Assembly (NCBI GenBank): GCA_963842815.1
Contig: CAWJHU010000002.1
Span: 44,513 to 108,512 of the forward strand
Origin: Candidatus Nomurabacteria bacterium
Lineage (GTDB): Bacteria > Patescibacteriota > Minisyncoccia > Phycocordibacterales > UBA9973
Reading direction: 5' to 3'
Length of the DNA stretch: 64,000 bases
In this document: piece after piece, positions 1 to 64,000 of the stretch
Layout: each line of letters starts with the position of its first letter
Numbering within the stretch: position 1 is the stretch's first letter
Program-made: the position numbers and the translations under genes
Notes under the pieces: generated by a model
Told to the model about the DNA's origin: nothing
What the model saw: the letters and a program-made list of their open reading frames with translations, nothing else
Database searches by the model: none

Positions 1-124
1 GAACTTCTGATTGAAACTAAAAAAACCAAAATAAAAAGCCCGATTAATATGCGGGCCAAATATTCAGCGAAAGCATAAAAATAAAAATGGCCTTCCGTGT
101 GATTCCACACGGAAGGCCATTAAA

Positions 125-556
125 CTAATCAGGTCGTGGAGCAATTATTATTGTTTCATAATCTTTGCCAAAGCGTTGATGGCCCCAGCTATGAAGAATA
201 ATAAACTTGAAAGTAGCGTTGTATTTAGCAATTGCTTGAGCAATTGTTTCTCCTTGAGTATCAACATCGTCCGGTTGTTCCTCGAGGGTCATATTCCGGG
301 CCCTATAAATAATGGATTCACCAAACCGGATGTCAATTTTTTCCAACTCGCCCTGTTCTCCCAAAACAAATAAATCATGTTCTTGAAACCCACAATGCAT
401 CGTGTGGTCCTCAAGGGTTTGAGGTTGTCTCAAAATAAATTTATGGTAATCCTCAACTTCAACTTCAATATTCAAGTAGAGATTTTGAAGTTTGAGATTC
501 TGAAGAAATGGGAATTTCTCAAGAGCTGCGTTATAAGTAAGAGTTTCTGTGGACAT
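125..556 (-). CDS. hypothetical protein (His-rich, possibly cupin-like fold)
   Basis: 143-aa ORF from the six-frame track, compositionally protein-like. I do not recognise a family. Contains HSWGH and HCGFQEHD motifs. Confidence 0.35.
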   Translation of the reverse strand: MSTETLTYNAALEKFPFLQNLKLQNLYLNIEVEVEDYHKFILRQPQTLEDHTMHCGFQEHDLFVLGEQGELEKIDIRFGESIIYRARNMTLEEQPDDVDTQGETIAQAIAKYNATFKFIILHSWGHQRFGKDYETIIIAPRPD

Positions 557-659
557 GAATTTATCCTCCTTTTTAATTGATTGTCAAAATTATTTTTTAA
601 AAAAATAATCACAAATTTAATTATTAAAAGAATACCATTTTATATAGTAAAAGTCAATG

Positions 660-742
660 TGCGCCGGGTAGGATTCGAACCTACGTAGCCCGAAGGCGAC
701 AGATTTACAGTCTGTTGTAATTGACCACTCTACCACCGACGC
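660..742 (-). tRNA. tRNA-Tyr (anticodon GTA) with long variable arm
   Basis: The reverse complement reads GCGTCGG-TGGTAGAGTGG...CTGTAAATC...GGTTCGAATCCTACCCGGCGC-A. A 7-bp acceptor stem includes one G-U pair. The anticodon loop CTGTAAA gives anticodon GTA. The ~83-nt length is consistent with a class II tRNA. The T-arm GGTTCGAATCC is canonical. CCA is not encoded. Confidence 0.8.
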
Positions 743-773
743 ATTCATACAAAATAACACAAAATATCTTTTT

Positions 774-1031
774 ATGCTACAATTATATATTATGAAGGTC
801 GGAAAAGTTACACATTATTACGACAAATTAGGAGTAGCCATTGTAAAACTCAAGGGTACTCTTAAAGTCGGCGATAGGGTAAAATTTGAAGGCCACGGTG
901 CTGATTTTGAACAGAATGTTGATTCAATTCAAATTGAGCATAAGCAAGTGGAAAAAGCTTCTTCCGGAAAAGTTGTCGGTCTCAAGACGGAAAAGAAAGT
1001 GAAAGAGGGAACTGAAGTTGAAAAGGTTTAA
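774..1031 (+). CDS. small beta-barrel protein (EF-Tu domain 2 / TRAM-like); start probably at the internal ATG at 792
   Basis: 85-aa ORF. The KVGKVTHYYDKLGVAIVKL...VGDRVKFEG pattern resembles small EF-Tu domain-II-like proteins. A Lys/Glu-rich tail follows. A hairpin terminator lies downstream. Confidence 0.4.
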   Translation: MLQLYIMKVGKVTHYYDKLGVAIVKLKGTLKVGDRVKFEGHGADFEQNVDSIQIEHKQVEKASSGKVVGLKTEKKVKEGTEVEKV

Positions 1032-1056
1032 CCCATAAACCCTATAATTTTTTAGT

Positions 1057-1105
1057 GTGGTTTTAGCCCAATACTAAACCACAATTGGTTTTTTGTTTTG
1101 TTTTC
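1057..1105 (+). terminator. rho-independent terminator
   Basis: The stem is GTGGTTTTAG, a loop, then CTAAACCAC. A T-rich run GGTTTTTTGTTTTGTTTT follows, directly after the stop of the 774..1031 ORF. Confidence 0.5.
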
Positions 1106-1202
1106 TTTAATGTACATTGACAAAACCATCATAACTTGTTATACTCTATTTTAAATAAACCATAAATCATAAATCTTTCTTTGAAATTTTAAGGAGTGGA
1201 AA

Positions 1203-1601
1203 ATGAAAACATTCTTTTGCATAATACTGCTGATAGCCAATTTTGTTCTTTTGGTGGGGATGATCGTTGGAATTACGAAAGAACACTCTGGATTTATTTC
1301 TATGCATTCTGTAAGCCAGTTGATTATTTTTACTGTGCTGGTGATATTGAGTATTATTTTTCTTCTCCTTGACATGGTTTTTCTTAGGAAAGAAATAAAA
1401 AAAGAAGACCAGTCTTTTTTGTGTAAAATTATTTTTTTTGGATTTATTTGTGTGATAATCTTTTTTTGTTTTATGGCAAGAGAAGTTTATCTTTTGGGTA
1501 AAGTGGATGAGGTTATCATCTTTACAATATCCGCAACAAGTATTTACATTTTTCTGAGGTCCGGTTTTCTTTTAACTTCGGAAAAATATTTTAAAAATTG
1601 A
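1203..1601 (+). CDS. integral membrane protein, hypothetical
   Basis: 132-aa ORF with 3-4 hydrophobic helices. A hairpin terminator follows. Confidence 0.5.
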   Translation: MKTFFCIILLIANFVLLVGMIVGITKEHSGFISMHSVSQLIIFTVLVILSIIFLLLDMVFLRKEIKKEDQSFLCKIIFFGFICVIIFFCFMAREVYLLGKVDEVIIFTISATSIYIFLRSGFLLTSEKYFKN

Positions 1602-1617
1602 TAATTTATTATTTTAC

Positions 1618-1645
1618 AGGCCGACAGCAAGTTGGCCTTTTTTAT
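1618..1645 (+). terminator. rho-independent terminator
   Basis: AGGCC, an 11-nt loop, then GGCCT, followed by TTTTTATTTGTTATTTT. It lies 17 nt after the stop codon of the upstream gene. Confidence 0.45.
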
Positions 1646-1711
1646 TTGTTATTTTGGAAAAAGTATGCTATTATTTATTTAATTAATTTCAGCCGAGAGG
1701 CTTTTTTGTTT

Positions 1712-3526
1712 ATGCAAATTAGAAATATCGCAATCATCGCCCACGTGGACCATGGCAAGACGACTTTGACGGATGCTCTGATGAAACAAAACGGGGGACT
1801 GCAGGATGAAAATATATCAATGGATTCAAACGCTCTGGAAAAAGAGCGGGGTATTACTATTTACTCCAAAAATACTTCCATCACTTACAAAGGGACCAAA
1901 ATAAACATAGTAGACACTCCAGGCCACGCGGATTTCGGCTCGGAAGTGGAGCGTGTTTTGCGAGCAGTGGATTCGGTGCTTTTGCTGGTGGATGCGGTGG
2001 AAGGACCGATGCCTCAAACCAGATTTGTTCTGAAAAAATCTCTTGAATTGGGCATCAAGCCCATAGTGGTCATAAATAAGATAGACAAACCGGCCTCGGA
2101 CCCGCATCGGGTGCACGAAGAAGTTCTGGATTTATTTTTTGAATTGGGGGCCAATGAAGAGCAAGCGAATTTTGAGACAGTTTATGCTATCGGGCGCGAA
2201 GGAAAAGCATTTAAACATTTGGGAGATAAATCAGCCGATCTTTCTCCACTCTTGGATGTAATATTGAAATTCGTACCCTCGGCTTCCGTGAATAAAACCG
2301 GCAAAATGTCCGCCCAGGTTTTCAATCTCGCCTATGATAATTTTTTGGGTCGCATGGCCATAGCCCGAATTTATTCCGGGAAAATGTCTTCCGGAAGCCA
2401 GGTTTGCGTAAAAGGAGAAAAGGAAAACAGAACCGGGAAAATCACCAAGCTTTTCACTTTTGAAGGAATCAATAGAAAAGAAGTTTCTACGGCGACATCG
2501 GGCGATATTGTTCTCATTGCCGGGATATCGGATATTTATATCGGAGAAACTATTTGCGAAGATGAAAGCGTGGAACAACTGCCCCACATCGCCATTGATG
2601 AACCGACTTTGTCTCTTAATTTTTTGGTAAACGATTCTCCCTTTGCCGGCCGGGAAGGAAAATTTGTCACTTCCAGACAGATAAAAGAAAGATTGGAAAA
2701 AGAATTGGAAGTAAACGTCGGACTGAAAGTTGATTTTTCTCCGGACCAGGGCGATAAAATGGGACCAAGCTTTTTCAAAATTTATGGAAGAGGAGAATTG
2801 CACGTTGCCATTTTGCTGGAAAATATGCGCCGGGAAGGGTTTGAGATGCAGGTTTCCCAGCCGGAAGTTATTATAAAAGAAAAAGATGGCGTTAAAACAG
2901 AGCCCTATGAAGAGTTGGTAATTGATGTTCCCATGGAATTTTCCGGCACGGTCATAGAAAAAATCAATAAGCGAAAAGGATTGATGAAAGATATGACAGA
3001 GAAACACAATATTGCCAGAGTTATTTTTGATATACCGACCCGCGGACTTTTGGGTTATCGGGGAGAATTTATCATAGACACCAAAGGGGAAGGCATTATG
3101 TCTTCACGGGTTACCGGTTTCAGAGAATATGCTGGGGAAATAAAAAAACGCGAATATGGTTCTATGGTTTCCATGACTCCGGGCAAGGCCGTAGCCTTTG
3201 CTATTGCAAATTTACAGCAACGTGGTATAATGTATATTGAGCACGGTACGGAGGTTTACGAAGGCATGGTTGTCGGCAATGTCCTGAAAGGAGACGATAT
3301 GTCCGTGAATCCCACCAAAGGAAAACAGCTCAGCAATATGAGGGCTTCCGGCACCGATGAAGCCATTTACTTAAATCCGCCCTTCATTTTGAGTATTGAG
3401 CGGGGATTGGAAGTGATGAATGCCGACGAGTATTTGGAAATTACTCCCAAGTCGGTTAGAATTCGTAAAAAATTCTTGACTGAACTGGACAGGGTAAAAG
3501 CCGAAAGAAAGAAAATGAAAACGTAG
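1712..3526 (+). CDS. typA: translational GTPase TypA/BipA
   Basis: The G1 motif [18 protein letters not shown] and NKID motifs, and an EF-G-like domain organisation give ~604 aa from the ATG at 1712 (MQIRNIAII). The track ORF starts upstream at 1598 and the N-terminal extension is unlikely to be real. Confidence 0.93.
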
Positions 3527-3555
3527 TTGACATTAAGTTAACATAGGTGTATTAT
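3527..3555 (+). promoter_or_regulatory. sigma70-type promoter (TTGACA, 17-nt spacer, TATTAT)
   Basis: TTGACA at 3527..3532, a 17-nt spacer, then TATTAT at 3550..3555. It sits just after the typA stop and upstream of the next gene. Confidence 0.5.
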
Positions 3556-3606
3556 GAAAATATAGAGTTTAACACTTTAATTAATAGAAAATTATTTTAT
3601 AAAATC

Positions 3607-4635
3607 ATGTCCACAATATCATTCAAACCAAAGCAAGTCACCAAAAAAATAACTGCCCACCTTCAAGACCGCACTCGCGATGTCATTATGAATCGTTTTG
3701 GTTTGACTGTTGACGCCGAAAGGAAAACCCTTGAGGAAATAGGCAAAAAATACAATATTACCAGGGAGCGCGTCCGTCAAATTGAGGATGCAGCCTTGGC
3801 TTTAATCAAGAAATCTTCCGCCTACAAAGAGCACCAGGCGGTTTTTGACGAGCTGAAGCAGTTGATACATTCTTTGGGTTCCATTGTCGCCGAAAGCGAT
3901 CTTCTGGCTCACATTTCAAAAGATAAAAATACACAAAACCATATTCATTTTTATTTGGAGTTGGGAGACTTTTTCAAAAAACACCGCGAAGACGAATATT
4001 TTAAAACTCGCTGGAGTGTGGATGATGTGATGGCTGAAAAGGTGCATGATTCTTTAAAGAAACTTTATGCAAGTTTGAAAGACGAAGACCTTGTTTTGGA
4101 AACGGAAATGGTTAAAAAATTCCTTGACCAAATGAAAGATGTGGCGGAACAATACAAAAATGAAGAAATAGCTCGAAGATGGCTTTCCATTTCTAAAACT
4201 ATTTCCAAGAACCCGCTGGGCGAATGGGGTAAGACGAGTTCTCCGAATGTCCATACTCGCGGAGTGAAAGACTATGCTTTTTTGGTTATGAGAAAACATG
4301 GTTCGCCGATGCATTTCAGGGAAGTGGCGGATGCGATTTCAAAAACTTTCGGCCGAAAGACGCACTATGCCACTTGTCATAACGAGCTTATAAAAGATCC
4401 TCGCTTTGTTCTAGTCGGCCGTGGACTTTATGCCTTAGCTGAATGGGGATACAAGACGGGCATTGCCCGAGAAGTTATCCGAGATATTCTGAAGCGAGAA
4501 GGCCCGCTTTCAAAAGATGCCGTAGTGGAAAAAGTGATGAAAGAAAGATATTTCAAAAAGAATACTATTTTGGTAAATCTAGCAAATCCGAAATATTTCA
4601 AGAAAAACAAAAGCGGACTTTATACTTTGATTTAA
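3607..4635 (+). CDS. sigma-70 region-4 HTH protein with C-terminal HARE-HTH-like domain
   Basis: The N-terminal segment GLTVDAERKTLEEIGKKYNITRERVRQIEDAALALIKK is a sigma-70 region 4 helix-turn-helix. The C-terminal segment YAFLVMRKHGSPMHFREVADAISK...RFVLVGRGLYALAEW matches the HARE-HTH pattern. The likely start is the ATG at 3607 (MSTISFKP). The track ORF begins at a GTG at 3547. Confidence 0.55.
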   Translation: MSTISFKPKQVTKKITAHLQDRTRDVIMNRFGLTVDAERKTLEEIGKKYNITRERVRQIEDAALALIKKSSAYKEHQAVFDELKQLIHSLGSIVAESDLLAHISKDKNTQNHIHFYLELGDFFKKHREDEYFKTRWSVDDVMAEKVHDSLKKLYASLKDEDLVLETEMVKKFLDQMKDVAEQYKNEEIARRWLSISKTISKNPLGEWGKTSSPNVHTRGVKDYAFLVMRKHGSPMHFREVADAISKTFGRKTHYATCHNELIKDPRFVLVGRGLYALAEWGYKTGIAREVIRDILKREGPLSKDAVVEKVMKERYFKKNTILVNLANPKYFKKNKSGLYTLI

Positions 4636-4716
4636 ATTTAAACGAACAAAACGACCAGACAAAATCTGGTCGTTTTTTGATTTACTTTATTTGCTTTTTA
4701 TATTAAAATATAAGCA

Positions 4717-6009
4717 ATGATAGATTTGGTAATCTTTTGGCTTTACAAAATATTCCTTTTCGGGTTTTTGCCTATTGCCAGTGTGGCAATATTGGCCCGC
4801 CTCGCTTTCTTTTTTTGGGTTCACTACGTGAATACGGATTTTATTTCCGGCATTGAATGGGTTTTGCTTGAGATAATTCCTCCGCGGGACGTTCTGAGAT
4901 CTCCCAAAGCAATGGAACTTTTTATAACCAATGCCCTTTATCATTTCAGTTACAAAGGAGGACTTGAAACATATTGGCAAGGAGCGGTTTGGTTTTGGTT
5001 TTCTTTGGAAATAGTTTCCATTGACGGGCAAGTGCATTTTTATATACGCACACCTTCGCGCGTAAAAGAATTGATTGAAACTCAGATGTATGCCCAATTT
5101 CCTCAAGCACAAGTAAAAGTGGTGGAAGACTACACTCTGGCTGTCGATAAAATTGCCCCTAATAGTGTTTGGGACCTATGGGGATGTGAATTTAAATTAA
5201 CGAAACTTGATGCTTATCCTATTAAAACTTACATTGATTTTGGTTTAGATAAAGACCAAAAAGAAGAATATAAAATTGACCCCATTTCTCCGGTGATAGA
5301 ACTTTTTGGTTCCATAGGCAGAGGAGAACAAATGTGGATGCAAATTATCGTTACTCCTTCCAAAAAAGAATATCCCGAACACGCGCATTTTTGGCAAAAA
5401 ACCCATGATTGGATAAAAGAAGCTGACTTAGAAATGAAAAGATTGTTGGGTGAATTTACTCGTCAACAAGATAAAATAGAAGGAACATTTGCTAGAGCTC
5501 CTGATTATATAAGACCTTTAATAGATGGAACCAGTAAAAAAATGTTGAAAGTCGGTTTTGATACGGGGATTAGAGTATGCTATGTCGCAAAAAGAGAAGC
5601 CTTTAATGCGAACAACAAAAGAAATATGCGCTTAATTTTTCGTCAATATTCTGCCCCTTTTGTAAACGAGCTTACCCGCATAAACTCAACTCAGGCAGAT
5701 GCTTTTAGTGTGAACTTTTTTGCTTCTTTTTTTCCACTATCTAAGAAAAAAGTTATGCGCTTGTCGGACAGGATGCTTGAAGAGTACAGGGAACGGGAAT
5801 TTTTTCATCCGCCCATATATCACAGCATACACTTGCCTTGGCCTATTTCACCTATTATCTTTCCCAACTTTTTTCATCATCATATTAATGTTTTAAACAG
5901 CGAAGAATTGGCAACTCTTTGGCATTTCCCTGGCCAGATATTAAAAGTGCCTACTCTGGAACGCATAGAATCAAAAGAAGCTTCTCCTCCTACCAATTTG
6001 CCGACATAA
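4717..6009 (+). CDS. hypothetical membrane-anchored protein
   Basis: 430-aa ORF with two N-terminal TM helices and a large soluble domain. No family recognised. Confidence 0.5.
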   Translation: MIDLVIFWLYKIFLFGFLPIASVAILARLAFFFWVHYVNTDFISGIEWVLLEIIPPRDVLRSPKAMELFITNALYHFSYKGGLETYWQGAVWFWFSLEIVSIDGQVHFYIRTPSRVKELIETQMYAQFPQAQVKVVEDYTLAVDKIAPNSVWDLWGCEFKLTKLDAYPIKTYIDFGLDKDQKEEYKIDPISPVIELFGSIGRGEQMWMQIIVTPSKKEYPEHAHFWQKTHDWIKEADLEMKRLLGEFTRQQDKIEGTFARAPDYIRPLIDGTSKKMLKVGFDTGIRVCYVAKREAFNANNKRNMRLIFRQYSAPFVNELTRINSTQADAFSVNFFASFFPLSKKKVMRLSDRMLEEYREREFFHPPIYHSIHLPWPISPIIFPNFFHHHINVLNSEELATLWHFPGQILKVPTLERIESKEASPPTNLPT

Positions 6010-6012
6010 TTT

Positions 6013-6906
6013 ATGGAAAATTTTTATTTGCCCAAAAAAGTTATTTTTTATGTTGCGGGGGCAATTATATTTTTAGTATTTTTTTATTTTCTATTTTTAA
6101 GCGCTCCGAACAATTTTCCGGTCGGAACCGTGATAAATATAAAAGATGGTTCAAGTTTGAAATATGTTGCAAAATATTTTGAAGAAAGTCATATTATTCG
6201 TTCAAAGATTGTTTTTGAAACTTTTGCCGTAATCCTGGGAGGGGAGAGAAATATAATATCCGGAGACTATTTATTTGAAAAAAAATTGCCTATTTTTGAA
6301 ATTGCTTGGCGTGTTGCCAGGGGCGAACGCCACTTGGCGCCGGTCAAAGTGACCATTCCGGAAGGTTTTAATGTATCCGACATTGCCAAAGCTTTTGCTC
6401 TTAAATTGACCAATTTCAAGGAAGCTAAATTTTTATCGGAGGCAACCGTCCAGGAAGGATGTCTATTCCCGGATACTTATTTTTTCTTAACTACGGACAA
6501 TGAAGAGAATGTTTTGCAAGCCATGAGCGATAATTTCCAGAAAAAAATTTTTTCACTTCTACCTCAAATAACATCTTCCGGCAGAACTGAAAAAGAAATC
6601 ATAATTATGGCTTCTCTCATTGAAAAAGAAGCGGAAGGAGATGCTGATAGGGAATTTATTTCTGGAATTTTATGGAAAAGAATTGCTCTGAATATGCCTC
6701 TCCAGGTGAATGCCGACCTTGCCACCTATAAAACCAAAGGATTGCCCGAAAGTCCGATTTGCAATCCTGGATTGAAAGCCATAGAGGCTGCCATTCATCC
6801 AAAAACTTCCAGCTATCTTTATTATTTGCATGACAAAAATGGTAATATTCATTATGCTTCAACTTTTGCGGGTCATATATTAAACGAACAAAAATATTTA
6901 AAATGA
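6013..6906 (+). CDS. mltG: endolytic murein transglycosylase MltG (YceG family)
   Basis: N-terminal TM helix and a YceG-like domain. The C-terminal segment GLPESPICNPGLKAIEAAIHP...YLYYLHDKNGNIHYASTFAGH is typical of MltG. Confidence 0.85.
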   Translation: MENFYLPKKVIFYVAGAIIFLVFFYFLFLSAPNNFPVGTVINIKDGSSLKYVAKYFEESHIIRSKIVFETFAVILGGERNIISGDYLFEKKLPIFEIAWRVARGERHLAPVKVTIPEGFNVSDIAKAFALKLTNFKEAKFLSEATVQEGCLFPDTYFFLTTDNEENVLQAMSDNFQKKIFSLLPQITSSGRTEKEIIIMASLIEKEAEGDADREFISGILWKRIALNMPLQVNADLATYKTKGLPESPICNPGLKAIEAAIHPKTSSYLYYLHDKNGNIHYASTFAGHILNEQKYLK

Positions 6907-7430
6907 GAAAACACAATTTAGCCTTCATTGACATAGAAGCCACCGGACTCGATATGATAAAAAACGAGATTATTGAGATCGGTTGTGTTGTAACGACACC
7001 CAAACTCAAGGTAATTAAAAAATTTGAACTGAAAATAAAACCGGAACACATAGAAAATGCCAATCCTGTGTCTTTAAAAATAAATCATTATGACCCGGCA
7101 AAATGGAAATCGGCTTATGCTCTGGTAGAAGCGATGAAAATTTTTAGCAAGAAAGTAAAAGATTGCACCATGGTCGGGCAAAATATTTCTTTTGATTCTG
7201 CCTTTTTGGAAAATGCTTTTTTAAAAACTGAAATAAAAAATCCCATGCACTATCACAAATTTGATACGCTTTCCATCGCCTGGGCGAAACTTCATAAAAA
7301 AACCAGCATCACCCACCTCTCTCTGCGTGAACTATGCAAATATTTTGGTATAAAAAACGAAAATCCACATAGCGCACTTTCAGACGCCTATGCAACTTAT
7401 GAGCTTTACAAAAAATTGATGAGCTTGTAA
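6903..7430 (+). CDS. DEDDh 3'-5' exonuclease (DNA polymerase III epsilon-like)
   Basis: Exo I motif FIDIEATGLD, Exo II motif GQNISFDSAFL, and Exo III motif HSALSDAYATYELY. Confidence 0.75.
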   Translation: MRKHNLAFIDIEATGLDMIKNEIIEIGCVVTTPKLKVIKKFELKIKPEHIENANPVSLKINHYDPAKWKSAYALVEAMKIFSKKVKDCTMVGQNISFDSAFLENAFLKTEIKNPMHYHKFDTLSIAWAKLHKKTSITHLSLRELCKYFGIKNENPHSALSDAYATYELYKKLMSL

Positions 7431-7439
7431 GGTTTATTT

Positions 7440-8636
7440 ATGAAGAAAAAAACAGTGTTTGTCGGACTTTCGGGTGGAGTTGATTCTGCCGTGAGTGCCG
7501 CTATTCTAAAAAAACAAGGCTATGAAGTTGTTGGCGTTTTCATCCGCACATGGCATCCGGATTTTTTGGTTTGCAATGAAGAAGAAGAGCGCCGCGACGC
7601 GATGCGCGTCGCGGCGCATTTGGATATTCCATTTTTAACTTTTGATTTTGAAAAAATTTATAAAAAAGAAGTGGCGGATTATATGATTGCCGAATATAAG
7701 GCTGGCAGAACGCCTAATCCGGATGTAATGTGCAACAAACATATTAAATTCGGCGCATTTCTCAAAAAAGCCATTTTCATGGGGGCTGATTTTGTGGCGA
7801 CAGGACATTATGCGCAAAATAAAAAGCAGATGCTTTTTCACGGCTCGCACTCGAACCTGAATGTGGTTCACGAATCTGATATTGCGTATGCCGAAAAAAG
7901 CACTGCTTTGCATTTAGCGAAAGGGATTGATCCTTCAAAAGATCAAAGTTATTTCCTTTGGACTTTAAAGCAAGAACAGCTAAAGAAAATTTTGTTTCCT
8001 ATCGGTCACCTTAAAAAAACCGAAGTCCGCAAACTGGCCAAGAAATTCAATTTGCCGGTTGCTCAGAAAAAAGACAGTCAAGGAATTTGTTTCCTAGGCG
8101 CGGTAGATCTGAAAGAATTTCTGAAACACTACATTAAAGAAAAAAAAGGGAAAGTAATAAATGAAAAAGGGGAAGAAATAGGATTACACGACGGAGTAGT
8201 TTTTCACACATTGGGAGAACGTCATGGTTTTACCATTACCCAAAAAAGTCCAAATGACGGAGCTTATTATATAGTTGGGAAAGATGCGAAGAAAAATATT
8301 TTAGTAGTATCACAGAACCCAGAGCAGCTGCTTTTTCACGGCTCGCACTCGAACCTGGATGCGGTTCACGAAACTAATATTGCGTATGCCGAAAAAAGCA
8401 CTGCTTTGTGTTCTGTAAAAATTAAAGACACAAACTGGATTTCTGAAATTCCTAAACCCGATAAAAATTATACCGCTCAGATCCGTTATCACAGTGAATT
8501 TTTACCTTGCAAAATTAAAATTATTAATAAAGCAAAAGCCAAAATATTACTTGGAAAACCGGTCCTAGTGGCTCCCGGTCAGTCCTGCGTTATTTATAAT
8601 AAAGATATTTGTTTAGGCGGAGGAGTTGTTATATAA
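7440..8636 (+). CDS. mnmA: tRNA-specific 2-thiouridylase MnmA, with two in-frame copies of an 84-bp repeat
   Basis: PP-loop SGGVDS and other conserved MnmA motifs are present. At 398 aa it is longer than typical MnmA because of two 28-aa insertions (LFHGSHSNL..VHE..IAYAEKSTAL). Confidence 0.9.
   Translation: MKKKTVFVGLSGGVDSAVSAAILKKQGYEVVGVFIRTWHPDFLVCNEEEERRDAMRVAAHLDIPFLTFDFEKIYKKEVADYMIAEYKAGRTPNPDVMCNKHIKFGAFLKKAIFMGADFVATGHYAQNKKQMLFHGSHSNLNVVHESDIAYAEKSTALHLAKGIDPSKDQSYFLWTLKQEQLKKILFPIGHLKKTEVRKLAKKFNLPVAQKKDSQGICFLGAVDLKEFLKHYIKEKKGKVINEKGEEIGLHDGVVFHTLGERHGFTITQKSPNDGAYYIVGKDAKKNILVVSQNPEQLLFHGSHSNLDAVHETNIAYAEKSTALCSVKIKDTNWISEIPKPDKNYTAQIRYHSEFLPCKIKIINKAKAKILLGKPVLVAPGQSCVIYNKDICLGGGVVI
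7827..7910 (+). repeat. 84-bp palindromic in-frame repeat element, copy 1 (inside mnmA)
   Basis: About 93% identical to the copy at 8325..8408. Internal inverted repeats are GCTTTTTCACGGC paired with GCCGAAAAAAGC, and GAACC paired with GGTTC. The length is a multiple of 3 and the element is translated as QMLFHGSHSNLNVVHESDIAYAEKSTAL. Confidence 0.75.
8325..8408 (+). repeat. 84-bp palindromic in-frame repeat element, copy 2 (inside mnmA)
   Basis: Second copy, ~500 bp downstream. It is inserted at a non-homologous position in the C-terminal domain of MnmA and translated as QLLFHGSHSNLDAVHETNIAYAEKSTAL. Confidence 0.75.
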
Positions 8637-9120
8637 TGAATTGATGGAACAATTTTTTACGCAAAACGGGGATATTATTTTAAAATTAATTCTTGCGGTT
8701 GTGTTGGGTATGGTTATCGGAGCGGAACGTCTTTTGGTGCACAAAGAAGCTGGCATGAAGACGCACGCCCTGGTGGCCATGGGGGCAGCTGTTTTTGTTT
8801 TATTTTCCGAGGCAATGACAGTGAAATATATAAACGTTCCGGGATTTAATCCGGGCATAATTCCTGCTCAAATAATAGTGGGTATAGGATTCCTGGGCGC
8901 TGGTTTGATAATACTTCAGGGTAATAGACTTTTGGGTCTTACCACAGCCGGAGGACTTTGGGTTACAGCTGGCATAGGTATGGCCTGTGGCTTGGGGCTT
9001 TTTGATTTAGCCATTATTTCCACCGTTCTGGTTCTTTTGATTTTTATTTTGCTTAATATATTTGAAAAACCGATTAGAAAAATTTCAGATGAGAATGGAG
9101 ATCTGGGCAATAAAATTTAA
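8626..9120 (+). CDS. MgtC/SapB family membrane protein
   Basis: The segment LILAVVLGMVIGAERLLVHKEAGMKTHALVAMGAAVF is a typical MgtC N-terminal region with the ER motif. There are 4-5 TM helices. The track start is a TTG and an ATG at MEQFF lies slightly downstream. Confidence 0.7.
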   Translation: MLYNELMEQFFTQNGDIILKLILAVVLGMVIGAERLLVHKEAGMKTHALVAMGAAVFVLFSEAMTVKYINVPGFNPGIIPAQIIVGIGFLGAGLIILQGNRLLGLTTAGGLWVTAGIGMACGLGLFDLAIISTVLVLLIFILLNIFEKPIRKISDENGDLGNKI

Positions 9121-9134
9121 GGCAATTATTTTAT

Positions 9135-10775
9135 ATGGAATCCAGTGAAATTAGGTCAAGATTTTTAAAATTTTTTGAGGCTCGCGGGCATAAAATAATT
9201 CCTTCGTCTTCCTTAATACCCGAAAATGACCCTTCGGTGCTTTTTACCACTGCCGGAATGCAGCAATTTAAAAAATATTATACTAATCCAAAAGATGCCG
9301 AAAAAGATTTTGGCAGCTTGAACGTAGCCACAATTCAAAAATGTGTCCGCACCGGAGATATTGAGGAAGTGGGGGATTCTTCGCACCTGACATTTTTTGA
9401 AATGCTGGGCAACTTTTCCTTCGGTGGCTATGGCAGAAAAGAAGCGATAGAATACGCCTATGAATTTATTGTTAAAGAACTGGGTTTAGAAATTTCTTAC
9501 GTAACGGTTCACAAGGGAAGCAAAAATGTTCCCAAAGATGAAGAATCGGAAAAAATTTGGCAGAAAATCGGAATTAAAAATATAAAAGAAGAAGGAGAAG
9601 AAGTTTTTTGGGGTCCGACGGGGGATTCTGGCCCATGTGGTCCGACCACGGAAATTTATTGTAAAAATGCAAATGATGAAGATGTTGAAATTTGGAATAT
9701 TGTTTTCAATGAATATTTCTGCGATGGTTCTCGGGAGAAATTGGATAAAGGCGAAGCAGTCCTTAAAAAGCTTAATGTTTTGGGCGTAGATACAGGAATG
9801 GGTTTTGAAAGATTGGTTTCCATAGTGCAAAAAAAGAAAAGCGTGTATGAAACGGATTTGTTTAATAATGAAAAAACGAAGGAAGAGCGTATTGTGGCGG
9901 ACCATATAAAGGCTGCACTTTTTATTATTTCAGATAAAATAATTCCTTCAAATACCGGAGCCGGATACGTTTTACGCAGATTAATTAGACGGGCAGTCAG
10001 GTTTTCCAAAGAACCGCTAGAAAAAATAATTGAAAGAAATAAAAAACTTTATGAAAAGATTTATATTCTTGACGATAGGAGAGAAATAGAAAAAGAAGAG
10101 AAAAAATTCAAGGAAACGCTTAAGCGCGGATTGAAAGAATTTGAAAAAGGCATTGACCCGTTTATTTTAGCTACTACCTACGGTTTCCCCATAGAACTAA
10201 CCCTTGAATTAGCCGAGGAAAAGGGAATAAAAATAAATCTTGAAGATTTTAATAAAAAAATGGCAGAGCACCAAAAGCTTTCCCAAACCGCATCAGCCGG
10301 AATGTTTAAAGGTGGGCTTACAGATGCCAGTGAAGAAACTAAAAAATTGCACACAGCCACGCATTTATTAAATGCAGCTCTTAGACAAGTATTGGGTTCT
10401 CATGTAATGCAAAAAGGAAGCAATATTACTGCCGAACGATTGCGTTTTGATTTTTCCCATCCGCAAAAAATGACCGAAGAAGAAAAGAAAAAAGTGGAAG
10501 AAATAGTAAATGACAAAATTGCCGAAAAATTGCCGATTAGTTTTGAGGAAATACCCAAAGCGGAAGCGGAAAAAATTGCCCTGCATTCTTTCAATGAAAA
10601 ATATGGCGAAACGGTAAAAGTTTATTCCATTGGAGACGAAAAAACAGGTTATTTCAGCCGAGAATTTTGCGGTGGTCCGCATGTGAAAAATACTTACGAA
10701 TTAGGCCATTTTAAAATTCAAAAAGAAGAAGCCGTTTCCGCAGGCGTTAGGCGCATAAAAGCCGTTCTTGAATAA
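9135..10775 (+). CDS. alaS: alanine--tRNA ligase, short form (catalytic, tRNA-recognition and editing domains; no C-Ala domain)
   Basis: The AlaRS N-terminus is FLKFFEARGHKIIPSSSLIPENDPSVLFTTAGMQQFK. The editing-domain motifs HTATHLLNAAL and CGGPHV are present. The protein ends after the editing domain at 546 aa, versus ~870 aa for canonical AlaRS. Confidence 0.85.
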   Translation: MESSEIRSRFLKFFEARGHKIIPSSSLIPENDPSVLFTTAGMQQFKKYYTNPKDAEKDFGSLNVATIQKCVRTGDIEEVGDSSHLTFFEMLGNFSFGGYGRKEAIEYAYEFIVKELGLEISYVTVHKGSKNVPKDEESEKIWQKIGIKNIKEEGEEVFWGPTGDSGPCGPTTEIYCKNANDEDVEIWNIVFNEYFCDGSREKLDKGEAVLKKLNVLGVDTGMGFERLVSIVQKKKSVYETDLFNNEKTKEERIVADHIKAALFIISDKIIPSNTGAGYVLRRLIRRAVRFSKEPLEKIIERNKKLYEKIYILDDRREIEKEEKKFKETLKRGLKEFEKGIDPFILATTYGFPIELTLELAEEKGIKINLEDFNKKMAEHQKLSQTASAGMFKGGLTDASEETKKLHTATHLLNAALRQVLGSHVMQKGSNITAERLRFDFSHPQKMTEEEKKKVEEIVNDKIAEKLPISFEEIPKAEAEKIALHSFNEKYGETVKVYSIGDEKTGYFSREFCGGPHVKNTYELGHFKIQKEEAVSAGVRRIKAVLE

Positions 10776-10796
10776 TTTTAATAAATATGGTAGAAT
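10768..10796 (+). promoter_or_regulatory. promoter (TTGAAT, 17-nt spacer, TAGAAT) predicted to give a leaderless transcript
   Basis: The -10 element ends 6 nt before the ATG at 10803, so the predicted transcription start coincides with the start codon. Confidence 0.5.
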
Positions 10797-10802
10797 ATAA
10801 CC

Positions 10803-12635
10803 ATGGAAAATGATTTTTTAAAAAAGAAATATGACCTGCATAATTCACCGGAAGTCAAATCATCGGCTAAAAGAACAGAATCAAGAACCGGCGAAAAAGT
10901 GCCGCAAAATCCAAGCGAGCAGATTCAGAACTACCTTAATCGATTCAGGGAAATTATAGACCGCAAAGATCCCGAACAAAGAGAGCAGGGCATGGAAGCC
11001 CTAAAGAAAGTTTTATACGATAAATTTATTATTAAGCCGGAAGAAATTCCAGAATCATATTTTGAAAATCAAAAAAGAATTGCTCGGGAACAAGGGCATG
11101 GCGATATAGAAATTACAGATGAAATACGTAACCAGCTTACGGAAGTAATAATTTCCGACCAGCAAAGTACCCTGAATAATTGGATTGACTATCTTTCTTC
11201 GCCCGATGCCGCCTATCCCGATTGGCTCAAATATTATGCCTTCAGGAGCATTCTCGGGATGGGCGCTTATGATAAAGAAAAGAAAGAATTTGCCAAAAGA
11301 TCTAAGGGAACTACAAAACCATTTCCGGACATTAACCGCGAGGCTCTAGCCTATGTTTTGGATGCCATTTCCCAAAAATACGGCAAACATCACGTTGATT
11401 TGCTGGCCCTGGAACCGGAAGAGAAAAAGGAATTTGAAAAACTTTTGGAAGGAGAAAATTTTTCCAAACTTTACGCTTGGGCGCTTGATAAAACAGCCAT
11501 TGCTCCGACGGAATCTTTGGAAAAAGTAGCCGGCAGATGGATAAAATATCCCCAAAATTCTGACCACGCGCCTTTAGTTGAGTCCCTTCAGGGTTATGGC
11601 ACTGGCTGGTGCGTGGCTGGAGAATCCGTAGCTAAAAACTATTTGGAGCTTGGAGATTTTTATATTTATTATTCCATTGATAAAAAAGGCAAACCAACTA
11701 TTCCAAGAGCTGCAATTCAGATGAATGGAAACCAAATTGGCCAAGTTCGCGGAGTTGCCCCCGAACAAAATCTGGACCCGTATATTGGCAGCGTGGTGCA
11801 GGAAAAGCTCAAAGAATTTCCCGATGGAAAAGCTTATGAGAAAAAAGTTGGGGATATGAAAATTCTGACTGCCATTGAAAATAAAATCAAAAAAGGAATT
11901 GAGCTTTCTAAAGAAGACCTTACTTTCATTTACGAAATCAACACAACCATTGAAGGTTTCGGTTATCAGCGCGACCCGCGTATTGCTGAACTGCGAGCTG
12001 GGAGAAATGTTAAACAAGATGCAGTAATTATTTTTGAATGCGCTGAAAATCAAATTGCTTACAATATAAATGAGGTAAATAAAAACACCAAAGCATATGT
12101 CGGGAAATGGAGTCCGGAAATTATGAAGAAACTTCCTAAAAATATTGAGCATCTTTATGAATCATTTCCGGAGAAGAAGATATTTCAAAAAACTATTGAA
12201 CTCACGACTAAAACTCCCAAAGAATACGCGCAAGAACTGATTTCCCAAGGGTATAAAATATCGAATTGGGCTCAAGATATTTTAAATAAAATAGAATCAC
12301 TTAAACAAAAAGAAGAGATAGACTTAGTATCATTTTCCGTGGAACAACTTGGGTTCCCGAATGGCGCCACATTGCAAGAAATATATGATAGGGCAAAAGA
12401 ATTTAAGTTAGAACTTTGTCCGTCACAAGCTGGTCCCGAACTTCGTTTGAATTACAAAGACCAGCCTAATGGCGAATATTTAAAAGTCGCGATGGAACCA
12501 ATTAACGACCGTGATGGCGACCCGGGCTTGTTCGGGGTGGACCGCGGCGGCTCCGAGTCGTGGCTCAGCGGCGGCGATGGCGGGCTGGGCGGTTGGGGTG
12601 GCGGCGATCGTTTCGTCTTTCGTTTCCGCAAGTAA
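10803..12635 (+). CDS. hypothetical protein; putative DGR target with C-terminal variable region (CLec/FGE-like tail)
   Basis: 610-aa ORF. The C-terminus ...DRGGSESWLSGGDGGLGGWGGGDRFVFRFRK overlaps a repeat whose second copy lies downstream with adenine-specific differences. Confidence 0.7.
   Translation: MENDFLKKKYDLHNSPEVKSSAKRTESRTGEKVPQNPSEQIQNYLNRFREIIDRKDPEQREQGMEALKKVLYDKFIIKPEEIPESYFENQKRIAREQGHGDIEITDEIRNQLTEVIISDQQSTLNNWIDYLSSPDAAYPDWLKYYAFRSILGMGAYDKEKKEFAKRSKGTTKPFPDINREALAYVLDAISQKYGKHHVDLLALEPEEKKEFEKLLEGENFSKLYAWALDKTAIAPTESLEKVAGRWIKYPQNSDHAPLVESLQGYGTGWCVAGESVAKNYLELGDFYIYYSIDKKGKPTIPRAAIQMNGNQIGQVRGVAPEQNLDPYIGSVVQEKLKEFPDGKAYEKKVGDMKILTAIENKIKKGIELSKEDLTFIYEINTTIEGFGYQRDPRIAELRAGRNVKQDAVIIFECAENQIAYNINEVNKNTKAYVGKWSPEIMKKLPKNIEHLYESFPEKKIFQKTIELTTKTPKEYAQELISQGYKISNWAQDILNKIESLKQKEEIDLVSFSVEQLGFPNGATLQEIYDRAKEFKLELCPSQAGPELRLNYKDQPNGEYLKVAMEPINDRDGDPGLFGVDRGGSESWLSGGDGGLGGWGGGDRFVFRFRK
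12503..12632 (+). repeat. DGR-like variable repeat (VR) at the 3' end of the target gene
   Basis: It aligns with 13008..13140. There are 24 substitutions, all at positions where the downstream copy has A (23 A to G, 1 A to C). There is one 3-nt indel. Confidence 0.7.
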
Positions 12636-13007
12636 CTTAGAACTCAGACACTTAAGCACTTGGAATTTTACTCTTTGATTCTTGTGTCCTTTGACCTTTT
12701 TTCTTTTTTAATTTTTTTAAATAAAAATGATATACTTAATATGGGTAAGGTGAATATGCGAGCGGTCAAGACTTCTCGGTGCCTAACCTAGTATCCATAT
12801 ATCGAGAATATCCACGGCTAAGGCTTTGGGTAGAGTGGTATATACAGAAACTTCATCCTTCAATAAAACTCAGGATGATCCTGAGCGGAGTCGAATGGAT
12901 CAAAAAATGAAGATACTTGGTGTGCGATACTGGTGCATTTAAGATGCAAAATAAAATTCAATCTTTGGAACAATCTGGGGATGGTGACATAGATGGTATT
13001 GCATACA

Positions 13008-13140
13008 TAACGACCGTGATAGCAACCCGAACTTGTTCAAGGTGAACCGCAACGGCTCCGAGTCGTGGCTCAACAACGACAATGGCAGGCTGGACAATCA
13101 TTGGAATGGCGACAATCGTTTCGTCTTTCGTTTCCGAAAA
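13008..13140 (+). repeat. DGR-like template repeat (TR), non-coding, AAC-rich
   Basis: No ORF covers it. It is rich in AAC codons in the frame corresponding to the VR (…NDRDSNPNLFKVNRNGSESWLNNDNGRLDNHWNGDNRFVFRFRK). A GC hairpin terminator follows. Confidence 0.7.
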
Positions 13141-13151
13141 TCTCTTCTTTT

Positions 13152-13186
13152 CCGCGCTTATTTATTAGGCGCGGTTTTTCTTTTTA
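13152..13186 (+). terminator. rho-independent terminator after the TR
   Basis: CCGCGC, an 11-nt loop, then GCGCGG, followed by TTTTTCTTTTT. Confidence 0.5.
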
Positions 13187-13237
13187 ATTGAATTTCAAAT
13201 ACTGTCTTTTTTATGGATTATTTTGTATAATTAAATT

Positions 13238-14413
13238 ATGGGAATCTTTTCTGGGAAAAAAGAAGAAAAGAAACTAGCACTGGTCTTTGATCTTGGCTCT
13301 TCCTCTGTCGGAGGCGCAGTTTTTGAGATGGAAAAATCCGGAACCCCTAAAATAATTTTATCTATTCGTGAACCCATAATTCTTGAAGAAAAATTTAATG
13401 AGGCCCGTTTTCTGTTTCTGTCCCTCAAATCTCTTGATGTGGTGGCCGGCAAAATATGTAGAATGGGTATCGGGAAGCCAGCCAGGATTTTTTGCGTTCT
13501 TTCTTCGCCCTGGTATGCTTCCCAAACCAGGATTATCAAACTTGAAAAGAATGTACCATTTTTATTTACCTCAAAATTGGCCGATGAGCTGATTAAAAAA
13601 GAAATCAGCCTTTTGGAGGAAGAACATTTAGCCAAATTTTCGCAAACGCATGATAAAATTCGTCCCATTGAATTTAAAAATGTAAAAATCATGCTGAATG
13701 GCTATCCGACCTCTGCCCCTTTTGGTAAAAAAACTAAAACCCTTGAAATGATTATTTTTGTTTCCATGAGCAGCGAGCAGGTATTAAAAAAAATAGAAGA
13801 TACTATTTTCAAACATTTTCATTCCAAAGATATAAAATTTTCTTCTTTTGCCATGGCCTCTTTTACGGTGGCCCGAGATATGTTTGCTAAACAGGAGAGC
13901 TTTCTTTTGGTTGATATCGGCGGAGAAATGACGGATATTTCCATGATAAAAAAAGACATATTGAGCAATTCCATTTCATACCCTCTGGGGCCTAATTTTA
14001 TGGTGCGCGGATTGGCTAATAGTCTCAATTGCATTTTGAGCGAAGCAAAATCTTTAATTTCTCTTTATAGAGATGAACATGCTTTGGAGTCCACCAAGAA
14101 AAAACTTGACCCGATTATAAATAAATTAAAAACAGAATGGCTGAATGAATTTCAAAAATCTTTAAAAAATCTTTCAAGTAATATTTCTGTTCCGGCCACT
14201 ATTTTTGTAACCGTAGACCAGGATTTGGCTGATTTTTTCTCAAAAATTATCAAGGCGGAACAATTTGGCCAAAATATTTTAACCGCATCGGAATTTAAAA
14301 TAATTGTTTTAGACCCCCAAACGCTTCATGGCATTACTCTTTTTAAAGATAATGTTAATCGCGACCCGTTTCTTATTATTGAATCCGTTTATATTAATCG
14401 CTTTATTTGCTAA
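13238..14413 (+). CDS. actin-like ATPase, PilM/FtsA-like
   Basis: N-terminal LALVFDLGSSSVGGAVFE (phosphate-1-like) and a later LLVDIGGEMTDIS (phosphate-2/adenosine-like). 391 aa. Confidence 0.5.
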   Translation: MGIFSGKKEEKKLALVFDLGSSSVGGAVFEMEKSGTPKIILSIREPIILEEKFNEARFLFLSLKSLDVVAGKICRMGIGKPARIFCVLSSPWYASQTRIIKLEKNVPFLFTSKLADELIKKEISLLEEEHLAKFSQTHDKIRPIEFKNVKIMLNGYPTSAPFGKKTKTLEMIIFVSMSSEQVLKKIEDTIFKHFHSKDIKFSSFAMASFTVARDMFAKQESFLLVDIGGEMTDISMIKKDILSNSISYPLGPNFMVRGLANSLNCILSEAKSLISLYRDEHALESTKKKLDPIINKLKTEWLNEFQKSLKNLSSNISVPATIFVTVDQDLADFFSKIIKAEQFGQNILTASEFKIIVLDPQTLHGITLFKDNVNRDPFLIIESVYINRFIC

Positions 14414-15684
14414 AATATATTTATATGTCAAGACATTTATTACAAGATATGGTAAAAGTAAAAACTTCTCAGCCCATCTCCATAAAAGTTGTCAGGGATG
14501 AGAAGGGAGAAGAAAGAATCCCCGACAAAATAAAAAAAACCAACAAAAGCTCAAAATACAGGATTTATTTTGTCGCATTAATTTCCATTGTTTTTCTCCT
14601 TTTTGCTTTTTCTTTTTTATTTTCCGGAGCGAAAATTACCATAACCCCCAAAGTGCAGGAAATTCCTTTGGCCAATGAAAATTTGTCCGCCATTAAGGAT
14701 TCAAATACCCAGGATTTATCTTTTGACCTGGTGATGATTCCCGGGGAAGAAAATAAGACAATTCAGGGAGGGGAAGTAAAAGATGTGGCCATAGCTGCCA
14801 CGGGGACCGTCATTATTTATAATGCTTATAACTCTTCTCCCCAAAATCTTGATATAGATACCCGCCTGGAAGGTTCAAATGGAAAAATTTATAAAACAAA
14901 TAAAAAAATAACCGTACCGGGAATAACCAATGATGGTAAACCCGGAAGCGTGGAAGTGGGCATTTACGGAGCGGGAACCGGTGAAGGATATAACAGCGCT
15001 CCGCTTGATTTTAAGATTTTCGGTTTCAAGGGAACGCCCAAATATTCCAAGTTTTACGGAAGGTCCGAAGGAGATATTACCGGCGGGTTTACGGGAAAGT
15101 CTCCGGTTGTTTCTTCTCTGGATAAAACAACAGCGGTAAGCGAGCTTAAAGCTAAATTGGAAACGGATTTGCTGAATAAAATAACGGGCCAGATTCCGGC
15201 GGGGTTTATTTTATTTAAAGACGCGATATTTACCAGTATTGCCGACAAAGATATCAGTTTTACTCCCGACAAAGACAATACGATGTTAGCGGACGTCAAA
15301 GGCACGCTCTATGGATTTATTTTTAACGAGAAAAAACTGACGGCAAAACTAGCGGCGGATCTGATTGATAAATATGACGGAAGCGAAGTTTACATACAGA
15401 ACATTCAAGATTTGACTTTTTCTCTGGCCAATAAAGATACTGTTTCTTTTGCGGATGTGACGAATATAAATTTCAGCCTGTCGGGTACTCCTAAAATTGT
15501 TTGGAAAGTTGACGAGGCAAAATTTATTAATGATATATTAGGTAAGAAAAAAACGGATTTTAATCAAATTTTAGCGCAATATCCCAGCATTGATACCGCC
15601 CAGCTGGTCATTCGTCCTTTCTGGAAATCTTCTTTTCCGGATAAAAGCAGCGCCATCCAAGTCATCGTGAATTATCCGAAATAA
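14407..15684 (+). CDS. membrane-anchored protein (possible PilN/PilO-like partner of the preceding ATPase)
   Basis: Single N-terminal TM helix followed by a Thr/Gly-rich beta-type extracellular region. It overlaps the upstream gene by 7 nt. Confidence 0.35.
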   Translation: MLKYIYMSRHLLQDMVKVKTSQPISIKVVRDEKGEERIPDKIKKTNKSSKYRIYFVALISIVFLLFAFSFLFSGAKITITPKVQEIPLANENLSAIKDSNTQDLSFDLVMIPGEENKTIQGGEVKDVAIAATGTVIIYNAYNSSPQNLDIDTRLEGSNGKIYKTNKKITVPGITNDGKPGSVEVGIYGAGTGEGYNSAPLDFKIFGFKGTPKYSKFYGRSEGDITGGFTGKSPVVSSLDKTTAVSELKAKLETDLLNKITGQIPAGFILFKDAIFTSIADKDISFTPDKDNTMLADVKGTLYGFIFNEKKLTAKLAADLIDKYDGSEVYIQNIQDLTFSLANKDTVSFADVTNINFSLSGTPKIVWKVDEAKFINDILGKKKTDFNQILAQYPSIDTAQLVIRPFWKSSFPDKSSAIQVIVNYPK

Positions 15685-15743
15685 GCTTATTAACATTATA
15701 ATATTGACCGAGTGTTATGGATTTAGTATGATAGATTATCTTA

Positions 15744-16010
15744 ATGAGTGATCAAAAAAACGAAAAAATTTTAACGGCCAGGGGGGTTATCACGGAATCT
15801 CTGCCCTCCACTTTGTTTAGAGTAAAAATTCCTGCCCGCAATGCTTCGCAAAGCGATGCAGGCGGGGAAGATAAAGAAGATGAAAAAGAAATCTTGGCCT
15901 ATCTCTCGGGTAAAATGCGCATGCACAGAATTAAAGTTTTAATCGGGGATTCGGTGGAAGTCGTGCTGGATTCCTATGGAGGAAAGGGAAGAATAGTTAA
16001 GAGGTTGTAA
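15744..16010 (+). CDS. infA: translation initiation factor IF-1 (with ~15-aa acidic insertion)
   Basis: S1-like core ARGVITESLPSTLFRVKI...SGKMRMHRIKVLIGDSVEVVLDSYGGKGRIVKRL. The insertion is PARNASQSDAGGEDKEDEKE. Confidence 0.75.
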   Translation: MSDQKNEKILTARGVITESLPSTLFRVKIPARNASQSDAGGEDKEDEKEILAYLSGKMRMHRIKVLIGDSVEVVLDSYGGKGRIVKRL

Positions 16011-16129
16011 TTTTTTTAAGAATGGTGTATCATATTAATTACAGTTTATAAAAAGAAAAAAACATTGAAAAATAAGGGTTTTCCCCTTGTTTTTGTCTTG
16101 TTTTGATAAAGTTTGCCTTTTGAATTTTT

Positions 16130-16240
16130 ATGCGAGTCAGATCAACAGTAAAAAAAATTTGTGATAATTGTAAAATGGTCAAACGCCAAAGACATTTGCG
16201 CGTTATTTGTTCTAACCCGAAGCATAAACAAAAACAATAA
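16130..16240 (+). CDS. rpmJ: 50S ribosomal protein L36
   Basis: Manual translation gives [36 protein letters not shown] (36 aa, CxxC...C...H zinc ribbon). It lies between infA and rpsM, as in the canonical order, and is below the track's 60-aa cutoff. Confidence 0.85.
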
Positions 16241-16242
16241 TT

Positions 16243-16623
16243 ATGAGAATCCTTGGCATAACAGTACCAGACGAAAAAAGACTTGAAATCGGCTTGACCG
16301 TTCTTTATGGTATTGGCATTCCAACTGCCCGAAAAATTTTAAAACAGGTCAGTATTGATGTGGGCAAAAAAGCGAAAGATTTAACAGCTGAGGAAGAAAA
16401 TAAAATCCGCACGATAATAGAAGGAATGAAAATTGAAGGAAATTTGAAAAGAGAAATTGCCGGAAATATTAAAAGATTGAAAGACATCAAAACCTATAGG
16501 GGTATTAGGCATATGAAAAGATTGCCGGTCCGGGGGCAACGAACCAAAAGCAATTCCAGGACAGTCCGAGGGAATGTTCGAAAGACCATGGCCTCAGGGA
16601 AGAGAAAAGAAAGTAAGACTTAG
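16243..16623 (+). CDS. rpsM: 30S ribosomal protein S13
   Basis: MRILGITVPDEKRLEIGLTVLYGIGIPTARKIL and a basic C-terminus. Confidence 0.92.
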   Translation: MRILGITVPDEKRLEIGLTVLYGIGIPTARKILKQVSIDVGKKAKDLTAEEENKIRTIIEGMKIEGNLKREIAGNIKRLKDIKTYRGIRHMKRLPVRGQRTKSNSRTVRGNVRKTMASGKRKESKT

Positions 16624-16670
16624 AATTAGTGACTAGGGGCTAGAACCTAAAAACTAGAACCTAATTTATT

Positions 16671-17129
16671 ATGGGAAAAACAAAAATTACAACTGAATCA
16701 ACCGAAGAAGTAAAAAAAGGAAATGCTCCCAAAGAAGCGGAGGCAGAGGCAAAAGCAGTTGCCACAAAAACACCCAAGAAAAAAGTAACTTCCGGGATTT
16801 TGTTTGTGGATGCGACCTTCAATAATACAAAAGTTCTTTTTGGAGACAAATTAGGAAATACTTTATTTTGGTCCAGTGCCGGAACCTTGGGTTTTAGAGG
16901 AGCAAAAAAGGGGACTCCTTTTGCCGCTTCCAAAGTTGGTGATTTGATTGGCGATAAGGCAGCTGCCCTTGGAGTAAAAGATTCGGGCGTAGTAGTGCGA
17001 GGCGTCGGGTCTGGACGGGAGCCGGCTATCAGAGCATTTATGGCTCACGGCATAGAAATAACTTCCATTAAAGATGCCACCCCGGTGCCCCATAACGGAC
17101 CAAAAGCCAAAAAGCCTCGCAGAGTATAA
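16671..17129 (+). CDS. rpsK: 30S ribosomal protein S11 (Lys/Ala-rich N-terminal extension)
   Basis: GILFVDATFNNTKVLFGDKLGNTLFWSSAGTLGFRGAKKGTPFAA...GVKDSGVVVRGVGSGREPAIRA. Confidence 0.9.
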   Translation: MGKTKITTESTEEVKKGNAPKEAEAEAKAVATKTPKKKVTSGILFVDATFNNTKVLFGDKLGNTLFWSSAGTLGFRGAKKGTPFAASKVGDLIGDKAAALGVKDSGVVVRGVGSGREPAIRAFMAHGIEITSIKDATPVPHNGPKAKKPRRV

Positions 17130-17146
17130 TTTAATTTAAAATATAT

Positions 17147-17752
17147 ATGATAAGTAAACCAAAATTTAAAATAGGAAGAAGATTAGGAGCCGGAGTCTAT
17201 GACAAATGTCAAACTCCCAAGTTTTCAGCTTCTTCCGGAAAATTTGCCGGTCCCGGCGCACGTCGTCCGAAAGCCCTGTCCGAATACGGAGCTCAGCTTA
17301 TTGAAAAGCAAAAAATTCGTTTTTCCTACGGCATTACAGAACGCCAGCTTTCAAATTATGTTGAAAAAGCTTCTCGCATTAAGGGTGCGGGGACAGCCGA
17401 GAAATTTTATGAAGAACTTGAATCCCGTTTAGACAATGTGGTTTACAGAATGGGCTTGGCTCCCAGCCGTCGTGCTGCCAGGCAAATGGTTTCCCACGGA
17501 CATTTTATTGTGAATAATCATAAAATTACCATTCCTTCCTATGAAGTACAGCCGAAAGATATTATAAAAATACGCGAAGGTTCCAAGATAAAGAAAATTT
17601 TTGATAATCTAGTCGAGAGATTGAAAGATTACAATGCTCCTTCCTGGCTTTCCTTTGATACGGCTAAAATGGAAGGAATTATTTTAGCCAAGCCGAAAAA
17701 TACGGAAACCTTCCTTGATTTGAATGCCGTGCTTGAATTTTATAGTCGTTAA
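17147..17752 (+). CDS. rpsD: 30S ribosomal protein S4
   Basis: SEYGAQLIEKQKIRFSYGITERQ...LESRLDNVVYRMGLAPSRRAARQMVSHGH with an S4 domain. Confidence 0.92.
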   Translation: MISKPKFKIGRRLGAGVYDKCQTPKFSASSGKFAGPGARRPKALSEYGAQLIEKQKIRFSYGITERQLSNYVEKASRIKGAGTAEKFYEELESRLDNVVYRMGLAPSRRAARQMVSHGHFIVNNHKITIPSYEVQPKDIIKIREGSKIKKIFDNLVERLKDYNAPSWLSFDTAKMEGIILAKPKNTETFLDLNAVLEFYSR

Positions 17753-17816
17753 TTAATTCCGCGCCTTTGGCGGGATAAATATTATTAGATTTAAAAGTAA
17801 CTTTTTATAAAAAATT

Positions 17817-18765
17817 ATGCCTGAATATAAAATAATTATGCCTTCCAAACCTCGCGTTGTTTTGGAAGAGGACAATAAGGGAGTATTTGAAATAGACGGC
17901 CTCTATCCAGGATACGGCCATACTTTGGGCAATAGTTTAAGACGCATTATTCTTTCTTCATTGCCGGGCGCCAGCATTACCTCTATTAAAATAGATGGTA
18001 TTTCCCACGAATTTCAGACTATGGATGGTATTAAAGAAGATGTGATTGTGATGATTTTAAATCTGAAAAAAATTCGTTTCAAAATGCTTTCCGATGAACC
18101 GCAAATGGTGACTCTTTCCGTGAAAGGACCTAAAGAAATTTTTGCCAAAGACGTAAAAACCGGCGGACAGGTAGAAATTTTGAATCCGGATATTCACATT
18201 GTGGAAATTACAGGCAAGGTCAGTTTGAATATTGAAATGAAGATTGAAAAAGGCTTGGGTTTTATTTCAAAAGAAATTTTACAGAAAGAAAAAGTGGATA
18301 TTGGAACGATTGCTGTTGATGCGCATTTTTACTCCTATCCGCCGGGTTGCCTATGAAGTTGAAAATATGCGTGTCGGCGACAATACCAATTATAATCGTT
18401 TAAGAATTTCCATTGAGACGGACGGCACTCTAACTCCCAGGGAAGCTTTTCTAAAATCCATTGAGATAATGATAAATCAGCTTAAGGCTGTTATTGATTT
18501 CAAAGAACCGGAAGAAGAAATTATAGAGGAAAAAAAGTCTGCTCGCAGTGTTAAGGAAAACGTATCTGCCGAAGAGGAAGGAGAAAATAAAAAAGCGGAT
18601 GATTTTACCGATGTTTTAAAAACTCGCACCGATGGTCTCGATCTTTCTACCAGAACTCTAAATGCGCTTACTGCCGCCAATATTCGAACTCTGGGAGGTC
18701 TTGCTCGAAAGAAAAGCGAAGATTTATTGGAAGTGGAAGGTATCGGTGAAAAAGGAATCACGTGA
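17817..18765 (+). CDS. rpoA: DNA-directed RNA polymerase alpha subunit; reading frame interrupted by an apparent +1 frameshift in a T5 run at 18326..18330
   Basis: The track ORF 17817..18356 carries the alpha N-terminal domain (...LGNSLRRIILSSLPG...) and ends at ...IAVDAHFYSYPPGCL*. The overlapping ORF 18244..18765 in another frame continues the alpha sequence (PIRRVAYEVEN...) through the alpha-CTD (LSTRTLNALTAANIRTLGGL). Removing one T restores IAVDAHFTPIRRVAYEV. Confidence 0.8.
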
Positions 18766-18819
18766 AATTAAAAAAGTGCTTGGCAAATTCGGCCTTAATT
18801 TAAAAGAATAATTAAATAT

Positions 18820-19173
18820 ATGCGACATCATAATACCAAAAGAAAATTCGGAAGAGATAAAAACCAAAGAAAGGCATTGCTGAATTCTTTGGCGCTTAAT
18901 TTAATCGTGCGCGAAAAAATAAAAACAACTTTGCCCAAAGCGAAAGAATTGCGCCCATTTGTGGAAAAATTGATAACCAGGGCAAAAAAGGGAGATATGT
19001 CCACCCGCCGAGTTGATAATTTCCAAACTTTGAACCGAAGGAAGGAAGTGAAAAAACTTTTTGAAATTATCGCTCCGAAATATATGGATAAAAAAGGCGG
19101 ATATACCAGAGTTTTAAAATTGGGAGTCAGAAAATCGGATGGCACAGAAATGGCTTTAATAGAATTTGTATAA
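18820..19173 (+). CDS. rplQ: 50S ribosomal protein L17
   Basis: MRHHNTKRKFGRDKNQRKALLNSLALNLIVREKIKTTLPKAKELRPFVEKLIT. Confidence 0.92.
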   Translation: MRHHNTKRKFGRDKNQRKALLNSLALNLIVREKIKTTLPKAKELRPFVEKLITRAKKGDMSTRRVDNFQTLNRRKEVKKLFEIIAPKYMDKKGGYTRVLKLGVRKSDGTEMALIEFV

Positions 19174-19542
19174 AATCAATCATATGAAAAAAATTGACGA
19201 AAAAATAATAGATGCGAGCGGAAGAACATTGGGCAGGGTGGCCAGCGAGGTAGCCGTTTCCTTATGGGTAAAACGAATGCTTCTTTTGAAAGACATATTT
19301 ATTCAGGATTTCCAAAGTAAGGGTGATAAATGCTTCAAAAATTCGAATTACCGCCAAAAAATTGGAGGAAATTTACCACACCAGATATTCAGGACACAGG
19401 GGCGGGCTTCGTGTTTTGAAAGGCACGGAAACAGCCGAGAAAAAAGGGATTGAAAGAATTAGTCAAGCTCGCCGTATATCATATGCTTCCGGGAAATAAA
19501 TTACGAAGAGAAATGATGAAGAATTTAAAAGTTGAAGATTAA
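19166..19542 (+). pseudogene. rplM: 50S ribosomal protein L13, reading frame broken by multiple indels (frameshifted CDS or sequencing errors)
   Basis: The N-terminus IDASGRTLGRVASEVAVSL is in one frame (19166 frame). The middle segment VRVINASKIRITAKKLEEIYHTRYSGHRGGLRVLKGTETAEKKGIERI is in a second frame. The C-terminus VKLAVYHMLPGNKLRREMMKNLKVED* is in a third frame. All three segments match L13. There are at least two frameshifts, and probably three (with a short GKTNASFERHIYSGF segment in yet another frame). Confidence 0.7.
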
Positions 19543-19550
19543 TATTTATT

Positions 19551-19982
19551 ATGGATAAAGAAAAGAAAACAACCAAAGAAAAATATATTGAAGCAATAGG
19601 TAGAAGAAAAACTTCTACGGCCCGAGTGCGCATTTGGATATCGGCCAAACATAGTTTTATCGTTAACGGCAAAGACGCCAAAGATTATTTCAAAACCGAA
19701 GAGGAGCGCTGTTTGGTTTCCGACCCTCTCGTAAAAGGCATTGGCGGAACAGAAAAAACAGAACATAAATGGAAAGTGGAGGTAAAAGTTCAAGGCGGAG
19801 GAGTGCATTCCCAAGCGGAAGCCGTCCGTCATGGTTTGGCTCGCGCTTTGGTCTCATCCGACATTGAATTACGGCACAAAATGAAAACTTTAGGCTTCCT
19901 AAAACGTGACCCTCGCGCCAAAGAACGAAGAAAATTCGGACTCAAGAAAGCCCGCAAGGCGCCACAGTGGAGTAAACGCTAA
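19551..19982 (+). CDS. rpsI: 30S ribosomal protein S9
   Basis: YIEAIGRRKTSTARVRI...GGGVHSQAEAVRHGLARALV...KRDPRAKERRKFGLKKARKAPQWSKR. Confidence 0.92.
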   Translation: MDKEKKTTKEKYIEAIGRRKTSTARVRIWISAKHSFIVNGKDAKDYFKTEEERCLVSDPLVKGIGGTEKTEHKWKVEVKVQGGGVHSQAEAVRHGLARALVSSDIELRHKMKTLGFLKRDPRAKERRKFGLKKARKAPQWSKR

Positions 19983-20093
19983 AAACTCAAGAACAATGTT
20001 TTTAAAGGGTTTGGCGAGCGACGGCGAGCCAATTTCAGGATTTTTAAGCTTCAAAAAATCCGTACCGGCAAAAATATTTGTTCTTGAGTTTTT
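19981..20093 (-). repeat. intergenic repeated element, copy 1 (inverted-repeat-flanked, AAGCTT-loop hairpin inside)
   Basis: 16-bp terminal inverted repeats are AAAAACTCAAGAACAA and TTGTTCTTGAGTTTTT. The interior, read in reverse complement, aligns with 49140..49215. Shared stretches include GGTACGaATTTTTcGAAGCTTgAAAA, GGCTCG...AAACCC...AAAAA and CTGAA. Confidence 0.55.
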
Positions 20094-20131
20094 TGTTTTT
20101 TATTTTTTAGAGTTTATGCTAATATATTTAT

Positions 20132-20728
20132 ATGTCAGACGAAAAGGAAGAAAAACCAGAAATTTCCGAGCCCAAAGAAGACGAATCGGAAGTTCTGGAA
20201 TTTGAATTCAATGAAGATGGCGAAGAAGATTTGAAAAAGACCCTAAAAAAACTCAGGGCCGATTTAAAAGCGTGCAAAGCTGAAAAAGAAGAATACCTGA
20301 CTGGCTGGCAGAAAGAACGGGCGGATTTTGCCAATTATAAAAAACAGGAAGAAGACAGAAAAACAAATTTCTCGGAAGTTATCCGGGAACGCATCATTAC
20401 CAGGTTTTTAAGCGTTCTGGACAGTTTCAATATGGCCTTTGCCAACAAAGAAGCTTGGGAAAAAGTGGATGAAAATTGGCGTAAGGGTGTGGAATATATT
20501 TATGCCCAGATAAATACTATTTTTGAAGAATATGGCGTAAAAGAAATAGGAGAAGTGGGGGAAAGTTTTGACCATAATATCCATCAATCCATAGAAATGG
20601 TGCCGACCGATAAAAAAGAAGACAATCACAAAATAGCGCAAGTTATTCAAAAAGGGTACAAATTAGGCGACCGGGTCATCCGGGCTGCTCGGGTAAATGT
20701 TTTTGAGTATGATGAATCAACAAACTAA
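20132..20728 (+). CDS. grpE: nucleotide exchange factor GrpE
   Basis: Acidic coiled-coil N-terminus. The C-terminal beta domain includes KGYKLGDRVIRAARVNV. Confidence 0.88.
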   Translation: MSDEKEEKPEISEPKEDESEVLEFEFNEDGEEDLKKTLKKLRADLKACKAEKEEYLTGWQKERADFANYKKQEEDRKTNFSEVIRERIITRFLSVLDSFNMAFANKEAWEKVDENWRKGVEYIYAQINTIFEEYGVKEIGEVGESFDHNIHQSIEMVPTDKKEDNHKIAQVIQKGYKLGDRVIRAARVNVFEYDESTN

Positions 20729-22418
20729 ACAATGCCAAAACTGCAAAAAAGATTTCACGATAGAAGTGGAAGATTTTAATTTCTATGAAAAAATAAAAGT
20801 TCCTCCGCCGACTTTTTGTCCGGAATGTCGTCTTATACGTCGTCTTGTTTGGCGTAACGAACATTCTCTTTTCAAGAGACCAAATGCGGAAGAGGGAAAG
20901 AAAGATTTAATCATTTCTGTTTTCCATCCTGACGCAAATGTAAAAACTTACGATAAGGAAATGTGGTGGAGCGACAAATGGGATTCGTGTCAGTACGGCA
21001 GGGATTATGATTTTAATAAACCGTTTTTTGAGCAATTCAAAGAGTTGATGCAAGAGGTTCCGCACTTGGCCTTATCCGATTCAAGGTCTGTTGATTCTCG
21101 GTTTTGTAATCTTACGGTAGAAATGAAAAATTGCTATTTAGTTACTGCCGCCTGGACTTGTGAAGATTCAATGTATTCCAACAGATTAGTTACATGTAAA
21201 TTTACTCATGATTCATATATTTGTTACAACACAGAATTTGCGTATGAAAATGTGTATTGTCGCGACTCCAGCAGATTGTTTTTCTCTTTGGAAAGCGAAG
21301 GATGTATGGATTCTTATTTTCTATACGACTGTCGTAATTGCTCTAACTGTATTTTGTGTTCCAATCTAAGAAATAAAAATTATTGCATTGAAAATATTCA
21401 GTATGCCAAAGAAGATTATTTGAAAAAGAAAGAAGAACTTTTCTTAAATACACGAAGCGGCATAGAAGAAGCCAGAATAAAATTTGAAAAATTATGGAGA
21501 AATGCATTTCATCGCGATTTGAAGCTTATAAATACGATAAATGTGGTTGGTGACCATGTATACAATTCTCGTAATTGCTATGAGGTTTTTGATATTGACG
21601 GAGAATATGAAAATGTTAAATATGCCAACTGGGGCAGTTCAGGGCTTCGCGATTCGTATGATGTTGGTCCAGGAGCCGGAGGCAATTCCGAGCTTACCTA
21701 TGAAGGCATAAGCATAGGCGTGAACAATAGCAGATGCTTTTTGGGCGCAATCATTTGGTATTCAAATGAGGTTTTATACAGCTTTATGATGAACAACTGC
21801 CAGAATTGCTTCGGCTGTACTGAAATGAATGGCAAAAAATATTGTATTTTAAATAAACAATATACCAAAGAAGAATATGAAAGACTGCTTCCAAAAATCA
21901 AACAGCATATGAAAGATATGCCATATAAGGATAAACAAGGAAGAGTCTATGGATTTGGCGAATTTTTTCCGCCGGAACTTTCACCTTTTGCCTATAACGA
22001 GACAATCGCGCAGGATTATTTTCCCACAGATAAGGAAACGGCTGAGTCAAAAGGATTTTTATGGCGCGAAAATATTTCGGGTTCATATAAAATAACCCAA
22101 AAGGGGAAAGATTTACCGCAAACTATTTTAGAAGTGAAAGACTCTATTTTAGATGAAGTTATCGAATGTGAAATCACCGGCAAACCTTTTAAAATTATTG
22201 AGCAAGAGCTCAATTTTTATAGAAGATTCAATCTGCCTCTTCCGTCGGTTCATCCCGACGAACGCCACAATAGGCGCCTGAAATTCCGCAATCCTGTAAT
22301 GTTAAACAAAAAGCAATGCTTTTTTGGAGACAAAGAAATTATTACCACTTATCCTCCGGAACCGATAGGCCCGAGGAAAGTGCTTTGCACGGAGCATTAT
22401 AAACAAGAAATTTATTAA
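20709..22418 (+). CDS. cysteine-rich multi-zinc-ribbon repeat protein, paralog 1
   Basis: N-terminal segment CQNCKKDFTIEVEDFNFYEKIKVPPPTFCPECRLIRRL. Internal repeats have the pattern CxxCxxCxxC-x8-YC...QY.KEEY. A C-terminal zinc-ribbon-like segment follows. The probable start is at 20709 or 20712 (MMNQQTKQC); the track start at 20697 overlaps grpE. Confidence 0.6.
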   Translation: MMNQQTKQCQNCKKDFTIEVEDFNFYEKIKVPPPTFCPECRLIRRLVWRNEHSLFKRPNAEEGKKDLIISVFHPDANVKTYDKEMWWSDKWDSCQYGRDYDFNKPFFEQFKELMQEVPHLALSDSRSVDSRFCNLTVEMKNCYLVTAAWTCEDSMYSNRLVTCKFTHDSYICYNTEFAYENVYCRDSSRLFFSLESEGCMDSYFLYDCRNCSNCILCSNLRNKNYCIENIQYAKEDYLKKKEELFLNTRSGIEEARIKFEKLWRNAFHRDLKLINTINVVGDHVYNSRNCYEVFDIDGEYENVKYANWGSSGLRDSYDVGPGAGGNSELTYEGISIGVNNSRCFLGAIIWYSNEVLYSFMMNNCQNCFGCTEMNGKKYCILNKQYTKEEYERLLPKIKQHMKDMPYKDKQGRVYGFGEFFPPELSPFAYNETIAQDYFPTDKETAESKGFLWRENISGSYKITQKGKDLPQTILEVKDSILDEVIECEITGKPFKIIEQELNFYRRFNLPLPSVHPDERHNRRLKFRNPVMLNKKQCFFGDKEIITTYPPEPIGPRKVLCTEHYKQEIY

Positions 22419-22485
22419 TTCGTAATTTTATAATTTTGTGTTATAGTAAAAATAAGGCAGAAATGTCTTATTTTGTTTATATGGT

Positions 22486-22561
22486 CCCGTTAGAAATAGG
22501 AAATCAAAGATTTCCGTTAAACTAACAGGATTCGTATTATTTAGTATTAATTTCTAACGGG
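22486..22561 (+). promoter_or_regulatory. nested hairpins sequestering the start region of the ABC transporter gene
   Basis: Outer 12-bp stem pairs CCCGTTAGAAAT (22486..22497) with ATTTCTAACGGG (22550..22561) and ends 1 nt before the ATG at 22562. Inner hairpin is GGAAATC-aaa-GATTTCC (22499..22515). Confidence 0.3.
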
Positions 22562-24337
22562 ATGGCAAAGGATTATACAAATATACACCGAGGATTGGTG
22601 TTTAAATATTTCTGGCAAGTCATCAGGCATTTCAAGGTGTCTTTTTTTACCATTATTATTTGTACGACAATCGCATCGATACTCGATATTTATATTCCGT
22701 TTCAATACCTGAATCTCTGGAATGTTTTAAGCGCGAATAATTTTTCCGTTATGCCGATTGCTCAATCGATAATCATTATGGTTTTGATACTAAACTTGGT
22801 TCGCTGGGTTATCCGCCGAACTTCAGGTTTTTCTACTTCATATTTTGAATCGGCAGTGATGACCGGTCTTCGCAACCAAGCTTTTTCCTATATGATAGGC
22901 CATTCGCATTCTTTCTTTGCAAATAATTTCGGAGGGTCTTTAACGCGAAAAATAACTAAATACGCCAGAGCTTTTGAAAAAATAGCGGACAGAATGATTT
23001 TTGACGGATTGCCGCTTTTGGTCAGAAGTGTGGGAACAATCGTCGCCATATATGCGCTGTTGCCGAAATACGCTTATATTATGGGAATATTTTGCTTGGC
23101 ATTTCTAGCGACAGCTTTCTTTTATATTAGTCGCAAATTGAAATACGATATTATCGCCGCAGAGGCCGACACCAAAACGACAGGCGTGTTGTCCGATGCC
23201 ATAGGCAATCATTCTTCTATTCAATTATTTACCGGACATGAAAATGAAATAGATCGTGTTGAAGATATGACAAGGAAACAGCACAAAGCGACTCTTTTCA
23301 ATTGGTATTTATGGGAAGGCCTGGGCGCTGTCCAAAGTTTTTATATGGTTGCTGTTGAATTTATTATTTTCTGGGTAGCCCTTAAGGATTGGCAATTATC
23401 TCTCATTACTCTGCCGATAATAGTTTTATTGCAAAGTTATTTGATTCGCTTAGCTGATAATTTGTGGAGTTTCGGCGGAATTGTTCGAACATATTATGAA
23501 AGTTTTGCCGATGCGCAAGAAATGGCTCTTGTTCTTGACACGCCTTATGAAATTGTCGACAAGTATACGAAAACAGCTGATAATATAAAAGGAAAAATTG
23601 TTTTTGAAAAAGTGACTTATTTCTATAAAAACAACGACAATAAAGTATTGGATAATTTTTCGTTGACCATCCCGAGCGGGCAGAAGATAGCCATCGTCGG
23701 TCCTTCCGGCGCAGGCAAAACGACTTTTGTCAGACTTCTAATGAGAATGTTTAATTTAACTAGCGGCAAGATTACCATAGATGGAATAGATATCAGTGAA
23801 ATTTCTCAAAAGAATCTTCGCGAACAAATATCTTTCGTTCCGCAAGATCCTGTACTTTTTCATCGCACCTTGATTGAAAATATACGTTATGGCAGACGCG
23901 ATGCCACAGATGAAGAAGTGAAAAAGGCAGCGCATTTGGCGCACTGTGATGATTTTATCGATAAATTACCTTATGGTTATGAAACATACGTAGGGGAACG
24001 CGGAGTGAAGCTTTCCGGCGGTGAACGCCAGCGCGTCGCTATCGCTCGCGCGATTTTAAAAAACGCGCCGATACTTATTTTAGACGAGGCGACTTCTTCA
24101 CTCGATTCTAATTCCGAACATTTGATTCAAGACGCGCTTACAAAATTAATAGCAGGGAAGACGACTATAGTCATTGCCCACAGGCTTTCGACCATCAGGC
24201 AGATGGATAGGATTATCGTGATAAGAGACGGAAAAATCACAGAAGATGGAACGCACGATGAACTTGTTAATAAAAAAGATGGAGTTTATAAAAAACTTTG
24301 GGATTTACAAGCGGGTGGTTTTAGAAAAGTTATTTAA
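22562..24337 (+). CDS. ABC transporter, fused permease/ATP-binding exporter (MsbA-like)
   Basis: Six N-terminal TM helices. Walker A GPSGAGKTT, signature LSGGERQRVAIARA, and Walker B ILILDEATSSLD. Confidence 0.88.
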   Translation: MAKDYTNIHRGLVFKYFWQVIRHFKVSFFTIIICTTIASILDIYIPFQYLNLWNVLSANNFSVMPIAQSIIIMVLILNLVRWVIRRTSGFSTSYFESAVMTGLRNQAFSYMIGHSHSFFANNFGGSLTRKITKYARAFEKIADRMIFDGLPLLVRSVGTIVAIYALLPKYAYIMGIFCLAFLATAFFYISRKLKYDIIAAEADTKTTGVLSDAIGNHSSIQLFTGHENEIDRVEDMTRKQHKATLFNWYLWEGLGAVQSFYMVAVEFIIFWVALKDWQLSLITLPIIVLLQSYLIRLADNLWSFGGIVRTYYESFADAQEMALVLDTPYEIVDKYTKTADNIKGKIVFEKVTYFYKNNDNKVLDNFSLTIPSGQKIAIVGPSGAGKTTFVRLLMRMFNLTSGKITIDGIDISEISQKNLREQISFVPQDPVLFHRTLIENIRYGRRDATDEEVKKAAHLAHCDDFIDKLPYGYETYVGERGVKLSGGERQRVAIARAILKNAPILILDEATSSLDSNSEHLIQDALTKLIAGKTTIVIAHRLSTIRQMDRIIVIRDGKITEDGTHDELVNKKDGVYKKLWDLQAGGFRKVI

Positions 24338-24835
24338 AAAAGCTGAATTTGTTTCTGGATCAAGCTTGTCGGTGACTATTATCATCAGCTCGGTGCCGAG
24401 TCCTAAATCTTTTTTGATATTTGTAAAAAGATGTTCATAAGGAAAAGGGGAGATCCAGACTGTATTTTTTATGCAAGTGAAATCCGCTTTTTTCAAAAGA
24501 TAGCGCAAAGCCTCGCGCTCGCCTTTTCTTTCTTCCGGAATATCTAAAATTATAATTCTCCAAAGACCATCCCAAGCGGTGGAAACCAATACACCCTCAC
24601 CTTCGAGTTTTAGAGTATTTAATTTATTCTTGCCCTTTTTTGTCAGTTTCAAATAACTTTTATTGTCGGACTGAATCATTTCTACATGGCCTGATTCCAC
24701 TAGATTTTTTATGGAACGGGTGAGAGCATATCCTGTTTTTTGGTCTTTACTAGCCTTTATTAAATCTAAAGGAATAGCTGGCTTTTCGGCTAAAATTTTA
24801 AGTATTTTATTAGAATATTCCTGTTTCCTTAACAT
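24305..24835 (-). CDS. winged-helix transcriptional regulator (PaaX-like)
   Basis: An N-terminal wHTH (ILKILAEKPAIPLDLIKASKDQKTGYALTRSIKNLVESG) is followed by a C-terminal domain DGLWRIIILDIPEE...REALRYLL...TVWISP resembling PaaX_C. The likely start is the internal Met (MLRKQEY). It overlaps the ABC gene 3' end convergently. Confidence 0.4.
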   Translation of the reverse strand: MLRKQEYSNKILKILAEKPAIPLDLIKASKDQKTGYALTRSIKNLVESGHVEMIQSDNKSYLKLTKKGKNKLNTLKLEGEGVLVSTAWDGLWRIIILDIPEERKGEREALRYLLKKADFTCIKNTVWISPFPYEHLFTNIKKDLGLGTELMIIVTDKLDPETNSAFLNNFSKTTRL

Positions 24836-24961
24836 AACCCATATATTATAACATATACTGTCTTTTGACAAGTATTTAGCGGTCGCAAAAAACTTGCAAA
24901 ATATTTTAAATGGGTGTAATATCAATTAAATTAGCTCTTTTCTAAAAACACGCATAAAATT

Positions 24962-25000
24962 CTACTGAATTTTTGCTATGCTCGGCTCGTCAGCCTGTGC
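24962..25000 (+). repeat. partial copy of the intergenic repeated element (upstream of dnaK)
   Basis: CTACTGAATTTTTGCTATGCTCGGCTCGTCAGCCTGTGC shares GAATTTTT and the 17-nt box CTCGGCTCGTCAGCCT with the copy at 49116..49240. It lacks the AAGCTT hairpin and the terminal inverted repeats. Confidence 0.4.
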
Positions 25001-25060
25001 AATGTTTTTATAAAAGACTAATTTAATTTCTATTAATTATTAATAATTTTTTAAAAGAAC

Positions 25061-26923
25061 ATGTCAAAAATAATAGGTATAGATTTAGGAACAACAAATT
25101 CGGCTGTAGCCATCATTGAGGGAGGCGCGCCGAAAATTATTGAAAACGTGGAAGGCAACCGCACCACGCCTTCCGTCATTGCTATGGCAAAAAATGGAGA
25201 CCGATTAGTCGGACTTCTCGCCAAAAGACAGGCAGTCACAAATCCGGAAAATACAATTTCTGAAATTAAAAGATATATGGGTCACAGGTTCGATGATCCA
25301 GGCGTGCAGAAAGATAAAACGACTGCTCCATTCAAAATCGAAGCGGGAGAAGACGGCGGAGTGAAAGTAAAAATGTCCGAGAAGTTTTATCGTCCGGAGG
25401 AAATCTCGGCGATGATTTTGCAGAAAATAAAAACGGATGTTGAGACGAAGCTCGGCGAAAAAATAACTGAAGCTGTCATCACCGTGCCGGCTTATTTCAA
25501 CGACGCGCAAAGAAAGGCAACCAAAGACGCCGGACAAATTGCCGGGCTGGATGTTAAAAGAATCATCAATGAACCGACGGCTGCCGCGCTCGCTTACGGA
25601 TTTAATAAAAAGAAAAATGAAAAAATAGTCGTTTACGATTTCGGCGGAGGAACTTTTGATGTGTCCGTGCTTGAAATAGGCGATGATGTAATAGAAGTGA
25701 AGTCTACTGATGGCGACAGCCACATGGGCGGAGGCGATATCGACCGCAAGATGATAAATTGGATTGCTGAAGAATATAAAAAAGAATCCGGCATTGATAT
25801 CAGAAAAGATCCTCTGGCTCACCAGCGTTTGCGAGAAGCAGCCGAGAAGGCGAAACATGAACTTTCCACTACCATGGAAGCGGAAATAAATATTCCTTTC
25901 ATTACATCCGATGCCACTGGTCCGAAGCACTTGCTGATGAAAATGTCCCGAGCCACGCTTGAATCTCTAGCGAAAGAATATGTTGACCGTTCAATAGAGA
26001 TCACAAAAAGAGCGCTTGCCGCATCGCCATTCAAGATGAATGAAATAAATGAAATCATAATGGTCGGCGGACAAACCAGAATGCCGATGATGGTGGAAGC
26101 AGTGAAAAACCTTTTCGGTAAGACGCCGAATATGTCCATCAATCCTGACGAAGTCGTGGCTTTGGGCGCTGCTGTGCAGGGAGGTGTCTTAGCAGGAGAT
26201 GTGCGTGATGTCCTTTTACTTGATGTTATTCCGCTTTCGCTTGGTATTGAAACTTTGGGTGGGGTGGCTACAAAATTAATTGATAGAAATACCACTATTC
26301 CAGCCTCAAAATCCCAAGTATTTTCAACGGCGGCCGACAATCAGACTTCTGTGGAAATCCATATAGTGCAAGGCGAACGCCCGATGGCTTCCGACAATAA
26401 ATCTCTCGGCCGTTTCATTCTGGACGGCATTCCGCCGGCCCCAAGAGGTATTCCGCAAGTGGAAGTAACTTTTGATATTGATGTAAATGGAATCCTAAAT
26501 GTAAAAGCGATGGATAAAGCTTCTCAAAAAGTTCAATCCATAAAAATTGAAGCAAGTTCCGGACTGAAAGACGAAGATATTAAAAAAATGCAAGCAGATG
26601 CCGAGGTACACGCCGAGGAAGATAAGAAGAAAAAAGAAACTGTGGATGTAAAAAATACTGCCGAAATGATTATTTATACTGCGGAAAAAGCGTTGAAAGA
26701 TAATGAAGCAAAAATTCCAGCAGATGTGAAAGAAAATGTTAATGCGAAAATAACCGCTTTACGCGGAGTGAAAGACGGCGCGGATGTTGGGGCAATTAAA
26801 AAAGCTACCGAAGAATTATCTGCCGAAATGTCCAAAATCGGCGAAGCAATGAATAAGGCCGGAGCCGAAACTCCTCCGGGCGCTTCAGCTCCCGAAGAGC
26901 AAGGTCCCGAAGTAAAAGATTAA
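25061..26923 (+). CDS. dnaK: molecular chaperone DnaK (Hsp70)
   Basis: [23 protein letters not shown], the full NBD and SBD, and an acidic C-terminal tail. Confidence 0.97.
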
Positions 26924-27146
26924 GAAGAAATAATTTTATGGAAAAACCAAAACCGCTGAATGTAAAAATAATACAAATTGTCTTAAAAGAGGACCACATT
27001 GTATTCGGATTGGGAAGTGATGATTTAGTTTACAGATATGACCCCGAGGAATCTGTTTGGCTACTTTATACAACCGAAGGTTTAACGTTCTAAGACAATA
27101 TTGTATATAGTTCCCAAAACATAAGCTTTTTAGTTTTGTTAATCTC

Positions 27147-27155
27147 TGGTATAAT
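27147..27155 (+). promoter_or_regulatory. extended -10 promoter element (TGgTATAAT) predicted to give a leaderless transcript
   Basis: TATAAT at 27150..27155 ends 6 nt before the ATG at 27162. TG lies at -15/-14. Confidence 0.45.
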
Positions 27156-27161
27156 TTACTT

Positions 27162-29144
27162 ATGGAACTGCACGAACTGCCTAAAAATAAAGAGCTTACG
27201 TATATTGGTTATACTACTTATAGAGATAAAAATCAGCTTTTTGGAATAAAGCGCAAAGACAGGCGCCAGCATGTTTATATTCTCGGAAAGTCCGGCACAG
27301 GTAAATCCGTGCTGATGTTCAACATGGTCATTCAGAATATTCAGAATGGTGATGGAGTCTGTGTCGTTGATCCGCACGGCGAGCTGGTGGAGAGCGTGCT
27401 TTCCGCCATTCCTCCGCACCGAATGAAAGATGTCGTTTATTTTAATCCGGCGGATACGGAATATCACATCGGTTTTAATGTCTTGGAACTCATTGACTCA
27501 AAATACAAACACCTGGTGGCTTCCGGATTGATGGGAATTTTTACAAAAATTTGGGCGAACGCTTGGAGCGCCCGAATGGAATACATTTTAAATAATGCGA
27601 TTTTGGCCTTGCTCGATACCCCGGGAACAACACTTCTCGGTATTCCCCGAATGCTGGTGGACAAAGATTATCGTCAAAAAATAATCACTAATTTAAAAGA
27701 CCCAGTCATTAAGGCTTTTTGGGTGCACGAATATGAAGCTTGGCAAGATAAGTTCCGCAATGAAGCTATCGCGCCGATTCAAAACAAAGTCGGACAATTT
27801 CTTTCCACTTCCATCATCCGCAATATCGTCGGTCAGTCCATAAGCACCATAAATATTTTTGACATTATGAATGAAGGCAAAATCTTCTTGGTAAACGTTT
27901 CCAAGGGGCGCATCGGTGAAGACAATTCCTCGCTTTTGGGAGGCATGATTATTACTAAAATCCAGCTGGCGGCCATGGAACGGGTGCGCATTCCGGAAGA
28001 AAGTCGAAAAGATTTTTATTTATATGTGGATGAATTTCAAAACTTCGTTACTGATGCTTTTGCCGGTATTTTGTCCGAGGCTAGAAAATATCGCTTAAAT
28101 TTAACGGTTGCCCACCAATACACCGCCCAGCTTGTTACCGATAAAAGTTCCAGTGTGCGAGACGCTATTTTCGGCAACGTCGGAACGATGATAGTTTTCA
28201 GAGTTGGCGCCGACGATGCGGAATTTTTAGAAAAAGAATTTGAACCGGAATTTACTCCGCAGGATATTGTGAATCTGCCGAACTTCAAAGTTTATTTGAA
28301 ATTAATGATAGACGGCGTATCTTCTCGTCCATTTTCCGCCAAAACCATTCCGCCCATGGTGAAATCCGGCAACAAAGAAGTGGAGGAAGAAGTCATAAAA
28401 TCTTCCCGCACGCTTTATTGTAGGCCAAGAGAAGTGGTGGAAAGGGAAATAAACGATTGGAGTGGAATGTCCATAGGCGACGACAGCAGTTCCGGCAACA
28501 TGGAAAAATTTCCGGCTATTTGTTCCAATTGTAAAAAAGAGACGATGGTTCCTTTCAAGCCGGAGCCGGGCAGAGCGGTCTATTGCAAAGATTGCATAGC
28601 CAAAATAAAAGCCGGCGAGATAAAACCGGTCGGCGGAATAAAACAAATCAAACAGGATGAAACCAAGTTCTATAAGCCCTTGGCGGATTTAGGTATAGAA
28701 TTTCAACAAAAGGACAGAAGCGTGGTGGATGAAGAAAGATACACGGAAAGAATCAACAAACCCATATTCCATGATTTTGATAAAAAAATTCCGATTCCGG
28801 TGAAAAAAAATCCGATATTTTCAACAATTAAGAAAGTTTTTACCAAAAGTCCTGCACCCCAAAAAACGACTGAAATAAAAGTTCCAAGAGAAAATCCGGG
28901 ACTGAAAGAGGCATTGAATAAAGCATTGGCTCAAAATAAGCCTCCTGTTCCAACTCCCACCCCTCCTTCTATTTCGCTCAATGCTTTAAAGAATGAAAAT
29001 AAAGAAAAATCATCCAAAGACCGTGCAGCCAGCGCCGAAGATATGGACAAATTAAAAAATCTTATCAAAACGTCAGATATGTCTAAAACAAGAGAAGAAA
29101 TAAAAGAAGTACCCGAAGATGTTTTGAAAAAAATTTTGGAATAA
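27162..29144 (+). CDS. FtsK/HerA-superfamily P-loop ATPase, type IV coupling protein (VirD4/TraG/TrwB)-like, with C-terminal zinc ribbon and Lys/Pro-rich tail
   Basis: Walker A YILGKSGTGKS followed by VVDPHGE. Walker B YLYVDEFQNF. The segment ARKYRLNLTVAHQYTAQL resembles the TraG/VirD4 Q-motif region. The C-terminal extension carries CSNC...CKDC. Confidence 0.65.
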   Translation: MELHELPKNKELTYIGYTTYRDKNQLFGIKRKDRRQHVYILGKSGTGKSVLMFNMVIQNIQNGDGVCVVDPHGELVESVLSAIPPHRMKDVVYFNPADTEYHIGFNVLELIDSKYKHLVASGLMGIFTKIWANAWSARMEYILNNAILALLDTPGTTLLGIPRMLVDKDYRQKIITNLKDPVIKAFWVHEYEAWQDKFRNEAIAPIQNKVGQFLSTSIIRNIVGQSISTINIFDIMNEGKIFLVNVSKGRIGEDNSSLLGGMIITKIQLAAMERVRIPEESRKDFYLYVDEFQNFVTDAFAGILSEARKYRLNLTVAHQYTAQLVTDKSSSVRDAIFGNVGTMIVFRVGADDAEFLEKEFEPEFTPQDIVNLPNFKVYLKLMIDGVSSRPFSAKTIPPMVKSGNKEVEEEVIKSSRTLYCRPREVVEREINDWSGMSIGDDSSSGNMEKFPAICSNCKKETMVPFKPEPGRAVYCKDCIAKIKAGEIKPVGGIKQIKQDETKFYKPLADLGIEFQQKDRSVVDEERYTERINKPIFHDFDKKIPIPVKKNPIFSTIKKVFTKSPAPQKTTEIKVPRENPGLKEALNKALAQNKPPVPTPTPPSISLNALKNENKEKSSKDRAASAEDMDKLKNLIKTSDMSKTREEIKEVPEDVLKKILE

Positions 29145-29147
29145 CAA

Positions 29148-30893
29148 ATGAAAAACGAAGTCAGACAATGCCAGAACTGCAAAAAAGACTTCACCATAGA
29201 AACTGAAGATTTTTCTTTCTACCAAAAAATTAAAGTTCCTCCGCCGACCTTTTGTCCGGATTGTCGGACTATTCGGCGTTTATGCTGGCGAAACGAAATG
29301 TGTCTCTATAAAAGAAAATGTGATGCTGAAGGACATGACGAAAATGTCATTACCATTTATCATCCGGATGAAAAACTTGTAGTGTATGACACAAAAAGTT
29401 GGTGGGGAGACAAATGGAATGCTATTGCTTACGGGCGAGAATATAATTTTTCAAAACCATTTTTTGAACAATGGAAAGAATTAAGAGACAGCATCCCATT
29501 GCAAGCTCTTTCAAATTCAAATGCGAAAAACAGCGATTATTGTAATGTGGCAGAAGATAGCAAAGACAGTTATATGTCCTCAGGCTCTTGGAAAATTGAA
29601 AAAACTTTTTATTCAAATAGAATCGGAGATATCAAAGAATCCTCAGACCTTTATGTGATTCATCGCTCGGAACTTTGTTATGATGATATGTTTTGCACGG
29701 ATAGTTATCATCTTTTATATTCTTTAAAATGCAAAAATTGTGTGGATTCGTATTTTCTATACGATTGCCACGGCTGTATAAATTGTCTGGGCTGTACCAG
29801 TCTTCGCAGCAAGTCCTATTGTATGTGGAATGAACAGCTTAGCCGGGAGGAATATCTAAGCCGTTTAGAGAAATTGAATTTAAAAAGTTATAAAACTATC
29901 TTAGAACTGAAAGAAAAATTTAATGAATTTTATTTGAAATCGATTCATCGTTTTGCCAATCAGGTAAAGGTAATAAATTCTACCGGAGATAATATTGAAG
30001 GAACAAAAAATTGCAAAATCTGTTTTGACACATTTGACCGAGTGGAAGACTGTAAATATTCTCATTGGGATATACGCATTAAAGACGCCTATGATTCGGG
30101 TCCAGGAGGAGGAGAGGGAGAATTACTATATGAAGTATTTGATACCGGTTTGGGCAATTTTCGCAATTTGTTTACCAGCGTGGTATATAGTTCCAACGAC
30201 GTTGAATATTCTTTCAATTGCTATGGCTGTTCGTATTTATTCGGATGTATCGGAATTAGGAATAAAAATTATTGCATTTTAAATAAACAGTATAGTAAAG
30301 AAGAATATGAAGCCCTCATTCCAAAAATCAAAGAGCAGATGAATAAAATACCGTATGTCGATAAAAGGGGACTTGTTTATAAGTACGGGGAATTTTTCCC
30401 GGCGGAAATTTCACCATTTTGTTATAACGAGACTCAAGCGCAAGATTATTTTCCCATAACCAAAGAAAAAGCGTTAAAAATGGGGTACAGATGGCGAGAC
30501 AGAAAAATCAGCGATTATGTGACGACCATAGAGGCTATAAATTTGCCGGATAGCTTAGAAGATATCCAGGATTCTATTACGGAAGAAATTATTGGCTGTT
30601 TGCATAAAGGGAAATGTCAGGACCGTTGCCTGGGAGCTTTTAAAATCACAGAAAATGAACTCAGATTATATCGCCAAATCGGAGTGCCTTTACCACGACT
30701 TTGTTTTATTTGCCGCCACGAAGCCCGACTCCGAAAACGCAATCCGATGAAATTATGGCGTCGAACTTGTATGTGTGATAAGAAAAGTCACGAACATGAT
30801 GGTAAATGTAAAAATGAATTTGAAACTAGTTATTCTCCCGACAGACCGGAGATTATTTATTGCGAGAGCTGTTACAATAAGGAAGTGTATTGA
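29148..30893 (+). CDS. cysteine-rich multi-zinc-ribbon repeat protein, paralog 2
   Basis: CQNCKKDFTIETEDFSFYQKIKVPPPTFCPDCRTIRRL. The N-terminal coding sequence is ~80% identical at the nucleotide level to paralog 1. It has the same internal Cys repeats. Confidence 0.6.
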   Translation: MKNEVRQCQNCKKDFTIETEDFSFYQKIKVPPPTFCPDCRTIRRLCWRNEMCLYKRKCDAEGHDENVITIYHPDEKLVVYDTKSWWGDKWNAIAYGREYNFSKPFFEQWKELRDSIPLQALSNSNAKNSDYCNVAEDSKDSYMSSGSWKIEKTFYSNRIGDIKESSDLYVIHRSELCYDDMFCTDSYHLLYSLKCKNCVDSYFLYDCHGCINCLGCTSLRSKSYCMWNEQLSREEYLSRLEKLNLKSYKTILELKEKFNEFYLKSIHRFANQVKVINSTGDNIEGTKNCKICFDTFDRVEDCKYSHWDIRIKDAYDSGPGGGEGELLYEVFDTGLGNFRNLFTSVVYSSNDVEYSFNCYGCSYLFGCIGIRNKNYCILNKQYSKEEYEALIPKIKEQMNKIPYVDKRGLVYKYGEFFPAEISPFCYNETQAQDYFPITKEKALKMGYRWRDRKISDYVTTIEAINLPDSLEDIQDSITEEIIGCLHKGKCQDRCLGAFKITENELRLYRQIGVPLPRLCFICRHEARLRKRNPMKLWRRTCMCDKKSHEHDGKCKNEFETSYSPDRPEIIYCESCYNKEVY

Positions 30894-30896
30894 CCT

Positions 30897-30950
30897 CACC
30901 CTAACCCTCTCCTGCCAGGAGAGGGGAAAAAGCAAAGGGGTGAGGTGGAA
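30897..30950 (+). terminator. GC-rich nested hairpin (possible terminator; no clear T-run)
   Basis: In CCTCACCC-TAACC-CTCTCCTG-cc-AGGAGAGG-GGAAAAAGCAAA-GGGGTGAGG, an outer stem CCTCACCC/GGGTGAGG encloses an inner perfect palindrome CTCTCCTGcCAGGAGAG. It lies 3 nt after the stop of the 29148..30893 gene and is very GC-rich for this genome. Confidence 0.35.
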
Positions 30951-30980
30951 TTTAAGCTGATTTTGTAGTAAAATAGCCAT

Positions 30981-32516
30981 ATGCCGAAGACAAATCGGGT
31001 GCAAATAATCAAATATGGCCCGCCGCCACCGGAATTGCCGGTGTTCGGAAAAGTGAAGCCTGAAGAAGTTTCTTTTATTGGGCGCACGAATTATGTGGCT
31101 TCTCTGGAAGAAAAGAAATTTATTTTTGGCATTAAGCGCATAGATCGCAGGCGCCATCTTTATATTGTCGGCAAGTCCGGCGTTGGCAAAAGCAAATTGC
31201 TTGAACTTTTGATGCGCCAGGATGTGACCTACAATCACGGCTTATGTTTTATTGACCCGCACGGCGATGTGATAGACGCGATGTTGGATTATATCCCAAA
31301 AGAACGCATTGAAGATGTTTGTGTCATAGACCCTGGAGATGTAGATTTTCCCGCATCCTTCAATCCGCTAGCCAATGTTGACCCGATGTTTAAATTTCAA
31401 TTGACCCAAGGTTTGATTGAAGTTCTGCAAAAACAATTCGGAGCCAACTGGACACCTCGTTTGGAACACGTTTTTCGTTTCACTTGTCTTGCCTTGCTTG
31501 ATTATCCGCATGCCACAATGCGCGGGATGATTTCAATGCTGACCGACAGAAATTACAGGCAGAAAGTGGTTGAATATATTACCGACGACATGGTCAAAAG
31601 ATTCTTCGCTATAGAATTCGCCGATTGGTCCGAGAAATTCGATACGGACGCTATTATTCCGCTGGTCAACAAACTCGGACAATTCTTGTCCGACCCGTTG
31701 CTCCGAAATATTTTCGGCCAGAAACAGAATAAAATTGACATAGGCGAACTTATGGAACAGGGCAAATTAATTTTTATAAATCTTTCCAAAGGACGCATCG
31801 GAGAAGAAAATTCCAGTTTCTTCGGTTCAATGTTCTTGACCAAAATAAAACAAGCGGGAATGGAGCGGGCCAGCATTCCGGAAGAAAACCGCGTAGACTT
31901 TTATTTGTATATAGATGAGTTTCATAATATTGTTACCCAGACATTTGAAAATATTTTATCAGAAGCCAGAAAATATGCCTTGAACCTCACTATGGCGCAC
32001 CAATACATTGGTCAGCTTATTCCGCAAGTGCAACACGCGGTGCTCGGGAATACAGGAAGCATTATTTGTTTCAGAGTAGGTGGAGAAGACGCGGTGAAAT
32101 TAAAACCGGAATTTGAACCTTTGTTCGGAGTGAAAGATATGATCAATTTGGCAGTAGCGGAATTTTATATTAAAATGACGATTGATGGGGAATCTTACGA
32201 CCCATTTTCCGCCGAGACTTTACGAGTCTTGCCTCCGACGCATCCATCATACCGAAAAGAAATCATTGAAGCTTCACGCAGAAAGTATTCAATATCCAAA
32301 GATGATGCGCAGAAATTAATAGAAGAGGAGGAGGCTTCCATTATCCGAAGTGCGGAAGAGAAAACCATTATTGAAGGGAAGGGAAAGAAAAAAGAAGATA
32401 AAGAAACAAAAGAAGGCGAAGGAGAATTGGAAGAAGATAAAGTTAACAGACTTGATGAAATTTTAAAGAAAGAAATAAAAAATAAAGTGGGCGGAGAAGC
32501 TGAGCCGATGATATAG
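30981..32516 (+). CDS. FtsK/HerA-superfamily P-loop ATPase, T4CP-like, paralog of 27162..29144
   Basis: [11 protein letters not shown]...IDPHGD, then [10 protein letters not shown] and [18 protein letters not shown]. It is collinear with the other ATPase but lacks the zinc-ribbon tail. The C-terminus is Glu/Lys-rich. Confidence 0.65.
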
Positions 32517-32521
32517 AAATT

Positions 32522-33190
32522 ATGAGTAAAGATTATTACAACATTTTAGGCGTAAATAAAGGCGCTTCTAAAGACGAAATCAAGAAGGCTTTTTATAAAT
32601 TGGCGCACAAATATCATCCTGATAAAAAAGAAGGCAATGAAGCAAAATTCAAAGAAGTAAACGAAGCTTATCAAGTACTTTCGGATGATGCCAAACGTGC
32701 GAAATACGACCAATTCGGGTCTGGATTTGAGAATATGGGGCAGGGGTACGGCGGAGCCAGACAAGGCGGCTTTAGTGGTTTTGAAGGTTTTGATTTCGGT
32801 AATTTTGCTGGAGGATTCCAAGGTAACAGTGGCGTGGATTTTGATTTTGGCGACCTGAACGATATTTTCAGCAGTTTTTTTACCGGAGGCAGGGGAGGGT
32901 TTACCAGAACTCCACGCGGACGAGATATGCAGACGGAATTGCAGATTTCTTTAATAGATTCTCTTTTGGGGGCGGAAAAGAAAATAATAGTGAGTGGAAA
33001 TAGGGAAGTAATCATAAAAATTCCTGCCGGCATTCAAAATAATCAGACTCTCAAGATGACCGGCTATGGCGAGACCATAAAAAATGGCAAAGCCGGCGAT
33101 TTATATATAAAAATAATTATAAAAATACCGAATAAGATTTCCAAAAAAGCCCGCGAACTTTTGGAGGAGCTTAAAAAAGAGGGGATATAG
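32522..33190 (+). CDS. dnaJ: minimal DnaJ-like co-chaperone (J domain, G/F-rich region, single C-terminal beta domain; no zinc finger)
   Basis: [33 protein letters not shown] (contains the HPD motif). A Gly/Phe-rich linker follows. The C-terminal ~90 aa resemble DnaJ CTD-II. There is no CxxCxGxG repeat. 222 aa. Confidence 0.75.
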
Positions 33191-33220
33191 AACCATACTC
33201 AATATAAGCGATAGCAGAAT

Positions 33221-34942
33221 TTGAGTATTGATAAAAATATGAAAAGTGAAACTAAAAATTGTCAGAATTGCAAAAAAGATTTTACAATAGAACCTGAAGA
33301 TTTTAAATTCTACGAAAAAATCAATGTTCCTCCTCCGACCTGGTGCCCAGAATGCAGACGCATTAGACGTCTCTCATTCCAAAATTCTTGGAATTTAAAT
33401 TGGCGTAATTGTGACAAATGCGGGAAGAGGATGCTTTCTGTGTATGGGCCGGAAATAAAAAATATAATTTGGTGTTTAGATTGTTGGTGGAATGATACCT
33501 GGGATGGCACTGAGTATGCGATGGATTATAATCCTTCACGTCCTTTTTTGGAACAAGTAAAAGAGTTAAGTAATAGAACACCTTTTTCATCACTGCAAAG
33601 TGCACATACCACATTAAAAAACTCAGCTTATACAAATGAAGTAGGGTGGAGTAAAGATTGTTACTTAGTTTTTTGGGCGGATTATTGTGAAGGTGTTTAC
33701 TATTCTTCTATTTTAAATGCTTTAAAATATAGTGCAGATTGTCTTCGAGCACTTGATTCAGAGCTTTGTTATGAATCTATAGGTGTAAAAAAATGTTATC
33801 AAACTTTTTTTTCAGAGGAGTGTGATAATTGCGTAGATGTTTATTTTTCTCGTAATTGTTATAGTTGTACAAATTGCATTGGATGTGTGAATCTTCGTGG
33901 AGCCATAAATTATATTTTCAACGTAAAATATAGTAAAGAAGAATATGTAGAAAAATTAAAAGAACTAAAAATTGACTCATGGGAAAGTTTACAAAAATTA
34001 AAACAGAAAGCACAAAAATTTTGGCTTACTAAACCATATAGAGAATACTCAGGCAACTCTTTAAATTTTAATGTGACGGGTGAATATGTTTATGAATCAA
34101 AAAATTCTAAGAACTTATATATTTGTGATGGTGCTGAAGATTGTAAATGGACCGAACTGATAACTGTAAAAACTGCAAAAGATTGTATAGATTATTCTGG
34201 ATGGGGGAATAATTCTTCTTTGATTTATGAATGTGTGAACGTTGGTGAAAATGTGAACTCTGCTTACTTTTCTTTATATAGTTGGTTGGATTGTGTAAAT
34301 ATACAATATTGCTACTGGTCTATGTCTGGGAAAAATAATTTCGGTTGTGTAAATTTGAAAAGAAAGCAATATTGTATTTTAAACAAAGAATATTCAAAAG
34401 ATGAATATGAAAAACTAAAAGCAAAAATTATAGAAGATATGAAAAAAAATCCCTATGTAGATAAACTCGGACGTATATTTAGCTACGGAGAATTTTTTCC
34501 ACTTGAATTTGGTAAATTTCCTTACAATAAATCAAATGCTATGCGTTTCTTTCCAAAAACAAAAGAGCAAGCACTTATTGAAGGATATTATTGGGGAGAA
34601 ACAGAAAATCTTGGGTATCCAATTTCAATAAAATCTTCTTCTTTACCAGATACTATAAAAGAAACGAGTGAGTTAATTTTAAACGAAACCATAGGATGTT
34701 CTGTTTGTAACCGTGCATACAAAATTACTAAAGGGGAAATTGATCTTTTACGTAAAATGAATTTACCCCTTCCTCATGAATGTCCTAAGTGTAGGGAAAA
34801 TAAGCGATTTTCTAGATTAAACTTGCCAAAGCTTTATAAAAGAATTTGTGCAAAATGTAAAAAAGAAATTAATACAGCCTTTTCTCCCGATCATCCAGAA
34901 ATAGTTTACTGTGTAAAATGTTACCAACAAGAATTTTCTTAA
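33221..34942 (+). CDS. cysteine-rich multi-zinc-ribbon repeat protein, paralog 3
   Basis: CQNCKKDFTIEPEDFKFYEKINVPPPTWCPECRRIRRL. It has the same architecture as paralogs 1 and 2. Confidence 0.6.
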   Translation: MSIDKNMKSETKNCQNCKKDFTIEPEDFKFYEKINVPPPTWCPECRRIRRLSFQNSWNLNWRNCDKCGKRMLSVYGPEIKNIIWCLDCWWNDTWDGTEYAMDYNPSRPFLEQVKELSNRTPFSSLQSAHTTLKNSAYTNEVGWSKDCYLVFWADYCEGVYYSSILNALKYSADCLRALDSELCYESIGVKKCYQTFFSEECDNCVDVYFSRNCYSCTNCIGCVNLRGAINYIFNVKYSKEEYVEKLKELKIDSWESLQKLKQKAQKFWLTKPYREYSGNSLNFNVTGEYVYESKNSKNLYICDGAEDCKWTELITVKTAKDCIDYSGWGNNSSLIYECVNVGENVNSAYFSLYSWLDCVNIQYCYWSMSGKNNFGCVNLKRKQYCILNKEYSKDEYEKLKAKIIEDMKKNPYVDKLGRIFSYGEFFPLEFGKFPYNKSNAMRFFPKTKEQALIEGYYWGETENLGYPISIKSSSLPDTIKETSELILNETIGCSVCNRAYKITKGEIDLLRKMNLPLPHECPKCRENKRFSRLNLPKLYKRICAKCKKEINTAFSPDHPEIVYCVKCYQQEFS

Positions 34943-34951
34943 ATTTAATTT

Positions 34952-35536
34952 ATGCTTCCTGAGAATATAATTTTTGTCGGAGTTATATTAAGTTTAATAG
35001 CCTCCTTTTTCTATATTAGAAATATTTTTTATGGAAGCACAAAGCCGAATTTAGTTTCTTGGTTTATTTGGATGCTTGCGCCTTTTATTGGAGTATTTTT
35101 TCAATTAAAAGCAGGAGCTAGTCTTTCTGTTTTGCCAACATTTATGGCAGGTTTCGGACCCCTTTTGGTGATAATCTTTTCTTTATGGAATAAGAACGCT
35201 TATTGGAAAATAGAAAAATTAGATATAATTTGTGGAATATTTTCTTTTTTAGCTTTAATACTTTATATATTTACACACAATTTAGGAGTGTCGGTTCTTT
35301 TTGCAATAATTAGTGATGGGTTAGCAGCTATACCAACTCTCGCAAAATCTTGGAAATTTCCAGAAACTGAAACAGCAGCTCCTTATTTGACAGGCATCTT
35401 TAATAATATTTTAGGCTTATTTATTATAAAAAATTGGATCTTTTCTATTTACTCTTTCAGTGTTTATTTTATTATAATAAATATAGCAATATCTTTTTGT
35501 ATTTATCACAAAAGAATTTTTAAACAGGCAATTTAA
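34952..35536 (+). CDS. integral membrane protein, hypothetical
   Basis: 194 aa with ~5 TM helices. Confidence 0.45.
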   Translation: MLPENIIFVGVILSLIASFFYIRNIFYGSTKPNLVSWFIWMLAPFIGVFFQLKAGASLSVLPTFMAGFGPLLVIIFSLWNKNAYWKIEKLDIICGIFSFLALILYIFTHNLGVSVLFAIISDGLAAIPTLAKSWKFPETETAAPYLTGIFNNILGLFIIKNWIFSIYSFSVYFIIINIAISFCIYHKRIFKQAI

Positions 35537-36912
35537 ATTTTATTTATTTTATATCCATCGGAAGAATCTTTTACTTCATATCCTAAGGAATTTATTTTAT
35601 CTCGCAACTCATCGGACTTTTTGAAATCTTTATTTTTGCGTGCTTCTTCGCGCTCTTCCGCTAATTTTTTTATTTCTTTTGGAATCACGTCTTCCTTTAG
35701 ATTTTCAAAACCTAATCCGAAAACTTTATCAAAATCAAGAACGGTTGCCTTTCTGTCGGCAGGGGAAATTTTTTCATCTTTTATTACATCCCAAAGGAGG
35801 GATAAAGCCCGCGGAGTGTCCAGGTCATCCTCTATGTATTCTTTGAACTTTTGCTGATAAAGAGGACTAACTTTCCCAACAGCCTCCCCAAGCTCCATAT
35901 AGAGCTTATAGAGGCGTTTTAGGGCTATTTCAGAGCCTTCTATGACCTCCCAGCTGAAGTTTACCTTGGTATGATAACTAGCCATTAAAAGCCAAAAACG
36001 GTACGAAATGGGGTCTATTCCTTTATCCAAAAGACTTTTAATTTGCAGAAAATTGCCGGTGGATTTTGCCATTTTTTCGCCTCCGGTGTCCACAAATTCA
36101 CTATGCATCCAAAATTTTACAAAAGGTTTTTTACCGGTGGCACATTCAGATTGGGCAATTTCATTGGTGTGATGCGTAGGAATAAGGTCAATGCCTCCGG
36201 TGTGAATATCAAATTGCTCGCCGAGAAATTTTATGCCCATGGCCGAACATTCAATATGCCAGCCGGGAAAACCTTTTCCCCAAGAAGATTCAAAGCCGAT
36301 TTTTGAATTAAATTTCCAAAGTGCAAAATCTTCCGGATTTTTTTTCTCTGAATTTTCCACAATTCTTGCTCCTTCTTTGTTCCAATCTCTTTTTCCACCC
36401 CAAAGCACCCCATAGTCGGGCATTTTGGATGTGTCAAAATAAATTCCATCGCTTGTTTTGTATGTATATCCTTTATCTTCTAATTTTTTTACCAAAGCGA
36501 TATCTTCTTTTACATAATCGCTGGCAAAATACATTCCGGTAGGTTTTTCAACGTTCAGTGTTTTTAAATCTTCTCTAAAACTTTTTGTATAAAATTCTGC
36601 CAGTTCCCGCATGTTTTTTAAGGTTAATTCTTTTCCTTCCCGCAAAAGTCCCTTGGTCATTTTATCTTCACCTGAATCCGCATCACTGGAAAGATGTCCG
36701 ATGTCCGTGATGTTCATTATTTGTTTTACTTTAAGCCCCTCATATCGAAGAATACGGCACAAAATATCTGCGAAAATATAAGAACGCAGATTGCCTATAT
36801 GGGTATAATTATAAACCGTCGGTCCGCAGGAATACATCCGGACTTCATTTTTGTCTATGGGAGTAAAAATTTCTTTTTCCCTGGTCAGAGTGTTGTAAAA
36901 TTTTAAGGGCAT
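35533..36912 (-). CDS. cysS: cysteine--tRNA ligase
   Basis: N-terminal YSCGPTVYNYTHIGNLRSY (HIGH region), a KMAKSTGN (KMSKS-like) motif, and a zinc-binding Cys. Confidence 0.93.
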   Translation of the reverse strand: MPLKFYNTLTREKEIFTPIDKNEVRMYSCGPTVYNYTHIGNLRSYIFADILCRILRYEGLKVKQIMNITDIGHLSSDADSGEDKMTKGLLREGKELTLKNMRELAEFYTKSFREDLKTLNVEKPTGMYFASDYVKEDIALVKKLEDKGYTYKTSDGIYFDTSKMPDYGVLWGGKRDWNKEGARIVENSEKKNPEDFALWKFNSKIGFESSWGKGFPGWHIECSAMGIKFLGEQFDIHTGGIDLIPTHHTNEIAQSECATGKKPFVKFWMHSEFVDTGGEKMAKSTGNFLQIKSLLDKGIDPISYRFWLLMASYHTKVNFSWEVIEGSEIALKRLYKLYMELGEAVGKVSPLYQQKFKEYIEDDLDTPRALSLLWDVIKDEKISPADRKATVLDFDKVFGLGFENLKEDVIPKEIKKLAEEREEARKNKDFKKSDELRDKINSLGYEVKDSSDGYKINKI

Positions 36913-36920
36913 ATGATTAA

Positions 36921-37940
36921 TTAAGAATTACTATTTTGAAATTCATCCCTATATATTGAAATGAGAGTATAAAGCAAGCTGATGGTCAAAGGTCCGACTA
37001 AAATGCCTACCGGACCCAGAAGTGAAATTCCGCCCAAAACGGAAAATAAAATTAAAAGAGGATGCAGATTTATTTTATTGCCCACAATAATTGGATTCAA
37101 TAAAGTGCCGAGAGTTCCTACCATAGCCACCGCCCAAAGTAAAAGCCCGAAAGCTTCCAAAGTTCTTCCTGTGGCGAAAAGAAATATTACAGCCGGGATA
37201 GAAACAATACCACTGCCGACTGTGGGAATGAAAGAAGTAATCATGGCCACCAATCCCCAAAGCGCCGGATTGGGCACTTTGAATATTACAAATCCGATGC
37301 AGACCAATGCTCCCTGAAGAAAAACAACGAAAAGATTTCCTTTGATAATACTGTTTACGGCGAGTGAAAGTTTCTTTATTATTTTTTCATTATCAATATC
37401 GGAAAGGGGACTCAGGGCGATTAAGGCTTTTTTCCAATGGGCGCTATCTTTTAAAAAGTAGAAAATAGAAAGAAAAGTAAGGAAAAAGGAAAAAAGTGCA
37501 GATAATGTAGAAGTAAAAACACTAGCCATGTTGTCCGCTATAAAAGAAATGAAATTTGAAATTTTATCGTGTAAATTAAAAGATATGCCGTGAGGGAGTA
37601 TTGAATTGATGGAATTATTTATTGAATCTATGAAAGGCAAAGTATTTCCATTATTGACTACAAAACTATAAACATTCTGGCTTTGGTTGAGAACTACAAC
37701 CCCCGCGCCAAAGAGCAGAACGCCGATTATTATGATAAAAAGCAGTACCGCTAAAAGGGCTGAGAGCCAGCTGGGCACTTTTCTTTTGTTCAGCCAATCA
37801 TAAACAGGATAAAGCACGATGGAAAAAGAAATACTGAGCACCAGTACTATCCAAAAAGGGCGAAAAACAAAAAAAGAAAAAATGAAAATAGCAAATAATA
37901 GACCGATAAAAAAATATTTTCCAATAATTTTTGTTTGCAT
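36921..37940 (-). CDS. AI-2E family transporter (UPF0118/PerM-like)
   Basis: 339 aa with ~8 TM helices and a topology typical of the AI-2E family. Co-directional with cysS and immediately upstream of it. Confidence 0.6.
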   Translation of the reverse strand: MQTKIIGKYFFIGLLFAIFIFSFFVFRPFWIVLVLSISFSIVLYPVYDWLNKRKVPSWLSALLAVLLFIIIIGVLLFGAGVVVLNQSQNVYSFVVNNGNTLPFIDSINNSINSILPHGISFNLHDKISNFISFIADNMASVFTSTLSALFSFFLTFLSIFYFLKDSAHWKKALIALSPLSDIDNEKIIKKLSLAVNSIIKGNLFVVFLQGALVCIGFVIFKVPNPALWGLVAMITSFIPTVGSGIVSIPAVIFLFATGRTLEAFGLLLWAVAMVGTLGTLLNPIIVGNKINLHPLLILFSVLGGISLLGPVGILVGPLTISLLYTLISIYRDEFQNSNS

Positions 37941-38024
37941 ATGTCAAATATTATAAACCATAAACCTTTAAAATACAACCATATTTTTAGGGTGCAGTTG
38001 CCTTTTTAAGGGATTTCGTATAAT

Positions 38025-38351
38025 ATGGGTTATATGAAATTTGCAGTCATACAAACAGGCGGAAAACAATACAAAGTCCAGAAAGACGAGCTGTTTCCCA
38101 TTGAAAAAATGACGGGGGAATACAAAGTTGGAGACAAAATCTCTTTTGATAAAGTTCTTCTGGTAGATGACGGCAAGAATACAACTATCGGCACTCCTCA
38201 TATCAAGGGGGCAAGCGTTGAAGCTGAATTGGTACAAATCGGTCGCGCTCGAAAAGTTTTAGTAATGAAATACAAGCAAAAATCCCGTTATCTCCGCCGC
38301 AACGGCCACCGCCAGCCATTTTTTAAAGTAAAAATTTTGGATATAAAATAA
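38025..38351 (+). CDS. rplU: 50S ribosomal protein L21
   Basis: MKFAVIQTGGKQYKVQKDE...HIKGASVEAELVQIGRARKVLVMKYKQKSRYLRRNGHRQPFFKVKI. Confidence 0.9.
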   Translation: MGYMKFAVIQTGGKQYKVQKDELFPIEKMTGEYKVGDKISFDKVLLVDDGKNTTIGTPHIKGASVEAELVQIGRARKVLVMKYKQKSRYLRRNGHRQPFFKVKILDIK

Positions 38352-38380
38352 AAAAACTTCTGATTTATTCAGAAGTTTTT

Positions 38381-38992
38381 TTATTGCCTGTTTTTTAGGG
38401 CGTTTTTAAGAGTATCGTTATCGGAATATTCAAGTTCGGTGCCAGTGGAGAGACCTCGGCCCAAAGAAGAAATTTTGATGCTCAAAGGTTCCAGGATGCC
38501 CTTCAATTGATTGCGGACATAGAAATCTGTGTGATTGCCTTGGGGATTCAAAGAAAAAGCCAAAATTATTTCTTTCAGGCCTTTTTCATTTTGTATTTTT
38601 TTAATTAATTCATTGATTCTGATTCTGGAATTCGTATTTTTTTCAACGATGGGCACCAGTCCTCCCAGAATAAAATATTTGCCATTGTAAACTCTACTGG
38701 CATTGATACTTTCCAAATCGGAATCTTTTTCCACCACCATCAAAATAGAAGAATCAACGCTTTTGTCCGCGCAGATCTCACACACTTTTTCTTTTTTATT
38801 TTCGGAAACGAAAAATCTAAAGCAGGAAGAACATTGTAAAGTGTCTTTTCTCAACTCTTTTATCAGTTCGGATAAATCGGAGGTAAAATCCAAATTTTTT
38901 GCCATCAAAAAATAAACAAAACGTTTTGCTTGTCTTTCTCCAATTCCGGGAAACTCTTTAAAAATTTCAGTTAGTTTTTCTATGGTGTTCAT
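38381..38992 (-). CDS. recR: recombination protein RecR
   Basis: An HhH motif, a C4 zinc finger (CSSC...CEIC), and a Toprim domain. Confidence 0.9.
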   Translation of the reverse strand: MNTIEKLTEIFKEFPGIGERQAKRFVYFLMAKNLDFTSDLSELIKELRKDTLQCSSCFRFFVSENKKEKVCEICADKSVDSSILMVVEKDSDLESINASRVYNGKYFILGGLVPIVEKNTNSRIRINELIKKIQNEKGLKEIILAFSLNPQGNHTDFYVRNQLKGILEPLSIKISSLGRGLSTGTELEYSDNDTLKNALKNRQ

Positions 38993-38993
38993 T

Positions 38994-40385
38994 TTAGAAT
39001 TCTTCTAGGTCTTCATTTATCTTGGCTGCGGAAAATTCACTTAGACTGCTTTTTTCAAGATTTAGGAAAGTAGTGGTTTTCTCGTCAAAATACAAATCCA
39101 CTTTGCCGGTTGGGCCATTGCGGTGTTTTTCAATTAAAATTTCGGCTATATTTGTTTTTTCGGATTCATCTTTGCCTTTATCTTCCCGATGAATAAACAT
39201 CACCACATCCGCATCCTGTTCAATGGAACCTGAATCACGAAGGTCGGAAAGTCTCGGTTTGCCTCCGCGGGATTCCACGGCGCGGGAAAGTTGGGAAAGG
39301 GCCAGTACCGGCACATCCAGTTCTTTGGCCAAACTTTTTAGTGATCTGGAAATTTCTGTCACTTGATTCACCATAGAATCATAGTTTTTGGAAGTGGTCA
39401 TAAGTTGCAGATAGTCAACGATAACAAGATCCAGTCCTTTTTCCGCTTTTAATCTGCGGGCCAGCGCTTTCATGCGGACGATGGAATTGCCTGGCTGGTC
39501 ATCAATATAAATTTTAGCTTTGGCCAGTTTATCCAACGAATCCCGAAGCTGAGAAAAATCTCGGTCGGAAGACAAGTGTCCGGTGCGCAAGTTCCAGGCA
39601 TTCACCCGGGATTCGGCCGAGAGCATTCTGTCCACCAATTGCTGGGAAGACATTTCCAGAGAAAAAATTAAAACAGATTTGTCGTGGGTAATAGAAGACA
39701 TGCGGGCGATATCAAGGGCAAGAGTAGTTTTTCCCATGGAAGGCCTGGCGGCAATAATAACCAAATCGGATTTTTGTAAACCCGAAAGCGCATTATCCAA
39801 ATCCCGGAAACCGGTTGGCAATCCTCGAAGCATATCTTTGTGCTCGTGTAATTTTTCCAAACGTTCCCAGGCCTCCGGCAAAGCATCTTTCAGGTTTGTA
39901 TATTTTTGACTTTTTGGAGACGAAATTACGCTGAAAATTTTCTTTTCGGCCATATCTAAAATATCATCCATATGGTCATCGCCTTCTTCAAAACCGAGTT
40001 CTGAAACATAATCTGCCGCTTCTATCAAACTTCTCAAAACATATTTTTTTTGCACAATCTCGGCATAATGCTTCACGTTGGTGGAAGAGGGGACAACATT
40101 TACTATTTCCGCCAGATATTGGTTGCCTCCGACTCTATCAAGTTCTTTTCTTTCGCCTAGTTTCGTGGAAAGGGAAAGCATATCTATCGGTTCATTTTTC
40201 AGAGACAAATCCAGCATGGCGCGGAAAATTATTTTATTTTTTTCAACATAAAAAGAATCGGGGTTGATTATATCTTCCACTTCATGCATGGCTTCCTTGC
40301 GAAGCATAATAGACCCGAGCACTGCTTGTTCCGAAGGAATACTTTGAGGAGGAATGCGCAAGTCCTTTTTCTTTACTTTTGCCAT
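38994..40385 (-). CDS. dnaB: replicative DNA helicase DnaB
   Basis: An N-terminal DnaB domain and the RecA-like Walker A ARPSMGKTTLAL with the H1-H4 motifs. Confidence 0.93.
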   Translation of the reverse strand: MAKVKKKDLRIPPQSIPSEQAVLGSIMLRKEAMHEVEDIINPDSFYVEKNKIIFRAMLDLSLKNEPIDMLSLSTKLGERKELDRVGGNQYLAEIVNVVPSSTNVKHYAEIVQKKYVLRSLIEAADYVSELGFEEGDDHMDDILDMAEKKIFSVISSPKSQKYTNLKDALPEAWERLEKLHEHKDMLRGLPTGFRDLDNALSGLQKSDLVIIAARPSMGKTTLALDIARMSSITHDKSVLIFSLEMSSQQLVDRMLSAESRVNAWNLRTGHLSSDRDFSQLRDSLDKLAKAKIYIDDQPGNSIVRMKALARRLKAEKGLDLVIVDYLQLMTTSKNYDSMVNQVTEISRSLKSLAKELDVPVLALSQLSRAVESRGGKPRLSDLRDSGSIEQDADVVMFIHREDKGKDESEKTNIAEILIEKHRNGPTGKVDLYFDEKTTTFLNLEKSSLSEFSAAKINEDLEEF

Positions 40386-40488
40386 AGGGTTATTCTAGGG
40401 CAGGGTAAAAAAATAGTCAAAGCAAAAAATGCATAAGCCTGTTATTAAAATGGGGACAAGTTTTTGCAAAATGTGCTAATATATTATT

Positions 40489-41436
40489 ATGTCTAAAAAG
40501 GTATTATTATCAGGCGTAAAACCAACCGGTGCCCCGCATATCGGCAATTATTTCGGCGCCATGAAGCAATTTGTGGATTTGCAAAAAGACCATGAAGGCT
40601 ATGTTTTTATCGCCGATTATCACGCCCTGAATTTTGTTCAAAATAAAGAAGAGATGCAGAAAAATATTATCGGAGTTTTGCTTGATTATTTGGCCATTGG
40701 TTTGGACCCTAAAAAATTAACCATATTCAAACAGTCGGACATTTCCGAACATACCGAGCTCGCTTGGATTTTTGATGCCATTACCACCATGCCCTATTTA
40801 ATGCGCGCCCACGCTTTCAAAGATGCGGAAGCGAAAAATAAAGAAATTTGCGTAGGCACTTTTAATTATCCGATGCTCATGGCCGCCGACATTTTGCTTT
40901 ATGGTCCGGATGTCGTGCCTGTGGGAGCTGACCAAAAACAGCATGTGGAAATTGCCCGGGATACGGCTGAAAAATTTAACCGCATTTTCGGCGAGACTTT
41001 TAAATTGCCGGAACCGATGATTATGAAAGATATGGCAGTGGTGCCGGGAACTGATGGCAGAAAAATGTCCAAGAGCTACGGCAATCACATTCCGCTTTTT
41101 GCCGAATACGAAGAAATAAAAAAATGCGTGATGAGTATCGTCACCGATTCGGACGAGGGAATTCCCAAAAATGTTTTTACCATACACAGCTTGCTTCGTC
41201 CGGCTTCGGAACTTTTGCCTATCTATGAGGGTAAGGCAGGCAAGTATAAAGAATTGAAAGAAATGCTGATAGAAGATTTGGAAAAATTTATAGCGCCCAT
41301 GCGGGAGAGACGAAAAGAATTCGCCAAAGATATTCCGAAAGCTCTGAAGATTTTGAAAGCAGGTAGTGAAAAGGTAAAAAAAGTGGCTTCAATAAAAATG
41401 AAAGAAGTGCGGGGAAAAATCGGAGTCAGTTTTTAG
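40489..41436 (+). CDS. trpS: tryptophan--tRNA ligase
   Basis: SGVKPTGAPHIGNYFGA (HIGH) and KMSKS are present. Length is 315 aa. Confidence 0.93.
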   Translation: MSKKVLLSGVKPTGAPHIGNYFGAMKQFVDLQKDHEGYVFIADYHALNFVQNKEEMQKNIIGVLLDYLAIGLDPKKLTIFKQSDISEHTELAWIFDAITTMPYLMRAHAFKDAEAKNKEICVGTFNYPMLMAADILLYGPDVVPVGADQKQHVEIARDTAEKFNRIFGETFKLPEPMIMKDMAVVPGTDGRKMSKSYGNHIPLFAEYEEIKKCVMSIVTDSDEGIPKNVFTIHSLLRPASELLPIYEGKAGKYKELKEMLIEDLEKFIAPMRERRKEFAKDIPKALKILKAGSEKVKKVASIKMKEVRGKIGVSF

Positions 41437-41473
41437 CTTCATATTGTCAATCACTTAAATATATGCTATTCTA

Positions 41474-41505
41474 AGGGGCAACTAACAGTTGTCCTTTTAT
41501 TTTTA
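41474..41505 (+). terminator. hairpin followed by a T-run, downstream of trpS
   Basis: GGGCAACT-aac-AGTTGTCC followed by TTTTATTTTT. Confidence 0.4.
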
Positions 41506-41514
41506 GGAGAGTAT

Positions 41515-41658
41515 ATGCCGGAAGAAAAAGTTGCGAAAAAAGAGGATTTTGGTAAAAACAAAATCTCTGGGAAAGGAATGTATTTCCCAGTGAAAATGGC
41601 TCTGCTAAAAAAACAGCAAGCCGAAAAGGCAAAAGAGGAAGAAAAACAGCGAAAGTAA
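41515..41658 (+). CDS. small Lys-rich protein (47 aa), hypothetical
   Basis: MPEEKVAKKEDFGKNKISGKGMYFPVKMALLKKQQAEKAKEEEKQRK. A strong AGGAGA Shine-Dalgarno sits 7 nt upstream. A hairpin terminator (CAGCGA...TCGCTG plus T8) lies immediately downstream. It is below the track's length cutoff. Confidence 0.4.
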   Translation: MPEEKVAKKEDFGKNKISGKGMYFPVKMALLKKQQAEKAKEEEKQRK

Positions 41659-41713
41659 TTATTTAGTTACTTCCTCGCTGTTTTTTTTGGTTAGCCTATG
41701 ATAAAATAATAGG

Positions 41714-43054
41714 ATGCAAAACAGAGTTTATATAAAAGATTTAAAAGACAATATCGGCAAAGAAATAATTATCGCCGGCTGGGTGAATATTAGGCGTGAC
41801 CAGGGGAAAATGGTGTTTTTTGATATGCGCGATATGACGGGTCTGGTGCAATGTGTCACTTTGCCTTCCCATACGGAAGCCATAGAAAAAGCGAAAGAAA
41901 TTCGTCCGGAATGGGTTTTGAAAATTACCGGCATTGTGAACAAGCGCCCGGATAAAAATATAAAAACCGACGTTCTGAACGGCAGTGTTGAGCTGGAAGT
42001 CACGGGAATAGAAATTATTACTAAAGCCAATGAATTGCCTTTTGCCTTGGATGCCGACCTCAACATAGACACCTTACTTGATTACAGGCCACTCACTTTA
42101 CGTCGTGACAGGGAACAGGCAATTTTTAAAGTTCAGAATGTTATTCTAAAATCATTTAGAGAATTTTTACTGAATGAAAAGTTTACGGAGTTTCGCGCGC
42201 CACTTATAGTTGGCGACGATGCAGAAGGAGGAACAGAAGTTTTTAAATTTGAATATTTTTATGAAAAAATGGCATGTCTTGCCACCAGCCCGCAATTATA
42301 TAAACAAATAATGGTTGGAGTTTTTGAAAGAGTTTTTACGGTTACAAATGTATTTCGCGCGGAAAAGCATTCTACCACCAGACATTTGAATGAATACACT
42401 TCTTTAGACTTGGAAATGGGTTTTATTGACGGTCCGGAAGATGTTATGAAATTAGAAACTCGCCTTTTGAGGTATATGACAAACAAATTAAAAGAAGAGT
42501 GTGCGGAAGAGTTTAAATTGCTTGGAGCAGAATTTCCTCTTTTGCCAGAGGGCGAAATGTTTCCAAAAATGAAACTGACTGATGCCCAAAAATTGATTTC
42601 AAAATCAACTGGGGTTGATTGTACCAAAGAACCAGACCTTGACCCGGAACATGAACGCTGGCTTTCCGAATATGCTAAAAAAGAATTTAATTCAGACTTT
42701 ATTTTTATAACTAATTATCCGCGAACTAAAAGGCCGTTTTATGCCATGGATGATCCGGAAGTAGAAGGTAGGACAAAATGTTATGACCTATTATTCAAAG
42801 GGTTGGAATTACTTTCAGGGAACCAAAGGGAACATCGCTATGATGTTTTAGTGGAAAAAATGAAATGGAAAGGACTTGATCCCGAAAAATTCAGTTTTTA
42901 TCTTCAGGCTTTCAAATACGGCATGCCTCCGCACGGAGGACTGGCCATGGGACTTGAACGTTTAACTGCGCGTTTCCTCAATATTCCAAACATTAAAGAA
43001 GCCACGCTTTTCCCTCGCGATATCAATCGCATAGACAAAAGGCTCTCGGAATAA
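41714..43054 (+). CDS. aspS: aspartate--tRNA ligase (class IIb, short archaeal/type-2-like form; Asn versus Asp specificity not resolved)
   Basis: N-terminal OB fold (IIAGWVNIRRDQGKMVFFDMRD). Class II motifs are FRAE, and the motif-3 region GGLAMGLERL is closer to AspRS. 446 aa. Confidence 0.8.
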   Translation: MQNRVYIKDLKDNIGKEIIIAGWVNIRRDQGKMVFFDMRDMTGLVQCVTLPSHTEAIEKAKEIRPEWVLKITGIVNKRPDKNIKTDVLNGSVELEVTGIEIITKANELPFALDADLNIDTLLDYRPLTLRRDREQAIFKVQNVILKSFREFLLNEKFTEFRAPLIVGDDAEGGTEVFKFEYFYEKMACLATSPQLYKQIMVGVFERVFTVTNVFRAEKHSTTRHLNEYTSLDLEMGFIDGPEDVMKLETRLLRYMTNKLKEECAEEFKLLGAEFPLLPEGEMFPKMKLTDAQKLISKSTGVDCTKEPDLDPEHERWLSEYAKKEFNSDFIFITNYPRTKRPFYAMDDPEVEGRTKCYDLLFKGLELLSGNQREHRYDVLVEKMKWKGLDPEKFSFYLQAFKYGMPPHGGLAMGLERLTARFLNIPNIKEATLFPRDINRIDKRLSE

Positions 43055-43057
43055 AAT

Positions 43058-43294
43058 ATGAACGGTTGGACAATAGATGAAAAGAAGCAAAAAATTTTCA
43101 AAGAATATAAATTCAAGGATTTTATCGGCGCCATAAATTTTGTAAATAGAATTTCCGAGATAGCGGAAGAAGAGGGGCACCATCCCGACATTCATATTTT
43201 TTATAACAAAGTCCTTCTGGAACTCTCCACGCATTCCGCTGGAGGTCTTACTGAAAAAGATTTTGCTCTAGCTGAAAAAATAGATGAAATTTAA
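43058..43294 (+). CDS. pterin-4a-carbinolamine dehydratase (PCD/DCoH)
   Basis: The signature EEGHHPDIHIF. 78 aa. Confidence 0.8.
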   Translation: MNGWTIDEKKQKIFKEYKFKDFIGAINFVNRISEIAEEEGHHPDIHIFYNKVLLELSTHSAGGLTEKDFALAEKIDEI

Positions 43295-43339
43295 TAGATA
43301 AAATCTTTACTTTGCCTATTTTTAGAGTATAGTATAAAT

Positions 43340-44725
43340 ATGAAAATTACTTTTTTAAACAGTCAAAAAGAAGCAAAAAAAGATACGCTTTTTGTGTCTG
43401 TTAGCCCTAAAAATAAGGATGAAATAGTGAAAGAAAATGGTGTCAAAACACTCTTTTTGAAATGCGATGAATTGGGGAAAATGAATTTAAGAAAGCTTTT
43501 TTTGCTTGTACGTAAAATGATTATTTTAGCCAAAGGCGTAAAGGCAGAAAAAATAGGTTTTGATTTTAAGGATTTCAAATTCAAGGGCGCAAAAATTTCC
43601 GACGAAGAACTCGGTGAAATTATCGGTACCCAGCTTGATTTTGCAAATTATGAGTTTACAGAATACAAAACACCGACCGAAGAAGGTTTTGCCGATATAA
43701 AAGAAGTAATTATTTCTGCTTGCCCTGAGCGAAGTCGAAGGGGAATTTTGAAAGGAGATATTATTGCTCAGGAAGTAAACAAAACTCGCTCACTGGCAAA
43801 TGCCCCGGGCGGAGACATGACTCCGCAGATTTTGGCAAGAAAAGCGCAGGAAGCGGTGAAAGGTTTACCGGTGAAAGTCACGGTGCTGGGCGAAAAGGAA
43901 ATGGAAAAGCAAAATATGCGGGCGATACTTTCCGTCGGACGCGGTTCGGATGAAGAATCCAAATTTATTATTATGGAATATGTAGGAGACAAGAAAAATG
44001 AAAAACCTATTGTTCTCGTCGGCAAAGGCGTTACTTTTGATTCAGGTGGCATAAATCTAAAACCTTCACGCAGTCTTCTCGGTATGAATATGGATATGTC
44101 CGGAGGCGCAGCCGTCATCCATACTATTGCGCTCGTTGCCAAAATGAAATTAAAAAAAAATGTGATTGGTCTGATTCCTTCGGTTGAAAATATGCCGTCG
44201 GGGAAAAGTTATAGGCCGGGAGATGTTATTCGTTCAATGTCGGGCAAGACTATTGAAGTGTTGAATACCGACGCTGAAGGCAGGATTATTTTAGCCGATG
44301 CGCTGACTTATTCTCAAAAATATAAACCGGAAGTGGTGATAGATATTGCTACTTTGACCGGGGCAGCTTGTGTTGCTTTGGGAGAGAGAGCAACAGCGAT
44401 TTTTACCGAAGATGATAATTTGTCAAAAAAAATAGAAAAAATAGGAGAGGAAACAGGGGATTATCTCTGGCGCTTGCCTTTATGGGAAGAATATGAAAAT
44501 GAAATAAAAGGGTCACTTGGCGATTGGACAAATATTAACAATAAAGATTCCGGCTATGGCGGAGCGATTTATGCCGCTGTTTTCTTGCATCAATTCATCA
44601 AAAACCATAAATGGGTTCATTTAGACATTGCCCCTCGTATGACCTCCATCCCAAGCGAAAACCTCGCCTCCAGCGCTCTTGGCACGCCTGTAAGGCTTTT
44701 GTATAAGTTTATTGAAGAGTATTAA
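43340..44725 (+). CDS. pepA: leucyl aminopeptidase (M17)
   Basis: The M17 signature NTDAEGRIILADAL, plus VGKGVTFDSGG. Confidence 0.9.
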   Translation: MKITFLNSQKEAKKDTLFVSVSPKNKDEIVKENGVKTLFLKCDELGKMNLRKLFLLVRKMIILAKGVKAEKIGFDFKDFKFKGAKISDEELGEIIGTQLDFANYEFTEYKTPTEEGFADIKEVIISACPERSRRGILKGDIIAQEVNKTRSLANAPGGDMTPQILARKAQEAVKGLPVKVTVLGEKEMEKQNMRAILSVGRGSDEESKFIIMEYVGDKKNEKPIVLVGKGVTFDSGGINLKPSRSLLGMNMDMSGGAAVIHTIALVAKMKLKKNVIGLIPSVENMPSGKSYRPGDVIRSMSGKTIEVLNTDAEGRIILADALTYSQKYKPEVVIDIATLTGAACVALGERATAIFTEDDNLSKKIEKIGEETGDYLWRLPLWEEYENEIKGSLGDWTNINNKDSGYGGAIYAAVFLHQFIKNHKWVHLDIAPRMTSIPSENLASSALGTPVRLLYKFIEEY

Positions 44726-44750
44726 ATAAATGTCCCGTTAGAGATTACCT

Positions 44751-44975
44751 ATGTATTACATTCACGTAAAAACTACGGCGGGGGCGAGAAAGGAATCTTT
44801 GAAGCAAAAATCCGAGAATCATTTTGAGATTTCGGTTAAAGAAAAAGCCGAGCACAACCTCGCCAACAGGCGAGTACTGGAGCTCCTTTCTCTTCATTTC
44901 AAGCTCCCAACCTCCCAAATCCGCATTGTTAACGGTCACCATAGTCCGAGTAAATTACTTGTGGTAGAGGATTAA
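44751..44975 (+). CDS. DUF167/YggU family protein
   Basis: 74 aa. IHVKTTAGARKESL...ISVKEKAEHNLANRRVLELLSLHFKLPTSQIRIVNGHHSPSKLLVV fits the UPF0235 pattern. Confidence 0.55.
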   Translation: MYYIHVKTTAGARKESLKQKSENHFEISVKEKAEHNLANRRVLELLSLHFKLPTSQIRIVNGHHSPSKLLVVED

Positions 44976-44994
44976 AAATGGCATAATTAATTTT

Positions 44995-45342
44995 ATGGCT
45001 GATACAAAGAAATTACTCAAACAAATTATTGATTTCCGAAATGCCAGGGATTGGAAACAATTTCACAATCCGAAAGATTTGGCTATTTCTTTATCTCTTG
45101 AAGCTTCTGAAGTTTTAGAACACTTTCAGTGGAAATCAAAAGAAGAAATTGAAGAATATATAAAAACTTATAAAGATCATATAGGTGAGGAACTCATGGA
45201 TGTGCTTTATTGGGTGCTTCTTTTATCTAATGACATAAATATTGATATTGAGAAAGCATTTACAGCGAAAATGAAAAAGAACGCAGAAAAATATTCAGTA
45301 AAAAAATCAAAAGGAAAGCATACAAAATATAATAAACTTTAA
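44995..45342 (+). CDS. MazG-like nucleotide pyrophosphohydrolase
   Basis: FRNARDWKQFHNPKDLAISLSLEASEVLEHFQWK gives the EExxE-type all-alpha NTP-PPase signature. Confidence 0.75.
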   Translation: MADTKKLLKQIIDFRNARDWKQFHNPKDLAISLSLEASEVLEHFQWKSKEEIEEYIKTYKDHIGEELMDVLYWVLLLSNDINIDIEKAFTAKMKKNAEKYSVKKSKGKHTKYNKL

Positions 45343-45344
45343 GC

Positions 45345-47663
45345 ATGATAGTTTATCAAACAAATAAAGATGGATTTTTAAATGATGTGTCCAATGGATG
45401 TATTGAAGATATTATTAGAGAATCTGTTAAACAAAAGCTTAATAAAAATGTTGGTAAAAATGAATACATCTCATGGAAAAACTCCCTTGGGTCAATGTAT
45501 CATGTTATTAATTCAGAATTAATTCCCAACAATTCTGGAATTGCTATCGAATATTCTATTCCTAGAACCAAAAATAGAATAGATTTTATTATTACTGGAC
45601 AAGACGAAAATTATAAAGATAAAGTTATTATAATTGAACTAAAACAGTGGACCGATATCCAAATGACTGATAAAGATGCAATGGTTTTGACCCGTTTTCA
45701 ACAGGGATTAAGTGAAGAATTACATCCTTCATATCAAGCATGGTCTTATTCTTCATTATTACTTGGTTTTAACGCAACTGTATATAATGAAAATATAGGG
45801 TTAGAACCTTGTGCTTATTTACATAATCACATAGATGATGATGTCATAAAAAATTCTTTTTATGAGGATTATATAAAAAAAGCACCAGTTTTTTGTAAAG
45901 GTGAAAAAGAAAAACTTCAAGATTTTATTTCTAAATTTATAAAACATGGAGACAAAACAAATATAATGTATCGTATTGATAATGGAGAAATTCGTCCATC
46001 TAAAAATCTTGCAGATAGTTTGGTTTCAATGATAAAAGGAAATCAAGAATTTATCATGATTGATGAACAGAAAATTGTATATGAAACAGCCCTTGCTTTT
46101 GCTAAGAAATCTAGTAAAGATAACAAAAATATTTTAATAGTAGAGGGTGGTCCAGGAACTGGTAAATCTGTGGTTGCCGTTAATTTACTTGTTGCGATAA
46201 CAAAACTTGGACTTAATACTCAATATGTCACAAAAAACTCAGCCCCGCGTGCGGTTTTTGAGAGTAAACTCACTGGAACATTAAAGAAAACTAATATTTC
46301 AAATATGTTTACAGGTTCTGGATCTTATGTGGATTGTGATTCTAATATTTTTGATTCTCTTATTGTTGACGAGGCCCATAGATTGAATAAAAAATCCGGA
46401 ATGTTTAAAAATATTGGAGAAAATCAAATTAAAGAGATAATAGAAGCTTCAAAATCATCAGTATTTTTTATTGACGAAGATCAAAAAGTTACATGGCATG
46501 ATATTGGAGAAAAAGAAGAAATTGAAAGATGGGCAAAGAAAATTGGTGCAAAAACTCATAATTTAAAATTGGGATCACAATTTCGCTGTAATGGGTCAGA
46601 TGGATACCTTTCTTGGGTTGATGACGTACTTCAAATCCAAGAAACAGCGAACACAACCCTTGAAGGTACGAAATATGATTTTAAAATTGTGGATTCACCA
46701 AATGAACTTAGAGATTTGATTTTTGAGAAAAATAAAATAAATAATAAGGCTAGATTGGTTGCTGGCTATTGTTGGAATTGGATAAGTAAAAAAAATAAGA
46801 ACTTGAATGATATTGTTATTCCAGAATATAATTTTGAAATGAAATGGAATCTTGCAAGTGATGGTAATTTATGGATTATGGCGCCTGAATCTGTTAATGA
46901 GATTGGTTGTATCCATACTTGCCAAGGACTTGAGGTTGATTATATTGGTGTAATAATTGGCTTAGATTTAATTGTTCGAGATGGGAAAATTATTACATCT
47001 CCCAAAAAACGTGCAAAAACTGATGCATCACTTAAAGGGTATTTAAAAGATTTTAAGCTTAATCCAGAAATGGCAAATAAAAAAGCTGACTCAATAATTA
47101 AAAATACTTATCGTACACTCATGACTCGTGGCATGAAAGGTTGTTATGTATATTTTACGGATAAGGAAACTGAAAAATATTTTAAGAAAAGACTTGGTAG
47201 TATCATCTCTCCAATAAAATTACCTATCTTAAAAGAAAAAATAATATCACCATATAGAGAAATGATAAATATTCCACTATATGAATCTGTTGGGTGTGGA
47301 GAGTTAATGATTGCAGATCCAAATATTCAAGAAATGATTCCAGTCAGAAAAGAGTATATGTCAAAAGGGTCAAAATATTTTGTTTTAAGAACAAAAGGTG
47401 ATTCTATGAATAAAGCTGGAATAAATGATGGCGATTTAGTTTTATGTGTTAAAAATTATCGCCCAGAAGAAGGGAAAAAGGTAGTAGCGCTTATAGGCGA
47501 TGATGCTACAATAAAGGAATATCGTATGGAAAATGGTTATGTAGTTTTAAAACCTTGTTCTAACAATCCTATTCATAAACCATTAAAATTCTCGACAAAC
47601 GAAGAGGTAAAAATACAAGGGGTGGTCATTAGGGTTTTAGATAAAGGTGAGGCAGACAAATAA
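45345..47663 (+). CDS. DUF2075 (Schlafen-related) P-loop ATPase fused to C-terminal LexA/UmuD-like S24 peptidase domain
   Basis: Walker A GGPGTGKS and Walker B LIVDEAHRL in the central region. The C-terminal ~130 aa (GDSMNKAGINDGDLVLCV...VVALIGDDATIKEY...LKPCSNNP...IQGVVIRV) are an S24 peptidase fold with Ser and Lys candidates. Confidence 0.7.
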   Translation: MIVYQTNKDGFLNDVSNGCIEDIIRESVKQKLNKNVGKNEYISWKNSLGSMYHVINSELIPNNSGIAIEYSIPRTKNRIDFIITGQDENYKDKVIIIELKQWTDIQMTDKDAMVLTRFQQGLSEELHPSYQAWSYSSLLLGFNATVYNENIGLEPCAYLHNHIDDDVIKNSFYEDYIKKAPVFCKGEKEKLQDFISKFIKHGDKTNIMYRIDNGEIRPSKNLADSLVSMIKGNQEFIMIDEQKIVYETALAFAKKSSKDNKNILIVEGGPGTGKSVVAVNLLVAITKLGLNTQYVTKNSAPRAVFESKLTGTLKKTNISNMFTGSGSYVDCDSNIFDSLIVDEAHRLNKKSGMFKNIGENQIKEIIEASKSSVFFIDEDQKVTWHDIGEKEEIERWAKKIGAKTHNLKLGSQFRCNGSDGYLSWVDDVLQIQETANTTLEGTKYDFKIVDSPNELRDLIFEKNKINNKARLVAGYCWNWISKKNKNLNDIVIPEYNFEMKWNLASDGNLWIMAPESVNEIGCIHTCQGLEVDYIGVIIGLDLIVRDGKIITSPKKRAKTDASLKGYLKDFKLNPEMANKKADSIIKNTYRTLMTRGMKGCYVYFTDKETEKYFKKRLGSIISPIKLPILKEKIISPYREMINIPLYESVGCGELMIADPNIQEMIPVRKEYMSKGSKYFVLRTKGDSMNKAGINDGDLVLCVKNYRPEEGKKVVALIGDDATIKEYRMENGYVVLKPCSNNPIHKPLKFSTNEEVKIQGVVIRVLDKGEADK

Positions 47664-47816
47664 ACCTATAAAATAAGGCTTTTATATAAATTTATAGAGA
47701 GAAATATTAGTAAAAATTAAGTTATCCACAGTTCATTGCATTTTCATTTATTGTGGTGTACAATATCATAATGTAAATAACGGGTGTAGGTTTCTTGTCT
47801 ATGACCCGCGAAGATT

Positions 47817-47848
47817 AGACCTTCCTTTATTGGGAGGTCTTTTCTTTT
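47817..47848 (+). terminator. hairpin plus T-run in the convergent intergenic region
   Basis: AGACCTTCC-tttattg-GGAGGTCT followed by TTTCTTTT. Confidence 0.4.
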
Positions 47849-48653
47849 ATACGCATTCAAATACATTAAAATAAGCCAAGGAGTCATTTTTAAAATTACC
47901 AGCTAAGCTAGGTACACCAAATGTTGATCTTAATTTATTTACTAAAGGTTCTTTTCTAATTTCAGTATGGTGGGTAACTAATTCTGATTTCTTTTTATAA
48001 TCATACATAACTGCACCCAGTAATAAGTCTGACATTTGTAAAAGAAAGTTGGAGTGAGATTCAATACTAAATGCCCCAAAAATATCATCAAAATTTAATG
48101 TTGGGTCTTTGGTTACTTCTGTTCTAATCTTACTCAATAAAGTATCTTCTAGGGAAAGAGGTTTATTTCTTGGTCTGGTAATTTCGTCTAATACTATACA
48201 CAACTTGTCACCTTTTAAATTTTTTAATTCTGCAACTATTAAATTTGCTGCATATTTTGTGTAAGTTTCCCATGCATCTTCTATGCCATCGCCATCAAAC
48301 TGTGGATTTTGTTTATCAACAATCATTGCTGAGAATCTATTATCTTTATCTGATAAAAAAATATCTATCATTCTTTCATAGTAAATTTCAACTGAAGCTC
48401 TTACATTGTCAAATTTCATTTCAAACCTAGAATTATTTCTAAGTAATTTAATGACTTCTTCCTTTTGACCATTCGCAAGCAAGTGATCAATTTGAGTATT
48501 TTTATTTTGACGGGCTTTTTCTTTAGCTGGTTGACTGTTTTTGTTTAATTTATCAGCCATGTCACCAATATTTTTTACAATCAACAGTCCCGTACCAAAA
48601 AAGGGGTCACTTTTTATTATTCCACTTGAATCTATAAAGCAAAATCGGTTCAT
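47847..48653 (-). CDS. DUF3800 family protein
   Basis: N-terminal FIDSSG and the C-terminal LLQMSDLLLGAV pattern typical of DUF3800. Confidence 0.55.
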   Translation of the reverse strand: MNRFCFIDSSGIIKSDPFFGTGLLIVKNIGDMADKLNKNSQPAKEKARQNKNTQIDHLLANGQKEEVIKLLRNNSRFEMKFDNVRASVEIYYERMIDIFLSDKDNRFSAMIVDKQNPQFDGDGIEDAWETYTKYAANLIVAELKNLKGDKLCIVLDEITRPRNKPLSLEDTLLSKIRTEVTKDPTLNFDDIFGAFSIESHSNFLLQMSDLLLGAVMYDYKKKSELVTHHTEIRKEPLVNKLRSTFGVPSLAGNFKNDSLAYFNVFECV

Positions 48654-48840
48654 AATAATGACATTTTAGCATAAATTTTTTATTTTTCCAATAGGACTTT
48701 TATATTTCTAACTTCCAAATTAATTACAATTTTCTATTACTTGAGTTATAAAAATAGATTTTATGCTATAATATAGGTATATTAATAGTTAATAATCCTA
48801 GTAGTAGAGCAAAGCTCGCTACGGGATAAGTATAAATAAC

Positions 48841-49098
48841 ATGGCAGAAAAAAAAGTTTCCGCATTTATGAAGCCAATGAATATAAGCGCTGAGTTGGCA
48901 GAAGTAGTAGGCAAGGGTCCTATGCCTAGGTCCGAGGTGGTAAAGGCATTGTGGGTATATATCAAGAAGAACAATCTTCAAGACCCGAAGAATAAGCGCA
49001 ATATTAATGCTGATGCCAAACTTCAGAAAGTGTTTGGTGGCAAGAAAGTAGTCAATATGTTTGAAATGACGAAGCTTGTTTCAAAACATCTTTCCTAA
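48841..49098 (+). CDS. SWIB/MDM2 domain protein
   Basis: ISAELAEVVGKGPMPRSEVVKALWVYIKKNNLQDPKNKRNINADAKLQKVFG...VNMFEMTKLVSKHL matches the SWIB domain consensus. Confidence 0.75.
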   Translation: MAEKKVSAFMKPMNISAELAEVVGKGPMPRSEVVKALWVYIKKNNLQDPKNKRNINADAKLQKVFGGKKVVNMFEMTKLVSKHLS

Positions 49099-49115
49099 GA
49101 ATTATTAAAAAAATA

Positions 49116-49240
49116 CAAGAACTCTTTCTCGGTATATCTTTTTCTAGGGTACGAATTTTTCGAAGCTTGAAAAGTTCTGAAGTTCTCGGCTCGTCAGCCT
49201 CGAAACCCCCTAAAAAAGATACACCTTCAACGAGTTCTTG
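49116..49240 (+). repeat. intergenic repeated element, copy 2 (inverted-repeat-flanked, AAGCTT-loop hairpin inside)
   Basis: The 23-bp imperfect terminal inverted repeats are CAAGAACTCTTTCTCGGTATATC and GATACACCTTCAACGAGTTCTTG. The interior contains GAATTTTTCGAAGCTTGAAAAGTTC and the CTCGGCTCGTCAGCCT box. It is homologous to 19981..20093 in the opposite orientation. Confidence 0.55.
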
Positions 49241-49332
49241 TTGAATAATAAGAATTTTATATGGCAAAAGGAGACGGACATAGAAAAGAAAAAAAGAAAC
49301 CCAAAAAAGCTAAAAAGTAGCATAATTGGAAA

Positions 49333-49728
49333 ATGAATAATTACACTTGGTATCAACAACTCATCAAACCATCTTGGGCGCCGCCCAGTTGGCTTTTTGG
49401 GCCAGTGTGGAGTGTGCTTTATGTTTTGATTTTTGTTTCTTTTGGAACAGTGTTTTATAAAGTTTTCAGGAAAGAATTGCCGGTAATTATTTTGGTTCCC
49501 TTTGTTTTGAATCTTATTTTTAATCTTTCTTTTACTTATTTTCAATTCGGACTTAAAAATAATTATTTAGCGGCGGTTGATGTTTTACTTGTCCTCGGGA
49601 CTCTGATTTGGTCCATGATTCTCATTTATCCACAAATTAAATGGGTCGCTCTGATTAATATTCCATATCTTCTGTGGGTTTGTTTTGCTACGGTTTTACA
49701 GCTTACAGTGACGTTTTTGAATAGATAA
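49333..49728 (+). CDS. TspO/MBR family protein (short)
   Basis: WYQQLIKPSWAPPSWLFGPVWSVLYVLI is a typical Trp-rich TspO N-terminus. ~4-5 TM helices. 131 aa. Confidence 0.8.
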   Translation: MNNYTWYQQLIKPSWAPPSWLFGPVWSVLYVLIFVSFGTVFYKVFRKELPVIILVPFVLNLIFNLSFTYFQFGLKNNYLAAVDVLLVLGTLIWSMILIYPQIKWVALINIPYLLWVCFATVLQLTVTFLNR

Positions 49729-49756
49729 AATATTAAAATAGGTATATAGTATAAAG

Positions 49757-50488
49757 GTGAATCCTACGGAAACCGAAACATATCAAATCAAAACGGAGGC
49801 CTTTGAAGGGCCGTTTCATTTATTGCTTTCCCTGATAGAGGAAAGGAAGTTTTTTATTAATGACTTGTCCTTGGCGCAGGTGACGGAGGACTATTTAAAT
49901 TATGTCAGCAAACTGGAAAAACAAAATCCTTCCGAAATTTCCAGTTTTATCGTGGTGGCAGCAACGCTCATTTTAATAAAATCAAAATCGCTTTTACCCA
50001 ATCTGAATTTAACTTCCGAAGAAGAAGGCGATATTCATAATCTGGAAGAGAGATTAAAATTATATGAACTTTACACCAAGCTTGGCGGGCATATAAAAGA
50101 AATGTTCGGCAAAAAAATTATTTTTGCGCCGTTGGAAAGGAAAAATGACTTTCTAGTATTTTTGCCGGATGAACAGATTACGAAAGAAAGTATGATGGCC
50201 TTTGCCCGGGATGCGCTGGGTAGAATGCCGAAAAAAGTCTTTTTGCCGGAAGTGGAAGTGAAAAAAGTCATCAGCATAGAGGAAATGATTTCAAAATTAA
50301 CCGAAAGAATAGAAAAAACCCTGGAAATGAATTTTAAGGATTTCGCCGGGGTGGCCAAGACGAAAGAAGAAAAGGTGATTGTAATTATTGGTTTTCTTGC
50401 TATGCTGGAACTGGTGAGGCAGGGGATACTGCACGCCGTGCAAGAAAGTAATTTTGAAGATATTATAATTAAGAAACAAACTGCATGA
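49757..50488 (+). CDS. scpA: segregation and condensation protein A
   Basis: FEGPFHLLLSLIEERKFFINDLSLAQVTEDYLNY. Confidence 0.85.
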   Translation: MNPTETETYQIKTEAFEGPFHLLLSLIEERKFFINDLSLAQVTEDYLNYVSKLEKQNPSEISSFIVVAATLILIKSKSLLPNLNLTSEEEGDIHNLEERLKLYELYTKLGGHIKEMFGKKIIFAPLERKNDFLVFLPDEQITKESMMAFARDALGRMPKKVFLPEVEVKKVISIEEMISKLTERIEKTLEMNFKDFAGVAKTKEEKVIVIIGFLAMLELVRQGILHAVQESNFEDIIIKKQTA

Positions 50489-51042
50489 ACTTAGAACAGA
50501 AGATCGAAGCAATACTTTTTTTCAAAGGAGAACCGATGTCTCGGAAGAAACTAGCGGAATTTTTGGGCGCAGGGCAGACGGAAATAAATGAAGCTCTGGA
50601 AAAACTGAAAGAAAATTTAAAGAGTAGGGGAATAGTGTTGCAGGAAAAGGAGAATGACATTACCCTCGGCACGGCGCCGGAGCTCTCAAGTCTCATAGAA
50701 AAATTGCAAAAGGAAGAACTGAATAAAGAACTTTCCAAAGCAAGTTTGGAAACATTATCTATTATTTTATATAAAAATGGAGTGAGTAGGTCCTTGATTG
50801 ATTATATCCGAGGGGTAAATAGCAGTTTTACTTTGCGTGCGCTTTCCATCAGGGGGCTCGTAGAGAAGAACTTGGATCCCGAAGACAACCGGCGTTATAT
50901 TTATAGGCCTACTTTTGAGTTGCTTTCTTTTATGGGCGTAAAATCTGTGGAAGAATTGCCGGATTATAATTTAGTAAACAATTCAATTGAATCTACCGCC
51001 CAAAATTTGGCCGACGAATTAAAAGATGGAACCGACATTTAA
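50485..51042 (+). CDS. scpB: segregation and condensation protein B
   Basis: IEAILFFKGEPMSRKKLAEFL, tandem winged helices, and a 4-nt overlap with scpA. Confidence 0.85.
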   Translation: MNLEQKIEAILFFKGEPMSRKKLAEFLGAGQTEINEALEKLKENLKSRGIVLQEKENDITLGTAPELSSLIEKLQKEELNKELSKASLETLSIILYKNGVSRSLIDYIRGVNSSFTLRALSIRGLVEKNLDPEDNRRYIYRPTFELLSFMGVKSVEELPDYNLVNNSIESTAQNLADELKDGTDI

Positions 51043-51907
51043 AGAAAATTATTTTTTATTTTTTATCTTGATTGTTGTTGCCCTGGAGGCAATTTTGTTT
51101 TCTATTGGGAACGACAAATCGAATTATGCCTTTCAAAACGAGGAAAACAATATTATAAAAATACAAAATACACTGGCAAATGCTCAGATTCAAGCGAAAG
51201 CAGTATCTGTTTACGATGAAACTCTGAATAAAAAAATCTATGGGAAAAACGACGAAGAAAATTTGCCTATTGCCTCGCTCACTAAAATAATGACCGTTAT
51301 AATTACTTTGAACAATCATAATATGGATGATATTGTTTCAATTTCTAAAAATGCGCTCAAACAGGACACTGATTACGGATTTTTTGTTGATGAAAAATTT
51401 AAAATCGGAGACTTGGCAAAATTTACTTTGATAGGTTCGGCCAATGATGGCGCCTATGCTTTGGCAGAAAGCACCGATAATTTTTTGGAAAAAATGAATG
51501 AGAAAGCGCGAAAAATCGGAATGGGAAATACTTTATTTTCAAATCCCACTGGATTGGATGTTGACGGGAAAATGGCGGGAGCTTATGCTTCGGCGGAAGA
51601 TGTAAACACTATGGCTATGTATGCTCTTAATGCGTATCCTGAAGTTTTTGGTGCGAGCATATTACCGGAAATAAATACAAAATCCGAATCCGGTTTTACT
51701 CACAATATAAAAAATACCGATACAATTTTAGATAAAATTCCTGATGTTTTGTTTTCCAAAACAGGATTTACACCGCTAGCGGGAGGGAATTTAACTGTAA
51801 TTTATAGGAATCAAAACGAGCATATTCTTGCCATCACCGTCCTAGGCTCAACCATGGACGGCAGATTTTCCGATATGGAAAAGATTATAAATCTGTTATT
51901 CCCCTGA
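51026..51907 (+). CDS. D-alanyl-D-alanine carboxypeptidase (S11, PBP5-like)
   Basis: N-terminal signal/TM segment, the SxxK motif ASLTKIMT, and later SGN and KTG-like motifs. Confidence 0.8.
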   Translation: MEPTFKENYFLFFILIVVALEAILFSIGNDKSNYAFQNEENNIIKIQNTLANAQIQAKAVSVYDETLNKKIYGKNDEENLPIASLTKIMTVIITLNNHNMDDIVSISKNALKQDTDYGFFVDEKFKIGDLAKFTLIGSANDGAYALAESTDNFLEKMNEKARKIGMGNTLFSNPTGLDVDGKMAGAYASAEDVNTMAMYALNAYPEVFGASILPEINTKSESGFTHNIKNTDTILDKIPDVLFSKTGFTPLAGGNLTVIYRNQNEHILAITVLGSTMDGRFSDMEKIINLLFP

Positions 51908-51961
51908 CCCAGGGTCAGGGGAATAGAAGTATTTTAAAAAGAAATATGTTAAAATCATTAT

Positions 51962-53017
51962 ATGCTTTTGAATTTGGTTAAAATATTCTTACCCATGGTG
52001 GTGGCCTTTCTGATAGGGCTTTTTATTACCCCTTTTGCCAGCCATTATTTTTACAAATACAAAATGTGGAAGAAATATTCCCGTAATGGCGGTACCCTTA
52101 ACACAGATTTTCAGAAAATCCACAATGAAGAGGATGAATTAAAAACTCCTCGAGTGGGCGGGATAATCATCTGGGCCTCAATACTTTTTTCCACCCTTAT
52201 TTTTTATTTAATCTCACTTTTATTTCCCGGAGAAATGACGGAAAAAATAAATTTCCTCAGCAAAAACCAAACGCTGATACCTCTTCTGGTCTTGCTTTTC
52301 GGGTCGCTTTTGGGGCTTTGGGACGACCTGATGCAGATTTATGGAAAAGGGAATTGCGCCCATGATGATAAATCTTGGCGGAAATATAAAGTAGTTTTGG
52401 TAGTTTTTATTTCTTTTTTAATTGGTCTTTGGTTTTATTATAAACTGGGAATGATTTCAATTCATATTCCGTTCGGCGGGGAACTGTATCTGGGCATTTT
52501 GATTATTCCATTTTTCATAATCGTTGCCCTGGGGACTTTTTCCGGCGGAGTCATTGACGGGTTGGACGGACTTTCCGGAGGAGTTTTCGCTGCAATTTTT
52601 TCCGCTTATTCTTTAATAGCTTTTGCCAATAATCAGATAGATATTGCCGCTTTTTGCGCGGTGGCGACTGGAGCCATTTTGGCCTTCTTGTGGTTTAATA
52701 TTCCACCGGCGAGATTTTATATGGGGGAGACGGGCATCATGGGGCTCACTATTACTTTAGCCACCATAGCTTTTTTAACTGATTCAGTTTTTATTCTCCC
52801 TATTGTGGCAATGCCCCTCGTTATTAGTTCTAGTTCTGTTGTTTTACAAATGCTTTCCAAAAAATTTAGAGGTGGAAAAAAAATTTTTCGACTTTCGCCC
52901 ATCCATCATCACTTTGAAGCTCTGGGATGGCCTTCCTACAAAGTGACCATGCGTTTTTGGATTTTATCCATGGCCTTTTCCGTGGTGGGAATAATCTTGG
53001 CAATTATCAGCCGGTAA
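51962..53017 (+). CDS. mraY: phospho-N-acetylmuramoyl-pentapeptide transferase MraY
   Basis: A polytopic membrane protein with DDLMQI and the PIHHHFE motif (RLSPIHHHFEALGW). Confidence 0.85.
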   Translation: MLLNLVKIFLPMVVAFLIGLFITPFASHYFYKYKMWKKYSRNGGTLNTDFQKIHNEEDELKTPRVGGIIIWASILFSTLIFYLISLLFPGEMTEKINFLSKNQTLIPLLVLLFGSLLGLWDDLMQIYGKGNCAHDDKSWRKYKVVLVVFISFLIGLWFYYKLGMISIHIPFGGELYLGILIIPFFIIVALGTFSGGVIDGLDGLSGGVFAAIFSAYSLIAFANNQIDIAAFCAVATGAILAFLWFNIPPARFYMGETGIMGLTITLATIAFLTDSVFILPIVAMPLVISSSSVVLQMLSKKFRGGKKIFRLSPIHHHFEALGWPSYKVTMRFWILSMAFSVVGIILAIISR

Positions 53018-53020
53018 AAT

Positions 53021-54127
53021 ATGAAAGAAAAAAAAATAGACAGATTTTTTTTAATAATTACTTTTATTTTAATCTTTATAGGGGTGGCCATGTTCATTTC
53101 CGCATCTTTGGGAATTTTGGCCAAGAGCGCGGGGGCTTTCTATTCAATGCTTTTTACCCAATTGGTCCTCGGCTTTGGTTTAGGTTTTCTGGGCATGTAT
53201 TTTACCCTGAAAATAGATTATAAATTTTGGCGCAACTATTCTTTTTATATTTTTTTAGGGGCTATTCTTCTTACGGCCGCGGTTTTTGTTCCCTTTTTAG
53301 GCAGGAGCCATTTGGGAGCGGAAAGATGGATTCAGCTCGGGCCGATAAATTTTCAACCAGTAGAATTTTTGAAATTCGGATTCATAATTTATTTTGCCGC
53401 ATGGCTTTCCTGGGCGAAAAACAGGGTGCAGGATTTTAAATTCGGCATTCTTCCGCTTGGTCTATTGCTCGCGGTTATCGCGGTTATTTTATTTCATCAG
53501 CCGGACACTAAAAGTTTTATTTTAATTGCCATCGTCGGAATTTCCATGCTTTTTATTTCCGGAGTATCGACAAAATGGATTGCTCTGCTGGGAGTGACTG
53601 CGGTGGTTGGCCTGAGCTTTCTTGTGTTTTTTACTCCCTATCTTCAGGAGAGAATAAAAACTTTCATTGACCCTTCCCAAGACCCTCAGGGGTCTTCCTA
53701 CCAAATACAACAATCTTTGATAGCCATCGGTTCAGGCGGAATTTTTGGCAGGGGATATGGCCAGAGTATCCAAAAATTCAGCTATCTGCCAGAACCGCAA
53801 GGGGACTCTATTTTTGCCGTTGTGGGCGAGGAACTAGGCCTTGTGGGATGCGTTGCCATAATAATAGTTTATCTGCTTTTTCTTTTGCGCGGACTCCGCA
53901 TTGCCAATAATTCTCCCGACCTTTTCAGTAGACTTTTAGTTTCCGGAATTGTTATACTGATAGTGGCCCAATCGTTTATGAATATTGCTTCTGCCATCGG
54001 AGTTTTTCCTTTGACGGGAGTGCCATTGGTTTTTGTCAGTCAAGGAGGTACTTCGCTGATGATAGACCTTATCGCCGTGGGCGTTGTATTTCAAATATCA
54101 AGATTAAAAAAATTACAGAATAAATAA
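53021..54127 (+). CDS. ftsW: SEDS-family peptidoglycan glycosyltransferase FtsW/RodA
   Basis: Ten TM helices. It sits between mraY and murG, as in a dcw cluster. Confidence 0.85.
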   Translation: MKEKKIDRFFLIITFILIFIGVAMFISASLGILAKSAGAFYSMLFTQLVLGFGLGFLGMYFTLKIDYKFWRNYSFYIFLGAILLTAAVFVPFLGRSHLGAERWIQLGPINFQPVEFLKFGFIIYFAAWLSWAKNRVQDFKFGILPLGLLLAVIAVILFHQPDTKSFILIAIVGISMLFISGVSTKWIALLGVTAVVGLSFLVFFTPYLQERIKTFIDPSQDPQGSSYQIQQSLIAIGSGGIFGRGYGQSIQKFSYLPEPQGDSIFAVVGEELGLVGCVAIIIVYLLFLLRGLRIANNSPDLFSRLLVSGIVILIVAQSFMNIASAIGVFPLTGVPLVFVSQGGTSLMIDLIAVGVVFQISRLKKLQNK

Positions 54128-54135
54128 AATTTATT

Positions 54136-55266
54136 ATGAAAATAATATTTACAGGAGGAGGAACGGGCGGACATTTTTATCCAATCATTGCCGTTGTTCA
54201 AAAAGTCAACCAAATAATAGATAAAGAGAAAATAATAGGAGCTAAGCTTTATTACGTTTCCGATGGCCCCTATGATAAAGAGATGCTTCTGGAAAACGGA
54301 CTTCTTTACGAAGAAATAAAAGCCGGGAAGATGCGCACGTACTTTTCTCTTAAAAACTTTACCGATATTTTTAAAATGTTCTTCGGCACGATTAATGCTA
54401 TTTATAAAATATTTACAATTTACCCGGATGTCGTATTCGGCAAAGGGGGATATGCCTCGTTTCCCACGGTGCTAGCAGCCAGAATTTTACGTATCCCTGT
54501 GGTAATCCATGAATCGGATTCTGTGCCCGGCCGAGTAAATAAATGGGCCGGACGATTCGCCCAAAGGATAGCCATTTCCTATAAAGAAGCGGCAGATTAT
54601 TTTCCTAAAAATAAAGTTGCCTGGACGGGACATCCCATCAGGGCAGAAATAGAACATCCGGCCCCTCGCGAAGAGGCGCTTCAGTATTTTAAATTGGAAA
54701 CGGGACTGCCTGTTATTTTGGTTTTAGGAGGTTCCCAGGGAGCGGAACTGATAAATAATACGGTGCTGGACGCATTGCCGAGGCTGATAAAGAATTTTCA
54801 GATTATACATCAAACGGGAATTAATAATTTTAAAAATGTCGCGGGACGGGCGCAGGTGGTGCTTGCCTCCGATTCGGAAAAAGTAAGATATTTGCCTTTT
54901 GATTTTTTAAATCCGCTTGCTGTGAAAATGGCCGCCGGAGCAGCCACCATTGTTATTTCCAGAGCAGGGTCGGCCATATTTGAAATAGCATCCTGGGGCG
55001 TGCCATCCGTTATTATTCCGATCACAACTTCCAATGGCGACCATCAAAGAAAAAATGCCTTTAATTATGTCCATGCGGGAGCCTGCAATGTTATTGAAGA
55101 GGCGAATATGACGGCCAATATTTTGAGTTCGGAAATTGAAAGAATTGTAAACAATAAAGCAATTCTGGATAGAATGGCGCAAAATGCGAAAGCCTTCAAT
55201 AAACCCGACGCCGCCTACAAAATCGCCCGTGAGTTGGTAGACATCGCCCTCGCCCACGAAAAATAA
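54136..55266 (+). CDS. murG: undecaprenyldiphospho-muramoylpentapeptide beta-N-acetylglucosaminyltransferase MurG
   Basis: IIFTGGGTGGHFYPIIAV and a GT-B fold C-terminal region. Confidence 0.9.
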   Translation: MKIIFTGGGTGGHFYPIIAVVQKVNQIIDKEKIIGAKLYYVSDGPYDKEMLLENGLLYEEIKAGKMRTYFSLKNFTDIFKMFFGTINAIYKIFTIYPDVVFGKGGYASFPTVLAARILRIPVVIHESDSVPGRVNKWAGRFAQRIAISYKEAADYFPKNKVAWTGHPIRAEIEHPAPREEALQYFKLETGLPVILVLGGSQGAELINNTVLDALPRLIKNFQIIHQTGINNFKNVAGRAQVVLASDSEKVRYLPFDFLNPLAVKMAAGAATIVISRAGSAIFEIASWGVPSVIIPITTSNGDHQRKNAFNYVHAGACNVIEEANMTANILSSEIERIVNNKAILDRMAQNAKAFNKPDAAYKIARELVDIALAHEK

Positions 55267-55307
55267 AAACTTTTCTTATTTTGGGCAAAAAATGCTAAAA
55301 TAAATGG

Positions 55308-56633
55308 ATGAGGATTTTTAATTGGACGAAAAAGAAGGTGGTTACAAGATTTGCCCCCAGCCCGACAGGGTATCTGCATTTAGGGGCATACAGGACGGCT
55401 ATTTTTTCTTACCTTTATGCTAAAAAACATAAAGGCATTTTTGTTCTTCGTATTGAAGATACGGACAAAGAACGATCCAAAAAAGAATATGAAGAAAATA
55501 TAATTGAAAGTTTAAGATGGCTTGGGATTCCTTATGACAAATTTTTCCGACAATCCGAACACATAGACATTCATAAAAAATATCTTGAAAGAATGATAAA
55601 AGAGGGAAGTGCATACCTTTCAAAAGAAGAAGCAAAAGACGGCAGTGGTGTCATAAAAGAACTAATCAGATTTAAGAATCCGAATATTAATGTTTCTTTT
55701 CAGGATGAGATAAAGGGAAAAGTTACGATGCATACCAAAGACTTGGGGGATTTTATAATCGCGAAAAATTTAAATGAGCCGTTGTTTCATTTGGCAGTGG
55801 TGGTGGATGATTTTGAAGCCGGCATCACCCATGTAATCAGAGGAGAAGACCATGTTTCCAATACCCCCCGTCAAATTCTGATTCAGCGGGCTATCGGCGC
55901 TCCTACTCCTATCTATGCCCACTTGCCGCTTGTTTTGGGTCCCGATAAATTAAAACTTTCAAAACGCCGGGGCGCGAAATCTATGACGGACTATCTGAAA
56001 CTCGGTTTTCTCCCGGAGGCAATTTTAAATGGCGTAGCTTTTGTGGGCTGGAATCCCGGGGGAGACAAAGAAATTTTTACCCATGATGAGCTGATAAAAG
56101 CCTTTGATTTTTCCGGAGTACAAAAAAGTCCGGCTATTTTTAGTGAAAAAAAACTGGAGTGGTTTAATAAAGAACACATAAAAATGCTTCCCCCGGAAGA
56201 AATTAAAAATAACGTTTATAAATATTTGCCAGAAAAATTAAAAATAGAAAAACTTATTCCAATCATCACGGAGAGAATTTCCAAATGGAGCGACGTGAAA
56301 GAAATGGTAGATAGGGGAGACCTAGACTTTTTTTATAAAAAACCGACATATGCAAAAGAAAAATTGATTTACAAAAACACACCGGCAGAAAAAATTTCTG
56401 AAAATTTAAAACGAGCAATAAATTCCTTGGGGAAATTAGAAGAAAAAAACTTTACAAACGAAAATATAAAAAATGCTCTAAAGCAAATTGCTGACAAGTT
56501 GGAAAATAGGGGAGAACTATTGCATCCGGTCAGATATGCGCTCTCCGGGTTGGAAAAATCTCCGGATCCATTCATTATTGCCGAGATTTTAGGAAAAAAT
56601 GAAACTTTATCACGACTACAAAAAGCGATTTAG
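55308..56633 (+). CDS. gltX: glutamate--tRNA ligase
   Basis: RFAPSPTGYLHLGAYRTAIF (HIGH region) and KLSKR (KMSKS variant). Confidence 0.93.
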   Translation: MRIFNWTKKKVVTRFAPSPTGYLHLGAYRTAIFSYLYAKKHKGIFVLRIEDTDKERSKKEYEENIIESLRWLGIPYDKFFRQSEHIDIHKKYLERMIKEGSAYLSKEEAKDGSGVIKELIRFKNPNINVSFQDEIKGKVTMHTKDLGDFIIAKNLNEPLFHLAVVVDDFEAGITHVIRGEDHVSNTPRQILIQRAIGAPTPIYAHLPLVLGPDKLKLSKRRGAKSMTDYLKLGFLPEAILNGVAFVGWNPGGDKEIFTHDELIKAFDFSGVQKSPAIFSEKKLEWFNKEHIKMLPPEEIKNNVYKYLPEKLKIEKLIPIITERISKWSDVKEMVDRGDLDFFYKKPTYAKEKLIYKNTPAEKISENLKRAINSLGKLEEKNFTNENIKNALKQIADKLENRGELLHPVRYALSGLEKSPDPFIIAEILGKNETLSRLQKAI

Positions 56634-57897
56634 AGTACTCCTTTTGATTTTTTTGGGGATTTTTATAATAATTCCTTTCGCTTTTTCTTCTGCTCAAACT
56701 GCCCAGGAATTAAATGACAAAATTAATCAAAGAAATACCGATATCGCTGCGTTGGAACAGGAAATTGCCCAGTACCAAACACAGCTTGATAGTTTAGGAC
56801 AACAGAAAGATTCTTTAAATGGTTCCATAAAACAGTTGGATTTGACTAGAAAAAAATTGATAGCCGACATGGCGGTTACCCAGAATAAAATAGACCAGAC
56901 AAATTTAAAGATACAAGAATTAAGCCTGCAAATAAACGACAAACAGGATATTATAATAAACAATATGGATGCCATATCTTTAGATATTAAACAGGTAAAC
57001 GAAATTGAACAAAGCGATATATTAGGAATAATGCTATCGGAAAATGATTTTACGGCCATTTGGAATGATATGGACAATATGGCTACCATCAATGATGCCA
57101 TTAGAGAAACAACAATCAAAGTAAAACAGACAAAAAGCGATTTGGAAAATACTAAAAAAGAGACAACAGATGCAAAAAATCAGCTTGTGGCCTTAAAAGG
57201 AAAACTTTCCGACCAGAAAAAGATAGTGGACCAAAATACGGCGGACAAAAACAAACTTTTAGCCCAGACAAAAAACAGCGAAGCCAATTATCAAAAATTA
57301 CTGAAAGACAGATTGGCCAAAAGAGATGCGTTTGAAAAAGAATTGACCGATTATGAATCGCAATTGCAATATGTGCTTAATCCTTCTCTGCTTCCGAAGG
57401 CGGGAATATTAAGCTGGCCACTTGATTATATCTATGTAACTCAATTTTTCGGTAAAACAGAAGCAGGGAAGCGGCTTTATGCGAATGGCACGCACAACGG
57501 CGTGGATTTCCGCGCTTCCATAGGCACACCCGTCAAAGCCATGGCCGATGGAACAGTTCTGGGTACTGGAGATACGGACATAACTTGCCCTGGCGCCTCT
57601 TTCGGAAGATTTGTTTTTATTCAATACAATAACGGACTCTCCAGCACCTATGGCCATCTTTCTCTAATCAAGGTTTACCAAGGGCAGAAAGTTTCGAGAG
57701 GAGAAGTAGTGGGTTATTCGGGAGATACCGGATATGCCACAGGTCCGCATCTACATGTATCGGTTTATGCTTCGGATGCCGTTAAAATGGAATCCAGAGC
57801 CAGCCAAGCCTGCGCAGGACGTATTTACACCATGCCCATAGCCCCCATGAACGGCTATCTTGACCCTATGTATTACTTGCCTCCTTATAATAAATAA
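56599..57897 (+). CDS. M23 family metallopeptidase with N-terminal coiled coil (murein hydrolase/activator type)
   Basis: Signal/TM segment and a long Gln/Lys-rich coiled coil. The C-terminal M23 motifs are HNGVDF and GDTGYATGPHLH. Confidence 0.8.
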   Translation: MKLYHDYKKRFRVLLLIFLGIFIIIPFAFSSAQTAQELNDKINQRNTDIAALEQEIAQYQTQLDSLGQQKDSLNGSIKQLDLTRKKLIADMAVTQNKIDQTNLKIQELSLQINDKQDIIINNMDAISLDIKQVNEIEQSDILGIMLSENDFTAIWNDMDNMATINDAIRETTIKVKQTKSDLENTKKETTDAKNQLVALKGKLSDQKKIVDQNTADKNKLLAQTKNSEANYQKLLKDRLAKRDAFEKELTDYESQLQYVLNPSLLPKAGILSWPLDYIYVTQFFGKTEAGKRLYANGTHNGVDFRASIGTPVKAMADGTVLGTGDTDITCPGASFGRFVFIQYNNGLSSTYGHLSLIKVYQGQKVSRGEVVGYSGDTGYATGPHLHVSVYASDAVKMESRASQACAGRIYTMPIAPMNGYLDPMYYLPPYNK

Positions 57898-58076
57898 TGG
57901 TAAAATAATAGAGTGAATATGAATATTAAAAATAAAGAAGGCGGATTTATTAAATTGATAATTCTTATAATCATAGTTTTGTTTTTGTTAAGTTATTTTC
58001 ATGTCACCATCGGCCAAGCCATAAACTGGCTTGTAACTACAATAAAAAGCGTTTTTTAATATTTCCTTAAATTAAA

Positions 58077-58403
58077 ATGGCCAATCTGTTTAAAAAAATA
58101 AAAGGAGGAATTAGCATCATTGGAATTTTAATTTTAGGATTTATTCTTATTCTGGTGCTCAGCTATTTTAAAATAAGTATCAAGTCGGTGGTGGAAAGCC
58201 CTACCGGACAAGAGAATATAAACTACGTCGGGGGAGGGACCAGGAATTTATGGAACGACTATCTAGCCCAGCCGGCAGCCTACCTTTGGAATGATATTTT
58301 TATAAATATTTTTTGGAAATCTTTTGTTAATAATATGGAGCGAATCAGAGATGGCCAGCCAACAGATTATCAAATTAACGCTCCTACCTTTAATCGTCAA
58401 TAG
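58077..58403 (+). CDS. hypothetical small membrane protein
   Basis: 108 aa with one TM helix. Confidence 0.4.
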   Translation: MANLFKKIKGGISIIGILILGFILILVLSYFKISIKSVVESPTGQENINYVGGGTRNLWNDYLAQPAAYLWNDIFINIFWKSFVNNMERIRDGQPTDYQINAPTFNRQ

Positions 58404-58474
58404 GGAATAGTCTTCCAGGCCTATTCATTGAATTGATAGCACGTCGCACAATATATCTTTTGAGACACTATGAA

Positions 58475-58867
58475 CTATTTACACGAATTGGAAAGCTCAT
58501 AGCCGGCTTTTTCGGCCTCGGTGGATGTGGCAAAGTATATTCTATTTTCTTGTTTGATAGTTTTTCCAGCACTGCAACTCACGGAATAATATTTAGTCCC
58601 CTTGCTTGAGGCAAAGAAATTTTTTTCTGAAGTTGAACTTGCAGCATTTTGTGAAATATTTTGATTAAAAGATAAATCTGGCCCATTTTGCGCAGATTCC
58701 AGAGCATTAGCCTCTTGGCCGGTATATTCCACTTTTATGCCTGTGTTTGTGCTTTCTTTGGATAGTCTGCCTAGCTCAAATGAGCCCAAACCGACCAAAA
58801 TTATGATAATGATGACCAAAACGTCTTTGCCTTTGTCGCTTTCAATAAATAACTTGATTTTTTCCAT
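58475..58867 (-). CDS. hypothetical membrane-anchored protein with C-terminal Cys pair
   Basis: 130 aa with an N-terminal TM helix. The C-terminal motif is KYYSVSCSAGKTIKQENRIYFATSTEAEKAGYELSNSC. Confidence 0.4.
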   Translation of the reverse strand: MEKIKLFIESDKGKDVLVIIIIILVGLGSFELGRLSKESTNTGIKVEYTGQEANALESAQNGPDLSFNQNISQNAASSTSEKNFFASSKGTKYYSVSCSAGKTIKQENRIYFATSTEAEKAGYELSNSCK

Positions 58868-58956
58868 ATAATCGTTTATACTCTTGTTTAATTGGTTTAT
58901 AAATAGATTTTAACATTAAAAAATTAATCTCGCCATGGCGGGAGAAGTAAAAATAT

Positions 58957-59229
58957 ATGGCACATAGAAAAGCCGGCGGAACAGCCAAAAACTTAAGAGA
59001 TTCCAATCCAAAATATCTGGGTACTAAAATTGCCGATGGCCAGAAAGCGCAAGCAGGCTCTATAATCATCCGTCAGCGTGGCACAGTCATTATGGCTGGC
59101 AACAACGTATCCATGGGGCGCGACCACACTTTATTCGCTCTGAAGCCCGGCACAGTCAAATTCGGCTCAAGACGCAAAATCTCTTTTAATGGCAAGACCA
59201 TGGTAAAAAAGACTGTAAGCGTAGTCTAA
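58957..59229 (+). CDS. rpmA: 50S ribosomal protein L27
   Basis: [43 protein letters not shown]. Confidence 0.92.
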
Positions 59230-59264
59230 AAAGCAAAACAAAAATCCCCTTCTGAGGGGATTTT

Positions 59265-59708
59265 TTATATTTTTTCTACTATAAGTTTGAATGAAGATTT
59301 TTTATTTTTTATAATAATTGGAATTTCAAATTCCCCTATTTCTTTAATGGGTTTTTCCAGGGCAATAAATTTTTCATCTATTTGCACATGGCTTTCTTTA
59401 CTCATGGCTTCCACCAGCATTTTTTCATGAATAGCGGAAAAAAGATGGCCTTTTTCATCTGCCTTTGCCTTGATGGTAATAGTCTTGTCTTTTATCTCTT
59501 CTAAATTTTTTGCCAGAAGTTCTTCCTGCACTTCCCTTTCAATGACTATTTCTTTTTTATGCCTTTCAACTTCTGCCATTGCTTTTGAAGTTGCCAAAGT
59601 TGCCCATTTTTTGGGAAATAAGAAATTCAGAGCATAGCCGTCATTTACTTCTTTGATGTCGTATTTTTTGCCTACTCTGGGCACGTCTTGTAAAAAAATT
59701 ACTTTCAT
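59265..59708 (-). CDS. rplI: 50S ribosomal protein L9
   Basis: [34 protein letters not shown]. Confidence 0.9.
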
Positions 59709-59725
59709 TCCGTTTTTTTATTTCT

Positions 59726-60967
59726 TTATTTTTTAAAACCCGGCCAATTATTTAATAAATCTACGGCTTTATTTAATTGCGAATCATTTTTTGCAATCAA
59801 GTCTTTGGGGCTAATGGATACTTTATAATCAGGGGTTAATCCTTTTTCCGAAATAGAATTACCATTGGGAGTTAGCCATCTGGCCACTGTAATTTTTAGA
59901 GTGGTATCCGGTGTCACATTCAGGAGTTCTTGTACGGAACCTTTGCCATAACTTTGTTCCCCCACCAATAAAGCTTTTTTGTAATCCTGCATCGCCCCGG
60001 CTAAAATTTCAGAAGCCGAAGCTGAACCGCTGTCTATTAAAATCACGAATTTTAATTTATCAGTAAATATATTGTAGCCCTGACTTCTGTATATTTTTGG
60101 ATTTAAATTATTTCCATAATCTTCCGTGACCACGGGCTTTCCTCCCTCCAGGAACCAACTGGACATGCTGACGGCCGCATCCAAGTATCCTCCGGGATTC
60201 CCTCTCAAATCAAGCAGAAGCTTATCGGAGCCGGAGGTGGAAAATTCTTTAAGTGCATCGCGGAAAAGATTGGCTGAATTCGCGGAGAAGCTATAAAGTT
60301 TTATTACAAAAATACCATCTTTTCTCAACTCCGTATCAAGGGTGGGTATATTTATAACATCCCGTACGATTTTTATTTCTTTGGGTTCTTTGTCCCCATT
60401 GCGGAAAATTGTCAGTGTCACGGTGGTTCCGGCGGGTCCTCGAATCAAACTTATTGCTTTTTCAATACTCAAACCGGAAGTTGTCATTTTATCTATTTTT
60501 AAAATTGAGTCGCCCGGTTTTATGTTGGCTTTGTAGGCAGGAGTATCTTTCAAAGGAGCAATTACGGTGAGTATTTTATCTTTTATTCCCACTTCCATAC
60601 CCACTCCTTCAAAATTTCCCTCTATGTCGCTTTGAAATAGTTTTGCCTGGTCTGGAGTAAAGAACACGCTGTAGGGGTCATTTAGAGAGCCCACAAGCCC
60701 GGAAATAGCCCCGTAGACCTTGTCCTGGTCAGTTATCTTCCCGGCACTTGGATATTTTTCATTAATATCATTCCAAACTTTCCAAAAAGGAGAAAAATCA
60801 ACCTGAGTGGTTACTGCTGTTTCTTTGCCGGATACATTGACAACTTTATCAATTTCTGGCCTATTATGAAATCCCACATAAATACCAAAACCAAAGAAAA
60901 TGGCCACAAGTAAAATGGTAGCCGAGGCTTGCCTTGTTTTAAAATATTCTAAAATATGATTCTTCAT
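59726..60967 (-). CDS. carboxyl-terminal processing protease (S41) with PDZ domain
   Basis: N-terminal TM helix, a PDZ domain, the S41 catalytic region ...LIDSGSASASEILAGA..., and a Lys dyad. Confidence 0.85.
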   Translation of the reverse strand: MKNHILEYFKTRQASATILLVAIFFGFGIYVGFHNRPEIDKVVNVSGKETAVTTQVDFSPFWKVWNDINEKYPSAGKITDQDKVYGAISGLVGSLNDPYSVFFTPDQAKLFQSDIEGNFEGVGMEVGIKDKILTVIAPLKDTPAYKANIKPGDSILKIDKMTTSGLSIEKAISLIRGPAGTTVTLTIFRNGDKEPKEIKIVRDVINIPTLDTELRKDGIFVIKLYSFSANSANLFRDALKEFSTSGSDKLLLDLRGNPGGYLDAAVSMSSWFLEGGKPVVTEDYGNNLNPKIYRSQGYNIFTDKLKFVILIDSGSASASEILAGAMQDYKKALLVGEQSYGKGSVQELLNVTPDTTLKITVARWLTPNGNSISEKGLTPDYKVSISPKDLIAKNDSQLNKAVDLLNNWPGFKK

Positions 60968-60971
60968 TAAA

Positions 60972-61268
60972 TTATTTTATTTCTTCCTTGTTTAAATCCG
61001 AATTTTCCGGTTTTATTTCACTTCCGCCGAAATCATGATTTTCGGAAAAATTGTCAAAGGTTTTTTCTTTTGCCTCCCCTGCTTTTAAATCCACATACAA
61101 CATATAACTAAAATAAATGAGCGCCAGGTCGGAAATAGTAAATAAAATATTTTTAAAGGAATATGGAAAACCCAAATATCCCAGTATTGTCACCCAAATG
61201 CTCAATCCTAAAATTATTTTCACTTTTTTCATCTCCATATTATACCCTAGAAGCTTATGAAAAATCAA
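60972..61268 (-). CDS. small membrane protein, hypothetical
   Basis: 98 aa with two TM helices. Confidence 0.35.
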   Translation of the reverse strand: MIFHKLLGYNMEMKKVKIILGLSIWVTILGYLGFPYSFKNILFTISDLALIYFSYMLYVDLKAGEAKEKTFDNFSENHDFGGSEIKPENSDLNKEEIK

Positions 61269-61284
61269 GAAAAAGATTTTTCTT

Positions 61285-62979
61285 TTATTTGAAATACTCA
61301 GGGGTGTTTATGGACATCCAGTCCAGAAGCTGGCGCATTACAGAGGATGCGCTGACGCTTCCCGAAGAAGGACCGCCTTCTATCATTATGGTAAATGCAT
61401 ATCTAGGATTTTCATAGGGGAAAAATCCGATAATCCAGGAATTAACTTTACTTTTACTTATGCCCACCTGAGCCGTACCGGTTTTGGAAGCAACTTGCAC
61501 GTAGGGCACATTAACCGCCGTAGAAGTTCCCACCAGAACACTTTGTCTCATCCCGTTATGAACCACATCGAAATATTCTTTTTTCAAATTTATATTTGTA
61601 AGTTCTTTTTCTTTTTCGGTATCTCCTAAAATATAATGCGGAGTAACAAGGGTGCCATCATTGGCAATGGCGGATACTGCCCGGGCCATTTCCATGGGAG
61701 TTACTTGGAACCCGTATTGTCCAATGACAGTATGATAGGTATCTCCAACCCGCCAAGGTTCACCATTGAAATTTTTTATTTTCCACAAAGGACTGGGAAC
61801 TACCCCTCCTGCTTCATCCGGCAAATCTACTCCTGTTTTTTCACCGATGCCAAAAAGGTCCGCATATTTTTCAATATTTACTATGCCCAGCCCTTTTTGA
61901 TTTTCATATCCCCCGCCGATTTCATAAAAATAAACGTCGCTGGATACGGCCAATGCCTGCACCATATTCACCCAACCCTGGGCTCTCCAGTCTTTAAAAA
62001 CAGTTTCTTGGCCGGGGAAATATGGATTGGGAATAGAAATGGAACCCGTAGATAATATTTTTGTAAGCGGGTCAATCACGCCTTCTGCCAACGCTCCGAT
62101 GGCGAAGAATGGTTTAACGATGGAACCCGGCGTATATAAACCCGAAATGGTTCTGTCCATAAAAACTTTTCTTTTGTCGATTAAATAATTTTGAATCGTT
62201 TTTGCATCTTTTCCCTGTGAAAGAATTTCTGAATTATATTCCGGGAAACTGACGGAAGTTAATATTTCGCCATTATTAACGTCCATTAATATGCCTGCCC
62301 CTCCCGAAAAAGAATTACTTTGGGATAAATTTTTAATAATGGCAAATAATTCCGTTTGAATCCGGGAATCAATTGTCGTGACCAGGTCGGCTCCGCGCTT
62401 GGGCGCATTGACGATATTTTCCGAACGAACTACCCTTTGGGCGTCCACTTCCACTATTTTTGACCCATTTTCCCCTTTCAATGATTCATTATATTGTTTT
62501 TCCAATCCGTCTTTTCCTATAAACTCGCTTTGCCAATAATTCCCTGATTTGTCCTGCATGGGGTAGCTCACATAACCCAGAAGATGCGAAAATCCGGGAG
62601 ATAAATATTCGCGAAGGGAGGTGGGAGAATCTTCGCTTTTTGCGTTCCAAACAAGTTCCGTTTTGTTTCTATCGTAAATAATTCCCCTGTCGCTGAAAAT
62701 AATCTGTTTTTCCAGAACATTATTTTGGCTTCTATTTAAGTATGCCTGACCCTTTTGTATTTGAAGAAAGCCAAGTCTGGCTGAAAAAGCTCCTAAAAAT
62801 ATTAAGAAAAAGATGCCGAGAAAAAAAATAATTTTTTTAGAAATGGGTTTTTCTATTCGGCCTTCAAATTGCTGGCGGTCGAAATTTTGCAGATTTTTGG
62901 AATCTAGAAAAATTTCATCGGGTTCCACGAAAAAATTTGCATTCTTGATTTTTTGTTTATTTAATCTTTTTCTAGTCAT
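61285..62979 (-). CDS. penicillin-binding protein 2 / FtsI-family D,D-transpeptidase
   Basis: N-terminal TM helix, a dimerisation domain, and a transpeptidase domain with an SxxK-type motif (GSIVKPF), SxN, and KTGTA. Confidence 0.88.
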   Translation of the reverse strand: MTRKRLNKQKIKNANFFVEPDEIFLDSKNLQNFDRQQFEGRIEKPISKKIIFFLGIFFLIFLGAFSARLGFLQIQKGQAYLNRSQNNVLEKQIIFSDRGIIYDRNKTELVWNAKSEDSPTSLREYLSPGFSHLLGYVSYPMQDKSGNYWQSEFIGKDGLEKQYNESLKGENGSKIVEVDAQRVVRSENIVNAPKRGADLVTTIDSRIQTELFAIIKNLSQSNSFSGGAGILMDVNNGEILTSVSFPEYNSEILSQGKDAKTIQNYLIDKRKVFMDRTISGLYTPGSIVKPFFAIGALAEGVIDPLTKILSTGSISIPNPYFPGQETVFKDWRAQGWVNMVQALAVSSDVYFYEIGGGYENQKGLGIVNIEKYADLFGIGEKTGVDLPDEAGGVVPSPLWKIKNFNGEPWRVGDTYHTVIGQYGFQVTPMEMARAVSAIANDGTLVTPHYILGDTEKEKELTNINLKKEYFDVVHNGMRQSVLVGTSTAVNVPYVQVASKTGTAQVGISKSKVNSWIIGFFPYENPRYAFTIMIEGGPSSGSVSASSVMRQLLDWMSINTPEYFK

Positions 62980-63247
62980 AATTTATTTTTGAAATTCTGA
63001 ATTTCTTTTTTGATAGTTCTATTATTATCAAAGCGAAGAAAGAAATAATTAGAGAAACAAAAAAGATATTGGAAAATCTGGCCTCTCCTGCTCCGTACAG
63101 CAAATCCGAAAGTAAAAACAAAACGACGCTTTCCCAGAAAAAAGAGAAATAAATCATCCCTCCCAAGGCCAACAGAACAGACAGCCAAAAAGGCATAAAA
63201 AGTATGGATAATAGCAGCACTAGAGAAGCGAGGATTCGTAATAGCAT
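62972..63247 (-). CDS. small polytopic membrane protein (possibly MreD-like)
   Basis: 91 aa with three TM helices, immediately upstream of the PBP gene on the same strand. Confidence 0.3.
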   Translation of the reverse strand: MLLRILASLVLLLSILFMPFWLSVLLALGGMIYFSFFWESVVLFLLSDLLYGAGEARFSNIFFVSLIISFFALIIIELSKKKFRISKINYD

Positions 63248-63270
63248 AATCCTATTTTACACGCTTAAAT

Positions 63271-63999
63271 TTAAAATACAATATTCCAAATAAAGCGCAG
63301 AATAAAGAAAACAGCAAGAATTATTATGCCATAAAATAAAACTTTATTATTTAAAATAAATGAAGCGACGGAAAAGAAAAACAATTCTACGTACTTAAAT
63401 GGCTTCAATAAAGAACTGGGCGCCGTCGTTGAATTGGCCGGGGTTTTCGCGTTGTCCAAAGCTTTTATCTCATTTTTTATTTCTCCTTGTTTATTATCCG
63501 AAGCGATATTCGTATTTGTGCGAAATTCTTCCAGCGTATTTACGGCAGAAGTAATGGGCTCAGTAATTGAGCTCGGTGTTTTTTCTGCTATGGATTTTAC
63601 GTCTGAAACCAGGGAAGAAATATTATTGCCTATTTGGGAAACGGAATTTGCATCGGTGGTGCCGGGAACTATTTTCTTGGAAACAGTGCGGGAGCTTTTT
63701 TGGGTCTGATTTTCTGTTAAAGAAACTGCTTGATAGTTTCCAGCGGACACCAAAAACTTGGCGTTTTCAATTTCTCCGAAGATGCTATGGTCTCCGGCGG
63801 TTACTGTCCAGCTAACAGAAACGGCATTTGTGGCGTTTGCCGCCACTGTAAAATCTTTTTTACCCAATAAAACCGTATTATCAAAAAAATTCACAGTGCC
63901 GGATAATTGTCTTGTGTCCGGATTAAAAATCAACGTATAAATCTTTATCTTGTCCCCTTCTTCAAAGGGGTCTTTGGAATACCAAATATTGGCCGGCAC
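63271..63999 (-). CDS. hypothetical protein with C-terminal TM anchor; 5' end runs off the window
   Basis: The ORF reaches the window edge and the first codon in the window is GTG. It is Thr/Ser/Asn-rich and has C-terminal hydrophobic helices. Confidence 0.35.
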   Translation of the reverse strand: MPANIWYSKDPFEEGDKIKIYTLIFNPDTRQLSGTVNFFDNTVLLGKKDFTVAANATNAVSVSWTVTAGDHSIFGEIENAKFLVSAGNYQAVSLTENQTQKSSRTVSKKIVPGTTDANSVSQIGNNISSLVSDVKSIAEKTPSSITEPITSAVNTLEEFRTNTNIASDNKQGEIKNEIKALDNAKTPANSTTAPSSLLKPFKYVELFFFSVASFILNNKVLFYGIIILAVFFILRFIWNIVF

Positions 64000-64000
64000 A

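Follow-up and report, generated by a model that had tools for sequence, protein, structure and literature searches.

Two in-frame copies of a dispersed hairpin-forming repeat in mnmA of a Candidatus Nomurabacteria genome, with behaviour like that of Rickettsia palindromic elements

Background

In-frame palindromic repeats in essential genes are a textbook oddity of Rickettsia. The tRNA 2-thiouridine(34) synthase gene, mnmA, of a Candidatus Nomurabacteria genome carries two nearly identical segments at separate places of one reading frame, and a first, sequence-only reading of the 64,000-nt stretch of DNA that contains it (hereafter the window) described these as two copies of an 84-bp element resembling the Rickettsia palindromic elements (RPE). 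The locus raises the question of whether the segments are ordinary protein sequence, a duplication confined to this gene or copies of a wider repeat family and, in the last case, how such a repeat behaves.

Two copies of one palindromic repeat in mnmA

In the MnmA product the PP-loop SGGVDS is present, as are C98 and C217, the two cysteines of catalytic type. The product matches at 100% a database protein that carries PF03054, PF20259 and PF20258, and in a structure search it matched the solved MnmA structures 2HMA, 9HLV and 2DER at E 1e-84. The order yceG - RNase T-like - mnmA - mgtC - alaS is common to orthologues.

A repeat finder run on the window returned one family with two copies of 86 nt, at 7825-7910 and 8323-8408, that are identical at 81/86 positions (94%). 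The 84-nt segments 7827-7910 and 8325-8408 (copies A and B, Table 1) had been estimated to be ca. 93% identical and differ at 5 positions, which is 94%; both share the frame of the single ORF 7440..8636 and the peptides quoted for them were recovered. Copy A is located at the turn of a beta-hairpin after the ATGHYA motif. Copy B, initially placed inside the C-terminal barrel, was found ahead of it, in the linker that joins it to the central PRC-barrel domain. As proposed, the two insertion sites share no homology, and no third copy was detected in the window, where a 21-mer and a 26-mer of the element gave 2 matches each with <=3 mismatches (0 matches in 100 shuffles). A peptide search of the window for 16 other element families was also negative.

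Table 1. Coordinates, in the window, of mnmA and of the two repeat copies
Feature	Position	Strand	Description
mnmA, tRNA 2-thiouridine(34) synthase	7440..8636	+	398 aa, intact ORF (ORF list)
Copy A	7827..7910	+	84 nt, 28 codons, residues 130-157, MLFHGSHSNLNVVHESDIAYAEKSTAL
Copy A, conserved core	7830-7902	+	alignment A4, column 1 = 7804
Copy A, apical stem-loop	7853..7869	+	GAACC-TGAATGT-GGTTC (fold; pair counts, columns 50-54 / 62-66)
Copy A, imperfect outer arms	flanking core 7830-7902	+	AAATAAAAAGCAG / CTGCTTTGCATTT
Copy A, full dyad	about 7817..7915	+	99 nt (stem extension analysis)
Copy B	8325..8408	+	84 nt, 28 codons, residues 296-323, LLFHGSHSNLDAVHETNIAYAEKSTAL
Copy B, conserved core	8328-8400	+	alignment A4, column 1 = 8302
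Copy B, apical stem-loop	8351-8367	+	counterpart of 7853..7869 in copy A
Copy B, outer arms, 18-nt	flanking core 8328-8400	+	TCACAGAACCCAGAGCAG / CTGCTTTGTGTTCTGTAA
Copy B, full dyad	about 8310..8418	+	109 nt (stem extension analysis)

The internal inverted repeats described for the element occur in both copies, and RNA folding produced one long hairpin per copy (-32 to -35 kcal/mol, z -3.5 to -5.6) that was equalled by 0/200 shuffles of each. On the 3' side of the apical stem-loop, a segment of 13 nt stays unpaired, which makes the hairpin asymmetric. The 84-bp unit stood as a repeat and as a palindrome but not as the full extent of the structure, since dyad symmetry reaches beyond it, to 99 nt and 109 nt; the site-1 region (copy A) folds at -40.9 kcal/mol and the extended dyad of copy B at -44.1 kcal/mol. 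A tRNA remnant, considered in view of the GGTTC / ACTCGAACC motifs, was rejected on inspection, the would-be T-stem not being complementary and the motif differing between copies. The window also holds other strong hairpins.

Occupied and empty insertion sites in MnmA

In solved MnmA structures from other phyla, a short loop is found at each site, with a gap of about 21 aa at copy A and of about 23 aa at copy B. AlphaFold2 assigned pLDDT <50 to residues 133-153 (copy A), between strands 126-132 and 154-160, and to residues 296-322 (copy B). On the suggested check of whether a structural model maps the segments to surface loops, both proved to be low-confidence regions flanked by confidently folded parts. 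In this model, and for MnmA, the protein to which the fold evidence applies, both copies are 28-residue loops at points that tolerate extra sequence.

MnmA orthologues with 65-80% identity have the family at site 1, at site 2, at both or at neither, and site 1 measures 13 aa when empty vs 40-41 aa when occupied. The segments had been presented as lineage-specific insertions and are indeed missing from the solved MnmA of other phyla, but they are not private to this genome. At the insertion point, empty orthologous sites read CAAAAA|TTTTTG and CTAAAAA-C-TTTTTAG; at L138, one of the three, a dyad is absent. At least 10 other palindromic families occupy the two MnmA sites in relatives.

A dispersed family with few host genes

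A window holding only two copies, both in one gene and 94% identical, is what a one-off intragenic duplication (non-allelic gene conversion in mnmA) or an assembly artefact would leave, with no wider element involved. An artefact was ruled out because the copies differ at 5 positions, have distinct flanks and recur in the same two-site layout in independent assemblies of relatives (L013, L016, L003/L085 and L102). This shared arrangement also speaks against a one-off duplication, as do copies in four other genes and in dozens of intergenic sites of at least 17 genomes, so that this explanation has almost no probability left.

The copy census proposed by the sequence-only reading revealed many dispersed loci in related genomes, some of them in-frame in other ORFs. 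In all, 46 loci were found in 17 species-representative genomes of Patescibacteria-type, with 7 on one 598,563-bp contig and at least 8 copies in that 598-kb genome, and 103 copies occur on 89 stretches of metagenome. Groundwater metagenomes of the Hainich and OW/LW series are a source of the matches. The fetched loci combined hold 133 unique copies, which group by their flanks into about 40 clusters. The family is dispersed at roughly ten copies per ~0.6-Mb genome. Labels of the matches are Patescibacteria-type with the exception of one Burkholderiales and two Saccharibacteria, which supports a family confined, as a dispersed repeat, to a clade of Paceibacterota/Nomurabacteria-type genomes. 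All nhmmer matches are full-length elements, and no split element ends were detected by nhmmer in 1.5 Mb of loci. The core was unmatched in viral contigs, which thus give no hint of a phage vector. No Rfam family came near any gathering score, and a literature search retrieved no earlier description of this repeat. A 50%-identity representative library searched with the 33-aa peptide of the window yielded no more than two spurious ORFs, both short, a result uninformative on host range.

Gene-internal copies account for 28/63 of one set of copies and 44/103 of the metagenome set. They fall in only five genes, whose products are MnmA, LeuRS, TGT, a PF10672 RNA-type SAM methyltransferase and a PF01177 glutamate-racemase-like protein (MurI). 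A DNA-based, frame-unbiased scan showed 42 of the 44 genuine CDS copies to be in sense orientation and in one common frame, and an in-frame stop occurs in 0/28 CDS copies vs 25/28 intergenic copies. L056 and L063 each have an antisense copy, located at these same hot spots, with another peptide encoded.

Constraint acts on the nucleic acid

The constant frame, the stop-free CDS copies, the recognisable conservation of the peptide and the enrichment of tRNA enzymes among the hosts would be expected if the 28-residue segment were a selected protein module, for instance an interaction or RNA-binding loop, that was duplicated in MnmA and is shared with tRNA enzymes, its palindrome being incidental. 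This explanation is largely refuted and we consider it very improbable: about half of the copies are intergenic, both segments have pLDDT <50 in AlphaFold2, the antisense copies specify another peptide at the same hot spots, and both the third-codon positions and the stem covariation described hereafter run against it. Third-codon-position identity is 0.82-0.96 in the element vs 0.51-0.62 in the rest of mnmA, and constraint therefore acts on the nucleic acid.

In a gapless alignment of 56 copies (A4), paired cells amount to 78.9% vs 70.3% in shuffles, 0/500 of which reached the observed value; double changes occur in 36/46 pairs and the covariation score is 0.300 vs 0.10-0.17 in slid controls. 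Pair 34-93 is U-A in 41 copies and C-G in 13, a compensated change that swaps F/K for S/E in the peptide. Core differences number 5-8 between copies of one genome vs 10-13 for the same site across genomes. Synonymous conservation, compensated stems that change amino acids and likeness within genomes together show that the nucleic acid, not the peptide, is under constraint. G.T cells number only 104 on the sense strand, against 192 A.C cells, and, G.U being not above A.C, no claim is made at the RNA level.

The unit shared by all copies is a conserved core of ~73-86 nt with its own imperfect stems. The arms that flank it are copy-specific and mutually complementary, with a median of 17 nt and a mean total span of 107 nt; each core being centred in a longer, copy-specific dyad, the whole forms a hairpin of ~100-110 nt. 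The two LeuRS copies of L002 share identical arms while arms in MnmA, TGT and MurI copies differ by site, mixed evidence on which we rejected arms set by the site alone and arms carried by the element alone. The palindromic arms may stem from the target or from the element, or may have arisen once the element was in place. Flanking direct repeats were assessed in 130 copies and measure 0 nt in 62, 1 nt in 42, 2 nt in 16 and >=3 nt in 10, which we judge to be the chance level for AT-rich DNA, i.e. no target-site duplication.

Intergenic copies and gene ends

Among intergenic copies with an upstream ORF, 43/52 share the strand of that ORF, and 37/52 do so no more than 30 nt past its stop codon; many fill the space where two genes converge. 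Upstream of the copies lie various genes, among them rpsI, CTP synthase, ComEC and H+-PPase, and the distance to them has no frame preference. The 5' arm of the element is A-rich and its 3' arm T-rich, with a T fraction after the core of 0.67 in intergenic copies vs 0.54 in CDS copies; the T run itself pairs with the A-rich 5' arm. A consensus terminator scan of one intergenic copy (L023) detected none. GC skew is positive on the element sense strand in 55/66 loci, a figure confounded by that strand being also the majority coding strand in 47/66. In L008, the orientation of the element matches the regional strand and not the immediately neighbouring genes.

Such positions, 3-30 nt past same-strand stops and often between convergent genes, together with the A-rich and T-rich arms, are compatible with a hairpin that works first of all as an RNA signal, be it for intrinsic termination, 3'-end stabilisation or RNase III. 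Such a hairpin would have been recruited at gene ends and would modulate a few RNA-metabolism genes from inside by attenuation or processing, its mobility being secondary. Compensatory changes and synonymous-site conservation would follow as well, and 4/5 host genes encode RNA-acting enzymes. The deficit of G.T relative to A.C cells nevertheless lacks the wobble tolerance expected of a selected sense-strand helix, and a strong terminator would be harmful within essential genes, where the T tracts are in fact weaker. The same sites also host other, unrelated palindromic families, and neither Rfam nor the terminator scan of the one intergenic copy gave a match. We regard this explanation as unlikely.

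Comparison with known repeats

RPE-1 to RPE-10 are palindromic repeats of Rickettsia of ~100-150 bp (Ogata et al. 2000 and 2002, as summarised in PMC10969869). As far as that summary goes, the element has in common with them a short palindromic sequence in a reduced genome, intergenic copies alongside in-frame ones in unrelated housekeeping ORFs, a conserved encoded peptide and insertion at fold-compatible positions. It departs from them, as summarised there, by its occurrence in Patescibacteria, by an 84-nt net insertion and a ~107-nt hairpin vs ~100-150 bp, by a much lower copy number with only five host genes at recurrent hot spots, and by complementary outer arms that are copy-specific. 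Each testable behavioural prediction of the initial RPE-like proposal agreed with the data, namely the hairpin, the dispersal, the presence both between genes and in-frame in unrelated housekeeping genes, the lack of both segments in solved MnmA of other phyla, their low confidence in the model and the non-homologous sites. The analogy supports an element that would work like an RPE, a likeness in behaviour from which membership is not claimed.

REP and REPIN sequences are extragenic, reach hundreds per genome and are mobilised by RAYT (Y1 HUH) transposases. With these and with IS200/IS605-derived palindromes the element shares a hairpin architecture, a pair of conserved inverted blocks with a variable segment between them, the lack of target duplication, proximity to gene 3' ends and an orientation bias, in which replication and transcription are here confounded; it differs in being often within genes (28/63 and 44/103), in having about 8 copies per 598-kb genome and in an insertion point with no adjoining conserved tetranucleotide. 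Fungal mitochondrial GC clusters and double-hairpin elements are selfish hairpin repeats of small genomes, and so are the palindromic repeats of Volvox organelles (PMC2670323). Organellar elements likewise colonise coding regions and comprise many sequence families of similar size, but have another base composition, reside in organelle genomes and are in some cases bypassed or spliced instead of translated.

With MITEs, including the Coxiella QMITEs and the Neisseria Correia elements (PMC10969869, PMC5896051), the repeat shares small size, a non-coding nature, multiple copies, terminal inverted repeats, stable RNA/DNA secondary structure and occasional in-frame fusions, and it contains no transposase ORF; Correia elements are able to invert in place (PMC10969869, PMC5896051). 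Unlike classical MITEs, it has no target-site duplication and no known cognate insertion sequence, and it is conserved centrally while the outermost parts of the stem vary. Finally, SPRITE, BOX and RUP of Streptococcus pneumoniae are, as cited in PMC10969869, essentially intergenic repeats (Croucher et al. 2011). On that account they too are coexisting families of small structured repeats that cluster and insert beside or into one another, and the likeness of SPRITE to Rho-independent terminators matches the location of the intergenic copies here, 37/52 of which lie in sense at gene 3' ends. The difference from that description is that 40-45% of the present copies are translated within essential genes.

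Proposed origin and spread

We put at roughly three in four the probability that both MnmA segments belong to a non-coding family of hairpin-forming (foldback) repeats in a clade of Paceibacterota, a family that behaves in an RPE-like manner. Such an element would enter as DNA, leaving no target duplication, and would favour the centre of short A-tract/T-tract dyads or of pre-existing hairpins. Copies in CDS are read through in the sole sense frame free of stops, whereas intergenic ones, judging by their position only, are probably also transcription terminators or 3'-end hairpins. Inheritance since entry may have been mostly vertical, with gene conversion or template switching, from copy to copy and from arm to arm, maintaining homogeneity and the palindrome. 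Neither a transposase or other mobilising gene nor a recent transposition event came up in the loci analysed. Current mobility is unproven because many copies are at orthologous positions, and the five recurring hosts, four of them RNA-acting, are no less in keeping with ancient fixed insertions, or with some function, than with selfish spread that still goes on.

A more speculative extension, which we hold to be doubtful, is that at least 10 unrelated foldback families, defined by structure and mostly adding a similar ~25-30 residues, form a guild whose members home strand-specifically, with no target duplication, to dyad apices such as terminators and resident elements, so that the same essential-gene loops are serially re-occupied and cores are exchanged between copies. 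If this were true, guild sites would comprise the two in MnmA and the recurrent ones in LeuRS, TGT, MurI and the RNA methyltransferase, and the process would amount to hairpin-homing or cassette-exchange mobile DNA, possibly portable terminators, of a kind not described for bacteria.

Implications

In-frame colonisation of essential genes by palindromic repeats also takes place in ultra-small Patescibacteria, free-living or episymbiotic, whose genomes measure ~0.6 Mb, and its occurrence there as well as in Rickettsia therefore has the look of convergence under genome reduction. The conserved core, the variable complementary arms, the lack of target duplication, the shared hot spots and the homogenisation within genomes point to a hairpin-directed mechanism. 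For protein engineering, the inserts offer a natural map of enzyme loops that tolerate about 28 extra residues. In annotation and in protein-family models they lengthen and misalign MnmA, LeuRS and TGT, of which LeuRS also serves in phylogenies; copies of the element yield spurious small ORFs as well. The tryptic peptide of the insert is QMLFHGSHSNLNVVHESDIAYAEK.

Two hairpin repeat copies within mnmA

The ORF that carries both copies of the element is a bona fide mnmA (E 1e-84 against structures 2HMA, 9HLV and 2DER) located in a conserved yceG - RNase T-like - mnmA - mgtC - alaS neighbourhood. The copies are identical at 81 of 86 nt, constitute a two-copy family for the repeat finder and occur in the same frame of this single ORF, each adding 28 codons (MnmA residues 130-157 for copy A and 296-323 for copy B), as the sequence-only reading had proposed. 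That reading also described them as palindromic and as the only copies in the window, and both points were borne out: each copy folds as one long hairpin (z-scores -3.5 to -5.6), and an exact 21-mer and 26-mer from the element had two matches each in the window and none in 100 shuffles, and allowing up to 3 mismatches revealed no further copy.

Location of features in the window
Feature	Position	Strand	Remarks
mnmA ORF, intact	7440..8636	+	Encloses both element copies
Element copy A, extended repeat	7825-7910	+	86 nt; repeat finder
Full dyad, copy A	~7817-7915	+	Stem extension
Element copy B, extended repeat	8323-8408	+	86 nt; repeat finder
Full dyad, copy B	~8310-8418	+	Stem extension
Variable-repeat-like copy	12503-12638		3' end of ORF 10803..12635 (610 aa, no Pfam match)
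Template-repeat-like copy	13008-13146		Intergenic, AAC-codon-rich

When compared to solved MnmA structures, the inserts correspond to gaps of ca. 21 and 23 residues. In an AlphaFold2 model built with 73 homologues as input (mean pLDDT 76), they form the two longest stretches with pLDDT <50 (133-153 and 296-322); two less extended dips, at 215-220 and 252-264, have no relation to the inserts. The copy A insert (site 1) is flanked in the model by strands 126-132 and 154-160, while that of copy B (site 2) separates the central from the C-terminal barrel domain and is not inside the latter, where it had been placed from the sequence. Both segments are thus modelled as extra loops, in line with the loop position that had been raised for them.

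Occupancy of the two MnmA sites in relatives

Among the 120 best MnmA homologues (65-80% identical, all labelled Paceibacterota, Nomurabacteria or Patescibacteria), the element peptide occurs 63 times, as LFHGSHS...AYAEKSTAL or LSHGSHS...AEESTxx, with site 1, site 2, both or neither being occupied. Site 1 has 13 aa when truly empty (e.g. QNKNFCLIKGIDP) versus 40-41 aa when occupied. The expectation of lineage-specific insertions holds with respect to the solved structures, which lack both segments, but these are not private, being patchily present in Paceibacterota-type relatives.

Many homologues have quite different inserts at these two sites, mostly of ca. 25-30 aa and belonging to at least 10 other families (homologues P0002-P0120; loci L001, L022, L025, L026 and L136-L138, fetched from genomes or metagenomes of relatives), such as NFSSLRPSPEYRGGTLGKLKIER, PDIFLLKNSSRLAPSRSVASF, FALGDIGQGTHDS, SPLLVEEGVGGGN...TPPxQGGE and FFHGLAGVGDPGNRGPE. 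Those that were folded are hairpins too (e.g. the GC-rich palindrome of L001, 168 nt and -76.9 kcal/mol). Several of the families are themselves dispersed across the fetched loci, 'FALGD' having 24 matches in 21 loci. Of three orthologues with an empty site 1, two display a short A-tract/T-tract palindrome precisely where the element would be inserted (CAAAAA|TTTTTG and CTAAAAA-C-TTTTTAG) and the third has none.

A short site 2 of 17 aa (P0046, P0064, P0096, P0097, P0109 and others), reading ...(V/I)LSHSNILTN..., resembles what an internal deletion would leave of the LSHGSHSNL element, which suggests that some "empty" sites are decayed elements. In some relatives, the mnmA neighbourhood has up to four copies (L016:4430-5149, L025:8878-9597 and similar loci), with two divergent-centre variants in the yceG/RNase T and RNase T/mnmA spacers and two copies inside mnmA. 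No spacer copies surround the mnmA of the window because genes there overlap or abut.

Dispersal and genic context

Scanning one genome per species with the back-translated peptide detected 46 loci in 17 assemblies, 7 of which are spread over one 598,563-bp contig, and a DNA scan of metagenome contigs with the 21-nt core pattern detected 89 stretches; viral contigs gave no match to this pattern. These loci and stretches rule out a private duplication or an assembly artefact. With nhmmer, 63 copies were found in the species-genome loci and 103 in the metagenome stretches, resulting after deduplication in 133 unique copies, intergenic or inside ORFs, as expected for a dispersed repeat. Since they fall into only ca. 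40 clusters by flanking sequence (18 being singletons), many clusters represent orthologous positions common to several genomes. Some element-bearing assemblies are labelled Burkholderiales or Saccharibacteria (L018, L034 and L043, from JAMPXW01; L026 and L044); the MnmA, TGT and racemase genes they carry are of Paceibacterota type and these labels are thus probably due to mislabelling or mis-binning.

Five genes host the element: those encoding MnmA, LeuRS (several sites, with two copies within one gene in L002), TGT, a PF10672 SAM methyltransferase and a PF01177 Asp/Glu racemase. In a frame-unbiased DNA scan, 42 of the 44 genuine copies within CDSs had sense orientation and the frame of the window copies. 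The two antisense exceptions (L056:7762-7838 in a racemase-like gene and L063:8105-8181 at MnmA site 2) occupy the same hot spots and are translated in another open frame (e.g. FSRHTQYYIPKPHSGWSASRGKG); they may reflect either independent insertion or inversion between arms. In-frame stops occur in none of 28 CDS copies versus 25 of 28 intergenic ones, nearly all in the 5' arm; because frame continuity is kept only inside genes, we infer that CDS copies are read through.

Fifty-two intergenic copies are preceded by an ORF, whose strand is shared by 43 of them; 37 lie no more than 30 nt from its stop codon. The upstream genes are unrelated housekeeping genes (rpsI, CTP synthase, ComEC, H+-PPase, CCA-adding enzyme and others), and many intergenic copies exactly fill the spacer between convergent genes.

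Conserved core, variable arms and nucleotide-level constraint

The gapless alignment of 56 copies (A4) defines a conserved core, CTTTTTCACGGCTCGCACTCGAACCTG ... GCGTATGCCGAAAAAAG, surrounded by arms that vary among copies, although the two arms of any one copy are reverse-complementary (ACAGAATATAAAGCAG / CTGCTTTATATTCTGT in L001; AAAGAAAAATGATTTG / CAAATCATTTTTCTTT in L010). The arms measure 17 nt (median) and the entire dyad 107 nt (mean). In A4, 78.9% of stem cells are paired versus 70.3% in shuffles (none of 500 reaching the observed value), 36 of 46 stem pairs show double changes, and the covariation score of 0.300 falls to 0.10-0.17 when partner columns are slid. Pair 34-93, U-A in 41 copies and C-G in 13, corresponds to the swap between LFHG...AEKS and LSHG...AEES, so that stem complementarity is preserved at the expense of amino-acid changes. 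Compensated double changes also occur in arms of orthologous copies (L030 versus L037; L010 versus L024). No target-site duplication was seen beyond what would appear to be chance level.

Third-codon identity between the window and relatives is 0.82-0.96 within the element versus 0.51-0.62 across mnmA, and nucleotides are therefore the level at which constraint, or recent homogenisation, acts. Selection of the segment as a protein module is all but excluded by this synonymous-site conservation, by covariation that alters amino acids, by the intergenic and antisense copies and by the predicted disorder of the inserts. An element that is primarily a functional RNA signal, which is compatible with the selfish-element reading below, would fit the location of most intergenic copies just behind a same-strand stop codon, but is unlikely: on the sense strand, G.T cells (104) are not above A.C cells (192), and therefore nothing favours selection specific to a sense RNA helix. 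GC skew is positive on the element sense strand in 55 of 66 loci, this strand also being the majority coding strand.

Cores differ at 5-8 positions between the two sites of one genome and at 10-13 between genomes at the same site. Copies of a closely related genome are only 2-4 positions off window copy A despite occupying another site or gene (L001, MnmA site 2; L002, LeuRS). Combined with the orthology of sites, these patterns argue for concerted evolution, through gene conversion or core replacement, and against independent drift.

Proposed mechanism and comparison with known systems

We propose that the element is a present or past selfish foldback element of the Rickettsia palindromic element (RPE) type. 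It would enter small dyads or pre-existing hairpins at their centre, persist within genes only where loops are permissive and in its sole open sense frame, and remain homogeneous because copies, and also arms, convert one another. Intergenic copies plausibly serve as terminators, and the origin of the arms may lie in the target, the element or subsequent evolution.

The RPE-like behaviour put forward from the sequence was supported, the element being a dispersed hairpin repeat found in frame within housekeeping ORFs; the match with RPEs, as summarised in PMC10969869, is one of behaviour and implies no sequence homology. Some features are shared with MITEs, with pneumococcal SPRITE/BOX/RUP repeats and with REPINs, but the element differs from MITEs by having no target-site duplication and from REPs by being neither strictly extragenic nor of high copy number. 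A full-text literature search of partial coverage yielded no pertinent report on such elements, whether palindromic or inverted-repeat, lying in frame in genes of CPR, Patescibacteria or Parcubacteria. Features that could be mechanistically new are the variable complementary arms, the hot spots used by several families and the within-genome homogenisation.

Other features of the window

Further 96-nt folds of unusual stability (-32 to -42 kcal/mol) occur at 85-180, 51835-51930, 30883-30978, 63523-63816 and elsewhere; their sequences are unrelated to the mnmA element and none matches the 16 insert-family peptides.

Another pair of repeats looks like the variable and template repeats of a diversity-generating retroelement (see table). 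Over ca. 135 aligned bases between poorly aligned ends, they differ by one small indel and otherwise only by A (template) versus G (gene), an odd pattern given that adenine mutagenesis normally yields any base. The adjacent ORFs are FtsA-like or without match, and no reverse transcriptase was recognised among them.

Finally, three paralogous segments at ca. 20.7-22.0, 29.2-30.5 and 33.2-34.6 kb (repeat-finder families D1-D4, D11 and D14) share blocks of 124-234 nt that are 64-81% identical and whose constant spacing suggests a small family of duplicated genes.

Follow-up and report, generated by a model that had tools for sequence, protein, structure and literature searches.

A Patescibacteria diversity-generating retroelement with target gene, template repeat and RNA gene in a 64-kb window devoid of reverse transcriptase

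The locus described here is a genuine diversity-generating retroelement (DGR) of Patescibacteria that has kept its target gene, its template repeat (TR) and its RNA gene, and it belongs to a known system rather than to a new mechanism. The mismatch pattern between the two repeats shows that the present variable repeat (VR) was written from the present TR by a DGR event. Neither avd nor a reverse transcriptase (RT) gene was found in the window, by which we mean the whole 64-kb stretch of DNA that was analysed, and we lean towards a recent loss of the avd-RT module that has left the VR frozen. The features of the locus are collected in Table 1.

Table 1. Features of the DGR locus, in coordinates of the window.
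Feature	Position	Strand	Remarks
Promoter-like site of the target gene, TTGAAT-17 nt-TAGAAT with upstream TG	10768..10796	+	consensus scan, 9/12 matches
DGR target gene, 610 aa	10803..12635	+	large Patescibacteria family
C-terminal domain, predicted C-type-lectin-like fold, residues about 470-610	12210..12632	+	bears the variable residues
VR	12503..12632	+	final 130 nt of ORF 10803-12635
Adenine-free block TCGTTTCGTCTTTCGTTTCCG, 21 nt	12608..12628	+	VR 3' end; identical in TR at 13116-13136
CTTTGA-like octamer short direct repeats	12650..12700	+	directly 3' of the stop codon; in most relatives
TATACT/TATAAT box, likely -10 of the DGR RNA gene	12731..12736	+	almost unvaried across an alignment of 34 loci
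Structured 5' domain of the DGR RNA, about 10 helices	12747..12989	+	DNA profile and covariation
TR	13008..13140	+	non-coding, rich in AAC/AAT codons
Stem-loop, GC-rich, 9 bp (13152-13174), then TTTTTCTTTT	13152..13184	+	conserved 3' element of the DGR RNA

The window holds a single VR and a single TR, and the 20-mer CGTTTCGTCTTTCGTTTCCG is found twice at up to 3 mismatches, where 0 occurrences are expected. In a formal local alignment, with which a curated recount agrees, 24 of the 36 TR adenines are substituted in the VR, 23 of them by G and one by C (at 13137/12629), and none of the 94 non-A positions differs (Fisher p = 1.4e-17). These counts were taken after removal of a CAT codon of the TR (13099-13101), by which the VR is shorter than the TR and also falls short of the family length. 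All 24 substitutions thus lie at TR adenines, and a DGR is recognised when at least 75% of the VR/TR differences do so (Roux et al. 2021, PMC8144416). The adenine-specific pair, the extra CAT and the example strings quoted from both repeats had been given correctly in a preliminary description of this DNA; its statement that some 85 non-A positions are identical was right about the identity and too low in the count. The substitutions are spread over 12516-12632, the GC content of the VR is 69% as compared to 38% for the window, and the likeness of the TR to the VR flank extends to 13146. As in other DGRs, the VR lies in the coding C-terminus of its target and the TR is non-coding, as had been supposed: no ORF of at least 60 aa covers it on either strand. 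The closest relative (L084) has these adenines in its own TR as well, which makes the TR the ancestral and the VR the derived state.

Divergence between VR and TR starts at 12629/13137, directly 3' of the adenine-free block, and the equivalent 3' blocks of related loci are likewise free of adenine. By analogy to the IMH/IMH* elements of other DGRs (Wu et al. 2018, PMC5758913), this unmutated 3' block may act as an IMH-like limit of mutagenesis. Run ERR10755942 has also been assembled independently, in Logan (L001), and that assembly is base-for-base identical to window positions 10438-15869, so the RT-less junction is not specific to one assembly.

The target protein has more than 2,050 homologues at 55-71% identity, in all of which the C-terminal tail is hypervariable and sits on a C-type-lectin-like domain. 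No match to it was found in Pfam, NCBIfam, PADLOC or the PDB-sequence profile. A weak match to Sdh5 that kept recurring was taken as noise, its best E = 0.005 being far below the cut-off. Neither a signal peptide nor a transmembrane segment is predicted (the highest Kyte-Doolittle mean over 19 residues is 0.68), and the members of the family are apparently cytoplasmic. An AF2 model of the full protein has a pLDDT of 80.8, while the isolated C-terminal domain was modelled with a pLDDT of 93 and its structure matches are almost exclusively C-type-lectin folds, among them FGE-type enzymes and TvpA, a DGR protein of Treponema. On this model the variable residues would sit on a C-type-lectin fold, which together with the Ig fold is the scaffold expected of a DGR target, and the proposal of a C-type-lectin/FGE-like variable tail has thereby gained structural backing. 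The family is very large (more than 2,000 members) and unannotated, and the diversification of its C-type-lectin tail in lineage after lineage raises the question of its ligand.

VR and TR are separated by a spacer that encodes a conserved structured RNA, and the copy in the window is intact. A DNA profile built without the window matches it at two places, 12747-12862 (E 1.9e-17) and 12895-12989 (E 1.7e-13), and gives no further match in the 64 kb; a lineage-specific additional hairpin lies at 12868-12885. RNAalifold predicted 46 pairs for the spacer RNA, 37 of which show compensatory changes, and 93.6% of the cells are paired, compared to 72% after shuffling and 39-46% when slid. The window retains 43 of the 46 pairs. 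Transcription of this RNA probably starts near the TATACT/TATAAT box, for which a consensus scan returned no -35 match. The CTTTGA-like repeats (consensus CTTTGAnnCTTTGACnCTTTGA in alignment A2, with window copies at 12673 and 12688) were considered as a -35 element and rejected, as they lie about 40 nt from the -10 box at a distance that varies. An avd ORF within the spacer, as in BPP-1, was also ruled out, with no consistent ORF in 37 loci.

At its 3' end, the RNA carries a stem-loop that is present in every relative and whose 9-bp stem covaries across about 35 of them. The GC hairpin that had been described as a terminator after the TR therefore exists, but its reading shifts to that of a conserved element of the DGR RNA: a stem-loop bound by Avd is found just 3' of the TR in DGRs and most commonly has 9 bp (Handa et al., bioRxiv 10.1101/2023.10.23.563531), such that the element is a putative Avd-binding stem-loop and/or a terminator. 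The DGR RNA of this lineage is a discrete gene, with a 5' domain of about 240 nt that shows strong covariation and has no Rfam family, and this domain offers a good comparative counterpart to the structure of the Bordetella RNP.

We compared the locus with 80 related loci that carry the target family and are labelled Patescibacteria or Parcubacteria. Their usual layout starts with the target and its VR, continues with a non-coding RNA domain of about 300 nt, the TR and the stem-loop (9 bp, with a T-run), and closes with a minus-strand avd and a DGR-type RT on the plus strand. A TR is found at the equivalent site in about 45 of the 80, and 31 have an intact DGR RT (LGNLTSQ...YADDF) within 1.5 kb of it. 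In all 31 the RT is in cis and adjoins the TR, and no relative has a demonstrably remote RT. The RT has about 350 aa; the small Avd, encoded between TR and RT on the opposite strand, is bAvd (PF22296; NF033474 at E = 2.9e-15).

The avd-RT module has repeatedly been lost or has decayed in this family. Two loci, L023 and L054, have a TR without avd or RT in the 9 kb downstream, L026 and L027 retain only avd remnants, the RT of L028 is split over three frames and that of L013 is truncated; in P0005/L082 the entire cassette is absent. About one in six of the TR-bearing loci in the sampled set lacks an intact RT in cis, and because loss and decay recur in this way, the missing RT of the window is less exotic than it may seem. 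The window itself adds little to DGR biology, given that the richness of CPR genomes in DGRs is known and that stranded cassettes are an expected by-product. However, DGR finders that are anchored on the RT are blind to loci of this kind, and RT-less loci form a natural series on how TR/VR pairs and their RNA survive without the enzyme or are served in trans.

The absence of RT and avd-like genes, which had already been remarked upon, was confirmed by three kinds of search and by a motif scan. A profile of the DGR RTs of the 31 relatives gave no match at E<=1 in the six-frame translation of the 64 kb, an Avd profile from 46 relatives gave none either, Pfam identified no RVT_1 domain among 35 large ORFs of the window, and the DGR RT motifs [I/L/V]GxxxSQ and YxDD were not found. 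A DGR-clade RT near the TR and an Avd (as in architecture B) are thus lacking within 64 kb, whereas the relatives have both, the RT beside the homologous TR in 31 of them. Where the relatives have the 3' end of the minus-strand avd, the window runs from the stem-loop straight into an ftsA/pilM-like gene at 13238. The flanking ORFs encode AlaRS (9135-10775), an FtsA-like protein (13238-14413) and a protein without Pfam match (14407-15684).

In the complete element as found in the relatives, the small RNA gene would be transcribed alone, from its -10 box through the 5' domain of about 240 nt and the TR to the 9-bp stem-loop and U-tract. RT-Avd, encoded directly downstream with avd on the opposite strand followed by the RT, would copy the TR into cDNA and misincorporate opposite adenines, mostly dC, which is read as A>G. 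The cDNA would then replace the VR at the 3' end of the 610-aa target gene and so rewrite about 15 surface residues of the C-type-lectin-like domain. In the window, target, RNA gene, TR and stem-loop are all intact and the avd-RT module is missing. A recent deletion has most likely stranded the element, with the VR frozen in its last state. Loss is favoured because no RT or Avd is present in 64 kb, because decay is common in the family and because the RT is always in cis. It is read as recent because VR and TR have no non-A differences and because 43 of 46 RNA pairs are kept, compared to 25 of 46 in RT-less L023 and 35 of 46 in RT-less L054. That the VR is one codon shorter than both its template and the family length was also counted in favour of a stranded element.

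The main rival, a split DGR that is still active, has a limited but real chance of being correct: RT-Avd, possibly from a second cassette, would be encoded in a part of the genome beyond these 64 kb and diversify the VR in trans. The 5' domain, the -10 box, the TR with its AAC/AAT codons and the stem-loop look fully functional, as those of an element used in trans would, and the lack of non-A differences between TR and VR fits equally well with continued use. The RNA forms a transcription unit of its own, which in the relatives converges with avd, and service in trans would therefore be mechanistically easy; its domain is conserved across the family and could be recognised by a paralogous RT-Avd. 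That a genome can hold a second cassette is shown by L077, with two RT-avd cassettes within 10 kb, and remote targets are known from the DGRs described in the text of Wu et al. (2018, PMC5758913). The search for RT and Avd covers this 64-kb window of a 126-kb contig, and it is conceivable that the site never had an RT of its own, if the target and the RNA gene moved in alone.

Against an RT acting in trans stand the absence of RT and Avd within 64 kb and the adjacency of RT and TR in 31 of 31 RT-bearing relatives. Among the 120 best homologues of the RT from the nearest relative, none sits on a contig as long as the source contig, though this weighs little as more than 8,000 RTs pass E<1e-30. 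In a collection of 15 billion proteins, the target protein's 90% cluster has a single member, with no VR variants apparent. A degenerate VR/TR pattern with the adenines as N, which could reveal other VR states, had 0 matches in JGI metagenome contigs, a source to which the sample, deposited in ENA/Logan, does not belong. Moreover, the known remote cases, such as those of Treponema denticola, Legionella and others, resemble the window in that the components of one DGR can lie far apart, but there the TR stays with the RT and only additional VRs are remote, whereas here the TR stays with the VR and it is the RT that would be distant. In such a working split DGR, with its limited chance of being real, the RNA gene would lie beside its target and RT-Avd, a near-pure A>G enzyme, on another replicon or at a distance of over 50 kb. 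If true, this would turn the known remote-target arrangement around, and the RNA alone would define the "address" of the DGR.

The preliminary description regarded the bias towards A>G as a misfit with a textbook DGR and raised the possibility of an inosine-like process. The bias is real: 23 of 24 G has a probability of about 1e-3 under the family's own overdispersed spectrum, the window has no RT, and the RT-less L023 is alike (19 G, 2 C, 0 T). This could suggest another chemistry, in which the TR RNA (or DNA) is deaminated from A to I and then copied faithfully, or in which editing proceeds independently of an RT; we nevertheless hold this to be very improbable. Deamination cannot yield the one A>C. 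The locus is homologous over its full length to loci with an ordinary RT-Avd and mixed A>G/C/T substitutions (11 G, 2 C and 5 T in the closest relative), and A>G is the majority class throughout the family (59-61%), reaching 17 of 22 in L052 and 15 of 20 in L078, both of which have an RT. The Bordetella RT, when expressed in E. coli, likewise shows a predominance of A>G through misincorporation of dC (bioRxiv 10.1101/2025.08.18.670894). In the family comparison, the fraction of TR adenines changed is 0.75 in the window, inside the range of 0.22-0.76 (median 55%), and Pfam identified no deaminase among the three flanking ORFs. An inosine-like process is thus not needed, because A>G is family-wide and reported for the Bordetella RT, and it also fails to explain the A>C; the excess of the window marks the far end of a preference that the whole family shows. 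That RT loss might go together with G bias was considered as well and is unsupported, with 38 of 57 G in the pooled RT-less relatives versus 59% overall.

That the pair is not a retroelement product at all, but consists of diverged paralogous tails, a G>A-hypermutated duplicate or an assembly artefact, has a probability close to nil, for although the TR can be read through about 45 codons without a stop (but with no ATG start) and the two copies form a simple direct duplication with an offset of 505 bp, ordinary divergence would strike all bases rather than spare every non-A position, AT-biased decay of the TR or cytosine deamination is ruled out by the lack of C>T differences in the downstream copy, the adenines of the TR are the ancestral state, the spacer encodes a structured RNA that is conserved and lies beside TRs in about 45 loci, and two assemblies agree base for base.

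With respect to known systems, the DGRs of CPR bacteria have been assigned to "DGR clade 2" (Roux et al. 2021, PMC8144416), and in the part of Wu et al. (2018, PMC5758913) that deals with the CPR set, 90% have architecture B3, the B subtypes being told apart by how avd and TR are ordered and oriented with respect to the RT. Our relatives, with target(+), RNA/TR(+), avd(-) and RT(+), may correspond to B3, going by the textual description given there. The window shares with CPR DGRs a VR at the extreme C-terminus, an AAC-rich TR, adenine-specific differences and an A-free 3' block, and its relatives share a small Avd and an RT of about 350 aa (LGNLTSQ, YADD) beside the TR. A 3-nt difference in length between TR and VR is also known DGR behaviour, reported for about 7% of DGRs in the text of the same study, which gives non-adjacent targets for 45 of 372. 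The window differs in lacking avd and RT, and its target family has no Pfam domain and is not identifiable among the target categories as that text presents them.

The Bordetella phage DGR BPP-1 (mtd-avd-TR-brt) resembles the system described here in that adenine mutagenesis depends on a TR RNA flanked by structured RNA needed by RT-Avd, that a C-terminal VR on a C-type-lectin fold is replaced, and that A>G predominates in cells (bioRxiv 10.1101/2025.08.18.670894); about 50% of the adenines are substituted in BPP-1 (PMC6182149). The stem-loop right after the TR of the window may be compared to the Avd-binding stem-loop. However, BPP-1 has its avd between the two repeats and on their strand, while avd of our relatives follows the TR on the opposite strand. 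The flanking RNA of BPP-1 consists of the avd 3' end and a 140-nt spacer before brt, whereas in the window a dedicated non-coding RNA domain of about 240 nt fills the gap from VR to TR, and the TR is trailed by only about 10 nt and one hairpin. The window also has no evident GC-rich cruciform after the VR, where short CTTTGA-like repeats are found instead.

Structured RNAs beside bacterial RT genes have been described as "RT" motifs, with RT-10 in the TR-brt spacer of BPP-1 (Weinberg et al. 2017, PMC5737381). At the gathering score, Rfam reported only tRNAs for the window and 15 relatives, and a relaxed search (E<=10 or E<=1) added only a local match of the window hairpin 12802-12858 to the first hairpin of RT-7 (RF03028), including AGA..U, AAGGC and AGAGUG. 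With 23.4 bits against a gathering score of 116.8 and 141 of 191 model positions skipped, membership in RT-7 is ruled out. In seven relatives that were scanned, none of the RT-n motifs matched at E<=1.

The target gene itself had been credited with a strong promoter placed for a leaderless transcript. A promoter-like site does exist, and its -10 hexamer ends at 10796, 7 nt before the ATG; as a consensus match, it is compatible with a leaderless mRNA, which is possible for this gene.

We are in little doubt that the locus comprises the target gene of a diversity-generating retroelement (DGR) from Patescibacteria and the associated template RNA gene, with neither avd nor the reverse transcriptase (RT) in cis. 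When 12470-12660 was aligned locally with 12980-13170, the variable repeat (VR) and the template repeat (TR) were recovered as a pair. The preliminary description had claimed adenine-specific differences in this pair and a non-coding TR, and both hold: all 24 differences fall at TR adenines (23 A>G, one A>C) and none at the 94 other positions, with a further 12 adenines unchanged (Fisher p = 1.4e-17), and no ORF of at least 60 aa covers the TR. The single indel was positioned such that the TR triplet CAT (13099-13101) forms an extra codon; because the TR has the length typical of the family, this 3-nt difference represents a deletion in the VR, and length differences of such class are found in ~7% of DGRs (Wu et al. 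2018, PMC5758913). There is only one VR (69% GC) and one TR (50% GC) in the window (38% GC), and across 10438-15869 the sequence agrees fully with a Logan assembly made independently from the same run.

The relatives reveal what a complete cassette looks like. The comparison covered 80 related loci from species-representative genomes, plus four more found by exact-protein look-ups. In approximately 45 of the 80, the 3′ end of the gene recurs as a TR-like copy whose differences are mainly adenine-specific, usually on the same strand and 280-380 nt past the stop codon. An intact RT (LGNLTSQ…YADDF) lies at most 1.5 kb from the TR in 31 loci, and between the two, on the opposite strand, an Avd of ~115 aa is encoded (46 profile hits; PF22296; NF033474). 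From these positions, the family layout is target(VR), non-coding spacer, TR, stem-loop, avd(–), RT(+). The closest relative, L084 (71% identity), has the full set of components and a mixed substitution spectrum (11 G, 2 C, 5 T). In six loci (L021, L028, L051, L060, L063, L068), the TR is inverted and 1.3-2.2 kb away, with the entire RNA-TR-avd-RT cassette running opposite to the target gene. Even there the RNA domain always keeps the orientation of the TR, and the cassette thus acts as one module. According to Wu et al. (2018, PMC5758913), a distinctive avd/TR arrangement, B3, accounts for 90% of CPR DGRs, which form a separate clade 2 (Roux et al. 2021, PMC8144416). In one relative, L006, the gene's 3′ end is repeated perfectly (180/180) and the RNA domain occurs in two identical copies 3.1 kb apart; either the locus was recently duplicated in tandem or this is an assembly repeat.

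The VR–TR spacer, which has no consistent ORF in 37 loci, is a predicted RNA gene. A TATACT/TATAAT box is nearly invariant among the aligned spacers, which also have in common blocks such as ACTTGGT and AAATAAAATWCA and a series of helices. RNAalifold, applied to 12 sequences that share the window's subtype, returned 46 pairs, and compensatory changes occur in 37; 93.6% of cells were paired, as compared to 72% after shuffling and 39-46% with partners slid, and 128 cells showed double changes versus at most 30 in the slid controls. Directly 3′ of every TR, a covarying GC-rich stem-loop is followed by GGTTTTTCTTTT, and in the relatives the 3′ end of avd begins right behind them. In Bordetella, the TR requires flanking RNA that wraps RT-Avd, and a putative Avd-binding stem-loop, most commonly of 9 bp, lies just 3′ of the TR in 207/278 Avd-type DGRs, CPR included (Handa et al., bioRxiv 10.1101/2023.10.23.563531); the hairpin of the window matches this length. 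No Rfam family covers the 5′ domain. One of its hairpins resembles the first hairpin of RT-7, an RT-associated motif of Weinberg et al. 2017 (PMC5737381), sharing loop and flanking nucleotides (AGA.U / AAGGC / AGAGUG). At 23 bits the score is far below the threshold of 117, and no match was found in the seven relatives scanned; the shared nucleotides hint at a possible role of RT-7 as the RNA in a related class of DGRs.

The window retains this RNA domain in good condition. A profile built without the window found it in two parts (E 1e-17 and 1e-13) on either side of an additional, lineage-specific hairpin, and 43/46 pairs are kept, compared with 42-46 in RT-linked relatives. The hairpin that had been described after the TR is present. 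Right after the T-run come a promoter region and the ATG (13238) of an ftsA/pilM-like gene, which, with AlaRS, bears out the neighbourhood described earlier, as does the absence of RT and Avd from all 64 kb by RT profile, Avd profile and Pfam. The remainder carries ordinary chromosomal genes (BipA, sigma factor, YceG, MnmA, DnaK/J, CysRS, DnaB, FtsW, MurG, GltX, PBP2). In relatives L037 and L062 the ftsA-like gene and its neighbours directly follow AlaRS, and the target-plus-RNA module is therefore an insert in a conserved block; in L020, as in the window, the target gene comes after AlaRS. Judged from gene order, the target module has moved relative to this housekeeping block.

How the locus came to lack its enzymes can be read in several ways. 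On balance, we favour a recent loss of avd-RT that left the VR frozen. Module loss is common among related loci (table): where a TR has enough flank, an intact cis RT is present in ~26 and absent in ~6. Any loss in the window must be recent, because its RNA domain is not eroded, unlike those of the RT-less L023 and L054 (25/46 and 35/46 pairs). Service in trans by a distant RT-Avd is a less probable, though tenable, reading; it gains from relative L077, whose two RT-avd cassettes within 10 kb show that multi-cassette genomes occur. The small remaining share goes to an RT that was never present at this site, or to some other history. Orphan TR loci of this kind are a class overlooked by RT-anchored surveys, and they constitute, with the uncharacterised target family and the unannotated RNA domain, the main value of the locus.

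Coordinates of features in the window and in related loci (L handles)
Locus	Coordinates	Feature	Remark
Window	7440-8636	mnmA ORF	
Window	7825-7910, 8323-8408	~86-nt elements	94% identical
Window	9135-10775	AlaRS	
Window	10803-12635	target gene	610 codons
Window	12503-12632	VR	final 130 nt of target gene
Window	12650-12700	CTTTGA-like octamers	3-4 direct repeats
Window	12747-12989	RNA domain	
Window	12802-12858	RT-7-like hairpin	
Window	13008-13140	TR	present
Window	13152-13174	stem-loop	present, 9 pairs
Window	13238-15684	ftsA/pilM-like gene and neighbours	
Window	20697-22418, 29148-30893, 33221-34942	~575-aa paralogues	
Window	27162-29144, 30981-32516	VirD4/TrwB-like ATPases	
Window	45345-47663	Schlafen-group-3/Peptidase_S24 fusion	
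Window	47847-48653	DUF3800 protein	other strand
L006	11700-11879, 14806-14985	repeat of gene 3′ end	
L006	11968-12189, 15074-15295	RNA domains	
L077	12511-13656, 19571-20644	RT-avd cassettes	
L085	2271-2413	VR	1-nt deletion
L023, L054		TR retained	no avd or RT in ~9 kb downstream
L026, L027		avd fragments only	
L028		RT	in three frames
L013		RT	truncated
L082 and many others		without any cassette	

In L027, the TR mismatches are mostly non-A.

The A>G excess had been put forward as a misfit with DGRs. The bias itself is real, but its direction is ordinary: 59-61% of the substitutions at adenines in 39-41 relatives are A>G, C and T accounting for ~20% each, and the Bordetella DGR reconstituted in E. 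coli showed dominant dC misincorporation in most contexts and mainly A-to-G transitions (2025 preprint, bioRxiv 10.1101/2025.08.18.670894). The classical view was of roughly equal misincorporation (summarised in Roux et al. 2021, PMC8144416). Only the purity is unusual. The probability of 23/24 is 1.2e-4 under a binomial and 1.2e-3 under a fitted beta-binomial; spectra are heterogeneous between loci beyond chance (chi-square p = 0.007), and in loci with an RT the share of G can rise to 17/22 (L052) and 15/20 (L078). The fraction of adenines changed, 0.75, is close to the maximum in the family (range 0.22-0.76, median 0.55). The purity could stem from an enzyme specific to the lineage, from dNTP pools or from selection for Gly/Asp/Ser. 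Non-RT chemistry, be it deamination, editing or the inosine-like process suggested earlier, would account for A>G, but with one A>C in the VR and homology to ordinary DGRs it is highly improbable.

The target protein has no match in Pfam, NCBIfam, PADLOC or PDB sequences, and more than 2,050 homologues of ~610 aa (55-71% identity), all of those named being from Parcubacteria or Patescibacteria. Their last ~45 residues form a fixed scaffold, …ITDxDGxPxVFxLxRxxDGLWLxxxWAxPxxxWxPxxxFVFRLRK, in which the x positions vary freely, and AF2 models residues 470-610 confidently (pLDDT 93, pTM 0.87). The protein shows neither a hydrophobic segment nor a signal-like N-terminus, which points to a probably cytoplasmic location. 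In protein P0004 of the RT-bearing locus L085, the deletion in the VR relative to its own TR shifts the frame and yields an aberrant C-terminus, …GGVTALGLSSSLASNT, the result either of retrohoming that damaged the gene or of a mutation since then. The CTTTGA-like repeats directly 3′ of the target stop codon have an equivalent in most relatives (spacer alignment A2) and occupy the position of the IMH-flanking cruciform in Bordetella; those of the window form no evident hairpin, and they are possibly a homing-site or protein-binding element.

Elsewhere in the window, the mnmA reading frame stays open across two elements with terminal inverted repeats (AGCAGaTGCTTTTTC…GAAAAAAGCACTGCT), one inside the HUP domain and the other between the PRC-barrel and C-terminal domains. 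The window has no third copy. Both have the appearance of palindromic elements inserted in frame, reminiscent of the Rickettsia palindromic elements. Three paralogous genes (repeat families D1-D4, 64-82% DNA identity) alternate with two coupling-protein ATPases; some genes of this cluster carry a treble-clef zinc finger (zf_Tbcl_2), and DnaK and DnaJ are located among them. Finally, a Schlafen-group-3 helicase fused to a LexA-like Peptidase_S24 domain adjoins a DUF3800 protein, possibly as a module for defence or stress.

Follow-up and report, generated by a model that had tools for sequence, protein, structure and literature searches.

Two genes in this stretch of DNA encode ATPases that resemble the coupling proteins (T4CPs) of type IV secretion systems (T4SSs), and the question they raise is what such proteins work on, and with which partners, where the rest of a T4SS is missing. 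The window, by which we mean the whole 64-kb stretch of DNA that was analysed, is chromosomal DNA of Patescibacteria, Paceibacteria-like in character, and holds no VirB4, relaxase or pilin gene, as the initial annotation had noted, and no association with VirB4 or relaxase genes was found in the 80 related ATPase loci that formed our comparison set. The two genes and the principal motifs of the first are:

27162..29144, + strand: ATPa, a soluble VirD4/TrwB-like P-loop ATPase of 660 aa (Pfam, PDB sequence search, Foldseek)
27285..27308, + strand: ATPa Walker A, GKSGTGKS, aa 42-49, aligning to GATGTGKS of TrwB
28017..28037, + strand: ATPa Walker B, YLYVDEF, aligning to LWLFIDEL of TrwB
30981..32516, + strand: ATPb, a VirD4/TrwB-like ATPase of 511 aa with an acidic tail, paralog of ATPa

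The initial annotation had described collinear paralogs with a set of T4CP-like motifs and apparently no N-terminal transmembrane (TM) helices, and it was right on each count, coordinates included. ATPa and ATPb are collinear: in an alignment of 440 aa, 44% of positions are identical and 65% positive (E 1e-130). ATPb carries its own Walker A (GKSGVGKS, aa 64-71) and Walker B (YLYIDEF), both proteins have the DPHG(E/D) motif, and their Q-region (ARKYRLNLTVAHQY and a 14-residue counterpart) aligns with RKAGLRVVAGLQSTSQL of TrwB. Neither has a hydrophobic or TM segment (maximum KD19 of 1.13 and 1.00, respectively), and Walker A is already reached at aa 42 or aa 64 with no N-terminal TM domain ahead of it.

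Within the FtsK-HerA superfamily, both proteins fall in the branch of the VirD4/TrwB coupling proteins. The choice that the initial annotation had posed, between TrwB_AAD_bind or T4SS-DNA_transf and HerA/DUF87, falls on the T4CP side in Pfam, NCBIfam, the PDB sequence search and Foldseek alike. In Pfam, ATPa scores 43.3 bits for TrwB_AAD_bind (cutoff 20.5, alignment over aa 32-349), 34.7 for T4SS-DNA_transf (20.1) and 27.5 for TraG-D_C (22), and ATPb exceeds the T4SS-DNA_transf cutoff at 27.0 bits; DUF87, at 36 bits for ATPa, is above its gathering threshold yet under TrwB_AAD_bind. TrwB is the sole significant PDB sequence match, in an alignment that takes in Walker A and the Walker B/Q region. 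The best NCBIfam matches are VirD4-like/TraD families (conju_CD1115 at 49.7 bits, cutoff 250; SXT_TraD at 48.4 bits, cutoff 366), the ATPases staying far below every equivalog cutoff (about 50 versus 250-650 bits). Foldseek, run with a low-confidence AF2 model of ATPa (pLDDT 51.6), placed TrwB and DotL (2.8e-6; DotL structure 6sz9_A is among the top matches) and Cag-beta (1.3e-5) ahead of HerA (2e-4), with VirB4 (2e-3; structure 8rtd) below both T4CPs and HerA. A run of helices predicted for aa 113-238 falls between the two Walker motifs and may correspond in position to the all-alpha domain of T4CPs. ATPa and ATPb share a superfamily with HerA/DUF87 proteins (HerA-NurA and HerA-based defence) and have weak PADLOC matches to HerA (1.4e-8). 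We rejected HerA itself on the lower DUF87 score, the lower rank of HerA structures, and the absence of a HAS-barrel N-domain and of neighbouring NurA, Sir2 or DUF4297 partners. VirB4 was rejected on AAA_10 (21.6 bits, cutoff 27.5) and TIGR00929 (14.7 versus 643).

ATPa and ATPb are almost certainly the orphan VirD4-like T4CP homologs described for Patescibacteria, of which 5713 occur in 2918 of 3035 genomes, about two per genome, with 148 of the 5713 near virB4 (PMC12102498). That low count, like the window without T4SS genes, places these genes outside conjugative elements, as the initial annotation had suspected. Quinonero-Coronel et al. (2025; PMC12102498) suggested exaptation of such orphans, whose role is an acknowledged question in a group that makes up a large share of bacterial diversity. 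The two-paralog structure, the partner with its fusions, the Cys-rich arrays, the zinc ribbon and the C-terminal motifs set out below are absent from that study, and we found no prior description of them in the literature. Like VirD4, TraG, TraD and TrwB, the two ATPases have a P-loop domain with the same arrangement of Walker A, Walker B and Q-region; to judge by the low-confidence ATPa model, a helical block between A and B may be a further likeness. Unlike T4CPs, they have no TM domain in the same polypeptide and no linkage to VirB4, relaxase or oriT; they come as two paralogs per genome, one with a zinc ribbon, and their genes are chromosomal, near-universal and highly conserved, ATPb on a par with DnaK.

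The core of ATPa (aa 1-440) is followed by the zinc ribbon, a disordered linker rich in Lys, Pro and Glu, and a conserved C-terminal peptide. The features of the two tails are:

28521..28595, + strand: ATPa zinc ribbon of treble-clef type, CxxC-x17-CxxC, CSNCKKETMVPFKPEPGRAVYCKDC, aa 454-478
29106..29141, + strand: extreme C-terminal peptide of ATPa, EVPEDVLKKILE-COOH, near-identical in more than 35 orthologs whose tails are otherwise variable
32496..32513, + strand: C-terminal peptide of ATPb, EAEPMI-COOH (P-hydrophobic-hydrophobic-COOH)

The ribbon and the K/P/E-rich tail of the 660-aa protein were both in the initial annotation, as was the acidic tail of the 511-aa protein; the docking-type peptides at the ends were overlooked. 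Over aa 448-481, ATPa scores 47.2 bits for PF23477 zf_Tbcl_2 (cutoff 27) and 51 bits for TIGR04272 (cutoff 36). Zinc binding by this type of CxxC-x17-CxxC domain has been shown experimentally (PMC12704099), and by domain family the ATPa ribbon is a putative zinc site. Of 77 a-type orthologs, 67 carry it, and all b-type orthologs, ATPb included, lack it. The b-type proteins end in EAEPMI, GGEPLI or PEPLI in 40 or so orthologs, and fused forms of other classes end in EQPMV and SAPIL.

Around the ATPases lie a family of Cys-rich proteins, chaperone genes and an exporter:

20132..20728, + strand: grpE, followed by Cys1 (context)
20697..22418, + strand: Cys1, a Cys-rich paralog of 573 aa, overlapping the end of grpE
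22562..24337, + strand: ABC exporter, outside the module
25061..26923, + strand: dnaK, immediately upstream of ATPa, a clade-specific context and not core
29148..30893, + strand: Cys2, a multi-zinc-ribbon protein of 581 aa with 35 Cys, starting 4 nt past the ATPa stop
32522..33190, + strand: a short dnaJ of 222 aa without Cys or zinc-finger domain, 5 nt after ATPb (context)
33221..34942, + strand: Cys3, a Cys-rich paralog of 573 aa, after dnaJ

The three Cys-rich paralogs have 26-35 Cys each, the other two being 46% and 39% identical to Cys2, and these proteins of about 570 aa are built of zinc ribbons and two Cys-rich repeat domains. The CxxC-x17-CxxC ribbon at the C-terminus of Cys3 and the one in ATPa are members of one family; the Cys3 score is a sub-threshold 24.7 bits. 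Cys2 matched no Pfam, NCBIfam, PADLOC or PHROG family, and a search of phages gave no match to it. A structure search with its AF2 model (pLDDT 78.8, pTM 0.81) found no whole-fold match in PDB or BFVD and local matches of treble-clef and zinc-ribbon modules to phage HNH and zinc-finger proteins. The family comprises 4626 clusters at 50% identity. Its members have no signal peptides and, in appearance, are closer to proteins that bind nucleic acids or other proteins inside the cell than to secreted cargo.

The initial annotation had each ATPase followed by a Cys-rich paralog, which is the arrangement here, directly for ATPa and Cys2 and with the short dnaJ between ATPb and Cys3. The pairing extends to other genomes, and so withstands the refuting test that the initial annotation had set for it. 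Across the 80 loci, Cys-rich genes lie nearer to ATPases than other genes do: 45 of 91 have no unrelated ORF between themselves and the ATPase, versus 181 of 1060 other ORFs (odds ratio 4.75, Fisher p 2e-11). Loci sampled around Cys-rich genes in other classes (Kerfeldbacteria, Gracilibacteria and Falkowbacteria) had an ATPase in or beside the array in four of five informative cases. Both ATPase paralogs are present in 45 of the 80 loci. The Cys-rich genes stand in tandem arrays of variable length, from 0 to 6, and one Cys-rich gene, at L090, stands alone. Adjacency is optional, which had gone unnoticed: 41 of the 80 loci have no Cys-rich gene within 10 kb, close relatives (L002, L008 and L009) included. 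The ABC exporter, which had been proposed as a further component, drops out, with a homolog of more than 40% identity in only 2 of the 80 loci.

A membrane partner, missed in the initial annotation, is encoded 21 kb upstream of the ATPases:

4717..6009, + strand: DUF8128 (PF26449) membrane protein of 430 aa, hydrophobic anchor at residues 1-38

The PF26449 match was obtained for an identical protein (P0241) and for 118 of 120 homologs among the matches listed. DUF8128 immediately precedes the ATPases in 24 of the 80 loci, and the two are fused in Gracilibacteria, Kerfeldbacteria and Falkowbacteria, as well as in Bacillus phages. In the phage family phrog_5156 (phage G gp156, CP-51, SPO1-like phages, 0105phi7-2 gp33 and D6E gp23), one polypeptide joins an N-terminal half resembling DUF8128 to a C-terminal ATPase half: the N-terminal part is matched by 19 of 21 DUF8128 members, and the C-terminal half matches ATPa (E 4e-66) and ATPb (E 2e-49) at 22-28% identity. 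These phages differ in that no Cys-rich neighbours were found in them, Cys2 having no phage match. DUF8128 is likely the membrane partner of the ATPases, and its hydropathy indicates a short N-terminal anchor alone, with no evident channel.

The pairing of ATPase and zinc-ribbon proteins, together with DUF8128, recurs across Patescibacteria as a conserved module. We would divide it into four parts: the membrane-anchored DUF8128 protein; one or two soluble VirD4/TrwB-branch ATPases; their long flexible tails with docking-type peptides and, on the a-type, the zinc ribbon; and a tandem array of 0-6 Cys-rich proteins of about 570 aa. The translocation or export module of the initial annotation is plausible, and we read it as a membrane-tethered recruitment and translocation motor, derived from a T4CP, whose clients would be the zinc-ribbon proteins; we give this reading a rough probability of 0.45. 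We infer that ATPa and ATPb assemble into a ring ATPase, possibly mixed, which DUF8128 would tether to the membrane, restoring in trans the layout of TM anchor and nucleotide-binding domain of a canonical T4CP. Capture of the Cys-rich proteins would fall to the tails and the zinc ribbon, with those proteins serving either as cargo, to be threaded or exported, or as substrate adaptors of the kind found in the DotL complex, and ATP hydrolysis would power translocation. In the present lineage the ATPase pair has moved into the grpE-dnaK-dnaJ array, from which one would expect joint expression with chaperones able to hold unfolded clients. Several points weigh against the motor reading: neighbouring Cys-rich genes are optional, these proteins look intracellular rather than secreted, DUF8128 has a short anchor and shows no evident channel, the ATPa model behind the all-alpha domain and the ring is poor, the ATPase scores stay far below the equivalog cutoffs, and the T4CP homolog of Ca. 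Southlakia epibionticum, unlike its T4SS genes, is dispensable for epibiotic growth (PMC12102498).

Two known systems offer parallels for the tails. The C-tail of F-plasmid TraD docks TraM, and the ATPases resemble TraD in having a disordered acidic C-terminal extension with a short conserved end peptide. In the Dot/Icm system of Legionella, where DotL acts with DotM, DotN, IcmS/W and LvgA, the long C-terminal extension of DotL holds adaptor subunits, and DotN is a small Cys-rich zinc-binding subunit. By contrast, the 570-aa Cys-rich proteins showed no sequence relation to DotN or to any of the other adaptors, and no Dot/Icm apparatus accompanies them. A bolder form of the motor reading, which we think rather unlikely, is that DUF8128 and the ATPases make up a self-contained, T4SS-independent protein-export system specific to Patescibacteria, whose zinc-ribbon or Cys-rich substrates, devoid of signal peptides, would play their part in episymbiosis on the cell surface or inside the host cell. 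If so, it would be a new type of secretion system derived from a coupling protein, and the Cys-rich proteins, if exported, would be candidate effectors of the epibiotic lifestyle. The orphan T4CPs are now given partners, in DUF8128 and in an unannotated zinc-ribbon family of more than 4600 clusters, and conserved tail peptides, which turn the exaptation idea into concrete hypotheses on interaction, localisation and secretion.

T4CPs and the relatives of FtsK and HerA are DNA pumps, and this ancestry suggests that the ring anchored by DUF8128 may pump DNA, in uptake, export or segregation, with the ATPa ribbon and the Cys-rich proteins binding nucleic acid. The weak NCBIfam match to CedD, an archaeal DNA-import ATPase, and the local resemblance of the Cys-rich zinc modules to phage HNH and zinc-finger proteins fit such a role, as do the phrog_5156 homologs, which carry the annotation 'DNA helicase or translocase' and lie in lysogeny or partition regions. 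ComEC is encoded 3-4 genes downstream in many lineages, but its nearness belongs to a broader housekeeping synteny (EF-P, MnmA and AspRS). Relaxases are scarce in Patescibacteria (109 in 3035 genomes; PMC12102498), the ATPase core showed no DNA-binding domain, and DNA pumping leaves the presence of as many as six diverged paralogs of 570 aa unexplained; on balance we regard it as unlikely.

The embedding of the pair in the chaperone array, of which the initial annotation had remarked only the intervening short dnaJ, raises the prospect that the ring works in the cytoplasm with DnaK, DnaJ, GrpE and ClpB to unfold, assemble or metal-load the Cys-rich proteins, or uses these as zinc-dependent co-factors. 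The order DnaK-ATPa-(0-3 Cys-rich genes)-ATPb-DnaJ is kept in about 22 loci, four different arrangements (L039, L054, L064 and L073) have DnaK or DnaJ no farther than 10 kb away, ClpB adjoins the ATPase in L088, and in 16 loci the module also contains a CutA-like gene. The local DnaJ no longer has a zinc-finger domain of its own; most of its relatives measure about 359 aa. Against this, the embedding of the ATPase pair in the chaperone array is clade-specific: in most lineages the neighbours are SecDF, EF-P and MnmA, without chaperone genes. A purely cytoplasmic model also leaves the conserved DUF8128 anchor without a role, and to our knowledge no relative of T4CPs acts as an unfoldase of cytoplasmic clients, all of which makes the proposal quite improbable.

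ATPa and ATPb could instead serve, in trans, a Patescibacteria T4SS encoded elsewhere, with the Cys-rich proteins as its effectors. T4CP genes may sit far from virB4, VirB4 is present in 80% of genomes, and the T4SS is essential for epibiosis, with no effectors identified so far. However, VirB4 is less widespread than T4CP homologs (2417 versus 2918 of 3035 genomes), and in Ca. Southlakia epibionticum the T4CP homolog is not essential for epibiotic growth while the T4SS genes are (PMC12102498). The module also owns a separate membrane partner, and we consider service to a remote T4SS very doubtful. It overlaps the motor reading, from which only the exit route differs.

Anti-phage defence, with the HerA/T4CP-like ATPase as effector and diversified Cys-rich proteins as sensors, is the most improbable of the roles considered, despite PADLOC matches to mad8 (3e-15) and HerA, homologs in temperate phages, AbiEii and RHS/toxin genes beside some arrays, and diverged Cys-rich paralogs in variable copy number, given that the ATPases are found in 96% of genomes, conserved like DnaK and in housekeeping synteny rather than islands, that individual Cys-rich paralogs have orthologs at 60-85% identity and are therefore not hypervariable, and that nuclease, Sir2 and TIR effectors are absent.

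DUF8128, the likely membrane partner, has a constant upstream neighbour of its own:

3547..4635, + strand: Sigma70_r4 and HARE-HTH protein (Pfam)

The order of this gene and DUF8128 is kept in 22 loci and in L083.

The most likely reading of this locus, to which we give a probability of about 0.45, is a machine resembling type IV coupling proteins (T4CPs) that is held at the membrane by DUF8128 (PF26449). The VirD4/TrwB-like paralogs ATPa and ATPb would form a ring tethered by DUF8128, the tails and ribbon of the ring would recruit zinc-ribbon proteins, as cargo or adaptors, and ATP would drive translocation, whose direction and nature, like the client, are part of the proposal. The genes concerned and their neighbors are as follows.

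3547-4635 (+), protein with Sigma70_r4 and HARE-HTH domains
4717-6009 (+), DUF8128 membrane protein
20697-22418 (+), Cys-rich protein (Cys1)
24305-24925 (-), PaaX-like protein with a PaaX_M Cas2-like domain (67 bits), divergent, just upstream of dnaK
26938-27093 (+), 51-aa ORF filling the dnaK-ATPa gap, no family match
27162-29144 (+), ATPa, 660 aa
29148-30893 (+), Cys-rich protein (Cys2)
30981-32516 (+), ATPb, 511 aa
32522-33190 (+), short DnaJ, 222 aa without cysteine, comprising the J domain, the G/F region and a portion of the C-terminal domain
33221-34942 (+), Cys-rich protein (Cys3)
34952-35536 (+), 194-aa protein with five hydrophobic segments that closes the array, no Pfam family

ATPa and ATPb are collinear paralogs (44% identity over 440 residues, E 1e-130 by pairwise alignment). 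Both carry Walker A (GKSGTGKS in ATPa, GKSGVGKS in ATPb), Walker B (YLYVDEF and YLYIDEF, respectively) as well as DPHG and the ARKY..NLT.AHQY block. ATPa has, in addition, a CxxC-x17-CxxC ribbon (aa 454-478) that exceeds the PF23477 and TIGR04272 thresholds and is present in 67 of 77 ATPa orthologs (a-type) versus none of the ATPb orthologs (b-type). On coordinates, paralogy, motifs and ribbon, the ORFs, alignment and profiles agree with the initial annotation. Hydropathy analysis revealed no hydrophobic segment in either ATPase, as had been suspected, nor in the Cys-rich proteins.

Whether the pair belongs with T4CPs or with HerA had been left to profile searches, and four independent rankings favor the T4CPs. 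In Pfam, TrwB_AAD_bind (43 bits), T4SS-DNA_transf (35) and TraG-D_C (27.5) all score above threshold, as does DUF87 (36 bits). The top NCBIfam matches, VirD4-like CD1115 and SXT TraD, come ahead of VirB4 models, all far under equivalog cutoffs, and TrwB is the sole significant match in a PDB sequence search, aligning over Walker A and the Walker B/Q region. Foldseek ranks TrwB and DotL (2.8e-6) and Cag-beta (1.3e-5) before HerA (2e-4) and VirB4 (2e-3), a ranking to be read with caution: the ATPa AF2 model (aa 1-490) is poor (pLDDT 51.6) because the alignment is too shallow, and we used it only here and for secondary structure. The pair is therefore best described as predicted to resemble coupling proteins in working and descent. 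They differ from T4CPs in that they lack a TM domain and any linkage to a T4SS or relaxase, and their NCBIfam scores stay below the family thresholds; since several defining features are missing, we do not class them as bona fide T4CPs. That they are instead DNA translocases is unlikely, though it is the likeliest of the alternatives.

DUF8128, a partner that the initial annotation missed, would give back the membrane anchor absent from these 'soluble T4CPs'. In distant lineages, the conserved gene order runs from SecD-SecF through sigma70_r4/HARE-HTH, the gene for a membrane protein of 440 aa and that for a small TM protein to ATPb-ATPa, followed by EF-P (minus strand), MnmA and ComEC, and the 440-aa protein is DUF8128. 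Its homolog in the window has a hydrophobic N-terminus (aa 1-38) and still adjoins the sigma/HARE-HTH gene. The C-terminal half of phrog_5156 is matched by ATPa (E 4e-66) and ATPb (2e-49), and the N-terminal half by 19 of 21 DUF8128 proteins (best E 9e-16, hmmscan), so Bacillus phage proteins, among them phage G gp156, CP-51, 0105phi7-2 gp33 and D6E gp23, are fusions of both. DUF8128::ATPase fusions are also found within Patescibacteria. The phage link is based on hmmscan and these fusions, not on hhalign, which gave a collinear but weak pairing (probability 5%) of the DUF8128 alignment with one phage protein. Searches of NCBIfam and PDB returned no DUF8128 relatives. Adjacency and fusion together are strong evidence for a physical partnership of DUF8128 with the ATPases. 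DUF8128 constantly has the Sigma70_r4/HARE-HTH gene as its upstream neighbor (22 loci, plus Kerfeldbacteria), and the two stayed together when the ATPase pair relocated beside dnaK; the Sigma70_r4/HARE-HTH product may serve as a dedicated regulator or as an additional component.

Among 80 related loci from a genome scan, analyzed by tblastn and ORF clustering, 45 have both paralogs and 39 at least one Cys gene. Within the close clade, ~22 loci keep the order grpE-(Cys x0-2)-PaaX-like(-)-dnaK-ATPa-(Cys x0-3)-ATPb-dnaJ-(Cys x0-2)-5TM protein-CysRS(-), with zero Cys genes in three close relatives (L002, L008 and L009). More distant Paceibacteria have no dnaK there, and carry either ATPb-(Cys x0-2)-ATPa or ATPa next to Cys arrays that reach six genes. 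The pairing first noticed in this one stretch recurs: no unrelated ORF separates the gene from an ATPase for 45 of 91 Cys genes versus 181 of the 1060 remaining ORFs (odds ratio 4.75, p 2e-11). The ABC exporter that the initial annotation had included in the module was found at only 2/80 loci and was rejected as a member; the observation behind that annotation stands, and its interpretation stands in part. Linkage to dnaK was likewise rejected as a universal feature, being limited to one clade and a few independent proximities. A chaperone-linked role in cytoplasmic remodelling, which would suit the dnaK and dnaJ neighbors, is improbable beside this restricted linkage and the conserved DUF8128 membrane anchor.

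Six members of the Cys-rich family were chosen blind to context and their neighbors checked with blastp; one contig (L089) was too short, leaving five informative loci. The Kerfeldbacteria locus (L083) has a sigma-HTH gene, DUF8128, an ATPa-like gene, a DUF8128N::ATPb-like fusion and then five Cys genes. A DUF8128::ATPase fusion accompanies six Cys genes in Gracilibacteria (L085), and an ATPb-like fusion accompanies four in Falkowbacteria (L087) and three, which follow it, in L088; the single Cys gene of L090 stands alone. An ATPase is present at four of the five loci, and the two families are therefore linked across anciently diverged classes. In L088 (612-5684), ClpB lies directly upstream of the gene for the DUF8128-tail::ATPb-like protein. 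This is an independent case of chaperone adjacency, additional to that with dnaK, dnaJ and grpE.

The window contains three Cys-rich paralogs and no further copies; each has 26-35 Cys, and identity among them is 39-46%. Their family comprises 4626 clusters at 50% identity (E<=1e-3), all ~550-600 aa, and extends to Falkowbacteria, Kerfeldbacteria and Gracilibacteria. A zinc ribbon with CxxC-x17-CxxC lies at each end (an internal N/C repeat), with two Cys-rich repeat domains between, and the C-terminal ribbon is of the same family as that of ATPa. A sub-threshold zf_Tbcl_2 match and one weak phrog_15341 match were all that Pfam, NCBIfam, PADLOC, PHROGs and PDB sequences returned, and phage tblastn gave no match. 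The Cys2 AF2 model (pLDDT 78.8, pTM 0.81) has local zinc-ribbon matches, and no whole-fold match, in PDB and BFVD. Some paralogs have lost N-terminal or second-ribbon Cys and kept the motif FxIxxxExxF...P.P...ER; these degenerate ribbons probably keep the fold.

L083, 14005-15660, degenerate ribbon
L085, 15534-17183, degenerate ribbon
window, 22128-22361, degenerate ribbon

The ATPases of the window end in the tail peptides EVPEDVLKKILE (ATPa) and EAEPMI (ATPb). The a-type proteins end in ...KEVPEDVLRKILE-COOH after linkers of variable composition or, in other lineages, in an acidic amphipathic LxxALxxAL stretch or ...PGExVKF-COOH. The b-type ends are ...EAEPMI, GGEPLI or PEPLI-COOH, and fused forms from other classes retain EQPMV or SAPIL. 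TraD docks TraM, and SSB recruits its partners, through a conserved C-terminal peptide on a flexible tail, and the C-terminal extension of DotL holds adaptors, including the zinc protein DotN. By analogy, the ATPase tails may recruit in a similar way.

As previously noted, the window has no VirB4, relaxase or pilin genes; its remainder is housekeeping (aminoacyl-tRNA synthetases, MurG, FtsW, PBP, BipA, MnmA, DnaB, RecR). Judged by its homologs, the window belongs to Patescibacteria, near Paceibacteria/Nomurabacteria. Across Patescibacteria, 5713 VirD4-like homologs were reported in 2918 of 3035 genomes, only 148 of them near virB4, with VirB4 in 2417 genomes; the Southlakia homolog is dispensable and the T4SS essential, and exaptation was kept as a possibility (Quinonero-Coronel et al., 2025; PMC12102498). 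The resulting ~2 homologs per genome agree with the ATPa/ATPb pair. That the pair are canonical T4CPs serving a distant T4SS, for which the many VirB4-bearing genomes speak, is slightly less probable than the chaperone-linked role. Our estimates need not sum to one, because this in-trans reading overlaps with the tethered ring. The ATPases are members of a group that earlier work already notes as orphans. The module, comprising DUF8128, two specialised paralogs, tail peptides and Cys-rich arrays, appears undescribed; literature searches on DUF8128/PF26449 and on CPR coupling proteins with cysteine-rich proteins turned up no earlier account of the partners.

Clade-wide conservation averages 76% for ATPb (up to 89%) and is 70% for ATPa with its variable tail counted in, the core alone reaching 88-95% among top homologs; DnaK is at 82%, and CysRS and DnaJ at 61-63%. 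Levels comparable to DnaK and above CysRS and DnaJ point to a core, not an accessory, function, and a defence system, which the homologs in temperate phages might bring to mind, is the least likely reading.

Several neighbors deserve mention. The short DnaJ has no CxxCxGxG zinc-finger domain; relatives at this position are mostly ~359 aa, with the short form only in the closest loci (L004, L009, L016 and L048). The PaaX-like gene is kept upstream of dnaK in 18 loci, so it is a candidate regulator that may control the chaperone/ATPase array; in Gram-positive bacteria, HrcA occupies this position. At the position of the 51-aa ORF, relatives have unrelated ORFs or none, and the 194-aa protein is kept at the array end in 15 loci of the clade. 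A CutA-like gene (101 aa, divalent-cation tolerance), at times paired with a cytidylyltransferase-like gene, is found within or next to the module at 16 loci, between ATPb and ATPa (L025, L026, L028, L029, L052, L079 and others) or after grpE (L002, L004, L008, L009, L012, L020), a possible metal link. Two regions lie outside the array.

10803-12635 and 13238-15684 (+), three ORFs of 610, 391 and 425 aa, no Pfam match at E<=1e-5
45345-48653, low-GC stretch (0.31-0.33) encoding a 772-aa fusion of a Schlafen-group-3 helicase with an S24 peptidase, and an adjoining DUF3800 protein

The 391-aa ORF has a weak FtsA-like match. The low-GC stretch is a candidate for a small defence island, with PADLOC matches for the helicase/peptidase (PDC-S41, 7e-17) and the DUF3800 protein (PDC-M04A, 3e-15).
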